A stretch of DNA of 64,000 nt from Thermoflexus hugenholtzii JAD2 (GTDB lineage Bacteria > Chloroflexota > UBA11872 > UBA12225), in assembly GCA_945865725.1 (NCBI GenBank), contig CAMBEO010000002.1, forward strand, positions 14,668 to 78,667. The letters are read 5' to 3'. The stretch's first letter is position 1, and each line of letters begins with the position of its first letter. Below, piece after piece: positions 1 to 64,000 of this stretch. The notes under the pieces are model-generated. The model did no database searches. It saw nothing but the letters and a program-made list of their open reading frames with translations, and was not told where the DNA came from. The translations under genes and the position numbers were made by a program.

Positions 1-94
1 TCTCCGTCCGCAAACCCCCGGGGTCGGGCGGCAGCGAGGCGCCCTTCGCGCGCGCCGCCTCCCGCGGTCACGGGCGCGGCGCTTGTATCGCCAG

Positions 95-862
95 TCATGG
101 GGTTCCTTCCGGCGGCGCGAGACCCATGCGCCCGGCGAGGGCCGCGAGGGCGATCGCCACCTCCCGCTGGATCGTGAGGTCGTCGGTTTCGATCGTCACG
201 GCATCCAGCGCGGCGCGCAACGGTGCAGTGTCCCGGGTGCTGTCGAGGCCGTCGCGGTCGAGGATGGCGGCAAGCACCGCCGCCTCGTCCGCGTCGATCC
301 CCCGCGAACGCAGGTCGGCGACGCGCCGGCGTGCCCGCGTCGGGGCGGACGCGGTGACGTACAGCTTGAGCGTCGCCTCCGGGAGGACGACGGTCCCGAT
401 GTCGCGTCCGACCATGACGACGCGTCCCGTCGCGGCGAGGCGGCGCAGGTGCTCCGTGACGGCGGCGCGCACGCCCGGGAGGGCGGAGGGGCGGGAGACC
501 GCGGCGTCGACCGCGGGTGATCGCAGGTCCCAGGTCACGTCGCGACCGGCGATCGTCACCGTGAACTGGCGTCCGTCGCGACACGTCGGCGGCGCGACGT
601 CCAGGTCCATGGCCGCGGCGCGGGGTGCGAGGGTCGCGTCGTCGTGCAGGTCGAGGCCTGCCGCGAGGGCGTCCCACGTGACGGCACGGTAGGCGATGCC
701 GCTGTCGACGTACGTCGCGTCGATTTCCGCGGCGAGGGCGGCGCCAAGGACCGACTTGCCGGCGCCGGCGGGGCCATCGAGCGCGATGGCGAACCGGGCA
801 GCGGCGAACCGGGGACCGGCAAGCCCGGCACCGGCGGCCAGGTCCCCGGTTACTGGCGCCAT
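95..862 (-). CDS. cmk: cytidylate kinase
   Basis: 255-aa ORF with P-loop IALDGPAGAGKS, DSGIAYRA and VVMVGRDIGTVVLP motifs typical of CMP kinase; overlaps the end of the upstream rluB-like gene by 13 nt. Confidence 0.9.
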   Translation of the reverse strand: MAPVTGDLAAGAGLAGPRFAAARFAIALDGPAGAGKSVLGAALAAEIDATYVDSGIAYRAVTWDALAAGLDLHDDATLAPRAAAMDLDVAPPTCRDGRQFTVTIAGRDVTWDLRSPAVDAAVSRPSALPGVRAAVTEHLRRLAATGRVVMVGRDIGTVVLPEATLKLYVTASAPTRARRRVADLRSRGIDADEAAVLAAILDRDGLDSTRDTAPLRAALDAVTIETDDLTIQREVAIALAALAGRMGLAPPEGTP

Positions 863-1830
863 GGCGGGGAGGCGGCCTGGCGTCGTGCGGGGCGAGCGGG
901 GGCGGTCACGGGCGCACCGGTCAGTGCGCGGCCCGCCCTACCGTTCACGCTCGCCTCGGCCGACCGGCGCGTGGCACCGCGAATCGAGGCCGGCGGAGCG
1001 ACGCGAGGTTGGCGCGCGATCGACGCCACCTCCGGCTCGGTCAGGTTGCGCCACTCCCCGGGGGCGAGGGACCCGAGGGCGACGCCCCCGACGCGCACGC
1101 GGACCAGGCGGATGACCTCGAGACCGACGAGGGCGCACATGCGTCGGACCTGGCGGTGACGCCCCTCGTGCAGGGTCACGCGCAGGTGGCCTCGCTGCCG
1201 ACTGGCGAAGAGGACGTCGACGCGAGAACCCGTGGTGCGGTCGTCCGGCCCGATCACCATCGGCCCGCGCATCGTGGCGACGGCTTCCGGGGTGACGTGC
1301 CCGGTGACGTCGACGTCGTATTCCTTCTGGCATCCGTAGCGCGGGTGCGCGGCCCGCTGCGCCCAGTTGCCGTCGGTGGTGAACAGGATGAGGCCCTCCG
1401 AGTCGGCGTCGAGGCGGCCGACCGGAAACAGACCGGGGACCGGCGGGACGAGTTGCATCACCGTCGGGCGCCCGCCGGGGTCGTCGGCAGTTGCGAGATA
1501 CCCGGTCGGCTTGTTGAGGGCGAGGTAGCGGGCGGCCACGGGCGTCGGGAGGGGGCGCCCGTCCACGGTGACGCGGTGGCGCGCCGTGTCGACGCGGGTG
1601 CCGAGCTCGCGTACGACCGTGCCATCGACGGCAACGCGACCTGCCCGGATCAAGTCCTCGGCGTCACGGCGGGAGGCGACGCCGGCCCGGGCGAGGACGA
1701 GCTGGAGGCGTGGCGGCGCGGACTCTCCCGCGGGATCCGGCGCGTTGCCTGGCCCGCGGGCCGGGCGGTTCGTGGGGGTGCCATCAGGGCCGGGGCGCGG
1801 TTTCCGTTTGGGGATCGGGGTACCGCGCAT
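850..1830 (-). CDS. rluB: RluB/RsuA-family rRNA pseudouridine synthase
   Basis: S4 domain LQLVLARAGVASRRDAEDLIRAGRVAVDG and catalytic GRLDADSEGLILFTTDG. ATG at 1830 is preceded by GAGG; the ORF stays open to 1944 only by reading into the repeat cluster. Confidence 0.85.
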   Translation of the reverse strand: MRGTPIPKRKPRPGPDGTPTNRPARGPGNAPDPAGESAPPRLQLVLARAGVASRRDAEDLIRAGRVAVDGTVVRELGTRVDTARHRVTVDGRPLPTPVAARYLALNKPTGYLATADDPGGRPTVMQLVPPVPGLFPVGRLDADSEGLILFTTDGNWAQRAAHPRYGCQKEYDVDVTGHVTPEAVATMRGPMVIGPDDRTTGSRVDVLFASRQRGHLRVTLHEGRHRQVRRMCALVGLEVIRLVRVRVGGVALGSLAPGEWRNLTEPEVASIARQPRVAPPASIRGATRRSAEASVNGRAGRALTGAPVTAPARPARRQAASPPWRQ

Positions 1831-1916
1831 CGTTCGACCTCGGCCGGGCAGACCGGCGACACGCCGGAGCGGGTTCGCGGACGCATGGCGCCGGCCTGCA
1901 AGGAGTATAGGCGGGA

Positions 1917-2096
1917 GTGGTGCTTCCCTCTCCTTCGCCGCCAAGCACAGTGGGGCGCTTGCGGCAGATGGAAGGGGATGCCGGCAGGACCCCCACCCTC
2001 AGTCCCTCCCCCGCTGCGGCGGGAGAGGGAAGCACCACTGGGGGGACCCCCACCCTCAGTCCCTCCCCCGCTGCGGCGGGAGAGGGAAGCACCACC
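1917..2096. repeat. palindromic-repeat cluster: module B (reverse) + 2 tandem module A
   Basis: 1917-1976 is the reverse complement of CCCCTTCCATCTGCCGCAAGCGCCCC...GGAGAGGGAAGCACCAC. 1989-2038 and 2045-2096 are two copies of GACCCCCACCCTCAGT-CCCTCCCCCGCTGCGGCGGGAGAGGGA-AGCACCAC (cores 2004-2030 and 2061-2087). Confidence 0.95.
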
Positions 2097-2168
2097 ATCG
2101 TCCTCCGCCGTTTACCATTCCGTGGAGTGCGCGAGACCCGGCCAGGTGATGGCCAAGCAGTCCAAGGA

Positions 2169-3272
2169 ATGTCCCGAGTGGCAGTAGAGACCGACACGAC
2201 GCGCCGTCCGCCGGCACCGTCAACATCCTCCCCAGTGCCGTCGGCGTGGGCGTCCGGGGCGCCGCTGGCCGGCACCCGGGTGGTCGTGTCGGCGCCGGGA
2301 AGGTGCGGCATCGTCGGCAACCCGACCGACATGTACGGCGGGAGCGTGATCTCGTGCTCGGTCCCGATGCGCGCGTGGGTGCGGGTCGAACCGGCGCACC
2401 ACCTGGTCCTCGAGGCCGACGACGGCGCGGTCCAGATCGCGACGCCGGCCGACCTCGCGCCGGCGGGGACGCACACCGACATCCTGCGGGCGGCGATCCG
2501 GCATCTCGACCTCGGGTCCCTTCGCGCCCACGTGAGTTGCTGGAGCGAGCTCCCGTTCGGTGCCGGAATGTCGGGATCCACCGCGATGATGGTCGCGGCG
2601 GTGCGCGCCCTGACGACGTTCATCGGGGAGGCGCACGGTGCGCACGACCTGGCGGAGTTGGCGCGCGATGCCGAGCTGCGGTCGCTGGGGGTCACGTGCG
2701 GCTTCCAGGACCACTACATGGCCACGTTCGGTGGCGTGAACGCGATGGACTTCCGCGACAAGGAGTTCGACCGCCCGCCGGACGCGATGGTGTACGCGAC
2801 GATCGAACCGCTGGGAGGGGCGCTGGGGCACTTGGCGCGCCTGCCGTTCGTGCTGGCGAACACCGGCGTGGCGCACCATTCCGGGGCGGTGCACCGGCCG
2901 ATCCGGGTGCGGTGGCTGGAGGGTGACCCGGAGGTTCGCGAGGCGTACGTGCGGATCGGCGAGATCGCGCGCGAGGGGAAGACCGCAATGCTTCGCGGCG
3001 CCTGGGAGCGCCTGGGCGCGCTCATGAACGAGAACCATGACATCCAGCGGCGCCTCGGCGGGTCCGGACCGTCGAACGAGGCGCTAATCAGCGCGGCCTT
3101 GGCGGCTGGTGCCTTCGGGGCGAAGCTGGCAGGCGCGGGGCAGGGCGGGACGATCATCGCCCTGCACCCGGACCCCGAAGCCCTCGGCGAGGCGTTGCTG
3201 GCCGCTGGCGCGCGACGCTTGTTTTCCCCGGTGCCGGTCGAGGGCGTGCGCTTCGAGCGCGCGGAACCCTGA
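2169..3272 (+). CDS. GHMP-family sugar kinase (glucuronokinase-like)
   Basis: Motifs GRCGIVGNPTDMYGG, PFGAGMSGSTA (GHMP motif), GFQDHYMATFGGVNAMDF and GAGQGGT. ATG 2169 is the first start downstream of the repeats; the ORF is open from 1917 only through repeat DNA. Confidence 0.75.
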   Translation: MSRVAVETDTTRRPPAPSTSSPVPSAWASGAPLAGTRVVVSAPGRCGIVGNPTDMYGGSVISCSVPMRAWVRVEPAHHLVLEADDGAVQIATPADLAPAGTHTDILRAAIRHLDLGSLRAHVSCWSELPFGAGMSGSTAMMVAAVRALTTFIGEAHGAHDLAELARDAELRSLGVTCGFQDHYMATFGGVNAMDFRDKEFDRPPDAMVYATIEPLGGALGHLARLPFVLANTGVAHHSGAVHRPIRVRWLEGDPEVREAYVRIGEIAREGKTAMLRGAWERLGALMNENHDIQRRLGGSGPSNEALISAALAAGAFGAKLAGAGQGGTIIALHPDPEALGEALLAAGARRLFSPVPVEGVRFERAEP

Positions 3273-3310
3273 GCAAGTCGGCCCGTACACTCGCGGCGGG
3301 CGGCCCAGAT

Positions 3311-3362
3311 CCATCCCTCCCCTCCCCCGCGCCAACGCCGGCGCTTGCGGCGGACGGGGGGG
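3311..3362. repeat. palindromic repeat, divergent module B (reverse)
   Basis: The reverse complement reads CCCCCCCGTCCGCCGCAAGCGCCGGCGTTGGCGCGGGGGAGGGGAGGG, which aligns to module B. It is preceded at 3273-3290 by GCAAGTCGGCCCGTACAC, related to the 19-nt tail GCAAGTCGGGCGCGTACCG seen at two other loci. Confidence 0.6.
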
Positions 3363-3380
3363 CACAAGGGGGAGCGTACG

Positions 3381-4256
3381 GTGCGCGATGCCTGGCGCCA
3401 CTTTCGGGCGGCGGTTGGGGAGTACTACTACGAGTTGCCGCGCATGGTCGCGGCAAGCCTCGCCTGGTTCGTCCCGTGCGTGCCCGCACTGTGGGTCGCG
3501 TTTCGCGCGTGGGTCTTCCTGAACGGTGACGAGGGGATCGACCCGTCCGTCGCGACGTTGTCCCCATTCGCGTTCGCGACGCAGGCGACCGTGTTCGGCC
3601 TGCTGTCGCTGGTGCTCGCTGGCCCGGCGACGGCCGGACTGCACGTGGCGATCATGCCGCTGGCCCGGGGCGAACTGTTCGAGATGGGGCGCTTCTGGCG
3701 GGGCGCGCGCCAGTTCTTCCGGCGCGCGTGGCTGCTGATGACCCTCGACGTCGTGGTCGGGGCGGTCCTGGCGCTGAACGTCTGGTTCTACTGGCAATCG
3801 GAGGTCACCGGGGTGTGGCTGCTTTCGGTCGCCTTCGGATATGCCTTCCTGGCGTGGGTCGCGATCCAGCCGTACCTCTTCCCGCTGCTGGTGGAACTCG
3901 ACCAAGGGATCTGGCTGGTCGTCCGCAACGCCGCGTTCATCGCCGTCGACAACTTCGGCCTCACCATCGGACTGATGTTGGTCAATGGAATCTTCATCGC
4001 GATCGCGGCGCCGCTTGGCGCGGTCCTCGTGCCCTTCGCGCTGCCGGCGATCCTCGCAAACGTCCATCTGCGGGCGGTCGTGACGTTGATCGACCGCTAC
4101 CGGGAACAGGGGCGGGTCCTGGCGCGTACGGGCGAGCCCGTGCCGGTGCCGACGATTGACCCGCCCGCGCCGAAAGCGGGTTCCGGGCGCGACAAGGCGG
4201 ACGCCCTCGGCCTCGGCGGTCGGCCGCGTCGCCTCCGCGATCGCGACCAGGCCTGA
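3381..4256 (+). CDS. integral membrane protein, DUF624/YesL-like
   Basis: Multi-pass hydrophobic ORF (YYYELPRMVAASLAWFVPCVPALWVAF..., FWRGARQFFRRAWLL...). GTG 3381 is preceded by AAGGGGGAG; it lies upstream of an ABC ATPase. Family assignment is by pattern only. Confidence 0.55.
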   Translation: MRDAWRHFRAAVGEYYYELPRMVAASLAWFVPCVPALWVAFRAWVFLNGDEGIDPSVATLSPFAFATQATVFGLLSLVLAGPATAGLHVAIMPLARGELFEMGRFWRGARQFFRRAWLLMTLDVVVGAVLALNVWFYWQSEVTGVWLLSVAFGYAFLAWVAIQPYLFPLLVELDQGIWLVVRNAAFIAVDNFGLTIGLMLVNGIFIAIAAPLGAVLVPFALPAILANVHLRAVVTLIDRYREQGRVLARTGEPVPVPTIDPPAPKAGSGRDKADALGLGGRPRRLRDRDQA

Positions 4257-4284
4257 CGCCGCCGCGCGGGGGATTGGTGACGCG

Positions 4285-5469
4285 ATGGCCTCGATCGACG
4301 TCGTAAACGCGCGCGTGACGATAGGCGGGCGCGACCTGCTTGCGGGCACGACGCTGCACGTCGCGGATGGCGAGGCGGTGGCGGTCCTTGGTCCGTCGGG
4401 GTGCGGCAAGACGACGCTGCTGCGCGCGATCGCGGGGCTGGTCCCGCTATCCGGGGGCGTGATCGCGTACGACCGGACCGATGCGGCGGACCTACAGCCG
4501 GGCGCACGCGGGGTCGGGATGGTCTTCCAGGACTACGCCCTCTATCCTCATATGCAATCCAAGGGGATCCTCGGCTTCTACTACCAGCTGCGCGGGCGCG
4601 ACGCCGAGGTTGGTGACCGGGTCAAGGGGGTCTGCGAGGTCATGGGCCCCGACTTCGAGGGCCTTCTCGAGAGGAAGCCGAAGGAGCTGTCGGGCGGGCA
4701 GCGGCAGCGGGTGGCGATCGGCCGGTGCATCATCCGGGAACCGCGGGTCTTCCTGTTCGACGAACCGCTTTCGGCCCTCGACGCGCGACTCCGCTCGCAG
4801 ACGCGGGTGGAGATCAAGCGCCTGTTGCGCCGCTTCGGGGTGACGGCCATTTACGTGAGCCACGACCAGGTCGAGGCGATGGCGATCGGCGACCGGATCG
4901 CGATCATGCGCGAGGGGCGGATCGAACAGGCGGGGCCGGCCCTTGAGGTGCACGCGCGCCCGCGGAACACCTTCGTGGCGACATTCCTCGGGACGCCCCC
5001 CATGAGCCTGGTGGCGGGGATCGTGCAGGACGGGGCCGTGCGCCTTGTCGGACCGGGTTCGGAACCGGACGCGGGGACGCCGGCGCCGTTGGCGGACCTC
5101 CTGCCCGAAGGCAAGCCGGAGGTGGCGCGCGTGCCCCTCGCGATCCGGCCCTCGCCGCCGATCGGGACGGCGGTCATCCTCGGGTGGCGGCCGGACGCGG
5201 TGCGGCTGGCCGGGGCTGGCGAGGCGTGCCTCGTGGCGCGGGTCATGGCGATCGAGCCAGTCGTGGCCGACCGACAGGTGGCGCTGACCTGCGCGACGGT
5301 GGTGTCGGGGCGCGACGGGGCGCCGGCAACGGTCTCGATCCGGGCACGTGCGAGGGCCGATGCGGGGGTCGCTACAGGGGACCGGGTGCGCCTCGCGTTC
5401 GACGCCGAGGCGACGCACGCCTTCGATGCGGCGGGGGAACGGCTGGTCGCGGTGCTATACTCGGCCTGA
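4285..5469 (+). CDS. ABC transporter ATP-binding protein (MalK/UgpC/MsmX-like)
   Basis: Walker A GPSGCGKTT, signature LSGGQRQRVAIGR, Walker B VFLFDEPLSALD and a C-terminal regulatory/TOBE-like extension; ATG at 4285 (MASIDVVNARV). Confidence 0.88.
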   Translation: MASIDVVNARVTIGGRDLLAGTTLHVADGEAVAVLGPSGCGKTTLLRAIAGLVPLSGGVIAYDRTDAADLQPGARGVGMVFQDYALYPHMQSKGILGFYYQLRGRDAEVGDRVKGVCEVMGPDFEGLLERKPKELSGGQRQRVAIGRCIIREPRVFLFDEPLSALDARLRSQTRVEIKRLLRRFGVTAIYVSHDQVEAMAIGDRIAIMREGRIEQAGPALEVHARPRNTFVATFLGTPPMSLVAGIVQDGAVRLVGPGSEPDAGTPAPLADLLPEGKPEVARVPLAIRPSPPIGTAVILGWRPDAVRLAGAGEACLVARVMAIEPVVADRQVALTCATVVSGRDGAPATVSIRARARADAGVATGDRVRLAFDAEATHAFDAAGERLVAVLYSA

Positions 5470-5507
5470 TTACACGTCCGCCGGAGCTGAACGCCAACGC
5501 TGGCCGG

Positions 5508-5536
5508 AAGCGGGGTTGCCCCGCTTTTCGTGTTTC
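5508..5536 (+). terminator. rho-independent terminator after the ABC ATPase gene
   Basis: AAGCGGGG-TTG-CCCCGCTT stem followed by TTCGTGTTTC, starting 39 nt after the stop codon. Confidence 0.75.
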
Positions 5537-5611
5537 TGGCGGGTGGCGCAAGCTACTGGCCCGGCGGGGACGGTCCCGCGGGGCATGCATCGCGGACAAC
5601 GGAGGGGTAAC

Positions 5612-6757
5612 GTGCGCAGCGACTTTGCCGCATCCCTCGCCCAGTTGACCGCCGAGAAGGGCCTGGGTCGCGACGACCTCATGGTCATGGTCGAGGCTGC
5701 CGTCGCCTCGGCGTACAAGAAGGACTTCGGGGTCCCCGAAGAGCGGAACATTGCGGTCCGCATGGACCCGCAGGCCGGGGCGGCGCGCGTCTTCGAGGTC
5801 TACCAGGTCGTCGATGTCGTCCGGGACGCCACGGCGGAGATGGCCCTCGAGCAGGCGCAGGCGATCCGGCCGACGGCGCGGATCGGGTCAACGGTCGAGA
5901 AGGACGTCACGCCGCCGAACTTCGGGCGCATCGGCGCCCAGACGGCGAAGCAAGTGATCGTCCAGAGGATCCGTGACGCCGAGCGGGACAAGGTCTACGC
6001 GGAGTTCATCGACCGCGAGGGCGACATCGTCTCGGGCGTGATCCGTCGGACCGACGCGCGCGGGTCCATCCTCGAGATGGGGTCGGGCGGGAAGGCCGAG
6101 GCGCTGCTGCCGGTCGTCGAGCAGGTGCGGAGCGAGCACCACCGGATGGGGCAGCGGATCCGGATCTACCTCCTCGAGGTGAACCGGGCGTTGAAGGGCC
6201 CGATGCTGATCGTCAGCCGTGGGCATCGCAACTTCGTGCGGCGCCTGATGGAACTCGAGGTGCCGGAAATCTACAACGGCATGGTCGAGATCAAGGCCAT
6301 CGCGCGCGAGGAGGGGGTGCGGTCAAAGGTCGCCGTCGCGGCCCGCAACTCCTCGATGGACCCGGTCGGCGCATGCGTCGGGCAGCGGGGCCAGCGCATC
6401 CAGAACGTCGTGAACGAGTTGAACGGCGAACGGATCGACATCATCCGGTGGGACGAGGATCCGACGAAGTTCGTCTCGAGCGCGCTCAGCCCGGCCCGGG
6501 TGAACGAGGTTCGCGTTGACGAGGCGACCCGCACTGCAAAGGTCATCGTGCCCGACAACCAGCTGTCCTTGGCGATCGGCAAGGAGGGGTTGAACGCCCG
6601 CTTGGCCGCCAAGTTGACCGGGTGGAGGATCGACATCCGAGGCGACGGGTCGTCGGTGGTCGAGGAGGGCACGCCGGAGACGTACTTGGCGGTCTCCGAG
6701 ACGGATGACCCGGCCGCGGCGGCGGATGGGGGCGAGGCGGTCGCACCGGGCGCGTAG
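5612..6757 (+). CDS. nusA: transcription termination/antitermination factor NusA
   Basis: N-terminal domain (LAQLTAEKGLGRDDLMVMVEAAVASAYKK), S1 and two KH regions (VGACVGQRGQRIQNVVNELNGERIDII, LSLAIGKEGLNARLAAKLTGWRIDI). GTG 5612 is preceded by GGAGGGG. Confidence 0.95.
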   Translation: MRSDFAASLAQLTAEKGLGRDDLMVMVEAAVASAYKKDFGVPEERNIAVRMDPQAGAARVFEVYQVVDVVRDATAEMALEQAQAIRPTARIGSTVEKDVTPPNFGRIGAQTAKQVIVQRIRDAERDKVYAEFIDREGDIVSGVIRRTDARGSILEMGSGGKAEALLPVVEQVRSEHHRMGQRIRIYLLEVNRALKGPMLIVSRGHRNFVRRLMELEVPEIYNGMVEIKAIAREEGVRSKVAVAARNSSMDPVGACVGQRGQRIQNVVNELNGERIDIIRWDEDPTKFVSSALSPARVNEVRVDEATRTAKVIVPDNQLSLAIGKEGLNARLAAKLTGWRIDIRGDGSSVVEEGTPETYLAVSETDDPAAAADGGEAVAPGA

Positions 6758-6802
6758 CCCGGCCGGTGCCGGCAGGATACGGACCGGGAGTAGGATTTCT
6801 TG

Positions 6803-7243
6803 ATGGCTGGAAGCGACGCGCCCATTGGCGGGGAATCGCCGGCGACGTCGCAGGCCCGTGGTAGGCGACCGTCGGGTCGCGGGCGAGACAAGACGGCGCC
6901 GCGCCCGCGGCGAGTTCCGGAGCGCACCTGCATCGCGTGCCGGCAAGTGGCGGGCAAGCGCGCCCTCGTGAGGGTCGTGCGGACGACCTTGGGTGGGGTA
7001 GAGGTGGATCTGACCGGCCGGAAGAACGGCCGGGGCGCGTACCTGCATGCCGATACGGCGTGCTGGGACCTCGCGTTACGCCGCAACGCCCTGAACGTCG
7101 CGCTCAAGGTCGTCGTCGGAAACGAGGACCTCGCGGCGATCCGGGCATACCGTGACCAGATTGCAGGGGCGGGCGTGGAAGCGACGCCGGCCGACTCGAG
7201 TTCCCAGGGCAACGAGCGCGCCGACACCCCGGCGACCACGTAA
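6803..7243 (+). CDS. ylxR: YlxR/RnpM-family (DUF448) RNA-binding protein
   Basis: [21 protein letters not shown]...[13 protein letters not shown] motif; canonical position between nusA and infB. Confidence 0.85.
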
Positions 7244-7262
7244 AGACAGGAAAGCGTCGACG

Positions 7263-9152
7263 ATGAGCAGGTTCCGAGGTGGTGGCGCGCGTCCGCGGCC
7301 GCGTCCAGGGGGATCCCGTGGCGGGCGCCCCGGTCGTGGCCGGCCAGGCGCCCCGAGCGGCGCCTTTGGCCCGCGTGACGCGGCGGTAGCTTCCGGACCG
7401 AAGGTCGCGGCCTTGCCGCCGACCATCTCGGTCATGGGGCTGGCCACCGCCCTCAACGTGCCCCCGGCGCAAGTCATCAAGGCCCTGCTGCAGAAGGGCG
7501 TCTCGTCGACGATCAACAACCTCCTCGAGTACGACGCAAGCAGCGCGATCGCGGAGGCGTTGGGGTTCACCGTCTCGCCCGAAGGCGAGGCGGGACCGGA
7601 CCTGTTGGCGGCGGCGAAGCCCGTGCTGACCGACCATTTCGGCGCGGAGGGTGAGCTCGTCTCGCGCCCGCCGGTGGTCACGATCATGGGCCACGTCGAC
7701 CACGGCAAGACCTCCCTGCTCGACGCCCTGCGCGAGACGCGCGTGGCCGAGGGCGAGGCCGGGGGCATCACGCAACACATCGGCGCGTACCAGGTCGAGA
7801 AGGACGGGCGCCTGATCACGTTCATCGACACGCCGGGCCACGCCGCGTTTACCGCGATGCGCGCCCGCGGGGCACGCGTCACCGACATCGCCATCATCGT
7901 CGTCGCCGCCGATGACGGGGTGATGCCGCAGACGATCGAGTCGATCCAGCACGCGCGGGCGGCGCAGGTGCCGTTCATCATCGCGATCAACAAGATCGAC
8001 CGGCCGAACGCGCGCCCCGACCGGGTGCGGCAGATGCTTGCGGACAACGGGGTCCTCGTGGCGGGATGGGGTGGCGAAGTCGAGGCGGTCGAGGTCTCGG
8101 CGCTGCAGCGGCTGGGGCTCGAGGACGTCCTTGAGATGATCCTGCTCGTCACCGACGTGACGGAACCGACCGCCGACCCTGAGGCGAGTGCCTCGGGCAC
8201 GGTCATTGAGGCGCGTGTCGACCGTAGCCGCGGCTCGGTCTCGACGATCCTCGTCCAGAACGGCACGTTGCGCGTCGGCGACTGGGTCCTGGTTGGCAAG
8301 ACCGGCGGTCGCGTGCGGGCGATGACCGACTACCGCGGGCAGCGCCTGAAGGTAGCCGGCCCTTCCACGCCGGCTGAGATCACGGGGCTTGACGAGGTCC
8401 CGGTGGCCGGCGAGCGGTTCGTGGTGATGCCGGACGAGGCGTCACTGCGCGCGGCGCTCAAGGAGCGGCGCGACGCGGAGCCCGACCCGAAGGACCGGCG
8501 CCTGTCCCTCGACGAGATCCTCGCGGGCATCTCGCTGGGCGAGGTCAAGGAACTCAACATCATCCTGAAGGCGGACGTCCAGGGAAGTGTCGAGGCCATC
8601 CGGGGCGCCCTCGAGAAGCTGGGCCAAAGCGTCCAGGGGACCACCTTGAGGGTCCTGTACGACGCGGTCGGTGCGCCGACCGACACGGACGTCAACCTCG
8701 CCGTCGCGTCCAAGGCGATCATCGTGGCATTCAATGTCCGCGCACCGTCGAACGTCGTCACGTTCGCGGATGGGCAGGGCGTCGAGATCCGGAACTACCA
8801 GATCATCTACAACCTCCTCGACGAACTGGAGACGGCTCTTCGCGGCCTGATCGAGCCGACGTTCCGCGAAGTGGTCTACGGCCATGGCGAGGTACGCGCG
8901 GTGTTCCGCAGCGGTCGAGGCGAGTCGATCGTCGGTGCCCACGTCCGCGACGGGGTCATCCGTCGCGGGGGGAACGCACGCGTCGTCCGCGGTGGCGAGG
9001 TCGTCTACACGACGCGCATCTCATCCCTGCGTCGCTTCAAGGAAGACGTCCGCGAGGTTGCCGCCGGGTACGAATGCGGTTTGGGCCTCGAGAACTGCCC
9101 CGACCCGCGCGTCGGGGACGTCGTGGAGATCTTCGGGCGCGAGCGCGCCTAG
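7263..9152 (+). CDS. infB: translation initiation factor IF-2
   Basis: G domain [20 protein letters not shown] and NKID, with conserved C-terminal domains and an Arg/Gly/Pro-rich N-terminus; ATG at 7263. Confidence 0.96.
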
Positions 9153-9166
9153 CCCTAAGGCCCCGT

Positions 9167-9219
9167 GCGAGGCGCGTCATCACCGGCCCGAAAGCCGGTA
9201 TCGAGATGACGCGCCTCGC
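9167..9219 (+). other. long two-tier stem-loop between infB and rbfA
   Basis: GCGAGGCGCGTCATC (9167-9181) pairs perfectly with GATGACGCGCCTCGC (9205-9219), enclosing ACCGGC-CCGAAA-GCCGGT. No U-tract follows; rbfA starts 21 nt later. Confidence 0.7.
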
Positions 9220-9239
9220 GCCCGTCACGGAGACTTGCG

Positions 9240-9770
9240 ATGCCTGACCCGCGTCGGCGCGAGCGCCTCGCGTCGCTGATCGAGCAAATCTTGAGCCAGG
9301 TGGTGGCGCGGGAGTTGCGCGATCCCGGCATCGCGGAGATCATCTCGATCACCCGCGTCGAGCTGGCCGCTGACGTGAGCGTGGCGCGCGTCCACGTGTC
9401 GGTGATGGGGGACGAGGACGCTCGCACGGCGACGATGCGCGCCCTTGAGCGGGCAGGCGGCTACGTGCGCCGTCGCCTCGCGAGTGAGCTCTCAATCCGG
9501 CAGGTCCCCGAGCTGATCTGGGCGCTCGACCGGAGCATCGAACGGGGCGACCGCGTGATCGCCCTGTTGAACTCGCTGGTCATCCCCCCGGCGCCCCCGG
9601 AAGACGAGCCCCCAACTGCCGGAGTAGCGACGGACGACGGGGACGAGGACGCCCCCGCCGAGGTCCGGGACGATGGCGACGGCGCCGCCTCGGGCGACAC
9701 CAGTGGACGGCGGCGCATCCGGCTCGTCCTGCCGCGCCTGCTACCCGTTCGGCGTCCGCGCGCCCGATAG
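9240..9770 (+). CDS. rbfA: ribosome-binding factor A
   Basis: RRERLASLIEQILSQVVARELRDPGIAEIISITRVELAADVSVARVHVSV and IRQVPELIWALD; carries an acidic/Pro-rich C-terminal tail. Confidence 0.9.
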   Translation: MPDPRRRERLASLIEQILSQVVARELRDPGIAEIISITRVELAADVSVARVHVSVMGDEDARTATMRALERAGGYVRRRLASELSIRQVPELIWALDRSIERGDRVIALLNSLVIPPAPPEDEPPTAGVATDDGDEDAPAEVRDDGDGAASGDTSGRRRIRLVLPRLLPVRRPRAR

Positions 9771-9774
9771 GTAC

Positions 9775-9843
9775 GCCCCCACCCCGCCGTCCTGACCCGC
9801 TCCCCGCGCCGCGAAGGGGGCCGAGTACTCGGATGACGAAGGG
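9775..9843. repeat. degenerate palindromic repeat (module C-like, reverse)
   Basis: Fills the gap between the convergent rbfA and ribF stops. It contains the CGAGTACTCG palindrome (9822-9831) followed by GATGACGAAGGG, which is the reverse of the CNTCGTNATC part of module C, plus a CCCCCACCCC end. Confidence 0.5.
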
Positions 9844-10830
9844 TTAGACAGGATTAGTCGATAGGACGCCACGGCAGAGTGCCACGTCGTGGTGCATCTG
9901 GGTGACGAGGTCGTCCACCGAGGCGAACCGTTCCTGCCCGCGGATCCTCGCCACGAGGTGCAGGCGCAGGGTCTCGCCGTACAGGTCATCGTCGAAATCG
10001 AGGAGGAATGCCTCGACGAGGCGGAGCGTGCCGGCAAAGGTCGGGCGGTCTCCGACGCTGACGGCGCCGAGGAAGCGTCGCTCGCAGTGGGTGAAGGGCC
10101 ACCTTTCGACCCACGCCGCGTAGACGCCGTCGGCGGGGACGACCCGGGGGACCGATGGCTCGAGGTTGGCGGTGGGGAAGCCGATCGTGCGGCCGACCCG
10201 GTTGCCCGGCACGACGATGCCCGAGTAGGTCGGCCACCGTCCGAGGCCCCGGGCAGCGGCCTCGACGTCGCCGCGTTCGATGGCCTCGCGGATCGCGCTG
10301 CTGCTGACCCGGTCCCCGGCCGTACCGAGCGGTTCGATGGGGACGAGGTCGAACCCGTCCTCGCGACCGATCGCGCCGAGGACGTCCGCGGTTCCCGCAC
10401 GGGCGCGCCCGAGGGCGAAGCCTGGCCCGTGGACGACGGCACGGGGGCGTGCGTGGCGACCGATCGCCGCCAGGAACTCGCGAGGCGACTGGGTGCGGGT
10501 CTGGTCATCGAACGGCCAGACGATGACCCGATGGGCACCCGCCTGGAGCAGCCAGGCGGCGCGTTCCTCGACGGTGGCGACCAGACCGAACGGCGCGTCC
10601 GGTCGCAGGACCTGGCGCGGGTGAGGATCAAAGGTGACGATAACGCAGGGGAGGCCACGGGCGTCGGCCTCGCGGCGTGCGCGGGCGACGAGTGACTGGT
10701 GTCCCCGGTGGACGCCATCGAAGTTGCCGATGGCGAGGACGGCGTCCTCCGGCGACGCCGGGGGCGCGACGGTACGGGCGTCAATGATCCGGCCCGCGCC
10801 GGCGATGTGCGAGTTGGTGGAGGGTTCCAT
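9844..10830 (-). CDS. ribF: bifunctional riboflavin kinase / FAD synthetase
   Basis: GNFDGVHRGHQSL, TFDPHP and a C-terminal riboflavin kinase domain (GRTIGFPTANL, LRLVEAFLLDFDDDLYG). Start taken at ATG 10830; the ORF is open to ATG 10923, which lies at the edge of a repeat. Confidence 0.88.
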   Translation of the reverse strand: MEPSTNSHIAGAGRIIDARTVAPPASPEDAVLAIGNFDGVHRGHQSLVARARREADARGLPCVIVTFDPHPRQVLRPDAPFGLVATVEERAAWLLQAGAHRVIVWPFDDQTRTQSPREFLAAIGRHARPRAVVHGPGFALGRARAGTADVLGAIGREDGFDLVPIEPLGTAGDRVSSSAIREAIERGDVEAAARGLGRWPTYSGIVVPGNRVGRTIGFPTANLEPSVPRVVPADGVYAAWVERWPFTHCERRFLGAVSVGDRPTFAGTLRLVEAFLLDFDDDLYGETLRLHLVARIRGQERFASVDDLVTQMHHDVALCRGVLSTNPV

Positions 10831-10920
10831 CGCGGTCGTTTCGGCGCGGTGCGCGCACGTTGTACCGGCCGCGCGTGTCCGCGCGCACTCGCAGGCGCCG
10901 ATCCGGGCGAACGGGGACGC

Positions 10921-10994
10921 CATCGTTATCCGCGTACGCGCCCCCTGTTTAAAACCCTCACGGGGGGAGAGAGGAGCAAGTCGGGCGCGTACCG
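10921..10994. repeat. palindromic repeat, module C variant with 19-nt tail
   Basis: CATCGTTATCCGCGTACGCG matches module C, followed by a degenerate core (CCCTCACGGGGGGAGAGAGGA) and GCAAGTCGGGCGCGTACCG (10976-10994), identical to 15928-15946. Confidence 0.65.
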
Positions 10995-11004
10995 TCCCAT
11001 TCCC

Positions 11005-11910
11005 CTAGTCGGCGACGGCGAGGACCTTTTCTGGATGCCACCGGTGGGGCCCGACCGGCCGAAGGATCGCGACGAGGCGGCCGTCCGGGGCGATCCCCCG
11101 GGCGTGGATCGTGGCGTGTCCGGAGCCATCCGCCCGCGTGTCAGCGTCGGCGTCGATCGGGCGTCCGGCCGAGACATCCTTGACCTGTCGATCGTCGAGG
11201 CGCACCAAGGGCAGTCGCGGCATGGCGTCGGCCATGTCGATCGCCATCGCCTGCCACGTCCCGTCACGCAAGGCCGCCTCGAGCGCGTCAAGGGGTGTGG
11301 CGTTGTCGATATGGAACGTCCCAGATCGGGTGCGGCGCAGGCCGGCGAGGTGCGCGGCACTCCCGACGGCGGCGCCGAGGTCGCGCGCGATGCTTCGGAC
11401 ATACGTGCCCTTGCCGCACGTGACATCGATCGTGGCGCGAGGTGCGTCCCACGAGATGAGGTCGATCGCCTCGATCGTGACGGTACGTAGCGGCGCCACG
11501 ACGGCGATGCCGCGCCGCGCGAGTGCGTGCAGGCGCTCGCCGCCGACGCTGATCGCGGAGAACGCCGGGGGCCTCTGCTCGATCGTCCCGCGGAACGCGC
11601 CGAATGCCCCGGCGATCGCGGCGCCATCCACATGGGCCGCGTCCGCGGTCCGGGTCGGCGCGCCCTCCGCGTCATCGGTCGACGTCTCGGTGCCGAACGC
11701 AATCACCGCGCGGTAGGCCTTGTCGTCGGCGGTGAGGTACTCGACAAGGCGAGTGGCGTTGCCGAGGGCAACGACGAGGACGCCGGAGGCGAGGGGATCG
11801 AGGGTGCCGGCGTGGCCGACACGCCTCTGCCCCGCCGCGCGGCGCACGCGGGCGACGACGTCGTGGGACGTCGGCCCGACCGGCTTGTCAATCGCGAAGA
11901 TGGCGTCCAT
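11005..11910 (-). CDS. truB: tRNA pseudouridine-55 synthase
   Basis: FAIDKPVGPTSHDVV and catalytic GHAGTLDPLASGVLVVALG motifs. Confidence 0.93.
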   Translation of the reverse strand: MDAIFAIDKPVGPTSHDVVARVRRAAGQRRVGHAGTLDPLASGVLVVALGNATRLVEYLTADDKAYRAVIAFGTETSTDDAEGAPTRTADAAHVDGAAIAGAFGAFRGTIEQRPPAFSAISVGGERLHALARRGIAVVAPLRTVTIEAIDLISWDAPRATIDVTCGKGTYVRSIARDLGAAVGSAAHLAGLRRTRSGTFHIDNATPLDALEAALRDGTWQAMAIDMADAMPRLPLVRLDDRQVKDVSAGRPIDADADTRADGSGHATIHARGIAPDGRLVAILRPVGPHRWHPEKVLAVAD

Positions 11911-11963
11911 GAGGCGGTGTAACTCGGAACGCCGGCGTCCCGCCGGCAGGCGGTGCGGCGGGG

Positions 11964-13271
11964 CTACGGGTTGACGGCAAGGCGCACGTGGCGCTTCTTG
12001 CCGGCACGGACGATCAGGACGCCGTCGTGCAGGTCGCCGCGCCCGACGGTGGTGGTCATGGTGGCGCGGGTCTCGTTGACGGTGGCGCCGCCGCCCTCGA
12101 CCAGGCGGCGCGCGGCCCCCTTGGACTCGGCGAGGCCGGCAAGGACGAGGAGGTCGAGGATGCCGATGCCGGCCTCGAGGCGGTTGCCATCCAGGGGGAC
12201 CGCCGGGATCGACCCGGCGCGTGCGAGGGCCTCGAGGGAGACTTGCCCGCCGTCGGCCCCGCCGAAGAGGGCCTGGGCGGCGTCGCGCGCGGCCTCGGCG
12301 TCGGCCTCGCCGTGCAGGAGGGCGGTCGCCTCGAAGGCAAGGCGCCGCTTCGCCTTGCGCAAGCCCTCCCCGGTCGTCGATACGAGGTCGCGGATCTCGT
12401 CGAGGGCCAGGTACGTGAAGAAGCGCAGGAGCCGTTCGACGTCGGCGTCGTCGCAGTTCACCCAGAACTGGTAGTAGGCGTACGGCGAGGTCTCGGAGCG
12501 GTCAAGCCAGACGCGTTCGCCGCCGGCGGTCTTGCCCATCTTCTCGCCCGACTGGGTGAGTAGGAGGGGCGTGGTGAGGGCGAAGGCCGTGGCGCCCTCG
12601 ACGCGCCGGATCAGGTCGGCCCCCGCGAGAATGTTCGACCACTGGTCGCTGCCACCCAGTTGCACGGTGCACCCGTGGCGGCGGAACGCCTCGAGGAAGT
12701 CATAGGCCTGCAGGAGCATGTAATTGAACTCGAGGAACGACAGGCCGGTTTCGAGGCGAGCGCGGTAGGCCTCGGCACGAAGCATCTCGTTGACCGAGAA
12801 GTGCCGGCCGTAGTCGCGCAGGAAGGCGATGTAGTTCAGGGGCAGCAACCAGTCGGCGTTGTCGACCAGGAAGCCCTGGCCGGCCGAGAGGTCGAGGAAG
12901 TGGGCGAGTTGCCCGCGGATGCGGATGGCGTTCGCCTCGATCTCCTCGCGCGTGAGGATCGGGCGGGCGCTGGTCCGGCCGGTAGGGTCGCCGACCATGG
13001 TCGTGCCGCCGCCGACGAGGGCGATGGGCTTGTGCCCCGCACGTTGAAGGTGGGCCATGGCCATGACAGGCAGGAGGTGGCCGATGTGCAGCGACGGGGC
13101 GGTCGGGTCGAAGCCGACGTAGTAGGTGACGGGGCCGCGGGCGAGCGCCTGGGCAAGGCCGGCCTCGTCGGAACACTGGTAGAGGAACCCGCGCTCCCGC
13201 AAGGTTTCGAAGGCGCCGCCGGACATGGTCGGCGCGGGTCGAGATGATTGGGGAGGCGTCGCGGTCGTCAT
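11964..13271 (-). CDS. tyrS: tyrosyl-tRNA synthetase
   Basis: HIGH motif (PSLHIGHLLP), KMSKS-type KMGKT and a C-terminal S4-like domain. Confidence 0.95.
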   Translation of the reverse strand: MTTATPPQSSRPAPTMSGGAFETLRERGFLYQCSDEAGLAQALARGPVTYYVGFDPTAPSLHIGHLLPVMAMAHLQRAGHKPIALVGGGTTMVGDPTGRTSARPILTREEIEANAIRIRGQLAHFLDLSAGQGFLVDNADWLLPLNYIAFLRDYGRHFSVNEMLRAEAYRARLETGLSFLEFNYMLLQAYDFLEAFRRHGCTVQLGGSDQWSNILAGADLIRRVEGATAFALTTPLLLTQSGEKMGKTAGGERVWLDRSETSPYAYYQFWVNCDDADVERLLRFFTYLALDEIRDLVSTTGEGLRKAKRRLAFEATALLHGEADAEAARDAAQALFGGADGGQVSLEALARAGSIPAVPLDGNRLEAGIGILDLLVLAGLAESKGAARRLVEGGGATVNETRATMTTTVGRGDLHDGVLIVRAGKKRHVRLAVNP

Positions 13272-13560
13272 GGTGGCGCGTCCTCACCGGCGACGGGGGC
13301 CGCCGGTGCACGAGCGGGGGGCAAGCCCGCCGGACAACAAAAAGGGCAGAGGACCAATCCTCTGCCCTGCCCGGTGCGCCCGTGATCGCCTTGCGGCGGT
13401 CGGGTCACACCGGGATCAGATACGGATAGTCGCCGCGAGTGACGTCGACGCCACGGCCCGGCGAGGCGGTGGCGTGGGGCGACAAGCGTGCGACCATCGA
13501 AGGGAAGGGTACGCGGGCGCCGCCGCTGGCGTCAATCGCGCCGGCGGCGGTCGCCGGCGG
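13272..13560 (-). promoter_or_regulatory. tyrS leader with terminator; candidate T-box or other attenuator
   Basis: 289-nt untranslated gap. A strong terminator hairpin plus U-tract lies about 60 nt upstream of the tyrS ATG and about 190 nt after the EF-G stop. An upstream CCCGGTG...TCTG can pair with the CACCGGG...CAGA 5' flank of the terminator, giving an alternative structure. UAC triplets are present. The canonical T-box UGGNACC sequence is not clearly recognisable by eye. Confidence 0.35.
13334..13367 (-). terminator. rho-independent terminator (minus strand)
   Basis: The minus strand reads GGGCAGAGGA-TTGG-TCCTCTGCCC (perfect 10-bp stem, 13344-13367) followed by TTTTTGTTG. Confidence 0.85.
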
Positions 13561-15645
13561 CTAGTGCTTGTCCGACTTCGTCTTTGCGTCCTCGATGACC
13601 TTCTGGGCGACGATCGCGGGCATCTCCTCGTAGTGGCCGAATTCGTAGGTGAAGGTGCCGCGCCCCTGCGTGAGCGACCGCAGACTCGTGGCGTACCGCA
13701 CCACCTCGCCCATCGGCACCTCGGCGTCGATGGTGGTCGTCGAGTCGCCGTTCGGGTTCATGCCCGTGACGCGCCCGCGCTTGGTGGACAGGTCACCCAT
13801 GATGTCGCCGGTATTGCCGTCGGGGACGGTGATGGCCACCGTCATGACCGGCTCCAGGAGGATGGCGCCGGCGCCCTCGACGCCCTTCTGGAACGCGAGC
13901 GACCCGGCGATCTTGAAGGCCATTTCCGAGGAGTCGACCGCATGTTCCTTGCCGTCGAGGAGGGTGACCTTCACGTCGACCATGGGGTAGCCGGCGAGGA
14001 TCCCGTCGGCCATCCGCTCCTGGATGCCCTTGTCGACAGCGGCACGGAAGGACGCGGAGATCGCGCCCCCGACGATGCGATCAACGAACTCGTAGCCCGA
14101 GGCGCGCGGGCGGGGTTCCAGCTCGATGGTGCAGACGCCGAACTGGCCGCTGCCCCCGGTCTGGCGGACGTGGCGGCCGTCGGCGCGTGCCCGGCCGCGG
14201 ATGGTCTCTCGATACGGGATGCGAAGCGGTTCGACCCGGAGGTCGGCGCCAAACTTGCGCCGGATCTTCTCGATCGTGATTTCGAGGTGGCTGTCGCCCA
14301 TCCCCTGGATGACCATCTGCCCGGTCTCCTCGTCACGATGGGCACGGATGGTGAGGTCTTCCTCCTGGATGCGCTGCATGGCCTGGCTCATGCGGTCCTG
14401 GTCCTGCCGGGCCTTCGCCTCGACGGCCGCGGAGTAGGTGGGCGCGGGGAAGGTCGGCGGCGCGAGGCGGAGGCGCCGTTCGCGCGCGCACAGGGTGTCG
14501 CCGGTCGTGGTCGCCGCTAGCTTGGCGATCGCCCCGATGTCACCCGCCCCGACGCTGCCTGCTGGCTCCTGGACCTTGCCCCTCAGGGTCATGATCGACC
14601 CGATGCGCTCGTCGCGATCATGCGCCTCGTTCCAGGTCGTCGAGTCCGAGTTGAGGGTGCCCGAGTAGACCCGGAAGAAGGTCAACTTGCCGATGAACGG
14701 GTCGGCAAGGGTCTTGAAGACGAGGGCCGCCAGGGGCCCTGCCGGGTTCGCAGGCAAGGAGATGGGGTCGGAGGAGGATGACTGCGTGGCGATGGCCGGC
14801 GCGACGTCCGCCGGCGACGGGAGAAGGTCGATGATGGCGTCGACGAGGCTCCCGATCCCCTTGCTCGAGGTGCCGGCGGTGACGAGAACAGGCGTGACCT
14901 TGGCGGCGCGTACGGCGGCGCGAAGGGCGGCGCGGATCTCGCCCTCGGTGAGGGTCTCACCCTCGAGGTACTTGATCGTCAGGTCATCGTCGGTCTCCGC
15001 GACCACCTCGACCAGCAGGTCGGCCAGGCGGGCCACGGTGTCGGCGAGGCCGGCCGGGACGGCGCCGGGAATGGCGGTGCCGTTGGCGCCGTAGGTATAG
15101 GCCTGGCGCGAGACGAGGTCGACGTACCCGGAGAACTGGTCGCGTTGGCCGATGGGGAGCTGGATGGCGACGACGGTGGGGCCGAAGCGCTCCCGGAACT
15201 GGTCGACGGTGCCGGTGAAGTCCGCGTTCTCACGGTCCGCGCGGTTGATGACGGCAATGCGAGGGGTGTCGGCCTTGGCGCAAGCAACCCACGCCTGGTC
15301 GGTGCCGACCTCGAGGCCGCCGACGGCGCAACTGACGAGGACGGCGCCGTCGATGACGCGCTGCGCCGCGGAGAGCTCGCCCACGAAGTCGGCGTAGCCG
15401 GGCACGTCGATGACGTTGACCTTGGTGCCTTGCCAGACGAACGGCAGGAGGGAGAGGTTGACCGACATGCGTCGCCGGTGCTCGTCCGGGTCGTAGTCGG
15501 AGGTCGAGGTGCCCTCATCGACGCGGCCGAGGCGCGAGATCGCGCCCGCGGCGTGCAACATTGCCTCGGCAATCGACGTCTTGCCACTGCCCATGTGACC
15601 GAACAGACCGACGTTTCGGATCGCCTCGGGTGGGAACGTGGTCAT
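13561..15645 (-). CDS. elongation factor G paralogue (EF-G2-like translational GTPase)
   Basis: Full five-domain EF-G architecture (DVPGYADF, NRADRE, IQGMGDSHLEI, LEPVMTVAITVP) with an atypical P-loop GHMGSGKTS. It is not in an rpsL-rpsG-fusA-tuf context. ATG 15645 is preceded by GAGGGG. Confidence 0.85.
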   Translation of the reverse strand: MTTFPPEAIRNVGLFGHMGSGKTSIAEAMLHAAGAISRLGRVDEGTSTSDYDPDEHRRRMSVNLSLLPFVWQGTKVNVIDVPGYADFVGELSAAQRVIDGAVLVSCAVGGLEVGTDQAWVACAKADTPRIAVINRADRENADFTGTVDQFRERFGPTVVAIQLPIGQRDQFSGYVDLVSRQAYTYGANGTAIPGAVPAGLADTVARLADLLVEVVAETDDDLTIKYLEGETLTEGEIRAALRAAVRAAKVTPVLVTAGTSSKGIGSLVDAIIDLLPSPADVAPAIATQSSSSDPISLPANPAGPLAALVFKTLADPFIGKLTFFRVYSGTLNSDSTTWNEAHDRDERIGSIMTLRGKVQEPAGSVGAGDIGAIAKLAATTTGDTLCARERRLRLAPPTFPAPTYSAAVEAKARQDQDRMSQAMQRIQEEDLTIRAHRDEETGQMVIQGMGDSHLEITIEKIRRKFGADLRVEPLRIPYRETIRGRARADGRHVRQTGGSGQFGVCTIELEPRPRASGYEFVDRIVGGAISASFRAAVDKGIQERMADGILAGYPMVDVKVTLLDGKEHAVDSSEMAFKIAGSLAFQKGVEGAGAILLEPVMTVAITVPDGNTGDIMGDLSTKRGRVTGMNPNGDSTTTIDAEVPMGEVVRYATSLRSLTQGRGTFTYEFGHYEEMPAIVAQKVIEDAKTKSDKH

Positions 15646-15823
15646 TGCGGCTAGCCCCTCACGCGGCGTGGCTGTCACGCCCCCCACGGGCGACCGCCCC
15701 CGCTTGGTCCCGGCGACTGGTCGTCGCCGCTGCCATGCTAACCGCAGCCGTTGCCCGGCGGACTGGGCCCGCCGGTGCCTCGCTGGCAGGGTCGTCTACG
15801 CTTGGCGCGCGCGTTTAGGACAA

Positions 15824-15946
15824 CCCCTTCCATCCGCCGCAAGCGCCCCGCGCTGCGGCGGGAGAGGGGAGACGGACCCCTTCCATCTGCCGCAAGCGCC
15901 CCGCGCTGCGGCGGGAGAGGGGAGACGGCAAGTCGGGCGCGTACCG
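15824..15946. repeat. two tandem module B palindromic repeats + 19-nt tail
   Basis: CCCCTTCCATC(C/T)GCCGCAAGCGCCCCGCGCTGCGGCGGGAGAGGGGAGACGG appears twice (15824-15876 and 15877-15927). The second copy is followed by GCAAGTCGGGCGCGTACCG (15928-15946). Confidence 0.95.
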
Positions 15947-15965
15947 GTGGCAAGGGGAGGCGAAC

Positions 15966-17987
15966 GTGCCCGCGATTGACGTCCCCCTCGTTCCTGCCTA
16001 CGGCATCTTCCATCGAGGCATCCACCGCTGCCTGCCGGTCGTCGCGACCGTGGACCCGGGCGCACTTGCCGGGCGCGAGTGGTCGGGTGTGATGGCGGCG
16101 CTGCATGACGCCGGGGCTACGGTCGTACGCGTGGAGGTGCCGTGGGGGCGCCACGCGCCCGATCCGACGACCACCTGTCTGGATGGAAGCGATGGCCGGT
16201 CTCCGGACGTGGAGGCGGCGCTGCGCGCTGCGGTCGTTGAAGGCCTTGACGTCTGGGTCGCCGCCGGGCCGCTCTGTGGGGGCGTGCCGGCGTGGCTTCC
16301 AAACATGATTCCCGAGGCTCATACACGGGAAGCAGGCGGGCGGCCGTCTCCCCGATGGGCATGCGGGCACCCGGCATTCCTGATGGCGGCCTCCGCGTGG
16401 GAGACCTCCGTCGCGACGATGGCCGCATCGGTGACGGGCGGGCATGTCGCCTTCTGGGAGGTTGACGGAGTCCCATCGGGCGGCCGACCGCATGCCGACT
16501 GGTCGCCAGGGACGGTGGCACGCTTCCAAGGATGGCTGCGCGTTCGTCACGGCGACGACGGCGCACTCGCGCGGGACTGGTTACGCCCGGGCTTGCGACT
16601 CGAGGACGCGTCGCCTCCGGACCTGCCAGGCGAGCCTCTCGGGCCGTGGCGACGCCTCGGTGCGCTGGTGGCGCGCCTCCACCAGCACTGGCGCGATGTG
16701 CGCGTGCCCATCGACCCGTGGCCGGGTGCGGGCGTTCGGCGCGGTCCGCGGTCGGCCCTGCCGGTCGCGCTTGCGGGGCGGTCACCGGCGCAACTCGCGG
16801 ACTGGCACGAGTTCATGGCCGACGAGTGGCAGGCGTACCTCTCAGGGGTGCGGGATGCCGTCGCGCCGCTAGTGCCAGGGGCGACCTTCGTGGCCGGGGA
16901 ACCAGCGCACGCGGGTCGTGCTGGCATCGGGCACGCAGGTGGGGCATGGCGGGAGGCGACCGGGCGGGAGTTCGTCCCGGTCGCCACGATCGCACCCCGG
17001 GTCCATGACGCCGCGTGGGCCGCCACCGCGCTTTCCGCCCGGGCCGGCGCCGGTTGGCCAGTAATCGTGGCGGTCCGTCCGGAACCGGGAGGCGGGCTGC
17101 CGGCGACCATCGTCGCGGCCATCGGGGACGGCGCGGTGGCCGTTGCGGTCCCCGCGGGGGCCCTTGAAGACCCCGACCTGTCCCGCCTGGCCGCGTGGAT
17201 CGGACGCACTGCCGATTCGTTAACTGCATCGACTCGCCTAGGCGACGCGGTGGCTTGGCTCGACGAACCCGGGCATGCGGGTGCCGACCCGGATGACCTG
17301 GATCCGCTGGCGACGGGTGTCGCGAACTGGCGCCCCGGCGAGGGCGCGGCCTTCGGTGCCGTGCGCGAAGCCGGGGTCGTGCCCATGGTCGTCGACGCCG
17401 AGGCTCTCGTCCCTGATGCCGCACGGGACCTCGTTTGCCTCGTCGTGCCGACGCGGCGGTGGATCGACCTCGACCGCTACGGGTCGCTGGTCGTGCATGC
17501 GTTGCGGGGCGGCAACCTCGTTGCCATCCCGCACGCGCCCGGGCGCCAACGGGATGGCACGCCGTTCCGGTCGACGTTCCTCTGGCCGGCGGACGTGCGA
17601 ACCGGGAGGCGGGTCCAGGTGCATGACGGCACGTCCGCCCTGGAGCCAAACCCGGCAGCGATCGGGCACGACGGCGCGCGGCCCGATTGGATCGCGCGAA
17701 TCGTGGAGGACGCGGCCCCTCGACTGCGCCCGTCACGCGGGTTGCAGGTTTCCGCGACCATGCGACTGATGCCCGGTGGCGACTGCCTCGCGTTCATCGC
17801 AAATCCCATCGACCGCCCGCAATCGGGGATCCTCGGCGTGGCGGACCCCGCGGCTCTTGGCATCAGCGACACGTTCGTGGTCGAGGTGGCGTTCGCGACG
17901 CGAGGCGCGCGCGCGGGTCGCGAGGGAATGGGGATCGCCGTCGTCGTGCCGGCGAGCGGCGCGCTGATCGTGGGCTTGTCCGGCTGA
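15966..17987 (+). CDS. hypothetical protein, GH42 (beta-galactosidase)-like N-terminal region
   Basis: 673-aa ORF; GTG 15966 is preceded by AAGGGGAGG. The N-terminus (AALHDAGATVVRVEVPWGRH..., GGVPAWLPNMIPEAHTR..., CGHPAFL) resembles GH42 TIM-barrel proteins, but the catalytic residues were not verified. Third-codon G/C is visibly lower than in neighbouring core genes. Confidence 0.5.
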   Translation: MPAIDVPLVPAYGIFHRGIHRCLPVVATVDPGALAGREWSGVMAALHDAGATVVRVEVPWGRHAPDPTTTCLDGSDGRSPDVEAALRAAVVEGLDVWVAAGPLCGGVPAWLPNMIPEAHTREAGGRPSPRWACGHPAFLMAASAWETSVATMAASVTGGHVAFWEVDGVPSGGRPHADWSPGTVARFQGWLRVRHGDDGALARDWLRPGLRLEDASPPDLPGEPLGPWRRLGALVARLHQHWRDVRVPIDPWPGAGVRRGPRSALPVALAGRSPAQLADWHEFMADEWQAYLSGVRDAVAPLVPGATFVAGEPAHAGRAGIGHAGGAWREATGREFVPVATIAPRVHDAAWAATALSARAGAGWPVIVAVRPEPGGGLPATIVAAIGDGAVAVAVPAGALEDPDLSRLAAWIGRTADSLTASTRLGDAVAWLDEPGHAGADPDDLDPLATGVANWRPGEGAAFGAVREAGVVPMVVDAEALVPDAARDLVCLVVPTRRWIDLDRYGSLVVHALRGGNLVAIPHAPGRQRDGTPFRSTFLWPADVRTGRRVQVHDGTSALEPNPAAIGHDGARPDWIARIVEDAAPRLRPSRGLQVSATMRLMPGGDCLAFIANPIDRPQSGILGVADPAALGISDTFVVEVAFATRGARAGREGMGIAVVVPASGALIVGLSG

Positions 17988-18010
17988 TCGCGGGACGGCG
18001 CGGGGACGAC

Positions 18011-18148
18011 TCCTTCCATCTGCCGCAAGCGCCCCGCGCTGCGGCGGGAGAGGGAAGTACCACCGCCACCCCATCCCCCGCCGGCGCGGGAGGAGGGAGA
18101 TGAATGTTCTCACCCCTAGCCCGTCTCCCGGCGGGAGAGGGGAAGTGG
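18011..18148. repeat. palindromic-repeat cluster: module B + two divergent core units
   Basis: 18011-18064 is TCCTTCCATCTGCCGCAAGCGCCCCGCGCTGCGGCGGGAGAGGGAAGTACCAC. 18067-18100 is CCACCCCATCCCCCGCCGGCGCGGGAGGAGGGAGA. 18111-18148 is CACCCCTAGCCCGTCTCCCGGCGGGAGAGGGGAAGTGG. Confidence 0.9.
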
Positions 18149-18189
18149 ACGCTCCCACCTCCACGCGGCACCGGTACGCTTCGCGGGCA

Positions 18190-19359
18190 ATGATGCTTCC
18201 CGGGCGCGCTACCCCGTCGCGCATCGTCGTGAAGATCGGAACCCACGTCCTGACCGGCGGGTCCACGTTCCTCGACGAGGCACGAATGGGGGACATCGCC
18301 CGGCAAGTCGTCGAAGTGCGGCGTCGCGGCATCGAGGTCATCCTCGTCTCGTCCGGCGCGATCACGGCCGGCCGGGCACGGATTGCCCTTGATCGCGCGC
18401 GTCGCGACAAGCCGGCCAAGCAGATGCTCGCGGCGGTCGGGCAACACCGGTTGATGGGGGTGTGGGACCGCCTGTTCGACGCGCACGGCGTGGTGGTCGC
18501 CCAGGCGCTGCTGACGAAGGGTGACCTCCGCGGCCGGTCAGGCTACCTCAACGCGCGGAACACGCTGCTCGGGCTCGTGGAATCGGGCGTCGTGCCGGTC
18601 GTGAACGAGAACGACGTCGTCGCGGTCGATGAGATCCACGTGGACGACGACAACGTCCTGTTCGGGGACAACGACAACTTGTCGGCGATGGTCGCGAACG
18701 TGACCGACGCGACGGTCCTGCTGAACTTGACGAACACCGGAGGCCTCTACACGGCGGACCCGCGGCACGACCCGGCGGCGCGCCTCGTGCCCCTCGTTTC
18801 GCGGATCACGAGGGCGATCGACGCACTGGCCGGAGGCGTCGGCACCGACCAGGGGACCGGAGGCATGCGCACGAAGATCGAGGCGGCGCGCGTCGCGACC
18901 GCGTCGGGTATCGAGATGGTGATCGCGCCGGGGAACGAACCCGACGTGATCATCCGAGTGATGGCTGGTGAGGCGATTGGCACGCGGTTCGTGGCATCGA
19001 CGGCGCACCGCGAGGATCGCCAGCGGTGGATTCTCTCGGCCCTGGTGCGGCGCGCGGCGGTGCATGTCGACGAGGGTGCCGCCCTGGCATTGCGTCGACG
19101 CGGGCGCAGCCTCCTCGCGGCCGGCGTCGTCCGGGTCGAAGGGCGCTTCGGCCGGGGGGACCCCTTGTCAGTCCACGACCCGGCGGGTGACCCGATCGCG
19201 TGTGGCCTGGCCAACTACGCATCGTCAGACCTCGAGCGCATCACGGGCCTGCAGTCGGGGGCAATCGTCGACGCTCTCGGGCATGCGTTCGGGGACGAGG
19301 TGATCCACCGGAACAACCTCGTCCTGGTCGATCGGCCCGACCGCGGGCCACCTGGCTGA
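18190..19359 (+). CDS. proB: glutamate 5-kinase
   Basis: Amino-acid kinase domain (IVVKIGTHVLTG, ILVSSGAI, VNENDVV, DNDNLSA) plus a C-terminal PUA domain. ATG 18190 is used; the ORF is open from 18100 only through repeat DNA. Confidence 0.93.
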   Translation: MMLPGRATPSRIVVKIGTHVLTGGSTFLDEARMGDIARQVVEVRRRGIEVILVSSGAITAGRARIALDRARRDKPAKQMLAAVGQHRLMGVWDRLFDAHGVVVAQALLTKGDLRGRSGYLNARNTLLGLVESGVVPVVNENDVVAVDEIHVDDDNVLFGDNDNLSAMVANVTDATVLLNLTNTGGLYTADPRHDPAARLVPLVSRITRAIDALAGGVGTDQGTGGMRTKIEAARVATASGIEMVIAPGNEPDVIIRVMAGEAIGTRFVASTAHREDRQRWILSALVRRAAVHVDEGAALALRRRGRSLLAAGVVRVEGRFGRGDPLSVHDPAGDPIACGLANYASSDLERITGLQSGAIVDALGHAFGDEVIHRNNLVLVDRPDRGPPG

Positions 19360-19622
19360 TCATCGCGAGCGGCTGCCGCCCGGGCAATCGACCCGCCGTT
19401 CCTAATCGGTAGCGGGACCCGGACTCGCCCCGTCGGCGTGGTACGGATCGCAGCGGTAGGATCGTCTGGAAGTCAATGGCGACGGGACAGGCGCGCATGT
19501 TGGACGGGGACGGACCCGACGGCGCGGCCCCGGCGAGGGGGCCCGTGACACGTCGCCTGCCGACGTCGCGGACGCGCGCCCCTGCACCTTCGGCCGCGCC
19601 CTCGTCATCCGCGTGGGGACGG

Positions 19623-19678
19623 CCCCCTCCATCGGCCGCAACAAGCACCCCCCAGACGCTTCGCGGGAGAGGGGAGCG
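19623..19678. repeat. palindromic repeat, module B2 variant
   Basis: CCCCCTCCATCGGCCGCAACAAGCACCCCCCAGACGCTTCGCGGGAGAGGGGAGC; closest to the intragenic copy at 45483-45540, sharing CCATCGGCCGCAACA-GCACCCCC. Confidence 0.8.
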
Positions 19679-19841
19679 GCGCGATCCCTCGCCCGGGCGG
19701 GACGCGGACGGGACGACGGCACGCTTTCTGGAGGATCGACCAGCGACGGTGGCGGCCGCTCCGCGCCAGTACCGTCGCGTCCGCCCGGTCGCACCTGACC
19801 GGTCGACCCCCGACGGTGCGAACGGCGCCCGAACCCGGGGC

Positions 19842-22001
19842 ATGGGGGTCCGAATCGCGATCGCGGGTCCGCTCGCCATCCTGTTCGTGGTCCTCGCTAC
19901 CGGGGCGTTCATGGATGCCCGCAATGCAGACCTGGCACTTCCGGGCGTCCACGTCGAAGGCAAGCCCGTCGATGGCATGAATGCGACGGCGATCTCGTCG
20001 CTGGTGAGGGCCCTCTCGTCCGACCTGGTGGCGTCGCCGGTGACGTTTACCCACGCGGGCCGTACGTGGCGACCGACCGGCGCCGAGGTCGGCCTGAAAG
20101 TGGATGGCGCGGCGATGGGCGAGGCGGCGCTGACGCTCGGGCGCCAATGGCCATGGCCGTTGCGGTGGCTCTCGGTCGTTGCGACGCCGGCGTGGCGCCC
20201 GGCGGTGCCGTTTCGCGCCAGCGTGGAACACGCGACCCTTTCGTCGTACCTCGAACGACTCGCCACGTCCGTCGATCGTGCGCCGGTGGAACCGTCGGTG
20301 TCGATCCGCACCGGGCAAGTGCAAGTGGTCCCGGGCGTCCCGGGGGAACGTGTCGACGTGGGCGCCACGTCGCGTGCGGTGCGAGTGCCGGGCGCCACCA
20401 GCGACCGGCAGGTCGTGCCTCTGGCGGTCGTGAATTCGCCTCCGCGAATCCCGGCCGAAAGCGCCGCCGAGGCGCAGCGGCATGCGCAGCGAATCCTCGC
20501 CGCGCCGCTTTCCGTGCGCGCGGGTGACAAGTCGTGGGTGCTGTCGCTCGCACAGCTCGAACAGATGCTCGAGTTCCGGCGCGAGGTCGGTAGCGGGGGT
20601 GATCGCCTGGTCGCCAGCCTTTCGGAGACGGCGCTCGCGGCGTTCGTGCGGACGATCGCACAGCAAGTCGATCGAGCGCCCCAGGACGGGCAGATCCGGT
20701 GGGACGGCAAGGCGATCGTCTTCGTGAAGGACGGCTTGGACGGCCAGCAGCTCGACCAGGCCGCGGCCGTTCGCACCCTGGTCGATGGGGCTTCGTCCGA
20801 CTCCCGTGACGTCGTGCTGCCCGTAAAGGTGGCGCCGACAACCGTGTCGAGTGCCCGCCTGGCGGCACGGGGGATCCGGGAACTCATCGGGACGGGCACG
20901 TCGAAGTTCGCAGGGTCGCCGCCCGAGCGAGCGAACAACGTCAAGGTGGCGGCGAGCAAGTTGCACCACCAGGTGATCGCGCCGGGCTCGATCTTCTCGT
21001 TCCTCGAAGCGCTCGGCCCGATCACCGCGGAGACCGGGTACCTCGAGGGACTGACCATCCAGGGGGACGCCACGGTTCCCGGGATCGGCGGGGGCGTGTG
21101 CCAGGTCTCGACGACGCTGTTCCGCGCGGCGTTCTACGCGGGCCTCCCGATCGTGGAGCGCCACCAGCACGTGTACCGGGTCTCGTACTACGAACAGGAC
21201 GGGAGCCCGCCCGGGTTCGACGCCGCGGTGTACGACCCGGGAGTCGACTTCCGGTTCCGGAACGACACCGGGTCACCGCTGCTGATCGACGTGAGCGTGG
21301 ACCAGGCGACATCCACGGTGGCATTCCGGCTCTTCGGCGAGACGACGGGACGCGACGTAAAGCTCGGTGCGGCGCGCGCGAACGAGAAGCCGTCGCCGGC
21401 GATGGGTCAGGACGTTGCAGACCCCAAGCTCGACTTCGGCCTTCGGAAGCAGGTCGAATGGAAGGCGACCGGGGTCGATGCGACGATCCGCCGGACGATC
21501 GCGGTCGCCGGAAAGCCCGGGACGACCGACACGTTCGCCAGCCGGTACGTGCCGTGGCAGGAGAAGTGGTCGATCGGCACGGGGCCTGTGACGCTGAAGA
21601 CGCCCCCGACGGTGAAGGCGGCGATTGCCGAAGGCGCGGTGTCGCCTGGCACGCCGGGCGCTATCGTCGCGTTGCGGGCGCTGCTCTCACCGCCGCTTCC
21701 TGTCGAAGGCGCGGATTCATCTCCTCAAGGCCCGGGTGATCGAACTGACCCTGCCGCCGTGGCCGGCGCCCAGGCACCTGGCTCCCGTGCCCCCGCCCCG
21801 CCCGGCCTCGGCGCGCCGGCACCGGCGGCCGTCGCCGTCCCTGCTGGACAGGTCCCCGCTGCCCCTGCATCGGTTTCTAGGGCGGCGACCGCCCCCGCGG
21901 TGACCGCCCCGGCCGCGACGTCGGCCACGACAGCACCGACGCCGGTGATCGCGCCGCCCACGCCGGCGATCATGCCGACCCCGCCAGCGGCGCGCGCGTA
22001 G
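19842..22001 (+). CDS. VanW-domain protein (YoaR-like) with N-terminal TM helix and Ala/Pro-rich tail
   Basis: VanW core GIGGGVCQVSTTLFRAAFYAGLPIVERHQHVYRVSYY and DAAVYDPGVDFRFRNDTGSPLLI, with TM helix IAIAGPLAILFVVLATGAF just after ATG 19842. The ORF is open from 19476, but that upstream part has lower third-codon G/C and contains a repeat, so the start is uncertain. Confidence 0.8.
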   Translation: MGVRIAIAGPLAILFVVLATGAFMDARNADLALPGVHVEGKPVDGMNATAISSLVRALSSDLVASPVTFTHAGRTWRPTGAEVGLKVDGAAMGEAALTLGRQWPWPLRWLSVVATPAWRPAVPFRASVEHATLSSYLERLATSVDRAPVEPSVSIRTGQVQVVPGVPGERVDVGATSRAVRVPGATSDRQVVPLAVVNSPPRIPAESAAEAQRHAQRILAAPLSVRAGDKSWVLSLAQLEQMLEFRREVGSGGDRLVASLSETALAAFVRTIAQQVDRAPQDGQIRWDGKAIVFVKDGLDGQQLDQAAAVRTLVDGASSDSRDVVLPVKVAPTTVSSARLAARGIRELIGTGTSKFAGSPPERANNVKVAASKLHHQVIAPGSIFSFLEALGPITAETGYLEGLTIQGDATVPGIGGGVCQVSTTLFRAAFYAGLPIVERHQHVYRVSYYEQDGSPPGFDAAVYDPGVDFRFRNDTGSPLLIDVSVDQATSTVAFRLFGETTGRDVKLGAARANEKPSPAMGQDVADPKLDFGLRKQVEWKATGVDATIRRTIAVAGKPGTTDTFASRYVPWQEKWSIGTGPVTLKTPPTVKAAIAEGAVSPGTPGAIVALRALLSPPLPVEGADSSPQGPGDRTDPAAVAGAQAPGSRAPAPPGLGAPAPAAVAVPAGQVPAAPASVSRAATAPAVTAPAATSATTAPTPVIAPPTPAIMPTPPAARA

Positions 22002-22060
22002 CGCCAGCTTCCTACCGGCGCTCCCGGTGCGACCAGCCTGCGGTCGGAGCGACACCAGGG

Positions 22061-22178
22061 CGGCGGAGCGGGCTGGAAGCCCGCGCACCCAGTTCGCCCG
22101 CCCGGTGGTCAGGTCGGCAGAGCGGGCGGGACGCCCGCGGTCCCGGGGCGGAGGAGCCGGCGGGACGCCCGCGCACCC
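22061..22178. repeat. three tandem imperfect hairpin units (GCGGGC-N5-GCCCGC type)
   Basis: Units at 22061-22090, 22113-22144 and 22148-22178. Hairpins are GCGGGC-TGGAA-GCCCGC (22068-22084), GCGGGC-GGGAC-GCCCGC (22122-22138) and GCGGG-ACG-CCCGC (22160-22172), each followed by GCACCC or GGTCCC. They lie between convergent genes. Confidence 0.75.
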
Positions 22179-22202
22179 GGTACGCGCGCAGGATGCAGCG
22201 CG

Positions 22203-22520
22203 TCAGGCGCGCGCCGTTGGCCGGATCGTCGTCAGCGTGATGGTCGCGGGCGCAGTCTCGGGAGCCGGCACGATCGAAGAGCGATCACGGAGCGAGGCCA
22301 CCGTGGCGCGAAGGCGGCTGCGCACCGACACGCCATCGACCGGTGCCGTCAAGAGCGCAGCAACGGCGCCGACTGCCCCGCCGATCGTGATCCCCAGCAC
22401 GAACGAGAAGGCGTCAGTGATGCGCCCCCGCTCGCGGTAGACGCCGAGGCGTTCCCCCGCAAGCCTGACAGCGGAGGCGGCTTCGGCCCATTCGGCAATC
22501 TGGCGGGACGTCGTTGCCAT
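22203..22520 (-). CDS. YtxH-like small membrane-associated protein
   Basis: 105 aa from ATG 22520 (GGAG upstream). GITIGGAVGAVAALLTAPVDGVSVRSRL resembles the YtxH motif. The ORF is open further upstream without support. Confidence 0.55.
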   Translation of the reverse strand: MATTSRQIAEWAEAASAVRLAGERLGVYRERGRITDAFSFVLGITIGGAVGAVAALLTAPVDGVSVRSRLRATVASLRDRSSIVPAPETAPATITLTTIRPTARA

Positions 22521-22573
22521 GGTGGGCTCCTGTATCAAGTGACCGGTGCGAGTCGGATCTGCGCAGCGCGTGA

Positions 22574-22930
22574 TTATGTCCAACGACCGCGACGGAAGAG
22601 GCGCTCCGGCATCGCGGGTGCGAGGGCCTTGAGCGATGCGACGGCACCGAGGACGACCCACGTGCCGACGATCGCCTCGACGGGATGGACGTCACCGATG
22701 ACGGGAAGCGGCCAGTTCACGAGGTACCCCACGAGGTTCCCCGCGGCGAACCCACCGACCGCGAAGGGAGCGTCCGACCACCAGCGGTGCGGAGGTGACC
22801 CGAGGGCCCCGTGAAAGGCGAGGAGGCCGATGACGATTCCGGCCCCGGCAACGATCCACGCGGGTGAGACCGTGTCTGCGAGGAGGGACTGGAGCGCATC
22901 GCTGATCGTCCCAACCCACTCCTCACCCAC
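22574..22930 (-). CDS. small hypothetical membrane protein (about 3 TM helices)
   Basis: 118-aa hydrophobic ORF (IVAGAGIVIGLLAF, FAVGGFAAGNLVGYLV, IVGTWVVLGAVASL), co-oriented with its flanking genes. Confidence 0.5.
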   Translation of the reverse strand: MGEEWVGTISDALQSLLADTVSPAWIVAGAGIVIGLLAFHGALGSPPHRWWSDAPFAVGGFAAGNLVGYLVNWPLPVIGDVHPVEAIVGTWVVLGAVASLKALAPAMPERLFRRGRWT

Positions 22931-22980
22931 GCTCGGCCGCCCCTCTCGTGCCCGGGTCGCCCGCCCAGACCGTCACTAGC

Positions 22981-23640
22981 CTAAACGCCGGGAACCTGTG
23001 CCCAGACGCCGCTCGCGATGGAGCCTGCCACGGTCCCGGCAACCCACGCGGCGAGGGCGAGGCGGACTGGTCCCCGCAACCATGCGCGCCGGGCGGCTGC
23101 GGCGACGGCGACGGCCAACGGCATGAGGCCGACCATCGGGAGCACGACCGCGCCAAGCATGACGGTTGCGGGCGGGAGGTCCCACACCGTGCGCCCACCC
23201 ACGAGAAGGAGGAGGGCGCCCACGTCGATCCCGACTGCGGCGCCTCCACCGGCACCGATTACCAAGGCGATGATCCAGGCCTCGGGAGGGGTCAGGTCGC
23301 CGTCACCGGTACCGGGTCGTCCGATCCCGAGGACATGCGCGGCGGTCGCGACGAAGTGCAATGCGAGGGCACTGCCGCCGATGGCCGCGACAAGGCCAAG
23401 CGCGATGACGGGCATGAAACGGGAGTCGGGCCACGCGACCAAGGCCGCGGAGGCGCCGCCGGCCGCGCAGGCGATGGCGAGGACGAAGCCACCGGCGGCG
23501 GCGGCGAGTTCGAGCCGCTGGTCGATTGCGGCCTCGCGGCGACGCTGCGCGGACGACGGCCGGCGGCCGGCCAAGGCGGCCGGTGCGCCGGGCAGGTCGC
23601 TGTCGCGCCCCCCGTAGGCAGGGCCGCCAAGGTCGTCCAT
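22981..23640 (-). CDS. hypothetical Gly/Ala-rich polytopic membrane protein
   Basis: 219-aa ORF with several hydrophobic segments. Its ATG overlaps the cysteine desulfurase stop (TGATG), suggesting translational coupling. Confidence 0.55.
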   Translation of the reverse strand: MDDLGGPAYGGRDSDLPGAPAALAGRRPSSAQRRREAAIDQRLELAAAAGGFVLAIACAAGGASAALVAWPDSRFMPVIALGLVAAIGGSALALHFVATAAHVLGIGRPGTGDGDLTPPEAWIIALVIGAGGGAAVGIDVGALLLLVGGRTVWDLPPATVMLGAVVLPMVGLMPLAVAVAAAARRAWLRGPVRLALAAWVAGTVAGSIASGVWAQVPGV

Positions 23641-24902
23641 CAGGCTCGCGCGGTTGACGCTTGACCCGGTGCCTCGTTACCGCCTATCCCTCCGGCCCCC
23701 TTCCCGACGCGGGACTGGGGAGCCAAGGCGTCGCGGGGCGTTCCGTCGGCGCCGCGCGGCGAGAGGGCACGCAGTCGGGCAATCGCCGGGGGAAGGACAC
23801 GAACGACGGCCTCGACATCGTCGTGGTCGTTCGCCCGGCCGAACGTCAGGCGCAACGTGCCTCGGACCCAGTCGTCGGGCAGGCCGAGAGCGGCGACGAC
23901 GTGGGAGGGTTCGGTCGATCCGGATGTGCATGCGGAGCCGCTCGAAGCCGCGATGCCCGCCATGTCCAGGCTGAGCAGGATGCTCTCGCCTTCCACGCCA
24001 CGGAAGGCGAAACTGGCGTTGTTCGGGAGCCGCTCCCGAGGGTGTCCGGTCACTTGCGCCCCAGGGATGGCGTTCAGGAGGCGCGCGACGGTCGCGTCGC
24101 GCAGGGTCGCGACGTGCGCGTTCGTCGCGTCGCGGCGCGAGTCGGCAAGGCGCAGCGCGGCCGCCATGCCGACGATGCCGGGAACGTTCTCGGTCCCCGC
24201 GCGCCGGTTGCGCTCCTGGGACCCGCCGGATTGCATCGGTCTCCAAGGGATGGCGTCGCGGATGACGAGCGCGCCGATGCCCTTCGGCCCGTGGAACTTG
24301 TGGGCGGAGATGGAGATCAGGTCGATGCCCAGGCGCCGCATGTCGATCGGCAGGGTGCCGGCCGCTTGCACGGCATCGACGTGGAACGGCACCCCGGCCT
24401 CCCGCGTGACGGCCGCGATGTCGGCGACAGGTTGGATGGTGCCGACCTCGTTGTTGGCGAGCATCACCGAGACGAGGATGGTGTCGGGCCGGATGGCGCG
24501 CCGGACGTCGTCCGGGTCGACCAATCCGCAGGAATCGACCGGGAGGTAGGTGGTCTCGAACCCGAGTGGTTCAAGCCAGGCGCACGCGTGAAGGACGGCA
24601 TGGTGTTCGATCGCGGTCGTGACGAGGTGCCGGCCACGGTGCATCGAAGCAAGGGCCACGCCCTTGATGGCGGCGTTGTCGCTCTCGGTCCCTCCGGACG
24701 TGAAGACGACTTCGCTGGCGCTGGCTCCGAGGATCGCCGCGATGGCATCACGGGACGCATCGACGGCATTTCGCGCGGCGCGCCCCGTCTCGTGGATGCT
24801 CGAGGGGTTGCCCGCGACGTCATACCAAAACGGCGCCATCGCCGCGACGACATCCGGGTGGATGGGGGTGGTTGCGGCGTGGTCGAGGTAGACGGTCCGC
24901 AT
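23640..24902 (-). CDS. cysteine desulfurase (NifS/IscS class)
   Basis: YLDHAATTP, FTSGGTESDN, PLP-lysine region SISAHKFHGPKGIGAL and the active-site loop SSGSACTSG. Confidence 0.92.
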   Translation of the reverse strand: MRTVYLDHAATTPIHPDVVAAMAPFWYDVAGNPSSIHETGRAARNAVDASRDAIAAILGASASEVVFTSGGTESDNAAIKGVALASMHRGRHLVTTAIEHHAVLHACAWLEPLGFETTYLPVDSCGLVDPDDVRRAIRPDTILVSVMLANNEVGTIQPVADIAAVTREAGVPFHVDAVQAAGTLPIDMRRLGIDLISISAHKFHGPKGIGALVIRDAIPWRPMQSGGSQERNRRAGTENVPGIVGMAAALRLADSRRDATNAHVATLRDATVARLLNAIPGAQVTGHPRERLPNNASFAFRGVEGESILLSLDMAGIAASSGSACTSGSTEPSHVVAALGLPDDWVRGTLRLTFGRANDHDDVEAVVRVLPPAIARLRALSPRGADGTPRDALAPQSRVGKGAGGIGGNEAPGQASTARA

Positions 24903-25081
24903 GTCCGTGCCTGTCGGACGTGGTCTGGGAGCCGGTCGAGTGTAGCAGCGGGTGGCGCCTGCCCGGCCCTTGTGAGAGAATGCACAAGCCGTGCCGTGCG
25001 GGGTTTCCCGTCCGGCGCGACCCGGCGAGGATCGCGGGCCGTGTACCAGGCGGGGGGCACGTTCGCGAGGAGGCAGGCGGG

Positions 25082-25462
25082 ATGGCGTTCGACTTCGTGC
25101 CGATCCTGATCCAGGCGCTCGTGGCGATCATAATTGCCGTGGGCGTCATCGTGATCGCGCACCTCATCGGCTCCCGCAACCCGACCCCGGCCAAGCTGGC
25201 CCCATACGAGTGCGGCATGTCGCCGGTTGGGCAGGCATGGCGGCGCTTCCCGATCAAGTTCTTCCTCACCGCGATGCTGTTCGTCCTGTTCGACATCGAG
25301 GTGATCTTCTTCGTGCCGTGGGCGGCCGTCCTGCGCCACCTGCGCGCGGGTGGCTCGGAATACGTGCTGTTCGCGCTCGGCGAGATGGCGGTATTTGTCG
25401 GCTTCCTGGCGCTCGGCTACGTCTACATCTTGAAGAAGCGGGCACTGGAGTGGGAGGCATGA
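25082..25462 (+). CDS. nuoA: NADH-quinone oxidoreductase subunit A
   Basis: [10 protein letters not shown] and [21 protein letters not shown]; ATG 25082 follows GAGGAGG. Confidence 0.93.
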
Positions 25463-26049
25463 GCGTGGTCCCGTTCACCAGGTGGATGCGCCCGTCGCCT
25501 TCGCCCGAGCAGCCGGACGCGGTTCGTCCCCAGCCCCTCCCGGCGGGGGAGTTCAGCGGCGAGTCCGGCGTGTCGCTGACCACCGTCGACCGCGCGGTCG
25601 GATGGGCCCGGGCGCAGTCGATCTGGCCGATGCTCTTCGGCCTCGCGTGCTGCGCGATCGAGATGATGGCGATGAGCGCGTCGAAGTACGACGTGTCGCG
25701 CTTCGGTGCAGAGGTCTTCCGGTCATCACCGCGCCAGTCAGACTTGATGATCGTCGCCGGGCGCCTGTCGAAGAAGATGGCCCCGGTGCTGCGCCGGTTG
25801 TACGACCAGATGCCCGAGCCGAAGTGGGTGCTCTCGATGGGCGCCTGCGCCTCGTGCAGCGGCGTCTACAACAACTACGCCCTCGTGCAGGGCGTGGATC
25901 GCGTGGTGCCGGTCGACGTTTACGTGCCCGGCTGCCCGCCCCGGCCCGAGGCGGTGATCGACGGGCTGATCAAGCTGCAAGCGAAGATCGAGCATGACCG
26001 GCAGTTCGCCAGCCCGGCAGGACGCGCGCCGGCCACGACCAGCGTCTAG
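25459..26049 (+). CDS. nuoB: NADH-quinone oxidoreductase subunit B
   Basis: [24 protein letters not shown] and VPGCPPRPE (N2 cluster ligands). The ATG overlaps the nuoA stop (ATGA). Confidence 0.95.
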
Positions 26050-26074
26050 CGCGACGACCCCGGGACGACAAGAG

Positions 26075-26611
26075 ATGGCGCAAGCACCCGCCCAGATGAC
26101 TGGGGAAGTCGAGCCGCCGGCGCCGCCGCCGCCGACGGATGTCGAGCTGGCGATCGAGCGCTACCCGGGCGCGACCGTGCCCCAGTGGCGGCATGCCGAC
26201 GGCATCCCGACATTCCGCGTGGCACCGGGCCAGGTGCGGGACACCATCGCGTGGCTGCGCCACCGGCCGGATGGCGGGCGGCGCTACGACATGCTCGTCG
26301 ACATCTCCGGGAGCCATTGGCCGGAGCGACCCGAGCCGTTCGAGGTGAGCTACCTCCTCCATGCCCTGGAGGACGACCACCGCATCCGTGTCAAGGTGAC
26401 TACCGGTGGCGAGATGCCGGTGATCCCGTCCGTGGTGCCGGTCTGGGCAGTGGCGAACTGGCCGGAGCGCGAGGTGTACGACATGTTCGGCGTGACGTTC
26501 ACCGACCATCCGGACTTGCGGAGGATCATCACGCCGAACGACTGGGAAGGGCACCCCCTCCGGAAGGACTTCCCGCTTGGCGAGGAGCCGGTGGAGTTCC
26601 AGCGCCCATGA
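26075..26611 (+). CDS. nuoC: NADH-quinone oxidoreductase subunit C
   Basis: WPEREVYDMFGVTFTDHPDLRRI and WEGHPLRKDFPL. Confidence 0.93.
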   Translation: MAQAPAQMTGEVEPPAPPPPTDVELAIERYPGATVPQWRHADGIPTFRVAPGQVRDTIAWLRHRPDGGRRYDMLVDISGSHWPERPEPFEVSYLLHALEDDHRIRVKVTTGGEMPVIPSVVPVWAVANWPEREVYDMFGVTFTDHPDLRRIITPNDWEGHPLRKDFPLGEEPVEFQRP

Positions 26612-26625
26612 CCAGGCGACGTCAG

Positions 26626-26672
26626 CCCGCCTCTCCCGCCGGCGTGGGAGTTTTCAGCAGGGGGTGGGGGCC
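26626..26672. repeat. degenerate palindromic repeat (module A-like, reverse) in the nuoC-nuoD gap
   Basis: CCCGCCTCTCCCGCCGGCGTGGGAG...GGGGTGGGGGCC aligns loosely to the reverse complement of module A (CCCTCTCCCGCCGCAGCGGGGGAGGG...GGGTGGGGG). Confidence 0.4.
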
Positions 26673-26717
26673 TTCCGTCGCCCCCGCTGCGCTTTCCTTG
26701 CACCGGAGTCCCGCGCC

Positions 26718-27926
26718 ATGGTGATGCTCGAGGAGGAACGCACCGAGACGGGGCGCATGGTCCTGAACATGGGGCCACAGCACCCGTCGACGCACGGCGT
26801 CCTGCGCCTGATCTTGGAGCTGGACGGCGAGAACGTCCTCGATTGCGCGCCGGACATCGGGTACCTGCACACCGGCATCGAGAAGATGGCCGAGGCCCGG
26901 AACTACCACCAGGCGCTCGTGCTGACCGACCGCATCGACTACCTCGCGCCGGTGACGAACAACCTGTCGTACATCCTGGCCTGCGAGAAGCTCTTCGGCG
27001 TCGAGGGCGCCGTGCCCGAGCGGGCGCAGGTCACGCGGGTGGTGATGTCGGAGCTGACGCGCATCGCGAGCCACCTCATCTGGCTCGGGACGCACGCGCT
27101 CGACCTCGGCGCGATGACGGTCTTCATGTACTGCTGGCGCGAGCGGGAGCAGATCCTCGAGATCATGGAATCCATCTCCGGAGTGCGCATGATGACGAGT
27201 TTCATGCGGCTTGGTGGCCTCCCGGCCGACCTTCCCGACGAGTTCGACGGCATGGTCGCGCGGTTCCTGGAAGACATGCCTCGCAAGCTCGACGAGTACG
27301 AGGTGCTGCTCACGCGCAACCCGATCTTCGTGGACCGGACGAAGGGCGTGGGGTTCGTGAGCCGCGACGCGGCGCTCGAGTTCGGGTTCTCCGGGTCGTG
27401 CCTGCGCGCGTCAGGCGTGAAGTTCGACGTGCGGGTGAACCTCCCGTATAGCGGTTACGAGACGTACCGGTTCGACGTGCCGTGGAGCCGCGAGGGCGAC
27501 GTCTACGCGCGGTACATGGTTCGCATGCGCGAGATGCGCGAATCGCTGGTCATCATCGCGCAGGGGGCGGCGCGCCTCCGGGCGTCGCGCGGGGCGCCGA
27601 TCCGGCTGGACGACCCGCGGATCACGTTCCCGAAGCGGGAGAAGATCCACTCGAGCATGGAGTCGTTGATCCACCACTTCAAGCTGGTCAGCGAGGGGCC
27701 GATCCCGCCGGCGGGCGAGGCGTACGCCGCCGTCGAGTCCCCGCGGGGCGAGCAAGCCACGTACATCATCAGCGACGGCACGAACATGCCCCACCGGGTG
27801 CGGTTCCGTGCGCCGTCGTTCTACAACCTCCAGGCGTTGCCGCAGATGATTGCGGGCGGGCTGGTCGCCGACGTCGTCGCGTGCATCGGCAGCATCGACA
27901 TCGTGCTCGGGGAGATCGATCGCTGA
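26718..27926 (+). CDS. nuoD: NADH-quinone oxidoreductase subunit D
   Basis: LNMGPQHPSTHGVLRL and GYLHTGIEK, ending with the conserved DIVLGEIDR. Confidence 0.96.
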   Translation: MVMLEEERTETGRMVLNMGPQHPSTHGVLRLILELDGENVLDCAPDIGYLHTGIEKMAEARNYHQALVLTDRIDYLAPVTNNLSYILACEKLFGVEGAVPERAQVTRVVMSELTRIASHLIWLGTHALDLGAMTVFMYCWREREQILEIMESISGVRMMTSFMRLGGLPADLPDEFDGMVARFLEDMPRKLDEYEVLLTRNPIFVDRTKGVGFVSRDAALEFGFSGSCLRASGVKFDVRVNLPYSGYETYRFDVPWSREGDVYARYMVRMREMRESLVIIAQGAARLRASRGAPIRLDDPRITFPKREKIHSSMESLIHHFKLVSEGPIPPAGEAYAAVESPRGEQATYIISDGTNMPHRVRFRAPSFYNLQALPQMIAGGLVADVVACIGSIDIVLGEIDR

Positions 27927-28537
27927 TGGCGCTCAGCCAGGCCGCGCGCACGCGGATCGTCGACGAGTTCATCCCGCGGTACCCGAGCAAGCGGGCGGCG
28001 CTCATGCCGGCGCTCTGGCTTGCGCAGGAGGAGGCCGGATGGCTCGCGAACGAGACGTTCGAGGAGATCGGCGAGCTCCTTGACCTGCACGTGACCGACG
28101 TGGCGGCGGTGGCCAGCTTCTACGTGATGTTCCACCGCCGACCGGTCGGCGAGCTGCTGATTGAGGTGTGCGAGAACCCGTCATGCTACCTCGCCGGATC
28201 CGACGCGACGCACGCGCGAATCTGCGAGCGCCTTGGCCTGCCGGCCGGGCACGGCCACGGGATGCAGTCGACTGCCGACGGCAAGTACAGCGTCCGGCCG
28301 ACGGAGTGCCTCGCCGCGTGCGATTACGCGCCGGTCGTGCAGGTAAACCTCCGGTTCCACGGGCCGGTGCGCGCGGATGATGTCGAGGCGTTCCTGGACG
28401 ACCCGGCACGCTTTTCGATCGAGGGCAAGCCTTCGTTCTCGATGGTGGCGGGCCCGCAGGCACTTGCGGTCGATGGCTGGGAGGCGGGCGCACCAGAAGA
28501 TGCGAGATCACAAGGCGGTAGCCGTGCGTCCGGCTAG
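27926..28537 (+). CDS. nuoE: NADH-quinone oxidoreductase subunit E
   Basis: 2Fe-2S ligands in CENPSCYLAG...CLAACDYAPV. The ATG overlaps the nuoD stop (TGATG). Confidence 0.93.
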   Translation: MALSQAARTRIVDEFIPRYPSKRAALMPALWLAQEEAGWLANETFEEIGELLDLHVTDVAAVASFYVMFHRRPVGELLIEVCENPSCYLAGSDATHARICERLGLPAGHGHGMQSTADGKYSVRPTECLAACDYAPVVQVNLRFHGPVRADDVEAFLDDPARFSIEGKPSFSMVAGPQALAVDGWEAGAPEDARSQGGSRASG

Positions 28538-28573
28538 GCGCGGCGCACCCCATCACGAAAGCGTGCGAGAACG

Positions 28574-29941
28574 ATGACCCAGGCGCCACCGCCGCAGACC
28601 CAGGTGCCACCACCGCAGGAGGCGCCGATCCAGCATGGAGCGGGCCAGCCGCTGCCGTGGGAACCGGTGCTGATGGCGGCCGTCGGACGACCCGGGGGGC
28701 ACCTCCTGGCCGACTACCTCTCGCGCGGCGGGTACGACGGGTTGAGGCGCGCCGTCGCCATGACCCCCGAGGACGTCATCAAGGTCGTCGGTGACAGCAA
28801 GCTGCTCGGCCGGGGCGGGGCCGGGTTCCCGACAGGTGTGAAGTGGGGCGGGACGCGCCGGAACCCGGGTCCACGCCACCTTGTCGTCAACGCGGACGAG
28901 TCGGAGCCTGGCACGTTCGGCAACCGGTATGCGATTGAGGCCGACCCGCACGGGCTGATCGAGGGCATGCTCATCTGCTGCTACGCGGTCGGCATCCGGC
29001 ACGCGTACATCTACATCCGGGGCGAGAACCTTGCGGGCGCCGAGAAGCTCGAGCTTGCGATCCAGGAGGCGTACGGCGCCGGCCTGCTTGGTACGCGGAT
29101 CCTCGGCACGGACGGCCTGGACGTCGACATCTCGGTGACCCGTGGAGCGGGGGCGTACGTGTGCGGCGAGGAAACGGCGCTCATGGAGAGCCTCGAGGGG
29201 CGCCGGGCGCAGCCGCGGATCCGTCCGCCGTTCCCGATCGAGGTCGGCGGCGGACTGTTTGGCCGACCAACCGTCGTGAACAACGTCGAGACCCTGATGT
29301 GCGTGCCGCATATCATGATCCGGGGCGCCGCGTGGTTCTCGTCGATCGGCGCGCCGGCGTGCCCCGGGCCAAAGCTCTACACGATCTCGGGCCACGTGAA
29401 CCGGCCCGGGGTGTACGAGCTGCCGATGGGCACGACCCTCTTCGACCTCATCTACAAGTACGCGGGCGGGATGCAGCGCAACCAGAAGGTCAAGGCGGTC
29501 AGCCCCGGCGCGCTCGCGTGCCAGCTGCTGCCCGGGACCGACCTGAACGTGCAGATGGACACGGCGACGCTGACGCGCCCGCCGCACTGGCACCCGCCGT
29601 TCGGTCCCGTCGGGTTCGGCGCGGGCGGGATCATCGTCTACGGGGAGGAGACGGACATCGTGCAAGTCGTCGCACGGGCGTCCGGGTTCTTCGCGAGGGA
29701 GAGTTGCGGCAAGTGCGTGCCCTGCCGCGAGGGCACCCACTGGATGGGCGACGTGCTGGGCCGGATCGCCCATGGCCACGGGCGGCCGCGCGACCTGCCG
29801 CTCCTCGAGGACGTCACCCGGAACATCGGCGGACGCAAGACGCTGTGCGCCCTCGGGGACTTCTCCGTGAACGCGGTCGCCTCGGCGCTGCGCCTGTTCC
29901 GGCCCGAGTTCGAGGCGTACGTCAATGGTGGGTCGCGGTGA
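28574..29941 (+). CDS. nuoF: NADH-quinone oxidoreductase subunit F
   Basis: GRGGAGFPTGVKW (FMN site), NADESEPGTF and ESCGKCVPCREG (N3 cluster). Confidence 0.96.
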   Translation: MTQAPPPQTQVPPPQEAPIQHGAGQPLPWEPVLMAAVGRPGGHLLADYLSRGGYDGLRRAVAMTPEDVIKVVGDSKLLGRGGAGFPTGVKWGGTRRNPGPRHLVVNADESEPGTFGNRYAIEADPHGLIEGMLICCYAVGIRHAYIYIRGENLAGAEKLELAIQEAYGAGLLGTRILGTDGLDVDISVTRGAGAYVCGEETALMESLEGRRAQPRIRPPFPIEVGGGLFGRPTVVNNVETLMCVPHIMIRGAAWFSSIGAPACPGPKLYTISGHVNRPGVYELPMGTTLFDLIYKYAGGMQRNQKVKAVSPGALACQLLPGTDLNVQMDTATLTRPPHWHPPFGPVGFGAGGIIVYGEETDIVQVVARASGFFARESCGKCVPCREGTHWMGDVLGRIAHGHGRPRDLPLLEDVTRNIGGRKTLCALGDFSVNAVASALRLFRPEFEAYVNGGSR

Positions 29942-29974
29942 GCGGCCAGTCACTCCCCACCCACCCCTGGGCGG

Positions 29975-30037
29975 CCCCCACCACCGTTATCCGCGTATGC
30001 GGTCCCTCCCCTGCTGCGGCGGGAGAGGGAAGCGAAC
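29975..30037. repeat. palindromic repeat, module C, in the nuoF-nuoG gap
   Basis: CCCCCACCACCGTTATCCGCGTATGCGGT-CCCTCCCCTGCTGCGGCGGGAGAGGGA-AGCGAAC (core 30004-30030). Confidence 0.9.
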
Positions 30038-30059
30038 CCCACGAAAGCGTGCGAGAACG

Positions 30060-32783
30060 ATGACCGGGGCACCGCCTCCAGCAACCGTTACCGTGACCGT
30101 CGACGGCAAGGACGTTGCCGTACCGCCGGGAACCTTGGCCGTCGAGGCGGCGCGGATGGCCGGCGTCGACGTGCCGGTGTTCTGCTATCACCCGAAGTTG
30201 TCGCTGGCCGGCGCGTGCCGTATGTGCATGTGTGAGATCGGCATGGCATCGCCGCCCGGGCAGCCCCCGCGCCCGCCGGGACTGATGACCGCGTGCACGA
30301 CCCGCGTCTCCAACGGGATGACGATCAACACCGAGGCGCCCGCCGCGCTGAAGGCGCGCGAGGGGGTGATCGAGTTCCTGCTCATCAACCATCCCCTCGA
30401 CTGCCCGGTGTGCGATGCCGGTGGCGAGTGCCCGCTGCAAGACAACAGCCACGCCTGGGGCCCCAAGGAAGGCCGCTTCACCGAGCAGAAGCGCCTGGCG
30501 CGCAAGGGCGCCGCGCTCTCCCCGCTCGTCGTCCTGGACCAGGAGCGGTGCATCGCCTGCTACCGCTGCACGCGGTTCATGGACGAGGTCCCGGGCGAGG
30601 CCGAGCTGGCGTTCTTCTCCCGGGGATTCGCCTCTGAATTGCGGACCGCCGGCGACGCGCCGATGAAGTCGCGGTTCCAGGGCAACATCATCGACCTGTG
30701 CCCGTGCGGGGCGTTGACCAGCGAGACGTACCGGTTCAAGGCGCGGCCGCAAGACCTTGACCATGCGGACAGCGTCTGCGGGCTGTGCCCCGTCGGGTGC
30801 AACGTGATCCTCGACACCCGGTCGAACCAGGTCACGCGGGTCCGTCCCCGGCAGAACGAGGCGGTCAACGAGATCTGGGTGTGCGACAAGGGGCGCTTCG
30901 CGCACCACTGGTCGTCGAGTCCCAACCGCCTCTCCGGCCCGTGGGTACGCGGGGCGGACGGCCTGCACCCGGCGACGTGGCGGCAGGCCTACCAGGAGGC
31001 GGCGCGTCGCCTCGCGGCCGTCAAGGCGGCGCACGGTGGCGGCGCCATCGGCGTGATCGGCGGCCGGAACCTGACCAACGAGGATGCCCATGCCCTCGCG
31101 CGGTTCGCCGCCGAGGTGCTCGAGACCCCGCACGTCGACTTCCGGGTCGGTGCGCAGGTTGCGGAGGCCAACCCCCTGTCCCCGTTCGGGCTGGACGCGT
31201 TCAACACCGGCCTCGACGCCGCCGAGAAGGCGGGCGCGATCCTCCTGGTCGGCACCGACGTCCACGACGAGGTGCCGGTGCAGTGGCTGCGCATCCGGAA
31301 GGGCGTGAAGGCGGGCGCGCGCCTGGTCGTGGCCGGGCCCCGGGCAACCGAGGCCGACCGCCTCGCGTTCCACCGCCTGCGCCATCGGCCCGGTTCGGAA
31401 CTTGCGCTGCTGGTGGGCATCCTTGCCGCCCTCGTCGAGTCGCCCCCGCTAGATGCCGATGGCGCGCCACGTGACCTGTCCGGCCTCGCCGCGGCAATCG
31501 GCGGGACAGGCGTCGACCAGGCCGCGGTGCACGCCGGCGTGGACGCCGTGACGATCCGCGCGGCGGCGGCGACGCTGGCCGGGGCGCGGGACCCGCTGGT
31601 GTACGTCGGGGCCAGGCTGGCGATCCGGCATGACGCGGGCGCGATCGGCATGGCGGTCGGCAACCTCGGCCGTGCCCTCGGGTACCCGGCGCGCGTGAAC
31701 TTCCTGGTCGAGGGCGCGAACGGGCGCGGCGCCGAGTGGGCCGGCCTCGTCCCGGGGCCCGGTGGCCTGCCGGCGGGACACATCATCGCGAAGGCCGCCG
31801 CGGGCGAGATCAAGGCCCTGTACGTGGTCGGCGAGAACCTCCTGGAGACGCATCCTGACGCCGCCCAGGCGCGCGAGGCGCTGGAACGCGCCGAGGTCGT
31901 CATCGTGCACGAGCTCTTCCCGACGGTGACGGCGCAGGGGGCGGACGTGGTGTTCGCGGCGACGGGCCTGATGGAGAAGGACGGCACGACCACGAGCGTC
32001 GAGGGGCGCCTGCAACGCATCTACGCGGCGGTGCACCCGCACGGATCCGACCGCGTGCCGGACTGGCGGATCCTGAGCGACCTTGCGGCGGCGATGGGCG
32101 CCGGCCTCGGGTACTCGGCCGCGTCCGAGGTCACCAAGGACCTGCTTGCGGACGTGCCGGCATACGCGTCGCTCGAGGGGAAGTTGCCCGGCAGTGCCGG
32201 GGTGCTCGTTCGCGCCGTGGCCGTGCCGGCGGCAGGTGGAGGAGGCTTCCTTACGGCCCCCTTCCATCTGCCGACAGCGCCCCGCGCCGCGGCGGGAGAG
32301 GGAAGCACCACCACCTCCCCCGGGCGGGCAAGGATGCCCGCGGACCAACGGGAGAGGGAAGCACCGCCGGCCGTACCTCCCTCTCCCGCCGCCGCGCTTG
32401 GGGCACTGGCGGCAGGTGGAGGGGCCCTCTTCCTGGTGGCAAGCCCCGAGATCGTCGGCCACGAGACCATCGTCGCCGAGACGCCCGAGCTTCTGTCGAC
32501 GGTGCCGGAGGCGTACGTGGAGGTGAACCGCGACGACGCGGCGCGCCTTGGGATCGTCGCCGGGGGACTGGTCGAGGTTCGGGGTCCCGCGGGTGCAGTC
32601 ACGCGGGTGGCCCGGGTGAACGGCCGTGTCCCGTCAGGCACCTGCTTCGCACCGGAGAACCTCGGCTCGCCCCGGATCAACGCCATCCTCCGTTGGTCGA
32701 CCGAGGTGCCCCTGGTCACGCTCCGGCCGGTGGTCGTCGAAGGCGCGGAGGCCACCGGGGCCGCCGTGGCAGGTGCCCGATGA
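30060..32783 (+). CDS. nuoG: NADH-quinone oxidoreductase subunit G (carries an in-frame repeat-derived insertion)
   Basis: 2Fe-2S CYHPKLSLAGACRMC, HPLDCPVCDAGGECPLQD, CIACYRCTRF and a molybdopterin-like domain. ATG is at 30060. Residues encoded by about 32228-32424 are repeat DNA read in frame. Confidence 0.93.
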   Translation: MTGAPPPATVTVTVDGKDVAVPPGTLAVEAARMAGVDVPVFCYHPKLSLAGACRMCMCEIGMASPPGQPPRPPGLMTACTTRVSNGMTINTEAPAALKAREGVIEFLLINHPLDCPVCDAGGECPLQDNSHAWGPKEGRFTEQKRLARKGAALSPLVVLDQERCIACYRCTRFMDEVPGEAELAFFSRGFASELRTAGDAPMKSRFQGNIIDLCPCGALTSETYRFKARPQDLDHADSVCGLCPVGCNVILDTRSNQVTRVRPRQNEAVNEIWVCDKGRFAHHWSSSPNRLSGPWVRGADGLHPATWRQAYQEAARRLAAVKAAHGGGAIGVIGGRNLTNEDAHALARFAAEVLETPHVDFRVGAQVAEANPLSPFGLDAFNTGLDAAEKAGAILLVGTDVHDEVPVQWLRIRKGVKAGARLVVAGPRATEADRLAFHRLRHRPGSELALLVGILAALVESPPLDADGAPRDLSGLAAAIGGTGVDQAAVHAGVDAVTIRAAAATLAGARDPLVYVGARLAIRHDAGAIGMAVGNLGRALGYPARVNFLVEGANGRGAEWAGLVPGPGGLPAGHIIAKAAAGEIKALYVVGENLLETHPDAAQAREALERAEVVIVHELFPTVTAQGADVVFAATGLMEKDGTTTSVEGRLQRIYAAVHPHGSDRVPDWRILSDLAAAMGAGLGYSAASEVTKDLLADVPAYASLEGKLPGSAGVLVRAVAVPAAGGGGFLTAPFHLPTAPRAAAGEGSTTTSPGRARMPADQREREAPPAVPPSPAAALGALAAGGGALFLVASPEIVGHETIVAETPELLSTVPEAYVEVNRDDAARLGIVAGGLVEVRGPAGAVTRVARVNGRVPSGTCFAPENLGSPRINAILRWSTEVPLVTLRPVVVEGAEATGAAVAGAR
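32228..32424. repeat. intragenic palindromic-repeat composite inside nuoG
   Basis: Module B(+) at 32257-32311, module D(reverse) at 32317-32349 plus a half core at 32350-32364, and module B(reverse) at 32371-32424. It is bracketed by the 15-bp direct repeat GGCGGCAGGTGGAGG (32228-32242 and 32408-32422), 180 bp apart. Confidence 0.9.
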
Positions 32784-32889
32784 CTTCCCCAGCACGAGAA
32801 CGGGCGACGGCCGCCCTGCCCGGTATCCTCCGCGGGACGCCGACGGGGCGTCGGGTCATCACCGCGGGCGGAACCTTCCAGGGGCACCC

Positions 32890-33975
32890 ATGAACGGGAT
32901 TTTCGGCCTCGACGGTCGCACCTGGGACATCATCCTCGCGATCATCACCGCGTCGATCAAGGCGTTCGTGATCGTGAACGGCCTGCTGCTGGCGTTCGCG
33001 TACATGACGCTGAGCGAGCGCAAGGTCCTCGGACGCATGCAGGCGCGCTACGGCCCCAACCGTGCCGGCCCTTGGGGGATCCTCCAGCCGATCGCCGACG
33101 GCATCAAGCTGGCCTTCAAGGAAGACGTCACGCCCCGGCAGGCGAACCGCTGGATCCACCTGCTGGCGCCGTGCCTGGCCCTGGTGCCGGCCCTGATCAT
33201 CTTCGCCGTGATCCCGCTCGGGCCGGAGATGGAGGTCTTCGGCGTCCCGTGGACCTGGCACGTCGCGAGGGTCAACGTGGCGTACCTGTATGCGGCGGCG
33301 ATCGCGTCGGTCGGCGTCTACGGCATCGTCCTCGCGGGCTGGGCATCGAACAGCAAGTACGCGCTGCTCGGTGGCCTGCGCGCCTCGGCGCAGGTCATCA
33401 GCTACGAGCTGGCGCAGGGCCTGGCGGCGATGACCGCGATCGTGATGGCCGGGAGCCTCGACCTGTACGAGATCGTGAACCAGCAAGTCGCGAGCGGCCT
33501 GCCGTACGCGCTCTACCTTCCGTTCGGCCTCGTGGCGTTCGTGGTGTACGTCATCGCGGGCGTGGCGGAGGCGAACCGGGCGCCGTTCGACCTGGCCGAG
33601 GCGGAAGGCGAGCTTGGTGCTGGCTTCCACACCGAGTACTCCGGGTTCAAGTGGTCGATGTTCTTCATGGCCGAGTACGTGAACATGATCAACATCTCGG
33701 CGCTCGCCTCGGTCCTCTTCCTTGGGGGGTGGTGGCCGATCCCGACCGATGCGCCGGGGGTGGTCCAGGCGCTCGGCCCGGTCGTCTTCCTCGTCAAGAT
33801 CGCGCTCTTCATGTTCATGTTCATCTGGCTGCGAGCGACGTTGCCCCGGCTCCGCTTCGACCGGTTGATGTCCCTCGGCTGGAAGGTGCTCCTGCCGGTT
33901 GCGCTGGTCAACTTGATCGGGACGGCGACGGTCGTGGCGTTGTGGCCGCTGGGCACCTGGCCGTTCGCGAACTGA
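32890..33975 (+). CDS. nuoH: NADH-quinone oxidoreductase subunit H
   Basis: [33 protein letters not shown] and [16 protein letters not shown]. Confidence 0.95.
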
Positions 33976-33983
33976 GACGACCG

Positions 33984-34174
33984 ACCCCCACCATCGTTAT
34001 CCGAGTACTCGATCCCTCCCCCGCTGCGGCGGGAGAGGGAAGCACGACCCCCTGCCCCAATACGACCCCCACCCTCAATCCCTCCCCCGCTGCGGCGGGA
34101 GAGGGAAGCACCACCACCTGCCCCAATACGACCCCCACCCTCAGTCCCTCCCCCGCTGCGGCGGGAGAGGGAGG
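33984..34174. repeat. palindromic-repeat cluster: module C + two module A, in the nuoH-nuoI gap
   Basis: Cores at 34014-34040, 34080-34106 and 34146-34172. The last two units are a 66-bp tandem duplication, with CCTGCCCCAATACG at both 34051 and 34117. Confidence 0.95.
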
Positions 34175-34189
34175 CGAAAGGAAAACCTC

Positions 34190-34708
34190 GTGGCGTTCGT
34201 GGAGTTGCAGTCGCCGCCGCCGCCGTCCAACGCGCTTGCAGGCGCCGTGGCGGACGTGACGGCGCTGGCCAAGGGGCTGGGCGTCACCTTGGGGTACCTC
34301 TTCTCGAAGCCGGTGACCATCCAGTACCCGGAGGAACGCCCGCGACTGCCGGCGCGCCACCGGGGGCGCCACGAGCTGGAACGCCACGCGAACGGCCTGG
34401 AGAAGTGCGTCGGGTGCGAGTTGTGCGCCCTCGCCTGCCCGTCGAAGGCGATCTTCGTCGAGGGGGCGGAGAACCCGCCGGACGCGCCGGTGTCGATCGG
34501 CGAGCGGTACGCGAAGACCTACCTAGTGAACATGATCCGATGCATCTTTTGTGGCTACTGCGTCGAGGCCTGCCCGACGGAGGCGCTCCAGCTGAAGCGG
34601 GTGTTCGAGCTGGCGGACTACACGCGCGAGTCGATGATCTACGGCAAGGAGACCTTGCTGGCGCCCGCGCCGAAGCGCGAGGCGGCCGACTCGTGGCTGC
34701 CAGGCTAG
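34190..34708 (+). CDS. nuoI: NADH-quinone oxidoreductase subunit I
   Basis: Two 4Fe-4S motifs, [12 protein letters not shown] and [12 protein letters not shown]; GTG start at 34190. Confidence 0.94.
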
Positions 34709-34727
34709 ACGAGGGACACGTACGGGC

Positions 34728-35279
34728 ATGGAGTTCCTGATCTTTTCCGCCGTCGCGGCCATCGCGATCGCCGCCGGGCTGCTTATGGTCCTGCAGCGGA
34801 ACGCGATGTATAGCGCGCTGTTCCTCGTCGTGGTCTTCTTCTGCCTCGCCGTGATCTACATCCTGCTGGGGGCGTACTTCCTGGCGGTCGTGCAGGTGGC
34901 GGTGTATGCCGGGGCGATCATGGTCCTGATGCTGTTCGTGATCATGCTGCTGAACGTGGCATGGCCCGAGCCGGACGACCGGGTGCTCGGGCTGCTCCGG
35001 CCACTCGGTGCCACGGCGGCCGTGACCTTCGCGATGCTGATGGCCTGGGCGCTCGCGGGCACGCCGGGGCTGCCGTCACCCCTCCCGGGAACGAGCCTGC
35101 CGGTCGGGGCCGCCATGACCCTGGGTCGCGTCGGCGAGGCGCAGGCCGGGCACGTCCAGGAGGTGGCAGTCACGCTGTTCTCGAAGTACCTGCTCCCGTT
35201 CGAGCTGGTGAGCATCCTGCTGCTTGCGGCGATCCTTGGCGCATCGGTACTGGCCCGCAAGCGGCCGGACCACGCCTGA
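34728..35279 (+). CDS. nuoJ: NADH-quinone oxidoreductase subunit J
   Basis: Hydrophobic ND6-like protein ([22 protein letters not shown]); position in the operon. Confidence 0.88.
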
Positions 35280-35310
35280 CGGCACCGGCAAGCGAGGGAC
35301 GGAGGACGAC

Positions 35311-35631
35311 ATGCCAGGGTTTCCGGAGGTGGTTCCGACCGAGGCGTACCTCGGGCTGAGCGCGGTGCTGTTCGGCATTGGCGCGCTGGGCGTGGTCCTG
35401 CGCAAGAGCGCGCTCACCATGTTCATGTCGATCGAGCTGATGCTCAATGCGGTGAACCTGAGCCTCGTCGCCTTCGGCCGACAGTTCGGGCGCCTTGACG
35501 GGCAGGTGATCGTGTTCTTCGTGATGGCGGTCGCCGCGGCGGAAGTTGCCGTCGGGCTGGCGATCATCGTGGACATCTACCGCAGCCGGCGCAGCGTCGA
35601 CATCGACGATGCGAGCTGGCTCCGGGGCTGA
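35311..35631 (+). CDS. nuoK: NADH-quinone oxidoreductase subunit K
   Basis: [19 protein letters not shown] and [14 protein letters not shown]; ATG 35311 follows GGAGGA. Confidence 0.92.
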
Positions 35632-35651
35632 CAGGGCTGCAGTTACGGACC

Positions 35652-37622
35652 ATGACGATGATCGACCTTCTCTGGCTTGTGCCGGTCCTGCCGCTCGCTG
35701 GCGCGGTTGCCCTCCTGGCCGGCGGGCGACGGCTCGGGCGTGGTGCCGTCGTCGCGACCGGCACCGGATCCGTGGCGCTCGCCTTCGTGGTCGCGGCTGG
35801 CGCGGTCACCGACCTGGTGGCCAACGGCCCGGCGATGCGCGGCGTGGAGGTCCACCTCTTCCCGTGGCTGGCCTGGGGCTCGGGAAGTGACGCCGTGACG
35901 GTGGCGGAGGCGGGCCTGCTGCTCGATCCGCTCTCGGCGCTGATGATCCTGGTCGTCACCGGGATCGGGACGCTGATCCACCTGTACTCCAGCGGGTACA
36001 TGGCGGGTGACGAGGGGTTCGCGCGCTATTACGCGTACCTGAACCTGTTCACCTTCTCCATGCTCGTGCTCGTGCTCGCAAACAACCTCGCGCTGCTGTT
36101 CGTCGGCTGGGAGCTCGTGGGCTTCTGCTCGTGGGCGCTGATCGGGTTCTGGTTCGAACGCAAGGCGGCGGCGGCGGCGGGCCAGAAGGCGTTCATCACG
36201 AACCGGGTCGGCGACCTCGGGGTCCTCGCGGCGCTCTTCCTGGTCTGGGCGAACTGGGGGACGTTCAGTTTCCATGCCCTCCCGGGGTCGACGTTGCCGG
36301 GCGTCCTGGACGACCCCGCGCGCGTGCTGGCCACGCCGCTGGTGGCCCTTGCCATTCCGTTGCTCCTGCTGCTCGGGGTGACGGGCAAGTCCGCCCAGAT
36401 CCCGTTGTTCACGTGGCTCCCTGACGCCATGGAGGGGCCCACGCCCGTCTCGGCGCTTATCCACGCGGCGACGATGGTGACGGGGGGCGTCTACCTGGTG
36501 GCGCGCGTGCATCCGCTCTTCGACCAGTCGCCAGAGGCGCAGCTCGTGCTTGGGACCACCGGCGCCGTGACCGCGTTCGTTGCGGCGACCATCGCGACGG
36601 TGCAGGTCGACGTCAAGCGGGTGCTGGCCTACTCGACGGTAAGCCAGCTCGGGTTCATGGTCCTCGGCCTCGGGGCGGGAGCGTACGGGGCGGCGGCCTT
36701 CCACCTGATGACCCACGCCTTTTTCAAGGCCTTGCTCTTCCTTGGCGCCGGCGCGGTCATCCATGGCGTAGCAAGCCAGCAAGACTTGCGGAAGATGGGC
36801 GGGCTGATCCGGTACATGCCGGTGACGGCTTGGACCTTCATCGTCGGGTGGCTCGCGATCATCGGCGTCCCGGGGCTTTCCGGCTTCTTCTCGAAGGACC
36901 TGATCCTCGCCCGGGCGTTCGGGAGAGGTCTCGTCGATCCTGCGTTCCTCGTCCTCTTCGGGGTGGCGCTGGTGACCGTCGGGATCACCGCCTTCTACAT
37001 GTCCCGACTGGTGTTCCTTGCGTTCCTGGGCGAGTACCGGGGCGGGTCGGTGCACCCGCACGAGGCGCCGCCCTCGATGCTGGTCCCGCTGGTGGTCCTG
37101 GCCATTGGCTCGATCGGGGCCGGGTGGGTCGGGATCCCTCCGTTCCTGCTTGGGGAAGCCGGGCATGCGACGGTGATCGAGCAGTTCCTCGCCCCCGCCA
37201 CCCTTGCGACCGGCACTTGGGAGGGCACGCTTGACCATTCCACGGAGTGGATCATCACTGGCCTCTCGGTGGCGATCACGCTCGCAGGCGCCGGGCTGGC
37301 CGGGGTGGCCTACCTGGGCGAGGGACCGATCAGCCCGGTCGTCACCGAGCTGGTCGCCCCCTTCAGGCGCCTGTTTGCCGGGCGCTGGTTCGTCGACGAG
37401 GCACACGGGGCCCTGGTCATCCGCCCGCTGGCCCGGGTGGCGTCGTTCCTCGCGTCGGTCGACGTGGGCGTCGTCGATGGCGCGGTCGCGCTCGTCGTGG
37501 CGGGGGTACGCGGCATCGGTGCGCTCCTCGCCCGGTTGCAGTCCGGGTACGTGCGGGGCTACGCGGTGACCATGCTGGTCGGCGCGGTCGCCGTCGTGGC
37601 ATCGGCGTGGGCGCTGCGATGA
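35652..37622 (+). CDS. nuoL: NADH-quinone oxidoreductase subunit L
   Basis: GWELVGFCSWALIGFW and GKSAQIPLFTWLPDAMEGPTPVSALIHAATMV. Confidence 0.95.
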   Translation: MTMIDLLWLVPVLPLAGAVALLAGGRRLGRGAVVATGTGSVALAFVVAAGAVTDLVANGPAMRGVEVHLFPWLAWGSGSDAVTVAEAGLLLDPLSALMILVVTGIGTLIHLYSSGYMAGDEGFARYYAYLNLFTFSMLVLVLANNLALLFVGWELVGFCSWALIGFWFERKAAAAAGQKAFITNRVGDLGVLAALFLVWANWGTFSFHALPGSTLPGVLDDPARVLATPLVALAIPLLLLLGVTGKSAQIPLFTWLPDAMEGPTPVSALIHAATMVTGGVYLVARVHPLFDQSPEAQLVLGTTGAVTAFVAATIATVQVDVKRVLAYSTVSQLGFMVLGLGAGAYGAAAFHLMTHAFFKALLFLGAGAVIHGVASQQDLRKMGGLIRYMPVTAWTFIVGWLAIIGVPGLSGFFSKDLILARAFGRGLVDPAFLVLFGVALVTVGITAFYMSRLVFLAFLGEYRGGSVHPHEAPPSMLVPLVVLAIGSIGAGWVGIPPFLLGEAGHATVIEQFLAPATLATGTWEGTLDHSTEWIITGLSVAITLAGAGLAGVAYLGEGPISPVVTELVAPFRRLFAGRWFVDEAHGALVIRPLARVASFLASVDVGVVDGAVALVVAGVRGIGALLARLQSGYVRGYAVTMLVGAVAVVASAWALR

Positions 37623-37735
37623 GGTGGGGCATGGTCCGCGTCCTTCCCTCTCCCGCCGCAGCGTGGGGCGCTTGCGGCAGATGGAAGGGGGCCGTCTTGG
37701 GTGGGGCATGGTCCGCGGGCATCCTTGCCCGCTCC
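37623..37735. repeat. nested repeat: module B (reverse) inside module D, in the nuoL-nuoM gap
   Basis: The 18-bp direct repeat GGTGGGGCATGGTCCGCG (37623-37640 and 37700-37717) flanks a reverse module B (37641-37690). Module D continues as GGCATCCTTGCCCGC, with hairpin GCGGGCA-TCCT-TGCCCGC at 37715-37732. Confidence 0.9.
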
Positions 37736-37791
37736 GGGATGCTGGGTGACGTGCGGGCTTTGGTGGGCCGGCAGGATCGGGTGAGGCTCAC

Positions 37792-39324
37792 GTGAACGGA
37801 CTGCCACTGATCTCGATCATGCTCGCCGTGCCACTGCTTGGCGCGGCGTGGACGCTCGCCGGCGGGGCAGGCGCCCGGTGGATCGGCATGCTGGCGGCGG
37901 GCGCGACGTTTGCCCTGTCCGCCGCGCTGTGGGTGGGCCACGTGCCGGGCGGGCCCGCATTCCAGTTCGAGGAACGCGTCGCATGGTTGCCTGACCTCGG
38001 GATCAGCTACCACGTGGGGATCGACGGCGTGAGCCTGCTCCTCGCGCTGCTGACGACGGTGTTCGTGCCGATCGCGCTGGTCGCGTCCGCCACGACGGTC
38101 ACCACCCGGGTCCGGGAGTTCGTCGCGCTCGTGCTCGTGCTCGAGTTCGCGATCCTCGGGGCCCTGGTCTCGCTCGACCTCTTCGGCTTCTACGTGTTCT
38201 TCGAGCTCATGCTCGTGCCGACGTTCCTGCTCGTCGGGATCTGGGGCGGGGCACGACGCGCGGCGGCGGCGATGCAGTTCTTCCTGTACACGATGGTCGG
38301 GAGCGTTGCGATGCTCGTGGGGATCATCGCCCTCGGCCGGTCGCGCGGGACCTTCGACTACGTCGAACTGCAGGCGTCGCTGGCAAGGCCTGGTGGCGCG
38401 CTTTCGGGCACCGACGAGATGTGGCTGTTCGTGGCCTTCGCCCTCGCCTTCGCGATCAAGGTCCCGCTCGTCCCGATGCACTCGTGGCTGCCGGAGGCGT
38501 ACGTGCAGGCCCCGCTTCCGGTCACCGTCCTGATGTCGTCGGTGATGGTGAAGGTCGGCGCCTACGGGTTCCTTCGCTTCTGCCTCGGGCTGTTCCCCGG
38601 TGCCGCGCAGGAGGCAAGCTGGGTGGTTGCGCTCCTCGCCACCATCGGGATCGTCTACGGCGCACTGGTGGCGTCCCGGCAGCGGGACTTGAAGCGGCTG
38701 GTCGCCTGGTCGTCGATCAGCCACCTCGGGTTCGTGATGCTCGGCTTGGTCGCGGCGACGACGGAAGCGATCCAAGGCAGCGTGATCCAGATGGTCAACC
38801 ATGGCGTGTCGACGGGAGCCCTGTTCCTGCTCGTCGGCATGCTTCACGAGCGGGCGCGCACGTGGGCCATCGACCAGTTTGGCGGCGTGGCACGTGCGAT
38901 GCCGGCCTTTGGGGCGGCGCTGGTGCTCGTCGTGTTCTCGTCGGCGGGGCTGCCATTCACGAACGGGTTCACGGGCGAGTTCCTGATCCTCATCGGGACG
39001 TTCCGCTCGCCCGCGACGCACCTGCAGGCCTTCGCCATCGTCGGGGCGACCGGCGTGGTCCTCGGTGCGCTGTACCTGCTGCGGATGTACCGGAAGGTCA
39101 TGCAGGGACCCGTCAACCCGGCGTTCATCTCGCCCGGAGGTGACGGTCCCCAACGCGTCACGATCGCGGACTTGACAGGGCGCGAGGCGTGCCTGCTCGC
39201 ACCGCTGGCCGTGCTGATCTTCTGGATCGGCGTGTATCCGAAGCCGTTCCTCGACCAGACTGCACCAGCGGCCCGGACGGTCGCCGCTGCCGTGGGCGGC
39301 GAGGCGGGCAAGGCACCGCGCTAG
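37792..39324 (+). CDS. nuoM: NADH-quinone oxidoreductase subunit M
   Basis: ND4-like: KVPLVPMHSWLPEAYVQAPLPVTVLMSSVMVKVGAYGFLRF; GTG start at 37792. Confidence 0.94.
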   Translation: MNGLPLISIMLAVPLLGAAWTLAGGAGARWIGMLAAGATFALSAALWVGHVPGGPAFQFEERVAWLPDLGISYHVGIDGVSLLLALLTTVFVPIALVASATTVTTRVREFVALVLVLEFAILGALVSLDLFGFYVFFELMLVPTFLLVGIWGGARRAAAAMQFFLYTMVGSVAMLVGIIALGRSRGTFDYVELQASLARPGGALSGTDEMWLFVAFALAFAIKVPLVPMHSWLPEAYVQAPLPVTVLMSSVMVKVGAYGFLRFCLGLFPGAAQEASWVVALLATIGIVYGALVASRQRDLKRLVAWSSISHLGFVMLGLVAATTEAIQGSVIQMVNHGVSTGALFLLVGMLHERARTWAIDQFGGVARAMPAFGAALVLVVFSSAGLPFTNGFTGEFLILIGTFRSPATHLQAFAIVGATGVVLGALYLLRMYRKVMQGPVNPAFISPGGDGPQRVTIADLTGREACLLAPLAVLIFWIGVYPKPFLDQTAPAARTVAAAVGGEAGKAPR

Positions 39325-39367
39325 CGGGGCGGGTTGGTCGGCGCCGGGTACGCGCCCGCCGTGGAAG

Positions 39368-40876
39368 GTGGATCTCATGACGTTTGCCCTGCCCGCGCTC
39401 GACTGGTGGGCGATCGCACCGATGCTGGTGCTGGTGCTGACCGGCTGCGCGACGCTCGTCGCCGAGCTCGTCCGGGGCGACGACGCCGGGCGCGCGCCCC
39501 TGGCGTGGTTGACGGTCGCCGGCGCGTCCGTGTCCGGGGGCATCGCGCTCGGCCAGTGGGATGACCCCGCGCGCCTCGCGTTCAGCGACATGGTTTCGTC
39601 CGACCGGTTCACGCTGTTCTTCACGGTGTTGTTCTTGGTGGTGACCTGCGTGACGGTGCTTTTCGCCTTCGAGCAGTTACGGCGCGAGGACTTCCACCCG
39701 GGCGAGTTCTATCCACTGCTGGCGTTCTCGACGATCGGGATGGTCCTGATGGCCGCGGCGGCGGACCTCGTGATCACCTTCATCGGCGTGGAGCTGCTGA
39801 GCATCTGCCTGTACATCCTGGTCGGCTTCTCGCGCCGGCGCCGCGAGCCCGAGGAGTCCGCGATCAAGTACCTGTTGCTTGGCTCCTTCGCCTCGGCGTT
39901 CCTGCTCTATGGGATCGCGCTGGTGTACGGAAGCACGGGCACGACAAGCCTCGCGTGCGTCGGGCGGGCGCTGGGCGCACCGGGTGGCCTGGTGGGCGCG
40001 TGCGAAGGGGCCGTCGCGACCGGGAGCGTGGCGACCGGGATGCTCCTCGCCGGCATCGGCCTGCTCGTCGTCGGCCTCGGGTTCAAGGCGGCGCTGGTGC
40101 CGTTCCACTCGTGGGCCCCTGACGTGTACGAGGGGGCGCCGACGGCGATCACGGCGTTCATGAGCGTCGGCGTGAAGGCTGCCGCGTTCGCGGCGCTGCT
40201 GCGCGTGTTCCTCGTGGCGTTCCCGACCCTCGCGCCCGACTGGTCCGTCCTGCTCGCGGTGGTGGCGACGGTGACGATGGTGACCGGGAACACGGTGGCG
40301 CTGTTCCAGCGGAACATCAAGCGCATGCTCGGGTACTCCAGCATCGCGCACGCCGGCTACCTCCTCGTCGCGATCGTCGCGGCGAGCCACGCCGGGGCGG
40401 CGAGCTTGCTGTTCTACGCGGTCGGCTACGCCGCGATGAACCTGGGCGCGTTCGCGATCGTGGTCGTGCTCGGGCGGGCGGGGGAGGAGCGCGTCGCGAT
40501 CAGCGACTATGCGGGCCTGTCGCAACGGCAGCCCCTGCTCGCGGCACTGATGGCGACATTCATGTTCGCCCTGGCCGGGGTCCCGCCAACCGTCGGCTTC
40601 GTTGGCAAGTTCTACGTGTTTTCGGCGGCGGTCGATGCCGGGTACGTCTGGCTCGCGCTCGCTGGGCTAGCCTCCAGCGTGGCAAGTGCGTACTACTACC
40701 TGCGTGTCGTTTATCAGATGTACATGGTCGATCCGAAAGAAGTCGTCGCGAGTCACTCGCCGCATCGTTGGGTTTCCCTCGTCGCGACGGTCGCGGGGTT
40801 CGCTGTGATCGCCCTGGGCGTGTTCCCGGGCGGGATCATCGGGGTCGCGACCGCCTCAACCTCGTTCGTGAGGTAG
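39368..40876 (+). CDS. nuoN: NADH-quinone oxidoreductase subunit N
   Basis: ND2-like: FKAALVPFHSWAPDVYEGAPTAITAFMSVGVKAAAF. Start at GTG 39368 or ATG 39377. Confidence 0.93.
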   Translation: MDLMTFALPALDWWAIAPMLVLVLTGCATLVAELVRGDDAGRAPLAWLTVAGASVSGGIALGQWDDPARLAFSDMVSSDRFTLFFTVLFLVVTCVTVLFAFEQLRREDFHPGEFYPLLAFSTIGMVLMAAAADLVITFIGVELLSICLYILVGFSRRRREPEESAIKYLLLGSFASAFLLYGIALVYGSTGTTSLACVGRALGAPGGLVGACEGAVATGSVATGMLLAGIGLLVVGLGFKAALVPFHSWAPDVYEGAPTAITAFMSVGVKAAAFAALLRVFLVAFPTLAPDWSVLLAVVATVTMVTGNTVALFQRNIKRMLGYSSIAHAGYLLVAIVAASHAGAASLLFYAVGYAAMNLGAFAIVVVLGRAGEERVAISDYAGLSQRQPLLAALMATFMFALAGVPPTVGFVGKFYVFSAAVDAGYVWLALAGLASSVASAYYYLRVVYQMYMVDPKEVVASHSPHRWVSLVATVAGFAVIALGVFPGGIIGVATASTSFVR

Positions 40877-40893
40877 CAGGTGGGGACGGACAG

Positions 40894-41031
40894 CCCCCAC
40901 CATCGTTATCCGCGTACGCGATCCCTCCCCCGCTGCGGCGGGAGAGGGAAGCACTGTCGCCCTCACCACTACCCTTACCCCCACCCTCAGTCCCTCCCCC
41001 GCTGCGGCGGGAGAGGGAGGGAGTACGCCCC
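40894..41031. repeat. palindromic-repeat cluster: module C + module A, in the nuoN-argF gap
   Basis: Module C at 40894-40954 (core 40923-40949). Module A at 40977-41031 (core 40992-41018) is 55/55 identical to 42074-42128. Confidence 0.95.
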
Positions 41032-41058
41032 ATCATCCAGCCTGAGGAGGCTTCGGCC

Positions 41059-42045
41059 GTGACCAATGACATCGACACGTTCGAGAGTGCCCGCGTCCCC
41101 CACGCGCCCGCCGAGGCCTTGCGGGGGCGCGACGTGCTGTCGATCGCGGATTTCAGCGCGGCGGAGCTTCGGACGATCCTGCGCCGGGCGCACGCGCTGA
41201 AACTGGAGCGGCGGTCAGGCGTCCCGCACCGCATCCTCGAAGGCCGGACGCTGGCAATGATCTTCGAGAAGCCGAGTCTGCGGACCAGGTGCACTTTTGA
41301 GACCGGCATGACCCAGTTCGGCGGGCACGCGATCGACCTGGCGCAAGAACACATGCAGATGGGAACGCGCGAGAGCGTGCCCGATGTCGCGCGCAACCTG
41401 GACCGCTGGGTTGACGTGATCATGGCGCGGGTCTACTCGCACCGGACGGTCGTCGAGCTGGCTGCTCACGCGAAGGTGCCGGTGATCAACGGGCTGTCTG
41501 ACTTCAGCCATCCGTGCCAGATCCTCGCGGACCTCCAGACGATCGAGGAGCGCCTGGGTCGCCTGACCAGCTTGAAGATCGCGTACGTGGGCGACGGCAA
41601 CAACGTGACGAACTCGCTGATCTTCGCGGCTGGCGTGCTTGGCCTTGACCTGCACGTGGGGGCACCGGAGGGCTTCCAACCGGACGCCGCGGTCCTCGGC
41701 CGGGCGCGGGCGCTCGCGTCGCGCAGCGATGGCGAGATCGTCGTCCACACCAACCCGGCTGACGCGGTGGACATGGCGGACGTGGTCTATACCGACTCAT
41801 GGGTCAGCATGGGGCAGGAGGGCGAGTCCGGGTCCCGCCTGAAAGTCTTCCCGCCGTACCAGGTGAACGCCGCCCTGATGGCGCGGGCCCGGCCGGAGGC
41901 GATCGTGATGCACTGCCTTCCGGCCCATCGCGGCCTTGAGATCACGGACGAGGTGATGGACGGGCCGCAGTCGGTCGTGTTCGACCAGGCCGAGAATCGG
42001 TTGCATGCGCAGAAGGCGCTCCTTGCACTCGTGCTCGGCGCCTAA
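41059..42045 (+). CDS. argF: ornithine carbamoyltransferase
   Basis: FEKPSLRTRCTFE, HPCQILAD, DGNNV and HCLPAHRGLEITDEV. GTG 41059 sits 8 nt after GAGGAGG; the ORF is open from 40768 only through repeats and the nuoN 3' end. Confidence 0.93.
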   Translation: MTNDIDTFESARVPHAPAEALRGRDVLSIADFSAAELRTILRRAHALKLERRSGVPHRILEGRTLAMIFEKPSLRTRCTFETGMTQFGGHAIDLAQEHMQMGTRESVPDVARNLDRWVDVIMARVYSHRTVVELAAHAKVPVINGLSDFSHPCQILADLQTIEERLGRLTSLKIAYVGDGNNVTNSLIFAAGVLGLDLHVGAPEGFQPDAAVLGRARALASRSDGEIVVHTNPADAVDMADVVYTDSWVSMGQEGESGSRLKVFPPYQVNAALMARARPEAIVMHCLPAHRGLEITDEVMDGPQSVVFDQAENRLHAQKALLALVLGA

Positions 42046-42048
42046 TCA

Positions 42049-42128
42049 GCGGGGGGAGAGGGAAGCACGGGAGACCCCCACCCTCAGTCCCTCCCCCGCT
42101 GCGGCGGGAGAGGGAGGGAGTACGCCCC
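42049..42128. repeat. half core + module A downstream of argF
   Basis: 42049-42067 is a 3' half core, CGGGGGGAGAGGGAAGCAC. 42074-42128 is a full module A (core 42089-42115) identical to 40977-41031. Confidence 0.95.
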
Positions 42129-42204
42129 GTCGGCGATCGGTGCCGGGGTATGCTGGCCTGAGGGTCGCCATGCGTGACGGTGGCGCCGGGACGGGGTCTG
42201 CGAC

Positions 42205-43056
42205 ATGCAGCAGGCGTTATGGCTGGTCGGCAAGGTCACGCCCCTCGGCATCTTGGACGTCGCCCTTGTCACGCTGATCATCTACGGCTTCCTCGCGCTG
42301 ATCCGGGGCACGCAGGCCGACCAGCTCGTGCGGGGCGTGCTCATCCTGCTCCTGGCGACGGGATTGCTCGGCTCGCTCCTTAACTTGACCATCCTCAACT
42401 GGCTCGTCCAGAACAGCCTGCCGGCGGTCCTCGTGACCCTGCCGGTCGTGTTCCAGCCGGAGTTGCGGCGCGTGCTCGAGCAACTTGGACGCACCGGCAA
42501 CATCCTGGCCGGGCCAAGGCTGCGCGTCGCGGCGCATCACGGGGTGATGGTGGCCGAGGAGGTGGCGAAGACCTGCCAGTTGCTGGTGGACCGGGGATTC
42601 GGCGCGTTGGTAGTGATCGAGCGCCTGACCGGCCTGGAGGAGTTCGTGCAGTCGGCGACCCGGCTTGACGCGCTGGTCTCGGCCGACCTGCTCAACCAGA
42701 TCTTCTACAAGGGGTCGCCGCTGCACGATGGGGCGGCCTTGATCCGGGGTGATCGCATCGTGGCCGCTCGATGCCTGTTGCCCCTCAGCGACAACCAGGA
42801 CCTCGCGCCGGAGGTCGGGACGCGGCATCGGGCGGCGGTCGGCATCACCGAGGCGACGGATGCGGTGTGCGTCGTGGTCTCGGAGGAGACCGGGGCGATC
42901 TCGATCTGCGAGAAGGGCCGCATGACCCGGGTGGCGGATGCGGCGCACGTCGCTGGGTTCCTGTTGCCGATCATCGGTGGCGGGACGGCCACCGACCGTG
43001 TCGTTCACGCGCGTGACGAGGGCGCTGGTGGCATCGTCGCGAAGGGTGCGGCGTGA
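42205..43056 (+). CDS. cdaA: diadenylate cyclase CdaA (DacA)
   Basis: Three N-terminal TM helices plus a DisA_N/DAC domain (GALVVIER, SPLHDGAALIRGDRIVAARCLLPLS, GTRHRAAVGITEATDAVCVVVSEETGAIS). Confidence 0.93.
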   Translation: MQQALWLVGKVTPLGILDVALVTLIIYGFLALIRGTQADQLVRGVLILLLATGLLGSLLNLTILNWLVQNSLPAVLVTLPVVFQPELRRVLEQLGRTGNILAGPRLRVAAHHGVMVAEEVAKTCQLLVDRGFGALVVIERLTGLEEFVQSATRLDALVSADLLNQIFYKGSPLHDGAALIRGDRIVAARCLLPLSDNQDLAPEVGTRHRAAVGITEATDAVCVVVSEETGAISICEKGRMTRVADAAHVAGFLLPIIGGGTATDRVVHARDEGAGGIVAKGAA

Positions 43057-43072
43057 TGGGGGCCCTGCGGTG

Positions 43073-44323
43073 ATGTCGGTCGCCCGCGCGGCAAGCGCGG
43101 TCGCCGGCGCGGTCATGACCTGGCGCTTCGTCCTCGCGCTGGTGGTGGCGGTGGCGTTGTGGGTGCGCCTGACGATCGCGCAAAACCCCGAGAGGGAGGA
43201 CGCGTACCCGACCGACATTCCCGTCGAGGTGCGTGGGCTGGCGCCATCGCTGGTCGTCGCGAACGACCTGGGGATGATCCGCGTCCGGATCGCGGCGCCG
43301 GAGGCGTCGTGGCGTCGCCTGCAAGCGTCCAACTTTCGAGCGACTGTTGACCTTGCGCTGCTCCCGGCGGGTTTCCACCAGAGGGACATCGTCGTCGAGT
43401 GTTCCGACCCGGACGTACGCTTGCAGGGAGCGGTGCCCGCGAAGGCCGCCGTCCGGGTCGAGGAGGTACGCACCACTGAAGTCCCGGTGCGTGCCAACTT
43501 GACCGGGTCCGTGCCGTTCGGCTTCCGTGTTGTCGGCGCCCCGGTGGTCCATCCGGCAGTGGTGAGCCTGAGCGGACCTGCAAGCGCCGTCGAGAAGGTG
43601 ACCGACGCGAACGTGACCGTGCGCATGGACGAGGTGCGATCGACGGTGGAACGAACGATCAAGCCCGAGGCGCGCGGGGCGGCCGGTGCGGTCGCAGGGG
43701 TACGGGTAGAACCGCAGTCGGTAAGCGTGACGGTCGAGGTAGAACAGATCGCCGGGTCAAAGGCAGTGCCGCTCATCGCGACGGTTCGGGGACAGCCTGC
43801 CCAGGGCTTCTGGCTTGCGGGCGTCAGCGTGGATCCGCCGACGGTCCAGGTCGTCGGCGATCCCGCGCAGCTGGAAAAGCTGACGTCACTTGCAACGCAG
43901 GACGTGGACCTCACCGCTGCGGGCGGAGACTTTTCCCGTTCGGTCGCCATCGTCCGGCCGGCGGGCGTGTCGATTGTCGGGGAGGTCCCCGCGACCGTGC
44001 GCGTCCGCGTGGCGGCCCTGCCGGGGCAGCAGTTGCGGTCGACGGTCGTCGTTCCCGCAGACCTGATGCCGGGCCATTACGCAACGGTGTTCCCGGAGGT
44101 CGTCTCGGTGCTGGTTTCCGGTCCGCAACCGGTGCTGCTTCGGCTCGGCGCCGGCGACCTCGTTGCGCATGTCGACCTGACGGCGCTCGGACCGGGCACC
44201 CTAGCGCTCCCCGTGAGCGTGGTTGGCCCGGACGGCGTGCGCATCGAACGAGTCGAACCAGAACTGGTATCGGTGGTGATCGGGCTTCAGATAACGTCGC
44301 CCGCCTCGCCCTCGACGAACTGA
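43073..44323 (+). CDS. cdaR: YbbR-domain protein (CdaR-like regulator of CdaA)
   Basis: N-terminal TM helix then repeated YbbR-like beta modules (VPVEVRGL..., VPVRANLTGSVPFGFRV..., VSVTVEVEQ...); lies immediately downstream of cdaA. Confidence 0.8.
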   Translation: MSVARAASAVAGAVMTWRFVLALVVAVALWVRLTIAQNPEREDAYPTDIPVEVRGLAPSLVVANDLGMIRVRIAAPEASWRRLQASNFRATVDLALLPAGFHQRDIVVECSDPDVRLQGAVPAKAAVRVEEVRTTEVPVRANLTGSVPFGFRVVGAPVVHPAVVSLSGPASAVEKVTDANVTVRMDEVRSTVERTIKPEARGAAGAVAGVRVEPQSVSVTVEVEQIAGSKAVPLIATVRGQPAQGFWLAGVSVDPPTVQVVGDPAQLEKLTSLATQDVDLTAAGGDFSRSVAIVRPAGVSIVGEVPATVRVRVAALPGQQLRSTVVVPADLMPGHYATVFPEVVSVLVSGPQPVLLRLGAGDLVAHVDLTALGPGTLALPVSVVGPDGVRIERVEPELVSVVIGLQITSPASPSTN

Positions 44324-44418
44324 CGGTACGGCCTGCACGGCCCGGTCGTTAGATGCCGGGAGGACCGGGTGCGGCTGGCTGGACGTCGGCGCTCCCGGTG
44401 CTGGGGTTTGGAGAATCC

Positions 44419-46122
44419 ATGGGAGACAGCGGAGCGGCGGGTGACGTGGGAGGGATGTCCGCGGACCGCGCGTACCGCTACCGCGTGCGCCGTGGCGTCG
44501 CGGAATGGTTCGACGGAGTGGCGGCGACGCGGCGGGAGTGGCGCGCGCGCAACGCGTACTACCACGGTGAGATCGCGCGGCTCGCGCGGCAGGTCATCCC
44601 GCCCGGCGCGCGCGTCCTGCTGCTCGGGTGCGCGACTGGCGACCTCCTCGCCTCGCTGCGCCCGTCTTTCGGGGTCGGTATCGACGTCAGTGGCGCGATG
44701 GTTCGCGAGGCGAATGCCCGGTGGGGACGTCCGGACGCAATCCCTGGCAGCACCCTCGCGTTCGTACAGGCCGACGCGCAAGAGTTGCCGTTCGCTTCGA
44801 GGTTCGACTTCATCGTCTGTTCCGACCTCCTCGGCTACCTCGAGGACATCCAGGCCATGCTGGTAGGCCTGCACGCGGTCTCGACGCCGCGGACGGCCAT
44901 CCTCGTCACGTCGTGGAACTGGGCGTGGCAACCGGCCCTGTGGCTTGCCGAACGGGTCGGCGCGAAGATGCCCGACCCGGGCCAGAACTGGTTGGGCCGG
45001 AACGACATCGAGAACCTGTTCGCCCTCTCCGACCTTGAACCGCGTGCGCGCGAGGCCGCGGTGCTGTCTCCGGTCAACCTCCCGGTCTTGGGTCCGCTCG
45101 TCAACCGGATCTTGATAAAGGTGCCTGCGCTGCAGCACTTGGCCCTCGTGCACGCATGGGTCGTGCGGCCCAAGGGGTTCCGGCCGGCACCGGAGGCCCT
45201 TTCGACGACGGTCCTCGTGCCGTGCCGGAACGAGGAGGGCAATATCCGCGCGGCGGTAGACCGCCTGCCCAAACTCGGGTCGCACGTGGAACTGATCTTC
45301 GTCGATGGCGCGTCGACGGACGGGACGCGGGCGGCGATCCTCGAGGAGATCGAGCGGTACCGGGGCGTGCGGGACATCAAGCTGCTCGACCAGGTTCCGG
45401 GGCCGGACAGTCGGCCTGACCCGAACTCGCCGTTCGCCGCGACGACCGGGTTCGTGAACGGCGGGTTGGTGGCGCCCGTTGCTCCCTTCCATCGGCCGCA
45501 ACACGCACCCCCAAACCCTGCGGCGGGAGAGGGAGGCACCATCGGCCCGGTGATCATGCTGAAGCTGGGCAAGGGCGACGCGGTACGCAAGGGCTTCGCC
45601 GCGGCGTCCGGGGACGTGCTGTTCATTCTTGATGCCGATTTGACGGTGCCCCCGGAGGACCTGCCGAAGTTCCTCGAACCGATCGCGGCGGGCCGGGCGG
45701 AGTTCGTGAACGGGACGCGCCTCGTTTACCCGCTCGAGGACGAGGCGATGGGTCCGATCAACTTCGTGGGAAACCGGTTCTTCAGCATCGTCTTCACGTG
45801 GCTGCTGGGACAGCCGATCAAGGACACCCTGTGCGGGACGAAGGTGCTGCGCCGATCGGACTACCGGATGCTGGCGGCGAACCGCGGGTACTTCGGGGAC
45901 TTCGACCCGTTCGGGGACTTCGACCTACTGTTCGGCGCGGCGAGGCTGGGCCTTCGAATCCTCGAGGTGCCAGTGCGGTACCGGCGACGGACGTCGGGCT
46001 ACTCCAAGGTGCTGGTCTTCAAGCACGGCATCCTGCTCCTGCAGATGAGCGTGATCGGGTTCCGGCGCCTCAAGCTGGCCCGCTGGCTCGGGCGTTCGGT
46101 GCCACCATCGGTCCCGGGATGA
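44419..46122 (+). CDS. SAM-dependent methyltransferase / family-2 glycosyltransferase fusion (carries an in-frame repeat)
   Basis: N-terminal class I methyltransferase region (ARVLLLGCATGDLLASL, DFIVCSDLLGYLEDI). C-terminal GT2 region (VLVPCRNEEGNI, FVDGASTDGT, GKGDAVRKGF, FILDADLTVPPEDL). ATG 44419 follows GGAGA. Repeat module B2 is read in frame at 45483-45540. Confidence 0.8.
   Translation: MGDSGAAGDVGGMSADRAYRYRVRRGVAEWFDGVAATRREWRARNAYYHGEIARLARQVIPPGARVLLLGCATGDLLASLRPSFGVGIDVSGAMVREANARWGRPDAIPGSTLAFVQADAQELPFASRFDFIVCSDLLGYLEDIQAMLVGLHAVSTPRTAILVTSWNWAWQPALWLAERVGAKMPDPGQNWLGRNDIENLFALSDLEPRAREAAVLSPVNLPVLGPLVNRILIKVPALQHLALVHAWVVRPKGFRPAPEALSTTVLVPCRNEEGNIRAAVDRLPKLGSHVELIFVDGASTDGTRAAILEEIERYRGVRDIKLLDQVPGPDSRPDPNSPFAATTGFVNGGLVAPVAPFHRPQHAPPNPAAGEGGTIGPVIMLKLGKGDAVRKGFAAASGDVLFILDADLTVPPEDLPKFLEPIAAGRAEFVNGTRLVYPLEDEAMGPINFVGNRFFSIVFTWLLGQPIKDTLCGTKVLRRSDYRMLAANRGYFGDFDPFGDFDLLFGAARLGLRILEVPVRYRRRTSGYSKVLVFKHGILLLQMSVIGFRRLKLARWLGRSVPPSVPG
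45483..45540. repeat. intragenic palindromic repeat (module B2) inside the GT2 domain
   Basis: TCCCTTCCATCGGCCGCAACACGCACCCCCAAACCCTGCGGCGGGAGAGGGAGGCACC, translated as APFHRPQHAPPNPAAGEGGT. It lies between the GT2 DxD-proximal strand and the GKGDA motif. Confidence 0.85.
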
Positions 46123-46147
46123 GCGTGACGCCGCTGGAGCGAGGGCC

Positions 46148-46981
46148 TTGACCTGGAGGTACGTCGAGGTCCGCGACCGGGACGGGCCGCTTTGGCGTCG
46201 CCTCCTGGGCGTATGGCGCCAACGCCGGTTGCTGCAACGCATGGCGCAACGAGACTTGCGGCAACGCTATGCGGGGGCGTCGCTGGGCACGTGGTGGGCG
46301 GTCGTGAACCCGCTGGTCTTCGTGGGCGCCTACACGCTGCTCTTCACGGTGATCTTTCGCGCACGGCTGACGCCGGACTCGGCGCCATCGGCCTACGCGC
46401 TGTACGTGGTAAGCGGCCTGTTGCCGTGGGTCGCGTTCACCGAGGTGGCGACGCGCGCGACGCAGACGGTCGCGGAGCACCGCGCCCTGATCAAGTACAC
46501 GATGTTCCCGGCCGAGTTGCTGCCGCTGACGGGCCTCTATGGGGCCATGCTCTCGCAGGTGGCCGGCTTTGTCGTCGTGGCGGGGGTAGGCATCATCGTG
46601 ACGGGAAACGTGCCATCCGGCGCGCTCTGGATCGTGCCGGCACTCGTGAGTCAGGTCGTGTTCCTGGCGGGGGTTGCCTGGCTGCTCGGGGCGGTGGGCG
46701 CGGCGTTCCGCGATGCACGCGAGGTCATCCAGATCCTTCTCACTGCGGGCATGTTCTTCACGCCAATCTTCTTCGACCCAAGCACGCTGCCCGCCCCCCT
46801 GCGCGCGGTTGTCCTGCTCAACCCGGTTGCACCACTCATCGAGGCGTTCCGGGGGGCAATCCTCGGCGCCCCGGTGGACGTGTCACGCCTCGCTGCCTTC
46901 GGCGCGCTTGCCGTGGTGCTTGCGATCGCCGGCTTCGCCGCCTTCGAACGTGTGCGGGGCGAACTTGCCGATGCCCTCTGA
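46148..46981 (+). CDS. ABC-2 type polysaccharide/teichoic-acid export permease (Wzm/TagG-like)
   Basis: RDLRQRYAGASLGTWWAVVNPLVFVGAYTLLFTVIF and six predicted TM segments. The TTG 46148 start is uncertain. Confidence 0.82.
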   Translation: MTWRYVEVRDRDGPLWRRLLGVWRQRRLLQRMAQRDLRQRYAGASLGTWWAVVNPLVFVGAYTLLFTVIFRARLTPDSAPSAYALYVVSGLLPWVAFTEVATRATQTVAEHRALIKYTMFPAELLPLTGLYGAMLSQVAGFVVVAGVGIIVTGNVPSGALWIVPALVSQVVFLAGVAWLLGAVGAAFRDAREVIQILLTAGMFFTPIFFDPSTLPAPLRAVVLLNPVAPLIEAFRGAILGAPVDVSRLAAFGALAVVLAIAGFAAFERVRGELADAL

Positions 46982-48284
46982 CGCGGTGGGCGTACCGGCA
47001 ATCTCCGTCGCCGGCGTCTCGAAGCGGTACCGTGTTTATGCGCGGCCGATTGATCGCCTGGTCGAAGTGGTGTCGCGCCGGTCGCGGCACCGGCCGTACT
47101 GGGCGCTTCGCGACGTCTCGTTCGACGTGGCGCGTGGCGAGATCCTCGGTCTTGTCGGCCGGAACGGCGCGGGCAAGACCACGCTGCTCCGCCTCCTGAC
47201 TGGCGTCACCCGGCCAACCTCGGGCGTGATCGACATCCGGCATCGGATGGCGGCGATCCTGGAACTCGGGAGCGGCTTCCACCCGGAGTTCACTGGTCGC
47301 GAGAACGTCTTCCTTGGCGGTGCGGTCATCGGCATGGATGACGACGAGATCCGGCGCAAGTACGACGCGATCGTCGAGTTCGCCGAGCTCGGGCCGTACA
47401 TGGACATGCCGTTCAAGACGTACTCGCTCGGGATGCAGGCGCGGCTGAGCTTCGCGGTGGCGTCAAGCGTCGATCCCGAGATCTTGATCATCGACGAGGC
47501 GCTTGGCGCCGGGGACGGGGCGTTCATCGCAAAGTGCTTCGAGCGGATCCGCCAGATCTGCGACAGCGGCGCGACCGTGCTCTTCGTGTCGCACAACACG
47601 TACCTCGTGCAACGGCTCTGCCGTCGAGCGATCTGGCTTGACCAGGGGCGGGTCGTCGCCGACGGGGACCCGGCGACGATCGTGCGCGACTACGAGGCAC
47701 TCCTGAGATCGGTGGCGCAGGAAGAGGCGATGGCGCGGAACCGGGGAGCCCTCGAGCGCTTCGAGGATGCGCCGGCGCTACTGGACGCGTCGGCCTCCCG
47801 GAGGCCGCAGGCCGCGCACCGGTGGGGCACGGGCGAGGTGCGCTTCACCTCGGTCGAGGTCCTCGGTCCCGACAGACAGCCAACGACCTCGGTGTTCAGC
47901 GGCGAGCGGGTGCAGGTGCGCCTGCGATTTGACGGGCACTCGGCTGACCGCGACTTGGCGCTTGTGGTGACGGTCCACCGGGAGGACGGGGTCGTCGCGG
48001 CGACCTTCGACGCACGCGAAGCGGGGGTGGCGTTCGGGCCGATCGATGGGCCGGGGGAAGCAATGCTCACCCTTGACCCTGTCCTGCTCGGGCAGGGGAG
48101 GTACCTGGTCTCGCCACACCTCTATCGTGACGCGTTTGGAGTCGTTCGCCCCGACGACGTCCTCGACTTCCATGACCGCATGTACGAACTGACCGTGACG
48201 CGCCCGGGGCGACCGTATGACGTCGCGATGGAGCACCCCGCCACGTGGCACGTCCAATCGGCGGGGACTCACACGCCGGGGTAG
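46971..48284 (+). CDS. polysaccharide ABC exporter ATP-binding protein with C-terminal glycan-binding-type domain (Wzt/TagH-like)
   Basis: Walker A GRNGAGKTTLL, signature YSLGMQARLSFA and Walker B ILIIDEALGAGD. A C-terminal extension of about 190 aa (RWGTGEVRFTSVEVLGPD...VQVRLRF...) resembles Wzt C-terminal domains. The ATG overlaps the permease stop. Confidence 0.85.
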   Translation: MPSDAVGVPAISVAGVSKRYRVYARPIDRLVEVVSRRSRHRPYWALRDVSFDVARGEILGLVGRNGAGKTTLLRLLTGVTRPTSGVIDIRHRMAAILELGSGFHPEFTGRENVFLGGAVIGMDDDEIRRKYDAIVEFAELGPYMDMPFKTYSLGMQARLSFAVASSVDPEILIIDEALGAGDGAFIAKCFERIRQICDSGATVLFVSHNTYLVQRLCRRAIWLDQGRVVADGDPATIVRDYEALLRSVAQEEAMARNRGALERFEDAPALLDASASRRPQAAHRWGTGEVRFTSVEVLGPDRQPTTSVFSGERVQVRLRFDGHSADRDLALVVTVHREDGVVAATFDAREAGVAFGPIDGPGEAMLTLDPVLLGQGRYLVSPHLYRDAFGVVRPDDVLDFHDRMYELTVTRPGRPYDVAMEHPATWHVQSAGTHTPG

Positions 48285-49822
48285 CGCGACCGGACTTCCT
48301 GGTGGAGCCCCTGGTGGTCCCGGGCGCACCGTTCCCACCCGTGCCACTTGATGATCCAGGCGCGCGACGCGTCTCCGATGGCGCGCCGCCGTGCCGGGTC
48401 AAGGGCAAGTTCTGAGAGGCGGGAGGCAATCTCCTCCTCGGTCAGGGCGCTCTGGATTGGCGGCATCTCCGGCAGGCACCACTCGTGCACCTTGGGATTG
48501 AAGTACATGACGACCGGGAGGGCGCAACTGAGGCCCTCCGCGGTGACCGTCCCGAAGGTGCCGACCGACTCGTGGAACTGGTCGAGGACCACGTCGCACG
48601 ACCGGTAGTAGTCGCGCAGGCGAGTTTTGTGCATGGGGGGCTTCCACATGACACTAGAGGCGATCCCGAGGTCGGCGATCAGCTGCTCGCTCGCGCGCAC
48701 GTCACGCCCCCACCGGCACAGGACGAGGGCCGCCCGGGGATGATTGGGGTCGGCGAGGTAGCGTGCGAACGCCCGGATGACACGGTCGCTGCGCTTGCTG
48801 TCGAACGCGTTGCTCCACTCGTGGCGCGTCGGGCAGAGGAAGAGCAACTCGGCACTGGAAGCCTCGCGCAACTCGCGCCGGATCGGCGTCTCGGTGCCTC
48901 CGTCTGGGGGCGAGTACTTCAACTCGTCGATGGGGTGCGGGATGAAGCGGTAGTCACGCAGGCCGAGGCGACGTGCAGAGGTCACGACGTCCGGGTTGGT
49001 GATGATGCACGCATCGGCACTGCGATACGCGAGGTTCAGCATGCGCCCCTGGACGGTGTCCTCGAACGGGATGGTCCGCATTGTCGAGTGCTCGAAGGTG
49101 ACAAGGGGGGTTTCGACGGGGAGGAATGGTCCCTTGATCGCTTCGACGCCGTACAACTGGACGAGGTCATGGTCTCGCGCGATCCCGCGATACGAGGCCC
49201 AGAACGGGCACTTGGCGAGGAGTTGCATGGACGCGACGCGACCAGCGGAGGTCATTCGCGACGCCCGGTTGATCTCGTCACGCTCGTCCACGAGGCGGCG
49301 GAGGCGGCTGGTCATGAGGATCCGGTGCTCGGCCCGGAAGCCGGTCGCCCACTCCACGGCGAGCCGCGCCGCCCCGAGGACTCGCAACTCGGCCGCCTCG
49401 CGCAAGGAGAGCTGGTTGACGCGCGCTAGGGCGTTGTACCGCGTGCCAACGGCGCCAAGTACCGCGCGGGCTTGGGTGACGAATCTGCTCGATGGCGCGG
49501 AGGGGTCCGAGTACAGGGCGGCCATCACGCGCGTCGCCGCCCCGGCAGGCGCATCAGGCGGCAACACGTATGGGTCGACCTGGCCGCTTAGGTAGTGCAC
49601 CCATTCGGGGCGCACGAAGCCGTTGGTAAACGGGATGGTGCGCCAGTCCGGCGGGTCGAACGGGTCGAGCGTTCCCTCGAAGTCGGCGTCCTCCCACTCC
49701 GGATGGCCCATGATGAACTCGTGCCGGAAATGGAAGGTGTGCGCGTCCTCGCCCAGGCGGCGCAGGAACTTCGCCACAAGGTAGGCGTTGTTCGCGATGT
49801 TCCCCGAATGCGCCGTCTTCAC
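48269..49822 (-). CDS. putative GT-B fold glycosyltransferase
   Basis: GTG 49822 is preceded by GGGAGG and overlaps the asnB-like stop (GTGA). The C-terminal half (LFLCPTRHEW..., LVLCRWGRDV..., TFGTVTAEGLSCALPVVMY) resembles GT1/GT4 enzymes; the N-terminal half is not recognised. Confidence 0.5.
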   Translation of the reverse strand: MKTAHSGNIANNAYLVAKFLRRLGEDAHTFHFRHEFIMGHPEWEDADFEGTLDPFDPPDWRTIPFTNGFVRPEWVHYLSGQVDPYVLPPDAPAGAATRVMAALYSDPSAPSSRFVTQARAVLGAVGTRYNALARVNQLSLREAAELRVLGAARLAVEWATGFRAEHRILMTSRLRRLVDERDEINRASRMTSAGRVASMQLLAKCPFWASYRGIARDHDLVQLYGVEAIKGPFLPVETPLVTFEHSTMRTIPFEDTVQGRMLNLAYRSADACIITNPDVVTSARRLGLRDYRFIPHPIDELKYSPPDGGTETPIRRELREASSAELLFLCPTRHEWSNAFDSKRSDRVIRAFARYLADPNHPRAALVLCRWGRDVRASEQLIADLGIASSVMWKPPMHKTRLRDYYRSCDVVLDQFHESVGTFGTVTAEGLSCALPVVMYFNPKVHEWCLPEMPPIQSALTEEEIASRLSELALDPARRRAIGDASRAWIIKWHGWERCARDHQGLHQEVRSRYPGV

Positions 49823-51693
49823 AGGTGACCTCCCACGCGGCGCGCGCTCGGCGCGGCGCCAGACGCCGGCCGTTCGCCATCGAGGAAGGTTCGCTGCCAC
49901 TGCTCGAGGCACGCAAGCGACCAGAGCAACTTCTTGTGGTTCCGCCGCCCGGCCGCGTGGTCGCCGAGGATGGTGCCCACCGCCGCGGGGTCGAAGAGGC
50001 CTCGCGAACGGGCGCGCGGGCCATCGACCATTTCGCGGAGGTACGGCGCCAGTTCCGACCGGAACCACGTGTCCTCGGGTGGGGCAAACCCCTGCTTGCG
50101 CGCCGCGAGGATCTCGTCGGGGATGAGGCCACGCATCGCCTTACGAAGGATGCGCTTGCCCACGCCGTCCCGCAACTTGTACCGCGACGGCATCGCGCTG
50201 GTGAAGTTGACGAGGTCATCGTCGAGGAACGGCACCCGGCTCTCGAGCGAGTGCGCCATCGAGACGCGGTCCTCCACCACGAACAGGCCTTGCAGGTAGG
50301 TGCGAGCCTCGAAGGTCATCGCAAGATGGAGCGGGTCCGTACGCGCGAGGTCGCCCAGGTCATCGACCACTTCGCGCACCCGGTCGGCGGCGCGGAAACC
50401 CCGGGCGGCGCGTGCGAGGTCGCCCACGAACAGGCCTGCCTTCTCGGTGTCAGGCACGAGGATGGACCAGTAGTCGCTGTAGCGCGAGGCGAAGTCGTCC
50501 AAGGATGTCGTGCCCGCCGCGTGGGCGTACCGCCACGGGTAGCCGGCGAAGATCTCGTCGCCACCGGCACCGGCGAGGACGACCTTGACGAACCGGCTCG
50601 CGAGGCGCGCGACGGCGTAGTTGTGGTAGCTGGAGGCGACGCGCAGGTCCTCGAGGTGCCATACGAGTTCCGGCAGGAGGCGTGGCAAGTCATCGGCTTG
50701 AACGACGACGGTGTAATGCTCGGTGCCCATCGTGCGCGCCATGAACTCCGCCGCGGCGCGTTCGTCGGTCAGCGCCTCCGCAACCCCGAGGCCGGCGACC
50801 GGGAATCCGCCCGTGAAAGTGTGCAGGTGCGGGATTTGGCGCGCCGCGACGGCAGTGATCGAACCGCTATCCATGCCGCCCGACAGGTAGCTTCCGACAG
50901 GGACGTCGCCCATGAGCTGGCGGCGGACCGCCTCCTCGAAGCGCTCTCGGACCCCCGTCACGTACCACGCCTCGCCCCGGTCCCCGTCGGCTTCGAAGCG
51001 CGGTCGCCACCACCGTGTCATGCGTGGCGCACCTTCGCCGTCGATCGTCATCAGTGACCCGGCCGGAAGCGTTCGAACGCCGGCGAACAGCGTGCGGTCG
51101 CCGAACAGGTTCTGGAAGGTGAGGTACTCGGTGGCCGCGTCGAGGTCGAGTTCCGCGCGGAAGCCGGGCAACTCGAGGAAAGACTTCACCTCTGACCCGA
51201 ACGCGAGGGTGCCGCCGACATGGGCGTAGTAGAGGGGCTTGATGCCCCACCGGTCACGCGCCAGGACGAGGCGCCCGGCACCGCGCCGGTCCCAGATCGC
51301 AAAGGCGAACATGCCGTTGAAGCGGTGCACGCAAGCGTCGCCGAACTCCTCGTAGGCGTGCACGATCACCTCGGTATCGGTGCTTGAGGCAAACCGGTGA
51401 CCGCGCGCGACAAGCTCGGACCGCAGGGCGTGGAAGTTGTAAAGCTCGCCGTTGTAGACGATGCCGATCTGGCCATCGGCGCTGAACTGCGGTTGGCGCC
51501 CGGCCGCGGAGAGATCGACGATGGCAAGGCGCCGGTTCGCGAGGGCGACGGGACCATCGAGGATGAACCCGTCGGCATCCGGTCCACGGTGGGCAATAGC
51601 GCCGGCCATGCGCCCGATGATGGCGCGCGTCGCGAGGGCTGGTGCCCGGCCGCGCGGGACCGAGGGGTCGTACGTGCCGGCGATACCGCACAT
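49819..51693 (-). CDS. asnB: asparagine synthetase B-type glutamine amidotransferase
   Basis: N-terminal MCGIAG nucleophile, NGELYNF and PP-loop SGGMDSGSI. The ORF is open upstream to 52017 only through repeat DNA. Confidence 0.9.
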   Translation of the reverse strand: MCGIAGTYDPSVPRGRAPALATRAIIGRMAGAIAHRGPDADGFILDGPVALANRRLAIVDLSAAGRQPQFSADGQIGIVYNGELYNFHALRSELVARGHRFASSTDTEVIVHAYEEFGDACVHRFNGMFAFAIWDRRGAGRLVLARDRWGIKPLYYAHVGGTLAFGSEVKSFLELPGFRAELDLDAATEYLTFQNLFGDRTLFAGVRTLPAGSLMTIDGEGAPRMTRWWRPRFEADGDRGEAWYVTGVRERFEEAVRRQLMGDVPVGSYLSGGMDSGSITAVAARQIPHLHTFTGGFPVAGLGVAEALTDERAAAEFMARTMGTEHYTVVVQADDLPRLLPELVWHLEDLRVASSYHNYAVARLASRFVKVVLAGAGGDEIFAGYPWRYAHAAGTTSLDDFASRYSDYWSILVPDTEKAGLFVGDLARAARGFRAADRVREVVDDLGDLARTDPLHLAMTFEARTYLQGLFVVEDRVSMAHSLESRVPFLDDDLVNFTSAMPSRYKLRDGVGKRILRKAMRGLIPDEILAARKQGFAPPEDTWFRSELAPYLREMVDGPRARSRGLFDPAAVGTILGDHAAGRRNHKKLLWSLACLEQWQRTFLDGERPASGAAPSARRVGGHL

Positions 51694-51811
51694 CGTGGCG
51701 AGGGGATCCTTGGCGCGGCGGGCGCGCGAGGTGGTGGCACCGTGCGCGGCACCAAGCATGACAACGGCGCGACGGGCAGTCGCGCCGCACGGTGGTCGTC
51801 GATGCGCCTGG

Positions 51812-51969
51812 CCCGCTTCCATCCGCCGCAAGCGCTCCACGTTGGGGCGGGAGAGGGGAGACGGGAGAAGGATGCCCCCACCCTCAGTCCCTCCCCCGCT
51901 GCGGCGGGAGAGGGAAGCACCACCCCCTCCCCTATCCACTCCCGCGCTGGGGCGGGAGTGGGAAGCACC
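51812..51969. repeat. palindromic-repeat cluster: module B + module A + compensated core variant
   Basis: Module B at 51812-51863. Module A at 51875-51922 (core 51889-51915). A variant hairpin, CCACTCCCGC (51936-51945) paired with GCGGGAGTGG (51952-61), forms a perfect 10-bp stem. Confidence 0.92.
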
Positions 51970-52070
51970 GCCCCGACCCCCACCCCCGGCGCCCCCCGCC
52001 TGGCGCTGGAGAGGCAAGCCCGAGGCCGTTGCTACACTGCCGCGCGGCCGGCAGGCGTCCCGGCGACCTG

Positions 52071-53015
52071 ATGGCAGGGAGTCGGCTGGGCGTGCAACTC
52101 GAAGGCAATCGTTTCCTGGTCACTGGCGGCGGCGGGTTCATCGGTCGGTACGTCGTGCGCCGCCTGCGCCGCGCTGGCGCCACGGTGCGCGTCATGGAGT
52201 TGCCAGGCCGGGGCGATCCTTTCGCCGGTGACCCGGGCGTCGAGGTTGTCGCCGGGAGCCTCGTCGTACCCGACGACTGCCGGCGGGCCTGCGAGGGCAT
52301 CGACGGCACGTTCCACATGGGCGTACTCGCCCTGAACCCGTCCGGGGCGAACCCGCGACGTTGCCTCGAGGTCAACGTCGACGGCACCTTCAACATCCTT
52401 GAGGCATCGAGCAACGCTGGCGTCCGGCGCTTCGTCCTCTCGTCGGCGTCGTCCGTCTACGGGGACACCCTCGAGGTCATGGACGAGGCCCACCCGCTGA
52501 ACTCGCGCCACATCTACGGCGCTTCGAAGATTGCGGGCGAGGCGTTCGTGCGCGCCTTCGGCGGCATGTTTGGACTGCCATGGGTCGCGTTGCGGTACAT
52601 GAACGTCTACGGGCCGCACGCCGGCTTTGGCCTCGTCGACTCGGTCGTCAAGCGCATCGCCTCCGGGCAGGCCCCGCAGATCAACGGAGACGGGTCGCAG
52701 TCGTTCGACTTCGTGTACGTCGATGACGTGGCCTCGGCGACGGTGCGTGCGATGGAGACTGACGCGTCGGACGAGGCGTTCAACGTCGGCAGTGGCGAGG
52801 AGAAGACGGTCAAGGACGTGACACTCGCCCTGCTCGAGTTGACCGGTTCGGGGATGGTGCCGGAGTTCCGGGACGTGCCAGTGCCGATGGTGCGGCGCGT
52901 CGGGTCGAGCGAGAAGGCGGGGCGGCTCCTCGACTGGCGTGCGTCCGTGCCCCTTGTCGAGGGCCTGCGCCGGGTCGTTGACGAGCAGTTCCACGCGCGC
53001 CCGCCGGTCGCGTAG
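52071..53015 (+). CDS. NAD-dependent epimerase/dehydratase (SDR family)
   Basis: Rossmann VTGGGGFIGRY and catalytic YGASK; ATG at 52071. Confidence 0.88.
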   Translation: MAGSRLGVQLEGNRFLVTGGGGFIGRYVVRRLRRAGATVRVMELPGRGDPFAGDPGVEVVAGSLVVPDDCRRACEGIDGTFHMGVLALNPSGANPRRCLEVNVDGTFNILEASSNAGVRRFVLSSASSVYGDTLEVMDEAHPLNSRHIYGASKIAGEAFVRAFGGMFGLPWVALRYMNVYGPHAGFGLVDSVVKRIASGQAPQINGDGSQSFDFVYVDDVASATVRAMETDASDEAFNVGSGEEKTVKDVTLALLELTGSGMVPEFRDVPVPMVRRVGSSEKAGRLLDWRASVPLVEGLRRVVDEQFHARPPVA

Positions 53016-53064
53016 TCCCGCGCCTGGGCGTCGCGGATTGGATGTACTGGAGGGCGGCCGGGCG

Positions 53065-53961
53065 ATGCGGATTCTTGTGACCGGTGCGACCGGATTCGTC
53101 GCGTCTCACCTCGTCCCTGTCCTCGTGGCGCGGGGCGACACGGTGGTCGCCCTCGGGCACGACCCCGCACGCATGTTCGAGTTCGCCGGCCTCCCGGGCG
53201 TAGGGACGGTCGTCGCCGACCTCCGCGCGCGCGATGTCGCAGGGGCGCTTCCCGCCGTGATCGATGCGGTCGTGCACCTCGCGCAGGCGAACGTGCCGTT
53301 CCCGGACGGTGCCGCGGACCTCTGGGAGGTGAACGCCGGGTCGACGGCCCGCCTGCTCGAGTGGGCGCGACGTGCCGGTGCGAAGGCCTTCGTGCTTGCG
53401 TCCACCGGATCGGTCTACGGCGCCGGTCACCGGCCGTGGCGCGAGGACGACCCGGCGGACGATCCGGGGGCGTACCCGGCCACAAAGGTCGCCGCCGAGC
53501 GAATCGTCGCAGCGTATGCGCCGTACCTCGCGACGGTCACGCTCCGCCTGTTCGCACCGTACGGGCCGGGCCAGCGAGGACGGATGGTGCCGGGCATCGT
53601 CGGGCGCGTCCGCAACGGGACGCCGGTCTCGTTGCGCGAAGGCGGGAGACCGCGGATCAACCCGATCTACGTGGGGGACTTGGCGGAGGTCCTTGCCGAA
53701 GCGACGCGACTCGCGGGTGACCATCTCGTGAACGTCGGCGGCGACGAGGTCCTTTCCATCGCGGACATCGCGAGTGCGGCCGGCGAGGCCTTGGGCATCG
53801 CGCCGACCTTCGCGGAGGTGGCCGGGTCGCCAGGCGGAGATACCGTCGGCGACGTCACGCGGATGGCGTCGACCTTTGGTCCTGGGCGGGCGCGTACCCG
53901 TTTTCGCGAGGGCGTGGCACGGGTCGTCGCGGCGATGACCGGCCCGGCGTCGTCGGCGTAG
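53065..53961 (+). CDS. NAD-dependent epimerase/dehydratase (SDR family), second copy
   Basis: Rossmann VTGATGFVASH and a YPATK catalytic pair; ATG at 53065. Confidence 0.85.
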   Translation: MRILVTGATGFVASHLVPVLVARGDTVVALGHDPARMFEFAGLPGVGTVVADLRARDVAGALPAVIDAVVHLAQANVPFPDGAADLWEVNAGSTARLLEWARRAGAKAFVLASTGSVYGAGHRPWREDDPADDPGAYPATKVAAERIVAAYAPYLATVTLRLFAPYGPGQRGRMVPGIVGRVRNGTPVSLREGGRPRINPIYVGDLAEVLAEATRLAGDHLVNVGGDEVLSIADIASAAGEALGIAPTFAEVAGSPGGDTVGDVTRMASTFGPGRARTRFREGVARVVAAMTGPASSA

Positions 53962-53967
53962 CGCACG

Positions 53968-55209
53968 ATGCCCCAACCCGCACCCGCCATGGCGCCCGAC
54001 CGCCCCCTGGCAATCCTTCACCTCATCACGTCGCTCGCCCGTGGAGGCGCGCAGGCCCACCTCCTCGACCTTGTCAAGGGGCAGCGGGCGCGCGGGCACC
54101 ATGTCGAGGTCGCGTACCTGAAGGACCATGACATGGTGCCCGACTTCCTGCAGGTTGGCCGGGGGCATGCCGAGGGACAGGCGGGCCTGCCCATCCCTGT
54201 CGGCAGTGCCGATGACGATGGCTTCGGTCGTGGCATCGACGGGATCGTGGGGGTCGCCGGACGGCTGATGGCCGCGATCTCGGCGACGCGACCCGATGTG
54301 TTGCACACGCATTTACTGAAGGCAGACGCGATCGGGGCCGTCGTCGGCTGGCTTGCCCGCTTCGGGCGCCGCGGCTCGCCACCCTGCGCGATCATCTCGA
54401 GCAAGCACAACGACGAGGCTGCGCTGCGCCGGCCGTGGATCGCGCGCGCGCATGGGGTGCTCTCGCGCGCTGACGACGCGATCATCTGCTGTTCGGACCA
54501 CGTGGCGCGGTACGTGACGACCGTCGGGCGCGCACCCGCCGACCGGGTTCGTCGCGTGTACTACGGGATCGACCTCGGGCGACCAGTCGATCTTGGCGCG
54601 GACCGGCGCGCGGAGGTACGGCGTGATCTCGGCGTGCCCGACCGGGCCGAACTGGTCATGGGGGTCGGGCGCCTTGACCCACAAAAGGGGTGGCCTGACC
54701 TGATCGAGGCGATGGCGTCCGTCGTCGCGGCGCGCCCGAACGCCCACCTCGTGATCGTCGGAGGCGCGCAACAGGGCGACGGGTCGTTTGTCGGTCGGTT
54801 GAGGGCACGGGCGTTGGCGCCGGACCTCGCCGGTCACGTGACCTTTGCCGGCGTCCGGCGGGACGTGCCGGTCCTGATGGCGGCGTGCGACCTGTTTGCC
54901 CTCGCGTCGCGGTGGGAGGGATTCGGCCTCGTCTTCGCCGAGGCGATGGCGGCGGCGCGCCCGGTCGTGGCGACGCGCGTGTCGGCGGTGCCGGAGGTGG
55001 TCGCGGACGGCGAGACGGGGCTTCTGGTCGAACCGGGCGACATCGACGGCTTGGCCGGGGCGATCACTCGCGTGCTCTCGGACCGCGCCCTTGGGGGACG
55101 CCTCGGCATGGCCGGGTACCGTCGGGTGCGCGAGTTGTTCGCGGCGCCGCGCATGGTCGACGAGACGATCGCGGTCTACCGCGAGGTGATCGCGCGGCGC
55201 GGGGCATAG
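53968..55209 (+). CDS. family-4 (GT-B) glycosyltransferase
   Basis: GGAQAHLLDL at the N-terminus; EX7E region SRWEGFGLVFAEAMAAARPVVATRVSAVPEVVADGETGLLV. Confidence 0.87.
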   Translation: MPQPAPAMAPDRPLAILHLITSLARGGAQAHLLDLVKGQRARGHHVEVAYLKDHDMVPDFLQVGRGHAEGQAGLPIPVGSADDDGFGRGIDGIVGVAGRLMAAISATRPDVLHTHLLKADAIGAVVGWLARFGRRGSPPCAIISSKHNDEAALRRPWIARAHGVLSRADDAIICCSDHVARYVTTVGRAPADRVRRVYYGIDLGRPVDLGADRRAEVRRDLGVPDRAELVMGVGRLDPQKGWPDLIEAMASVVAARPNAHLVIVGGAQQGDGSFVGRLRARALAPDLAGHVTFAGVRRDVPVLMAACDLFALASRWEGFGLVFAEAMAAARPVVATRVSAVPEVVADGETGLLVEPGDIDGLAGAITRVLSDRALGGRLGMAGYRRVRELFAAPRMVDETIAVYREVIARRGA

Positions 55210-55337
55210 CGGGACTGGGAGCGCACGGCTTCCCGCCGGCCATGAACTCCGCGTCGCGAGGCATTGCGCCATGTGAACCGGTTTCGCCGTACCCTGATCG
55301 CGCGCCGCGGGTCGCTACCCGACCGACAGGGCACGCC

Positions 55338-56768
55338 ATGACGAGCGACCATCGCACCGCCCCTCCGACCGTGGAGGCAACGCCGTTCCCATACACCGTC
55401 GCCGCCCGGGGGCTCCTCGAGAATGAGAGCCGTATCGCCGAGCCGTTGCCCGCGGCGGCGCAGGCGCTCCTCGATGGCGAGTACGACAACATGCTCGCCT
55501 GCGTGCGGTGCGGCCTCTGCCTGACGTCGTGCCCGACCTTCGTCGTGACGGGGCACGAAAGCGAGGGGCCCCGGGGGCGGATCGCGTTGGTGCGCGCGCT
55601 GGTCGAGGGGCGCATCCCGCTGACGGACGGCCTCATCGATCGCGAGGAGAACTGCCTGGCGTGCGATGCCTGCACTGCGGTTTGCCCTGCCGGGGTCAAG
55701 ATGGAGCCGATTCAAGTGGCGGTCCGGGCGGCGATCGAGATCGCGCGCGACGCCGGGACCGCGCCTTCGCGTGGGCTTGTGGCGAGCGCCATCCGGGCCG
55801 TCGTCCTGGGGTGGCTGTTCCCGTCGATGCCACGGTTCCGCGCGGTCGTCTGGCTGGTCTGGCTGTACCGTGCCTCGGGTCTCCGGTCGATGGCGCGCGC
55901 CCTCGGCATGGTTCGGCTGCTCGGCATGCGCGACGCTGACGACCTCCTGCCGGCGTTCACGCCTGACTTCCTCGTGCCCGAGGGGCAGGTGTACCCGGCA
56001 GCCCCGGACACGCGGGATCGCGCGGAGGTGGCTCTATTCGCGGGATGCGTGATGTCGACCGCCTTCGGGTCGACGTCCCATGCAACGGTCCGCGTGCTTC
56101 AACGCGCCGGCTGTGACGTGGCGTGCCCCGCCGGGCAGGGGTGCTGCGGCGCGCTGAACGCGCACGCGGGCGACCGGGAAGGCGCAAGGGCACTGGCGCG
56201 CCAGACGATCGCCGCCTTTGAACCTGGGGGAGATGCGCCAGTCGTCACCAATGCCGCCGGGTGCGGCGCGATGCTGAAGGAGTACGGGCACCTGCTGGCT
56301 GATGATCCGGCGTGGGCGGCGCGAGCGGCGCGCCTCTCGTCGCGCGTGCGGGACGTGTCCGAGTACCTCGCCACGCGCGACCTGCCCGCGATGGGCGCGA
56401 TCGCGGAGGACACGGTGGTCGTGGCGTACCAGGACGCGTGCCACCTCGGGCATGCGCAACGGATCACGGCCGCGCCGCGTGACCTGATCCGGCGCATCCC
56501 CGGCGTCACGTTGCGCGATCTCCCCGACAAGGCCCTCTGTTGCGGCAGTGCGGGGGTTTACAACGTCACCCACCCGGAGATGGCCCGCACCCTCGGTGAC
56601 CGCAAGGCGGAGGCGGTCGCGGCGACGGGCGCGACCATCATTGTCACCGCCAATCCCGGATGTCAGCTGCAGTTGCAGGCGAGCCTTGCGCGCGCCGGGT
56701 CCCGAGTGAAGGTGATGCACCTCGTCGACCTCCTCGACGCCGCGACGGCGCCGGGAGGCCGGCCGTGA
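55338..56768 (+). CDS. GlcF-like Fe-S oxidoreductase (two 4Fe-4S motifs + CCG domains)
   Basis: CVRCGLCLTSCPTF and CLACDACTAVCPAGV, then two cysteine-rich CCG-type segments (GCCGALNAH, LCCGSAGVYN). Confidence 0.78.
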   Translation: MTSDHRTAPPTVEATPFPYTVAARGLLENESRIAEPLPAAAQALLDGEYDNMLACVRCGLCLTSCPTFVVTGHESEGPRGRIALVRALVEGRIPLTDGLIDREENCLACDACTAVCPAGVKMEPIQVAVRAAIEIARDAGTAPSRGLVASAIRAVVLGWLFPSMPRFRAVVWLVWLYRASGLRSMARALGMVRLLGMRDADDLLPAFTPDFLVPEGQVYPAAPDTRDRAEVALFAGCVMSTAFGSTSHATVRVLQRAGCDVACPAGQGCCGALNAHAGDREGARALARQTIAAFEPGGDAPVVTNAAGCGAMLKEYGHLLADDPAWAARAARLSSRVRDVSEYLATRDLPAMGAIAEDTVVVAYQDACHLGHAQRITAAPRDLIRRIPGVTLRDLPDKALCCGSAGVYNVTHPEMARTLGDRKAEAVAATGATIIVTANPGCQLQLQASLARAGSRVKVMHLVDLLDAATAPGGRP

Positions 56769-58279
56769 CCGGTGGCCTACGCCTCGAAGCCCCGGCCGGC
56801 GTCGCACCGCGCCGGACGCGCGCGGAGCGCCTCGCGCTTGCGGCGGACCTCCGACGCGTCGTCGCGGATGGTGACGTCCTTTCCGATGACGTCGAGCTCG
56901 AGGTCTACGGGTACGACGCGTCATTCATGGCCCAACTCGCGCCTTCCGTGCCCGATGTTGCGATCGTCGCGCGATCGGAGGCCGACGTTGTGGCCGTGAT
57001 GCGCTACGCCGCGGCGAACGGCGTGCCAGTCACGCCCCGAGGAGCGGCGAGCGGGTGTGCCGGCGGTTGCGTCGCCATGCATGGCGGGATCGTCCTCGCG
57101 ATGAACGCGATGAACCGCGTCCTTGACGTCGATGCCCCGAACGGGCAGGTAACCGTCGAGCCGGGCGTCGTGCATGCCCGTCTCATCGAGGTCCTTGCGC
57201 CTCACGGCCTCTTGTTTCCTCCCGATCCGGGGTCGAGCCGCATGGCGACGGTCGGGGGCATGGCCTCGACGAACGCCCATGGGGTGCGCGCGGTGAAGTA
57301 CGGCCCGACCGGCGCGTGGGTCCTCGGGCTGCACGTCGTCCTGCCGGACGGGACCTTGATCGAGACCGGATCGGTCGGGAGCCGGGCCAAGCAGTCGTCG
57401 GCCGGACTGGAGTTGACGAAGCTGTTCGTTGGCGCGGAAGGGACGCTTGGCGTCGTCACGCGCCTGCGCCTGAAGCTGCTGCCACGTCCCAAGGCGCGGG
57501 CACTCGTGATCGCGATGTTCGACGTCCTCGAACGTGCGGGCGAGGCGGTGCAGGCTGTCTTCCGCGCCGGCATCTCGCCCTCTGCCATCGAGATCCTGGA
57601 CGCCCGGTCACTCCGGGCGGCGAACCTGTACCGCCCGGGGCTGGGCTTGCGCGAGGCGGAGGCAATGCTGCTCTTCGAGGTCGACGGCAACCCCGCCGGC
57701 GTGCGATGGGACGCCGAGACCGTCGTGGAGGCCGTGAGGGAGCTCGCGACCCACGTGGAATGGTCTGACCAGGAGGCGCAGATCGCGCGCTTATGGGAGG
57801 CGCGGTCGGTCATCGGCGCGGCCGTCGGCGTGCTGCGCCCGGGAAGTGCCCGCGCCTACGCCGGCGAGGACATCTGCGTTCCCGTCGACCGCATCCCCGA
57901 GGCGTTGCGCGCGATCCAGGACCTGAGCGCCCGCCATGGCATCCCGGTCGCCACGTATGGGCACATCGGCGGGGGAAGCCTTCACCCGGCGCTCCTGGTC
58001 GATGGTCGCCAACGGGACGACGTGCGCCGGGCGATCGAACTGGCCGACGCGATCCACCTGCTTGCACTGGACCTTGGGGGCACCGTCACCGGTGAGCACG
58101 GGGTCGGCGCGGCGCGCGCGATGTACATGCCCCGCGAACACGGGCCTGCGTTGGACACGATGCGGGCCATCAAGCGCGCCCTGGACCCGACCGGGATCAT
58201 GAACCCTGCGACGATCTTCCCTGAGGACGTGCCACCGACGCCGGCCCTCGACGTGACCCTCGTGCCGGGCGGACGGTGA
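56765..58279 (+). CDS. FAD-linked oxidase (GlcD / D-lactate dehydrogenase family)
   Basis: FAD-binding PCMH domain (VTPRGAASGCAGG, MNRVLDVDAPNGQVTVEPGV) and a C-terminal GTVTGEHGVG motif. The GTG overlaps the upstream stop (GTGA). Confidence 0.85.
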   Translation: MTGGLRLEAPAGVAPRRTRAERLALAADLRRVVADGDVLSDDVELEVYGYDASFMAQLAPSVPDVAIVARSEADVVAVMRYAAANGVPVTPRGAASGCAGGCVAMHGGIVLAMNAMNRVLDVDAPNGQVTVEPGVVHARLIEVLAPHGLLFPPDPGSSRMATVGGMASTNAHGVRAVKYGPTGAWVLGLHVVLPDGTLIETGSVGSRAKQSSAGLELTKLFVGAEGTLGVVTRLRLKLLPRPKARALVIAMFDVLERAGEAVQAVFRAGISPSAIEILDARSLRAANLYRPGLGLREAEAMLLFEVDGNPAGVRWDAETVVEAVRELATHVEWSDQEAQIARLWEARSVIGAAVGVLRPGSARAYAGEDICVPVDRIPEALRAIQDLSARHGIPVATYGHIGGGSLHPALLVDGRQRDDVRRAIELADAIHLLALDLGGTVTGEHGVGAARAMYMPREHGPALDTMRAIKRALDPTGIMNPATIFPEDVPPTPALDVTLVPGGR

Positions 58280-58313
58280 CACCCGACGCACGCTTCCTAG
58301 GTCCGCGTCCGTC

Positions 58314-58384
58314 ACCCCCCTCTCCCGCTGGGCGGGGGAAGGGCAGGAGGTGGGGGTTGGTCCGCGGGCATCCCTGCCCGCCCT
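58314..58384. repeat. degenerate core + module D
   Basis: CCCCCCTCTCCCGCTGGGCGGGGGAAGGG is a reverse-type core, followed by GGAGGTGGGGGTTGGTCCGCGGGCATCCCTGCCCGCCC (module D, hairpin GCGGGCA-TCCC-TGCCCGC). Confidence 0.7.
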
Positions 58385-58499
58385 GCTCCGTGGGAATCCC
58401 GACTGCCAGTCGTGCCTACCGGGAGCGCCGGCGTCACGCCGGCATCGCTCCCCTCCCGGGGCGCCCGGGTCTCCAGTGGTAGCCCTGCCGCGCGTGTTG

Positions 58500-59645
58500 A
58501 TGGTCATGGAAGCGACCATCGGCGGGACGAAGCGCCACCTGCATGAGCTGGCGTCCGGCCTGCACGCGCGCGGGTGGCCGGTGGAAGTCGCATGCCCGCG
58601 CGTGCGCGCCGAGGCGCACGGTGACACCTCATTCTGGGATGACCTGTCGGCCGCCGGCGTGCCCCTGCGGGAACTGCCGATGGAGCGGAAGGTCGCGTCG
58701 CGGGCGAATATCGCGGCCGTCACGACCCTCGCGGCGATGCTCCGGCAGGCGTCGCCCCGGATCGACGTCGTGCACGCACACTCGTCGATCGGAGGGGCAG
58801 TCGCTCGCCTCGCGGCCCTTGCCAGCCTTCCGACCGGCCGGTGTCCGGCAGTCGTATACACGCCCCACGGGTTCGCCTTCCTCGATGGCACGCCTGCGCG
58901 CCGGCGTGCGTTCCTCGCCATCGAACGCTCCCTCGGCCTCGTAACCGATCGCCTGATCGGGGTCTCGCCCACCGAGGCCGAGGTCGCGTGGCGCCACCGG
59001 GTCGTCCCACGTGATCGCGCGGTTGCTATCCCGAACGGCATCGCCGCGTGCGCGATCCCTTCTCCGGACGAGGGTCGTGCGACGCGCGCGCGCGAGGGGT
59101 GGGGCGAGGCGCCAGTCGTCATCACGGTGGCACGAATGACGGCGCAGAAGGACCCGTCGACGTGGCTGCGGGTGGTGGCTCGGGTGGCGGCCGCGCGATC
59201 CGACGCACGCTTCGTCTGGGTGTGGGGAGGCGAGGCCGCGGACGCCGTGAAGGCCGAGGCGTCACGCCTCGGGATCGCCGACCGGGTCGATTTCGTGGGC
59301 TACCGTGCCGATGCCCGCCAACTCGTTGCGGGCGCAACGCTTTTCCTGTTGGCATCGAGGTTCGAGGGGTTGCCGTACAGCCTGATCGAGGCGCTGGCGG
59401 CAGGCGTGCCCGTCGTCGCGACCGACGTGACCGGGACGCGCGACGTGGTGCGCGATGGCACCACAGGTCTGCTGGCACCGGCAGGCGACGTCGAAGGGCT
59501 TGCCGGGCACGTCCTGGCGCTGCTTGCCGACCCTGCCCGTGCCCGGTCGCTGGGCGCCGCCGGGCGCGACGACGTCGTAGCCCGCTTTTCGATCGACGCG
59601 ATGGTCGAGGCAACCGCGGGGGTGTACCGGTCGGTCGCGCGTTGA
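58500..59645 (+). CDS. family-4 (GT-B) glycosyltransferase
   Basis: MEATIGGTKRHLHELASGL at the N-terminus; EX7E region SRFEGLPYSLIEALAAGVPVVATDVTGTRDVVRDGTTGLL. Start is ATG 58500 or an upstream GTG. Confidence 0.85.
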   Translation: MVMEATIGGTKRHLHELASGLHARGWPVEVACPRVRAEAHGDTSFWDDLSAAGVPLRELPMERKVASRANIAAVTTLAAMLRQASPRIDVVHAHSSIGGAVARLAALASLPTGRCPAVVYTPHGFAFLDGTPARRRAFLAIERSLGLVTDRLIGVSPTEAEVAWRHRVVPRDRAVAIPNGIAACAIPSPDEGRATRAREGWGEAPVVITVARMTAQKDPSTWLRVVARVAAARSDARFVWVWGGEAADAVKAEASRLGIADRVDFVGYRADARQLVAGATLFLLASRFEGLPYSLIEALAAGVPVVATDVTGTRDVVRDGTTGLLAPAGDVEGLAGHVLALLADPARARSLGAAGRDDVVARFSIDAMVEATAGVYRSVAR

Positions 59646-59759
59646 GGGAAGTAGGATCAGGGAGCCGGGCGACTGCCCTCGCGGCACCTCTCGTGGCGTG
59701 TCCGCACGTGGACGTGCCGGCGGGCGCCGCGGCGCCACCAGGCTCCCTCCGGTAGGGAC

Positions 59760-61166
59760 GTGCAGAAACTGATGGCGGCCAACCTCGCGCGCTGGTGGGG
59801 CACTTGCCTGCTCTCAGGCGACATCGTCCTGACCTGCCTGGCGCTATTCATCGCCGACTGGGCGCGTCGCGAGGTGCCGATCGGGGACCCGGTCGAGATC
59901 GATCGGTTCATCCGGCTGCCCATCTACCTCGCCGCCTCGTTGCTCTGGCCCGTCGCCTTGCGCGCATTTGGCGCCTACGACACCCGGCGGACCCGGTCGC
60001 TTGCCGACGAGGTGGGTGCCGTCGTGCCGGGGGTCGCGGTCGCGGCGCTGGCGTTGGTCGGGTTCTTCTACGTCTTCGAATACAAGTTCATCTCGCGATT
60101 GCTGCTGGTGTACTTCGTCGTCCTCGACCTCGTGCTGCTGGTGAACCTGCGTCTCGGCGCACGCCTGGCGATGACATGGCTGGCGACTGGCGGGCGGGCG
60201 GGCAGCCGTGTCCTCATCGTCGGTGCCGGGATTGCGGGTCGCGAGGTCGCGTCACTGCTGGTCGCGCGCCCGTGGGCAGGCTTGGCAGTCATTGGTTTCG
60301 CGGCTGACACGGCAGACATGGCAGACGCCGCCGGCGAGGACGGGTTGATCGACGGTATCCCGCGCCTTGGGGCCTCGGCCGACGCGGCGTCGATCGTGGA
60401 GGGATTTCAGATAGACGAGGTGATCATCGCCTTGCCTCCGGACCGCCACCAGGACACGGTGCAGGTTGCCCTCGCGCTGCTGCCTCTGCCGGTGCGCGTA
60501 CGGATCGTGCCGGAACGGTTCAGCATGATCGCGGCCCGCGCCCGGGTGGAGAACTTGTGGGGCGTGCCGCTCATCGGCATCCGGGACCCGGCGATCGCGG
60601 GGACGGACCGCCTGATCAAGCGCACGTTCGACCTCGTGATCGGCGGCGTGGGGCTGGCGGTCCTCGGACCGGCGATCGCGCTCGTCGCACTGGCGATCAA
60701 GCTGGACGACCCGGGACCCGCCGTGGTCGGGTTGCCGCGCGTGGGCGAGAACGGGCGCCATTTCCGGATGTGGAAGTTCCGGACGATGCGCGTCGGGTCC
60801 GAGGCTCAGCAGGTGATGAAGGCGCGTGATGACCCGCGCGTCACCCGCCTCGGCCGGGTCCTGCGCCGATGGTCACTCGACGAGGTGCCCAACCTGTTCA
60901 ATGTCGTGGTTGGCGAGATGAGCCTCGTGGGGCCACGACCGGAGCAGCCGTGGATCGTCGAACTGTACGAGCCGTGGCAACGGAAGCGCCTGGCGGCCCC
61001 GCCGGGGATGACGGGATGGTGGCAGGTCAACGGCCGCAGCGACCGGCCGTTGCACGAGAACGTCGAGTACGACCTGTACTACATCCAGAACTACTCGCCG
61101 TGGCTGGACGTGGCGATCCTGCTGCGGACGATCCCGGTCGTGTTGCGAGGGCGAGGCGCCTTCTAG
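59760..61166 (+). CDS. polyprenyl-phosphate glycosyl-1-phosphate transferase (bacterial sugar transferase, WbaP/EpsL type)
   Basis: Four N-terminal TM helices, a CoA-binding-like region, and a C-terminal catalytic domain (KRTFDLVIG, GRHFRMWKFRTM, DPRVTRLGRVLRRWSLDEVPNLFNVVVGEMSLVGPRP). Confidence 0.9.
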   Translation: MQKLMAANLARWWGTCLLSGDIVLTCLALFIADWARREVPIGDPVEIDRFIRLPIYLAASLLWPVALRAFGAYDTRRTRSLADEVGAVVPGVAVAALALVGFFYVFEYKFISRLLLVYFVVLDLVLLVNLRLGARLAMTWLATGGRAGSRVLIVGAGIAGREVASLLVARPWAGLAVIGFAADTADMADAAGEDGLIDGIPRLGASADAASIVEGFQIDEVIIALPPDRHQDTVQVALALLPLPVRVRIVPERFSMIAARARVENLWGVPLIGIRDPAIAGTDRLIKRTFDLVIGGVGLAVLGPAIALVALAIKLDDPGPAVVGLPRVGENGRHFRMWKFRTMRVGSEAQQVMKARDDPRVTRLGRVLRRWSLDEVPNLFNVVVGEMSLVGPRPEQPWIVELYEPWQRKRLAAPPGMTGWWQVNGRSDRPLHENVEYDLYYIQNYSPWLDVAILLRTIPVVLRGRGAF

Positions 61167-61228
61167 GGGCGCCCCGCCCGGCTCAAGCGCAACGCCTGGG
61201 CATCGTTTTCGCGTCGCCCAAGGTGCCC

Positions 61229-62593
61229 CTACCGGGCGCCTGACTTGCGAACGCGAGCAGTCCGACGGCGCGGCGGTTCCTCGGGCGGACCCCAACGGAT
61301 TCGCTCCTTCGAAAGGTACACAGTATCGCCGTTTCGGACGCCCGCCGAGATCAGGGCGTCGGTCACCCCGAGATTGCGGAGGCGTTCGCGCAAGTACGGT
61401 TGGCTGGCGACGAGATCGATATCGATCATCGCCACGAGGCGGTCGATGACGTCCCCGTTGACGAGGAACCCTTCTGGCGACGCCTCGATGCGGAAGCTGC
61501 GATCCGGTTCGCGCGAGGCCGGCTCGTAGCGCGCGAATGATCCGGCGCCGGCAGGAACCTGGAGGGCGGCGCGTCGGGCGGTCTCGTCGTCAATTCGCAG
61601 TTCGGCGAGGCGGGCGGCGACCATGCGTACCACGGGGTCGAGGCCCTCGCGACCAGCGGCCGAGATCGGGAAGCACGGCAGGCCCCGGCGCTCCATCTCG
61701 GACCGGAAGGCTGGCCAGGCGGCCTGCGCCTCCGGCACGTCCATCTTGTTGGCCAGGATGACCTGTGGCCGGGTCGCCAGGCGTTCGGCGTACGACTCGA
61801 GTTCCGCATTGATGCGGTCGAAGTCGCCCACCGCGTCGCCACGCCCATCGGTGCCAGCGAGGTCGACCACGTGCAGGAGCAGTCGCGTCCGTTCGACGTG
61901 GCGCAGGAACTGCAGGCCGAGGCCTGCCCCGTGGCTTGCCCCCTCGATCAGGCCGGGGATGTCGGCAAGCACGAATCCGTCCTCGTCGATGGGCACGACG
62001 CCAAGCATCGGCTCGAGGGTCGTAAACGGGTATGACGCGACCTTGGGTTGCGCGGCGGTGACGGCCGCGAGGAACGAGGACTTGCCGGCATTCGGGTAAC
62101 CGACCAGTCCGACGTCGGCGATCAGGCGCAACTCGAGGGCGAGCTCTTGGACCTGCCCGGGTTCGCCGCGTTGCGCAAACTCGGGTGCCTGCCGTACGGC
62201 GGTCTTGAAATGCGTGTTGCCGAGGCCGCCCTTGCCCCCGCGCGCGACCATGAACCGTTGCCTGGCCTCGACGATGTCGGCGAGATCTTCGCCGGACTCG
62301 AAGTCGCGTACGACCGTCCCGAGCGGCACCTTGATCACCAGGTCATCGCCAGCCTTGCCGTGGCTGTTCCGGCGCCCGCCTCCGGTGCCGGCGGTCGCGG
62401 CGAACTGGCGCTTGTGGCGGAACGACAGGAGCGTGTTCTGGCTTGGGTCACCTTCAAGGTAGATGGACCCGCCGCGACCGCCGTCGCCCCCATCCGGGCC
62501 ACCCATGGCCGCGTACTTCTCGCGGCGCATGTGCATTGATCCGTCGCCGCCGTTGCCGGCGCGCGCGGTGATTCGGGCGTGATCCTGGAACAT
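61229..62593 (-). CDS. obg: GTPase Obg/CgtA
   Basis: Gly-rich Obg fold (GNGGDGSMHMRREKY, GGPDGGDGGRGGSIYL), G motifs GYPNAGKSS, DIPGLIEGAS and NKMD, plus a C-terminal OCT domain. ATG at 62593 (MFQDHA). Confidence 0.94.
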   Translation of the reverse strand: MFQDHARITARAGNGGDGSMHMRREKYAAMGGPDGGDGGRGGSIYLEGDPSQNTLLSFRHKRQFAATAGTGGGRRNSHGKAGDDLVIKVPLGTVVRDFESGEDLADIVEARQRFMVARGGKGGLGNTHFKTAVRQAPEFAQRGEPGQVQELALELRLIADVGLVGYPNAGKSSFLAAVTAAQPKVASYPFTTLEPMLGVVPIDEDGFVLADIPGLIEGASHGAGLGLQFLRHVERTRLLLHVVDLAGTDGRGDAVGDFDRINAELESYAERLATRPQVILANKMDVPEAQAAWPAFRSEMERRGLPCFPISAAGREGLDPVVRMVAARLAELRIDDETARRAALQVPAGAGSFARYEPASREPDRSFRIEASPEGFLVNGDVIDRLVAMIDIDLVASQPYLRERLRNLGVTDALISAGVRNGDTVYLSKERIRWGPPEEPPRRRTARVRKSGAR

Positions 62594-62795
62594 GGCGATC
62601 CTGAGGGGTCCTGGCCACCCGTTCGTGGACGGGGCACTACAAGGTAAGGGTAACCGGCACGCGTGCCGACATTGCGGGTCAAATGTCCGAGGCAGGATTG
62701 CTTGTGGCTTGGAGGCGGCGCTATCCTGAAGTGGACCGGCGCGGCGTCGTGTCGGGAGCGCCTCGTGCGCCCGCCTGCCGACGTCGTGGCGTGCC

Positions 62796-64000
62796 ATGCC
62801 GATGTCCGAAGACAACGTCGTCCGGGGCCCCTCACTGACGCTCGAACCCGATGCAGGGTCGCGTCGCTCGTTGTCGTGCCTTGAGGACCTCCTCGGGACG
62901 ATGCGATCGTACTTGGGGCCGTCGAAAGACCTGGGGATCGTCGAACGCGCGTACCACTTCGCGGAGCAGCGCCACGAGGGGCAACTCCGCGGGTCGGGCG
63001 AGCCGTACATCCAGCATCCCTTGGAGACCGCGCTCGTCCTCGCCGAGTTGCACCTCGACCGGGCGACGATCGCGGCCGGCCTGTTGCACGATGTCATCGA
63101 GGACACCGGGATCACGTTCGAGGCGCTGCGCGCGGAGTTCGGGAACGAGGTCGCGCAGCTGGTCAATGGCGTGACCAAGCTCTCCCGGGTCCACTGGAAC
63201 AGCTTGGAGGAACAGCAGGCGGAAAACTTGCGGAAGATGTTCCTCGCGATGGCGGAGGACATCCGGGTCGTGCTCATCAAGTTGTGCGACCGGCTGCACA
63301 ACGTGAGCACGCTGGACGGCAAGCCCCCGGAGGCGCGGAAGCGGATCGCGCGCGAGACCCTCGAGATCTACGCTCCCTTGGCGCACCGGCTCGGGATCTG
63401 GCAACTGAAATGGCGGCTGGAGGATGCCTCCTTCTTCCACCTGGAACCGGAGCGCTACCAGGAGCTGAAGCGCCTGCTGAACGACACGCGGCGCGGACGC
63501 GAAAACCTGGTGGCGACCTCCGTCACTGCGATCCTGGACCAGCTGGGGGCTGCTGGCATCCAGGCCGAGGCGACCGGACGCCCGAAGCACATCTTCAGCA
63601 TCTTCCGGAAGATGGAGAAGACTGGTCGAAGCTTTGACCAGTTATTCGACTTGCTGGCGCTACGCGTCGTCGTTGACACGCTCCCCGAGTGCTACGCGGT
63701 GCTCGGCATCGTGCACAGCCTATGGACCCCGATCCCTGGGCAGTTCGACGATTACATCGCGATGCCCAAGGGGAACATGTACCAGAGTCTCCACACGGCA
63801 GTGGTGGGATCTTCCGGCAGGTTCCTCGAGGTGCAGATCCGGACGCACGAGATGCATCGCGTGGCGGAACACGGGATCGCCGCGCATTGGCGCTACAAGG
63901 ATGACGACGAGCAGACGGATCCGAAGTTTGAGGGCAAGCTGGCGTGGTTGCGCCAGTTGATGGCGTGGCAACAGGAGCTCTCGTCGGCACAGGAGTTCGT
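62796..64000 (+). CDS. relA: bifunctional (p)ppGpp synthetase/hydrolase RelA/SpoT homologue (5' partial, continues beyond the window)
   Basis: This frame is absent from the ORF track because there is no stop inside the window. My translation from ATG 62796 gives an HD hydrolase region (GEPYIQHPLETALVLAEL, LLHDVIEDT) and a synthetase region (RPKHIFSIFRKM, DLLALRVVV, EVQIRTHEMHRVAEHGIAAHWRYK). Confidence 0.9.
   Translation, partial: MPMSEDNVVRGPSLTLEPDAGSRRSLSCLEDLLGTMRSYLGPSKDLGIVERAYHFAEQRHEGQLRGSGEPYIQHPLETALVLAELHLDRATIAAGLLHDVIEDTGITFEALRAEFGNEVAQLVNGVTKLSRVHWNSLEEQQAENLRKMFLAMAEDIRVVLIKLCDRLHNVSTLDGKPPEARKRIARETLEIYAPLAHRLGIWQLKWRLEDASFFHLEPERYQELKRLLNDTRRGRENLVATSVTAILDQLGAAGIQAEATGRPKHIFSIFRKMEKTGRSFDQLFDLLALRVVVDTLPECYAVLGIVHSLWTPIPGQFDDYIAMPKGNMYQSLHTAVVGSSGRFLEVQIRTHEMHRVAEHGIAAHWRYKDDDEQTDPKFEGKLAWLRQLMAWQQELSSAQEF

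What the first reader, a model, noticed from the sequence alone, without database searches (positions are those of the whole stretch)
45483..45540. Second in-frame repeat insertion, inside the catalytic GT2 domain of the methyltransferase-glycosyltransferase fusion
Module B2 (TCCCTTCCATCGGCCGCAACACGCACCCCCAAACCCTGCGGCGGGAGAGGGAGGCACC) is read through as APFHRPQHAPPNPAAGEGGT. It sits within a ~55-aa Pro/Gly-rich stretch between IKLLDQ and the conserved KLGKGDAVRKGF of the GT2 fold, where typical GT2 enzymes have only a short loop. Its closest relative is the copy at 19623-19678, upstream of or possibly within the N-terminus of the VanW gene. A second independent in-frame case argues that the nuoG insertion is not a one-off accident.
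Basis: partly seen in the sequence, partly recalled or inferred. Interest (0 to 1): 0.6.

Follow-up and report, generated by a model that had tools for sequence, protein, structure and literature searches.

The report
Hairpin repeat translated inside glycosyltransferase loop
A short hairpin DNA repeat that litters this lake bacterium's genome has overwritten about 20 residues of a floppy surface loop in an otherwise intact sugar-transferase gene and is read through in frame, one of about 28 genes treated this way, much as in Rickettsia.

Summary
Window 45483-45540 is a true member (B2 subfamily; 48.3 bits, E 1.5e-12) of a hairpin repeat family with about 450 copies in this 2.3-Mb Chloroflexota genome. 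It is nearly absent from two same-genus genomes. It is translated in frame as APFHRPQHAPPNPAAGEGGT (residues 377-396) of an intact methyltransferase-GT2 protein.

The interpretation needs one correction. The ~55-residue loop is not made by the repeat. Close relatives in the family carry a long loop there, with a hypervariable ~22-residue segment at its end. In this genome that segment (72 nt, against 66 nt in relatives) has been replaced by repeat-derived sequence, a net gain of only 2 residues.

AlphaFold2 puts the peptide in a disordered loop (pLDDT 37-57) of a confident model. Contigs from three lake-metagenome studies reproduce the allele exactly.

Genome-wide, 57 of 449 copies lie inside ORFs, against 86% expected from random placement. 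Thirty-eight of them lie deep inside 28 genes, including Mfd, a DnaE-type polymerase, Lon, MutL, QueA, UvrD, LarC and NuoG. They are read mostly in the frame giving PSPAAAGEG-like peptides.

This is best read as tolerated selfish or recombinogenic DNA filtered by selection, as with Rickettsia palindromic elements. It is ordinary in kind, but a clean new example from another phylum.

The parts
44353..46122 (+). ORF of the methyltransferase-GT2 fusion protein (589 aa as listed; the true start is probably the ATG at 44422, residue 24, where the orthologues begin)
   Evidence: ORF list. Pfam Methyltransf_25/23/11 at residues 64-229 and Glycos_transf_2 at 1.1e-22. 78-sequence alignment with more than 100 invariant columns, all kept by the window protein. 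AF2 model with pLDDT 84 and pTM 0.84.
45394..45561 (+). Extended loop (residues 348-403) between strand IKLLDQ and the conserved LGKGDAVRKGF helix of the GT-A fold; long in the close relatives, shorter in distant homologues
   Evidence: Alignments. DPMS and GpgS have about 16 residues here. Residues 363-393 have pLDDT below 50.
45473..45544 (+). Segment that cannot be aligned with orthologues (72 nt against 66 nt in same-genus orthologues): the ancestral hypervariable piece has been replaced by repeat-derived sequence
   Evidence: DNA alignments. Shuffle test: window segment against B2 consensus scores 48 (null 5.6 +/- 2.1); relatives' segments against B2 give p > 0.5, but against each other p = 0.004-0.15 among the three closest and weaker for the more divergent L002.
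45483..45540 (+). B2-subfamily hairpin repeat unit, translated as A377-T396 (APFHRPQHAPPNPAAGEGGT)
   Evidence: nhmmer 48.3 bits, E 1.5e-12. Predicted hairpin CUCCCUU..GCCGCA / UGCGGC..GGGAGAG is retained, but its energy is not exceptional for this composition (z = -0.35).
45539..45547 (+). Second copy of CCATCGGCC (the first is at 45489-45497, inside the unit's left arm); probably the start of a truncated second unit rather than a target-site duplication
   Evidence: Read directly from the sequence. In tandem arrays the next unit starts CC(C/T)TCCAT(C/T)(T/G)GCCGC straight after GCACC(ACC).
19623..19678 (+).
   Evidence: nhmmer 45.6 bits; 80% identity over 50 nt.
32257..32424 (.). Two B1-type units (32257-32311 +, 32373-32424 -) read through in nuoG; the forward unit is read in the same phase as the GT2 unit ([19 protein letters not shown])
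   Evidence: The same-genus NuoG orthologues lack both.
46148..48284 (+). Downstream polysaccharide ABC exporter genes (Wzm-like permease; Wzt-like ATPase with Wzt_C): context for the enzyme's role
   Evidence: ORFs. Syntenic loci L001-L003 carry PF01061, PF00005 and PF14524 at the same positions.

Best explanation
A unit of a species-specific, high-copy hairpin repeat family has become part of the coding sequence of a methyltransferase-GT2 enzyme. The family is REP/BoxC-like and has no recognisable transposase in the assembly. The unit, with the first bases of a second unit, now occupies the hypervariable tip of a long, disordered surface loop between a beta-strand and the GKGD helix of the GT-A fold. 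It replaces about 66 nt of ancestral loop sequence with about 72 nt.

The unit has no stop codon in this frame, the length change is a multiple of three, and the loop is structurally unconstrained. The enzyme therefore most likely stays functional, and the allele persists as neutral or nearly neutral 'selfish DNA in a gene'.

Selection acts as a filter. Copies are about seven-fold depleted from ORFs. The survivors sit in linkers and loops and are mostly read in the frame that gives small, flexible residues (P, S, A, G, E).

Shown: family membership, in-frame read-through, absence from orthologues, replacement rather than net insertion, predicted disorder of the loop, reproducibility of the allele, and recurrence across the genome. 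Inferred: neutrality, the copying mechanism, and how the ancestral segment was lost (insertion followed by deletion, or template switching or conversion).
For: - Family membership: 48.3 bits, E 1.5e-12.
- Lineage specificity: the core GCGGCGGGAGAGGG occurs 303 times in this genome, against 1 and 11 in the two same-genus genomes and about 0 in 28 other relatives.
- Absence from orthologues: no trace of the repeat in 22 orthologous GT loci, even at E <= 10 with filters off, and none in three 21-kb syntenic loci.
- Replacement: flanks align at about 80-85% identity, while the 72-nt segment is unrelated to the relatives' 66 nt. The relatives' segments still resemble each other.
- Intact enzyme: every invariant column of a 78-sequence alignment is kept, including the D427-x-D429 motif.
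- Structure: AF2 pLDDT 84 overall, but 37-57 over residues 371-400.
- Reproducibility: Logan contigs from three runs in three studies span the site with 0 differences and no repeat-free joint.
- Genome-wide: 57 of 449 copies lie inside ORFs against 86% coding sequence (p about 1e-268), and 38 lie deep in 28 genes.
- Validation: same-genus orthologue ORFs span both flanks for Mfd, DnaE2, Lon, QueA, UvrD, LarC, NuoG, DUF6909 and two others. One of these is a clean +36-nt insertion. Pfam matches lie on both sides of, or span, the repeat in eight of ten host proteins scanned.
- Frame bias: A-type copies in five open frames count 14, 5, 0, 10, 14. Five of six forward B-type copies, including the GT2 and nuoG copies, use the APFH...AAGEG frame.
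Against: - The near-equal length of the lost and gained sequence (66 against 72 nt) is an odd coincidence for insertion followed by deletion. It hints at a replacement-type mechanism or at selection on loop length, and neither was tested.
- No transposase of the REP-associated type was found (PF01797 absent), so mobility is inferred only from the copy-number burst. The genome is 85% complete.
- Neutrality is not shown. There are no expression or proteome data; the RNA runs from the same study hold none of the stretch.
- Gene calls for the genome-wide tally come from my own crude codon-usage caller. Some 'inside' cases may be two genes joined by a stop-free spacer, for example C103 and C58.
Confidence: 0.8

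Rival explanations
1. The repeat-derived segment has been co-opted. Either the mRNA hairpin (translational pausing between sub-domains, or mRNA stability) or the Pro/Ala/Gly peptide (a flexible tether or interaction motif) gives a benefit, so selection keeps in-frame copies.
For: The copy is still 91% identical to its nearest relative and keeps both hairpin arms. There is a frame bias towards PSPAAAGEG-type peptides. One older repeat in DnaE2 is shared with a same-genus genome, and its sequence is nearly unchanged between the two genomes in the printed alignment.
Against: The hairpin energy is unremarkable for this composition (z = -0.35). The host genes are functionally unrelated. Orthologues work without the repeat. 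Intergenic copies show no orientation bias relative to flanking genes. The loop is hypervariable in relatives, which argues for weak constraint. Frame bias is equally expected from purifying selection against harmful peptides.
Confidence: 0.08
2. The loop tip was already repeat-derived in the ancestor of the genus. It has decayed beyond recognition in relatives, and in this genome it is kept 'fresh' by gene conversion from the ~450 other copies.
For: The hypervariable segment in relatives (66 nt) is about the size of one unit. An Arg-Pro pair and a Gly-rich patch fall at similar positions. Older, partly decayed in-frame copies do exist elsewhere (DnaE2, DUF6909 protein, C26).
Against: Relatives' segments show no similarity to the B2 consensus (p 0.5-1.0; nothing at E <= 10). 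More distant homologues from other phyla, whose genomes lack the family, also have a variable linker here.
Confidence: 0.06
3. Artefact or dead gene: the repeat marks a mis-assembly through a repeat, or the gene is a pseudogene whose frame is open by chance in a GC-rich genome.
For: The genome is a 106-contig metagenome bin. Open frames are common at 70% G+C.
Against: Both flanks are the same gene, collinear with orthologues and in the same frame. Contigs from three runs in three studies reproduce 474-551 nt across the site without a difference. All invariant residues are kept and the fold is confidently predicted. The coding score is high on both flanks, 26 and 35 bits per 180 nt.
Confidence: 0.02
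4. Chance resemblance: a Pro/Gly-rich, GC-rich loop happens to look like the repeat.
For: The composition of the loop and of the repeat are similar.
Against: E 1.5e-12 against the whole genome. Alignment score 48 against 5.6 +/- 2.1 for shuffles. Both arms match the consensus, 17 of 18 and 22 of 23 by direct reading.
Confidence: 0.01

Closest known systems
Rickettsia palindromic elements (RPE; Ogata et al. 2000 Science 290:347, as summarised in PMC10969869)
   Same: A dispersed palindromic repeat family whose copies are often found in frame inside unrelated housekeeping genes. They add a peptide without destroying the protein, at sites compatible with the fold. The same logic applies of selfish DNA filtered by selection.
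   Different: RPEs are about 100-150 bp, occur in reduced obligate intracellular Alphaproteobacteria, and nearly half of the copies in some families are intragenic. Here the units are 36-60 nt, the host is a free-living lake Chloroflexota, only about 13% of copies are in ORFs, and the GT2 copy replaces loop sequence instead of adding to it. No sequence relationship was found or expected.
REP / BIME elements mobilised by RAYT (IS200/IS605-like Y1) transposases (PMC2817692, PMC3733652, PMC3116915)
   Same: Short GC-rich imperfect palindromes in hundreds of copies. They are mostly intergenic, often in arrays between genes of operons, and lineage-specific.
   Different: No Y1_Tnp (PF01797) gene in the 85%-complete assembly. 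No GTAG or CGTC head in the B2 unit (by reading). Arrays are largely direct repeats rather than alternating. Classical REPs are by definition extragenic.
BoxC / PIT / TMECO intrastrand-triplex repeats of E. coli and other bacteria (PMC4666352)
   Same: The A-type units of the family have a CCCTC-rich / GGGAG-rich hairpin followed by a third G-rich block, which is the three-block layout described for BoxC. Both are intergenic, of unknown mobility, and associated with local length variation.
   Different: The unit in the GT2 gene is B2-type: two blocks plus an inner GCCGCA/TGCGGC hairpin, with no third block. blastn of an A-type array against 5,426 E. coli genomes found nothing. In the passages of that paper I read, BoxC elements are described only relative to neighbouring ORFs and intergenic regions, not as translated.
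Polyprenyl-phosphate glycosyltransferases of family GT2 (DPMS 5mlz/5mm1, ArnC 9asc, GtrB-type)
   Same: The host domain has the same GT-A fold (Foldseek E 2e-13 to ArnC, 2e-9 to DPMS), the GKG and DxD motifs, and a C-terminal amphipathic helix region.
   Different: It has an N-terminal SAM-methyltransferase domain and a 56-residue loop where the solved enzymes have about 16 residues. The loop is long only in the close relatives, not specific to this genome.

Membership tests
The genome's own hairpin repeat family (B2 subfamily) | Significant match to a profile built from other copies, with both arms present | tested here: met
   48.3 bits, E 1.5e-12; 52 of 57 identities to C17:27797-27855.
RPE-like in-frame selfish repeats (functional class) | Copies of a dispersed palindromic family lie inside ORFs without breaking the frame, in several unrelated genes | tested here: met
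   38 copies deep in 28 ORFs. 10 clusters confirmed against same-genus orthologues. Pfam matches on both sides of, or spanning, the repeat in eight of ten host proteins.
RPE-like in-frame selfish repeats (functional class) | The inserted peptide lies at the protein surface or in a loop, compatible with the fold | tested here: met
   Residues 377-396 fall in a segment with pLDDT 37-57 between strand 341-346 and helix 407-417 of a model with pTM 0.84. This is a prediction only.
Rickettsia palindromic elements proper | Sequence homology to one of the RPE families; about 100-150 bp unit | tested here: not met
   Units are 36-60 nt. Homology to RPEs was not searched. It works like an RPE but is not a member.
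REP/RAYT system | A cognate Y1 (RAYT) transposase gene in the genome | tested here: not met
   PF01797 has no match at E <= 0.01; the control genomes gave matches. Caveat: the assembly is 85% complete.
REP/RAYT system | Conserved GTAG or CGTC tetranucleotide at the head of the palindrome | tested here: not met
   Neither motif is present in the 58-nt unit or in the B2 consensus (read).
MITE | Terminal inverted repeats plus a target-site duplication | tested here: not met
   At the one clean insertion (C76, +36 nt) the flanks CACC | CTGA show no duplication. At the GT2 site the CCATCGGCC repeat is part of the unit itself.
BoxC / PIT intrastrand-triplex motif | Three consecutive homopurine or homopyrimidine blocks able to fold on one strand | tested here: not met
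   For the B2 unit in the GT2 gene only two such blocks are present (CTCCCTTCC and GGGAGAGGGAGG). A-type units elsewhere do have three, by reading. No E. coli match.
Glycosyltransferase family 2 (host protein) | Pfam PF00535 above the gathering score, DxD motif, GT-A fold | tested here: met
   81.2 bits against a cut-off of 23.3. D427 and D429 are invariant. Foldseek hits ArnC and DPMS.

The most novel reading that the evidence does not exclude
These hairpin units may spread by a copy-and-overwrite process, for example template switching at a hairpin or microhomology-driven conversion at the replication fork. Such a process could replace a similar length of unconstrained, GC-rich target DNA. 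Together with selection on the encoded frame, this would make the repeat family a general 'loop-swapping' engine that rewrites disordered linkers of housekeeping proteins in a free-living bacterium. The near one-for-one replacements in the GT2 gene (66 to 72 nt) and in the C26 protein would be its footprints.
Probability: 0.1. Interest if true: 0.65.

Novelty: new member of a known kind. Interest (0 to 1): 0.4.

Why it matters
In-frame palindromic repeats are a textbook curiosity known at scale mainly from Rickettsia. This genome gives an independent, dense example in a free-living Chloroflexota: about 450 units and about 28 host genes, several of them for DNA repair or replication proteins. 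Close relatives almost lack the family, so insertions can be dated and delimited base by base. That makes it a good natural experiment on which protein sites tolerate 12-60 extra residues, on how selection filters reading frames of selfish DNA, and on how such transposase-less hairpin repeats move. For the glycosyltransferase itself the practical message is modest. The gene is very probably functional, and the odd peptide should not be annotated as a domain or used as a phylogenetic character.

Tried and rejected
1. Flank-window classifier. I classified sites by coding score in 120-300 nt windows on each side of every repeat. It was too insensitive, calling only about 60% of random windows coding. 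I replaced it with an ORF-based caller.
2. Decayed-repeat idea. The idea that the relatives' loop is a decayed repeat was rejected by nhmmer at E <= 10 with --max and by a shuffle test.
3. RAYT search. A search for a RAYT transposase found none.
4. Hairpin stability. The hairpin is predicted, but z = -0.35 against shuffles, so it is not informative.
5. BoxC link. blastn against all complete E. coli genomes gave no match.
6. Transcript evidence. Three metatranscriptome runs from one of the studies hold none of the stretch's words. I did not lay them.
7. P0001 contig. No DNA was available for it.
8. Chimeric query. A 2,906-aa version worked.
9. Incomplete orthologue checks. Five of 15 intragenic clusters (DnaE, MutL, AddA, a GT gene, C34) had no two-sided orthologue in the fragmentary same-genus bins, so they remain unconfirmed by that test. 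MutL is supported by Pfam domains on both sides.
Full report
**1. What is at the site**

They are unique in the window at up to three mismatches, with none expected in shuffles.

They lie in the ORF 44353-46122 (+, 589 aa) and are read as APFHRPQHAPPNPAAGEGGT, residues 377-396. Pfam finds a SAM-methyltransferase domain (residues 64-229) and a GT2 domain. The GT2 match is split into two stretches, and the profile resumes at residue 405.

The window is contig C2:14668-78667 of a 2.30-Mb, 106-contig, 70% G+C metagenome bin. Homologues are named Chloroflexota. The runs that hold the stretch are lake and freshwater metagenomes.

**2. The repeat family**

The window holds about 20 units of a GC-rich hairpin family. 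In the whole genome the core GCGGCGGGAGAGGG occurs 303 times. It occurs once and 11 times in the two same-genus genomes and essentially never in 28 further relatives.

I built profiles for three subfamilies:
- A: ...TCCCTCCCCCGCTGCGGCGGGAGAGGGA...
- B1: CCTTCCATCTGCCGCAAGCGCCCCGCGCTGCGGCGGGAGAGGGAAG
- B2: B1 with a longer central loop, CAACAAGCACCCCCCAAC

Together they find 449 non-overlapping units in 296 clusters, about 1% of the genome. The unit in the GT2 gene is B2, at 48.3 bits and E 1.5e-12. Its nearest relative genome-wide is C17:27797-27855 (52 of 57 identities).

No Y1/RAYT transposase gene is present in the 85%-complete assembly. Intergenic units show no orientation bias relative to their neighbouring genes.

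**3. Insertion or replacement?**

The protein has thousands of homologues with the same two-domain architecture. The nearest are 79-84% identical and 559-563 aa long.

Alignment shows that the long loop after IKLLDQ is not peculiar to this genome. Close relatives carry VPGPDSRPDPNSPFAATTGFVNGRFVA, then a hypervariable stretch of about 22 residues, then (D)AGPVIMLKLGKGD. More distant homologues from other phyla have a shorter variable linker at the same place.

I fetched orthologous DNA from two metagenome contigs (L001, L002) and from both same-genus genomes (L005, L006). These loci are syntenic: nuo genes, OTCase, DAC, YbbR, this gene, then Wzm/Wzt.
- The flanks align at roughly 80-85% identity.
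- Window 45473-45544 (72 nt) has no similarity to the 66 nt (60 nt in L002) that the relatives have there.
- In a shuffle test the window segment scores 48 against the B2 consensus (null 5.6 +/- 2.1). The relatives' segments score at chance against B2 (p 0.5-1.0). The three closest relatives (L001, L005, L006) still resemble each other (p 0.004-0.15), while the more divergent L002 is mixed.
- nhmmer with filters off and E <= 10 finds no trace of the family in any of 22 orthologous loci, nor anywhere in the three 21-kb syntenic loci. The corresponding window region has about a dozen units.

So the derived state is in this lineage, and it is a replacement. About 66 nt of ancestral loop tip have gone and about 72 nt of repeat-derived sequence are there, a net gain of two residues.

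The 9-nt string CCATCGGCC occurs both in the unit's left arm (45489-45497) and just after the unit (45539-45547). In tandem arrays the next unit begins in just this way. I therefore read the second copy as the stump of a second unit, not as a target duplication.

**4. Is the gene alive and the sequence real?**

The window protein keeps every one of more than 100 invariant columns of a 78-sequence alignment, including D427-x-D429 and the GKGD motif.

AlphaFold2 with that alignment gives pLDDT 84 and pTM 0.84. Residues 363-393 are below 50, and the blocks 371-380, 381-390 and 391-400 average 37, 45 and 57. The repeat peptide is thus in a predicted disordered loop between strand 341-346 and helix 407-417.

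The best fold matches of the GT half are ArnC (9asc, E 2e-13) and DPMS (5mm1). By sequence, DPMS and GpgS have about 16 residues where this protein has about 72.

Logan contigs from three runs belonging to three different studies cover 474-551 nt across the site with no difference and no joint that skips the repeat. One is a 9.8-kb contig at depth 26. One of these runs may be the source sample, and contigs hide rare variants. Mis-assembly is nevertheless excluded. No RNA run holds the stretch.

**5. Genome-wide scan**

With no gene caller in the box, I trained a codon log-likelihood model on 748 long high-GC3 ORFs and selected ORFs greedily, giving 1,889 genes and 86% coverage.
- 382 of the 449 units are intergenic and 10 overlap an ORF end.
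- 57 (12.7%) lie wholly inside an ORF, against 86% expected for random placement (p about 1e-268).
- 38 of these are at least 150 nt from both ORF ends, in 28 genes.

To validate the calls, I joined +/-85-residue windows around 15 intragenic clusters into one query and searched the two same-genus genomes.
- For 10 clusters a single orthologous ORF spans both flanks: Mfd, a DnaE-type polymerase, Lon, QueA, UvrD, LarC, NuoG, a DUF6909 protein, C26 and C76.
- Eight of ten host proteins scanned have Pfam matches on both sides of, or spanning, the repeat. These include MutL, which had no two-sided orthologue.
- Most cases are net insertions. C76 is a clean +36 nt with no target duplication.
- C26, like the GT2 gene, shows almost no net length change.
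- One unit in the polymerase is shared with a same-genus genome, and its sequence is nearly unchanged between the two in the printed alignment, so some insertions are older.

**6. Reading frames**

The palindrome encodes PSPAAAGEG in one frame of either strand. Among A-type intragenic units the five open frames are used 14, 5, 0, 10 and 14 times. The two PSPAAAGEG frames take 28 of 45, and the Cys/Arg/Lys/His-rich frame takes none. My chi-square estimate gives p of about 0.003.

Five of six forward B-type units use the frame APFH...AAGEG(S/G)T, including both the nuoG unit ([19 protein letters not shown]) and the GT2 unit.

This is what a selection filter on the encoded peptide would give. A small bias from my codon-based caller cannot be ruled out.

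**7. Explanation**

The best reading (confidence 0.8) is tolerated selfish or recombinogenic DNA. A lineage-specific burst of hairpin units has hit coding sequence many times. Selection has removed copies that shift the frame, bring a harmful peptide or hit structured regions. Survivors remain in disordered linkers.

In the GT2 gene the survivor overwrote the least constrained 22 residues of an already long loop. How the ancestral 66 nt were lost is not resolved. It could be insertion followed by deletion under selection on loop length, or a replacement-type event such as template switching at the hairpin.

The rivals are:
- co-option of the hairpin or peptide (0.08);
- an ancient repeat kept fresh by conversion (0.06);
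- artefact or pseudogene (0.02);
- chance resemblance (0.01).

Evidence for and against each is given in the Rival explanations section.

**8. Comparison with what is known**

The behaviour matches Rickettsia palindromic elements, which integrate in frame into unrelated genes at sites compatible with the fold (review PMC10969869, citing Ogata et al. 2000 and 2002). The elements here differ in size, host and sequence, and only about 13% of copies are intragenic, so this is 'works like', not 'is a member'.

The units resemble REPs in size, copy number and intergenic arrays. They fail two defining tests, having no RAYT gene and no GTAG/CGTC head.

A-type units have the three-block layout of BoxC/PIT/TMECO repeats (PMC4666352). 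The B2 unit in this gene does not, and no E. coli match was found.

Earlier notes of this scan on the same genome reached similar views: BoxC-like repeats, and an RPE-like insertion in nuoG. I treated them as leads. My orthologue alignment independently confirms the nuoG case. My PF01797 search does not support a transposase link in this assembly.

**9. Verdict**

- The kind of thing is known. The instance is a clean new example from another phylum, with useful near-repeat-free relatives for comparison.
- Interest is 0.4.

Noticed in passing
G000 C15:8117-8161 (locus L055) and L024 (G002): A 'PLSREAGEGQGVG'-type unit inside the HHH region of a DnaE-type polymerase is shared with a same-genus genome, and its sequence is nearly unchanged between the two in the printed alignment. 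It is either an old insertion under some constraint or a recurrent hit at the same site.
   Followed up: partly
G000 C103:464-2878 and C58:906-3491: Two long ORFs look like pairs of normally separate genes (a Mur-ligase-like part plus a glutamine-amidotransferase-like part, and two GT4 glycosyltransferases) joined in frame through a stop-free repeat unit. These are either real repeat-mediated gene fusions or artefacts of my stop-to-stop gene caller.
   Followed up: no
G000, several ORFs (C9:54796, C58:2116, C17:10027, C43:14414, C21:26762); window 33976-34010 and 40885-40920 for the module: The module GTTATCCG(C/A)GTAC(G/T)CG that precedes some A-type units reads, on the opposite strand, ...(S/P/A)RTRITM with an ATG a short way downstream of the GGGAG-rich arm. 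Such units might supply a ribosome-binding-like site and a start codon to downstream genes.
   Followed up: no
window 44353-44424: The ORF's first 23 codons have no counterpart in the 559-563-aa orthologues, which begin at the position of the window's M24. The true start is probably the ATG at 44422.
   Followed up: partly
window 45394-45472: The first 26 residues of the loop (VPGPDSRPDPNSPFAATTGFVNGxxV) are well conserved within the genus and partly across the family (SPFAAT), yet are predicted with low confidence. They may bind a partner or the methyltransferase domain.
   Followed up: no
window 28000-41100 compared with L001/L002:1-6600: In this genome the spacers between nuo genes hold arrays of one to three units. 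The syntenic nuo operons of relatives have spacers of 20-50 nt and no units.
   Followed up: partly
G000 C8:14710-16131: An ORF contains five tandem A-type units read as (P)[12 protein letters not shown] repeats. It may be a repeat-built low-complexity protein or a spurious ORF.
   Followed up: no
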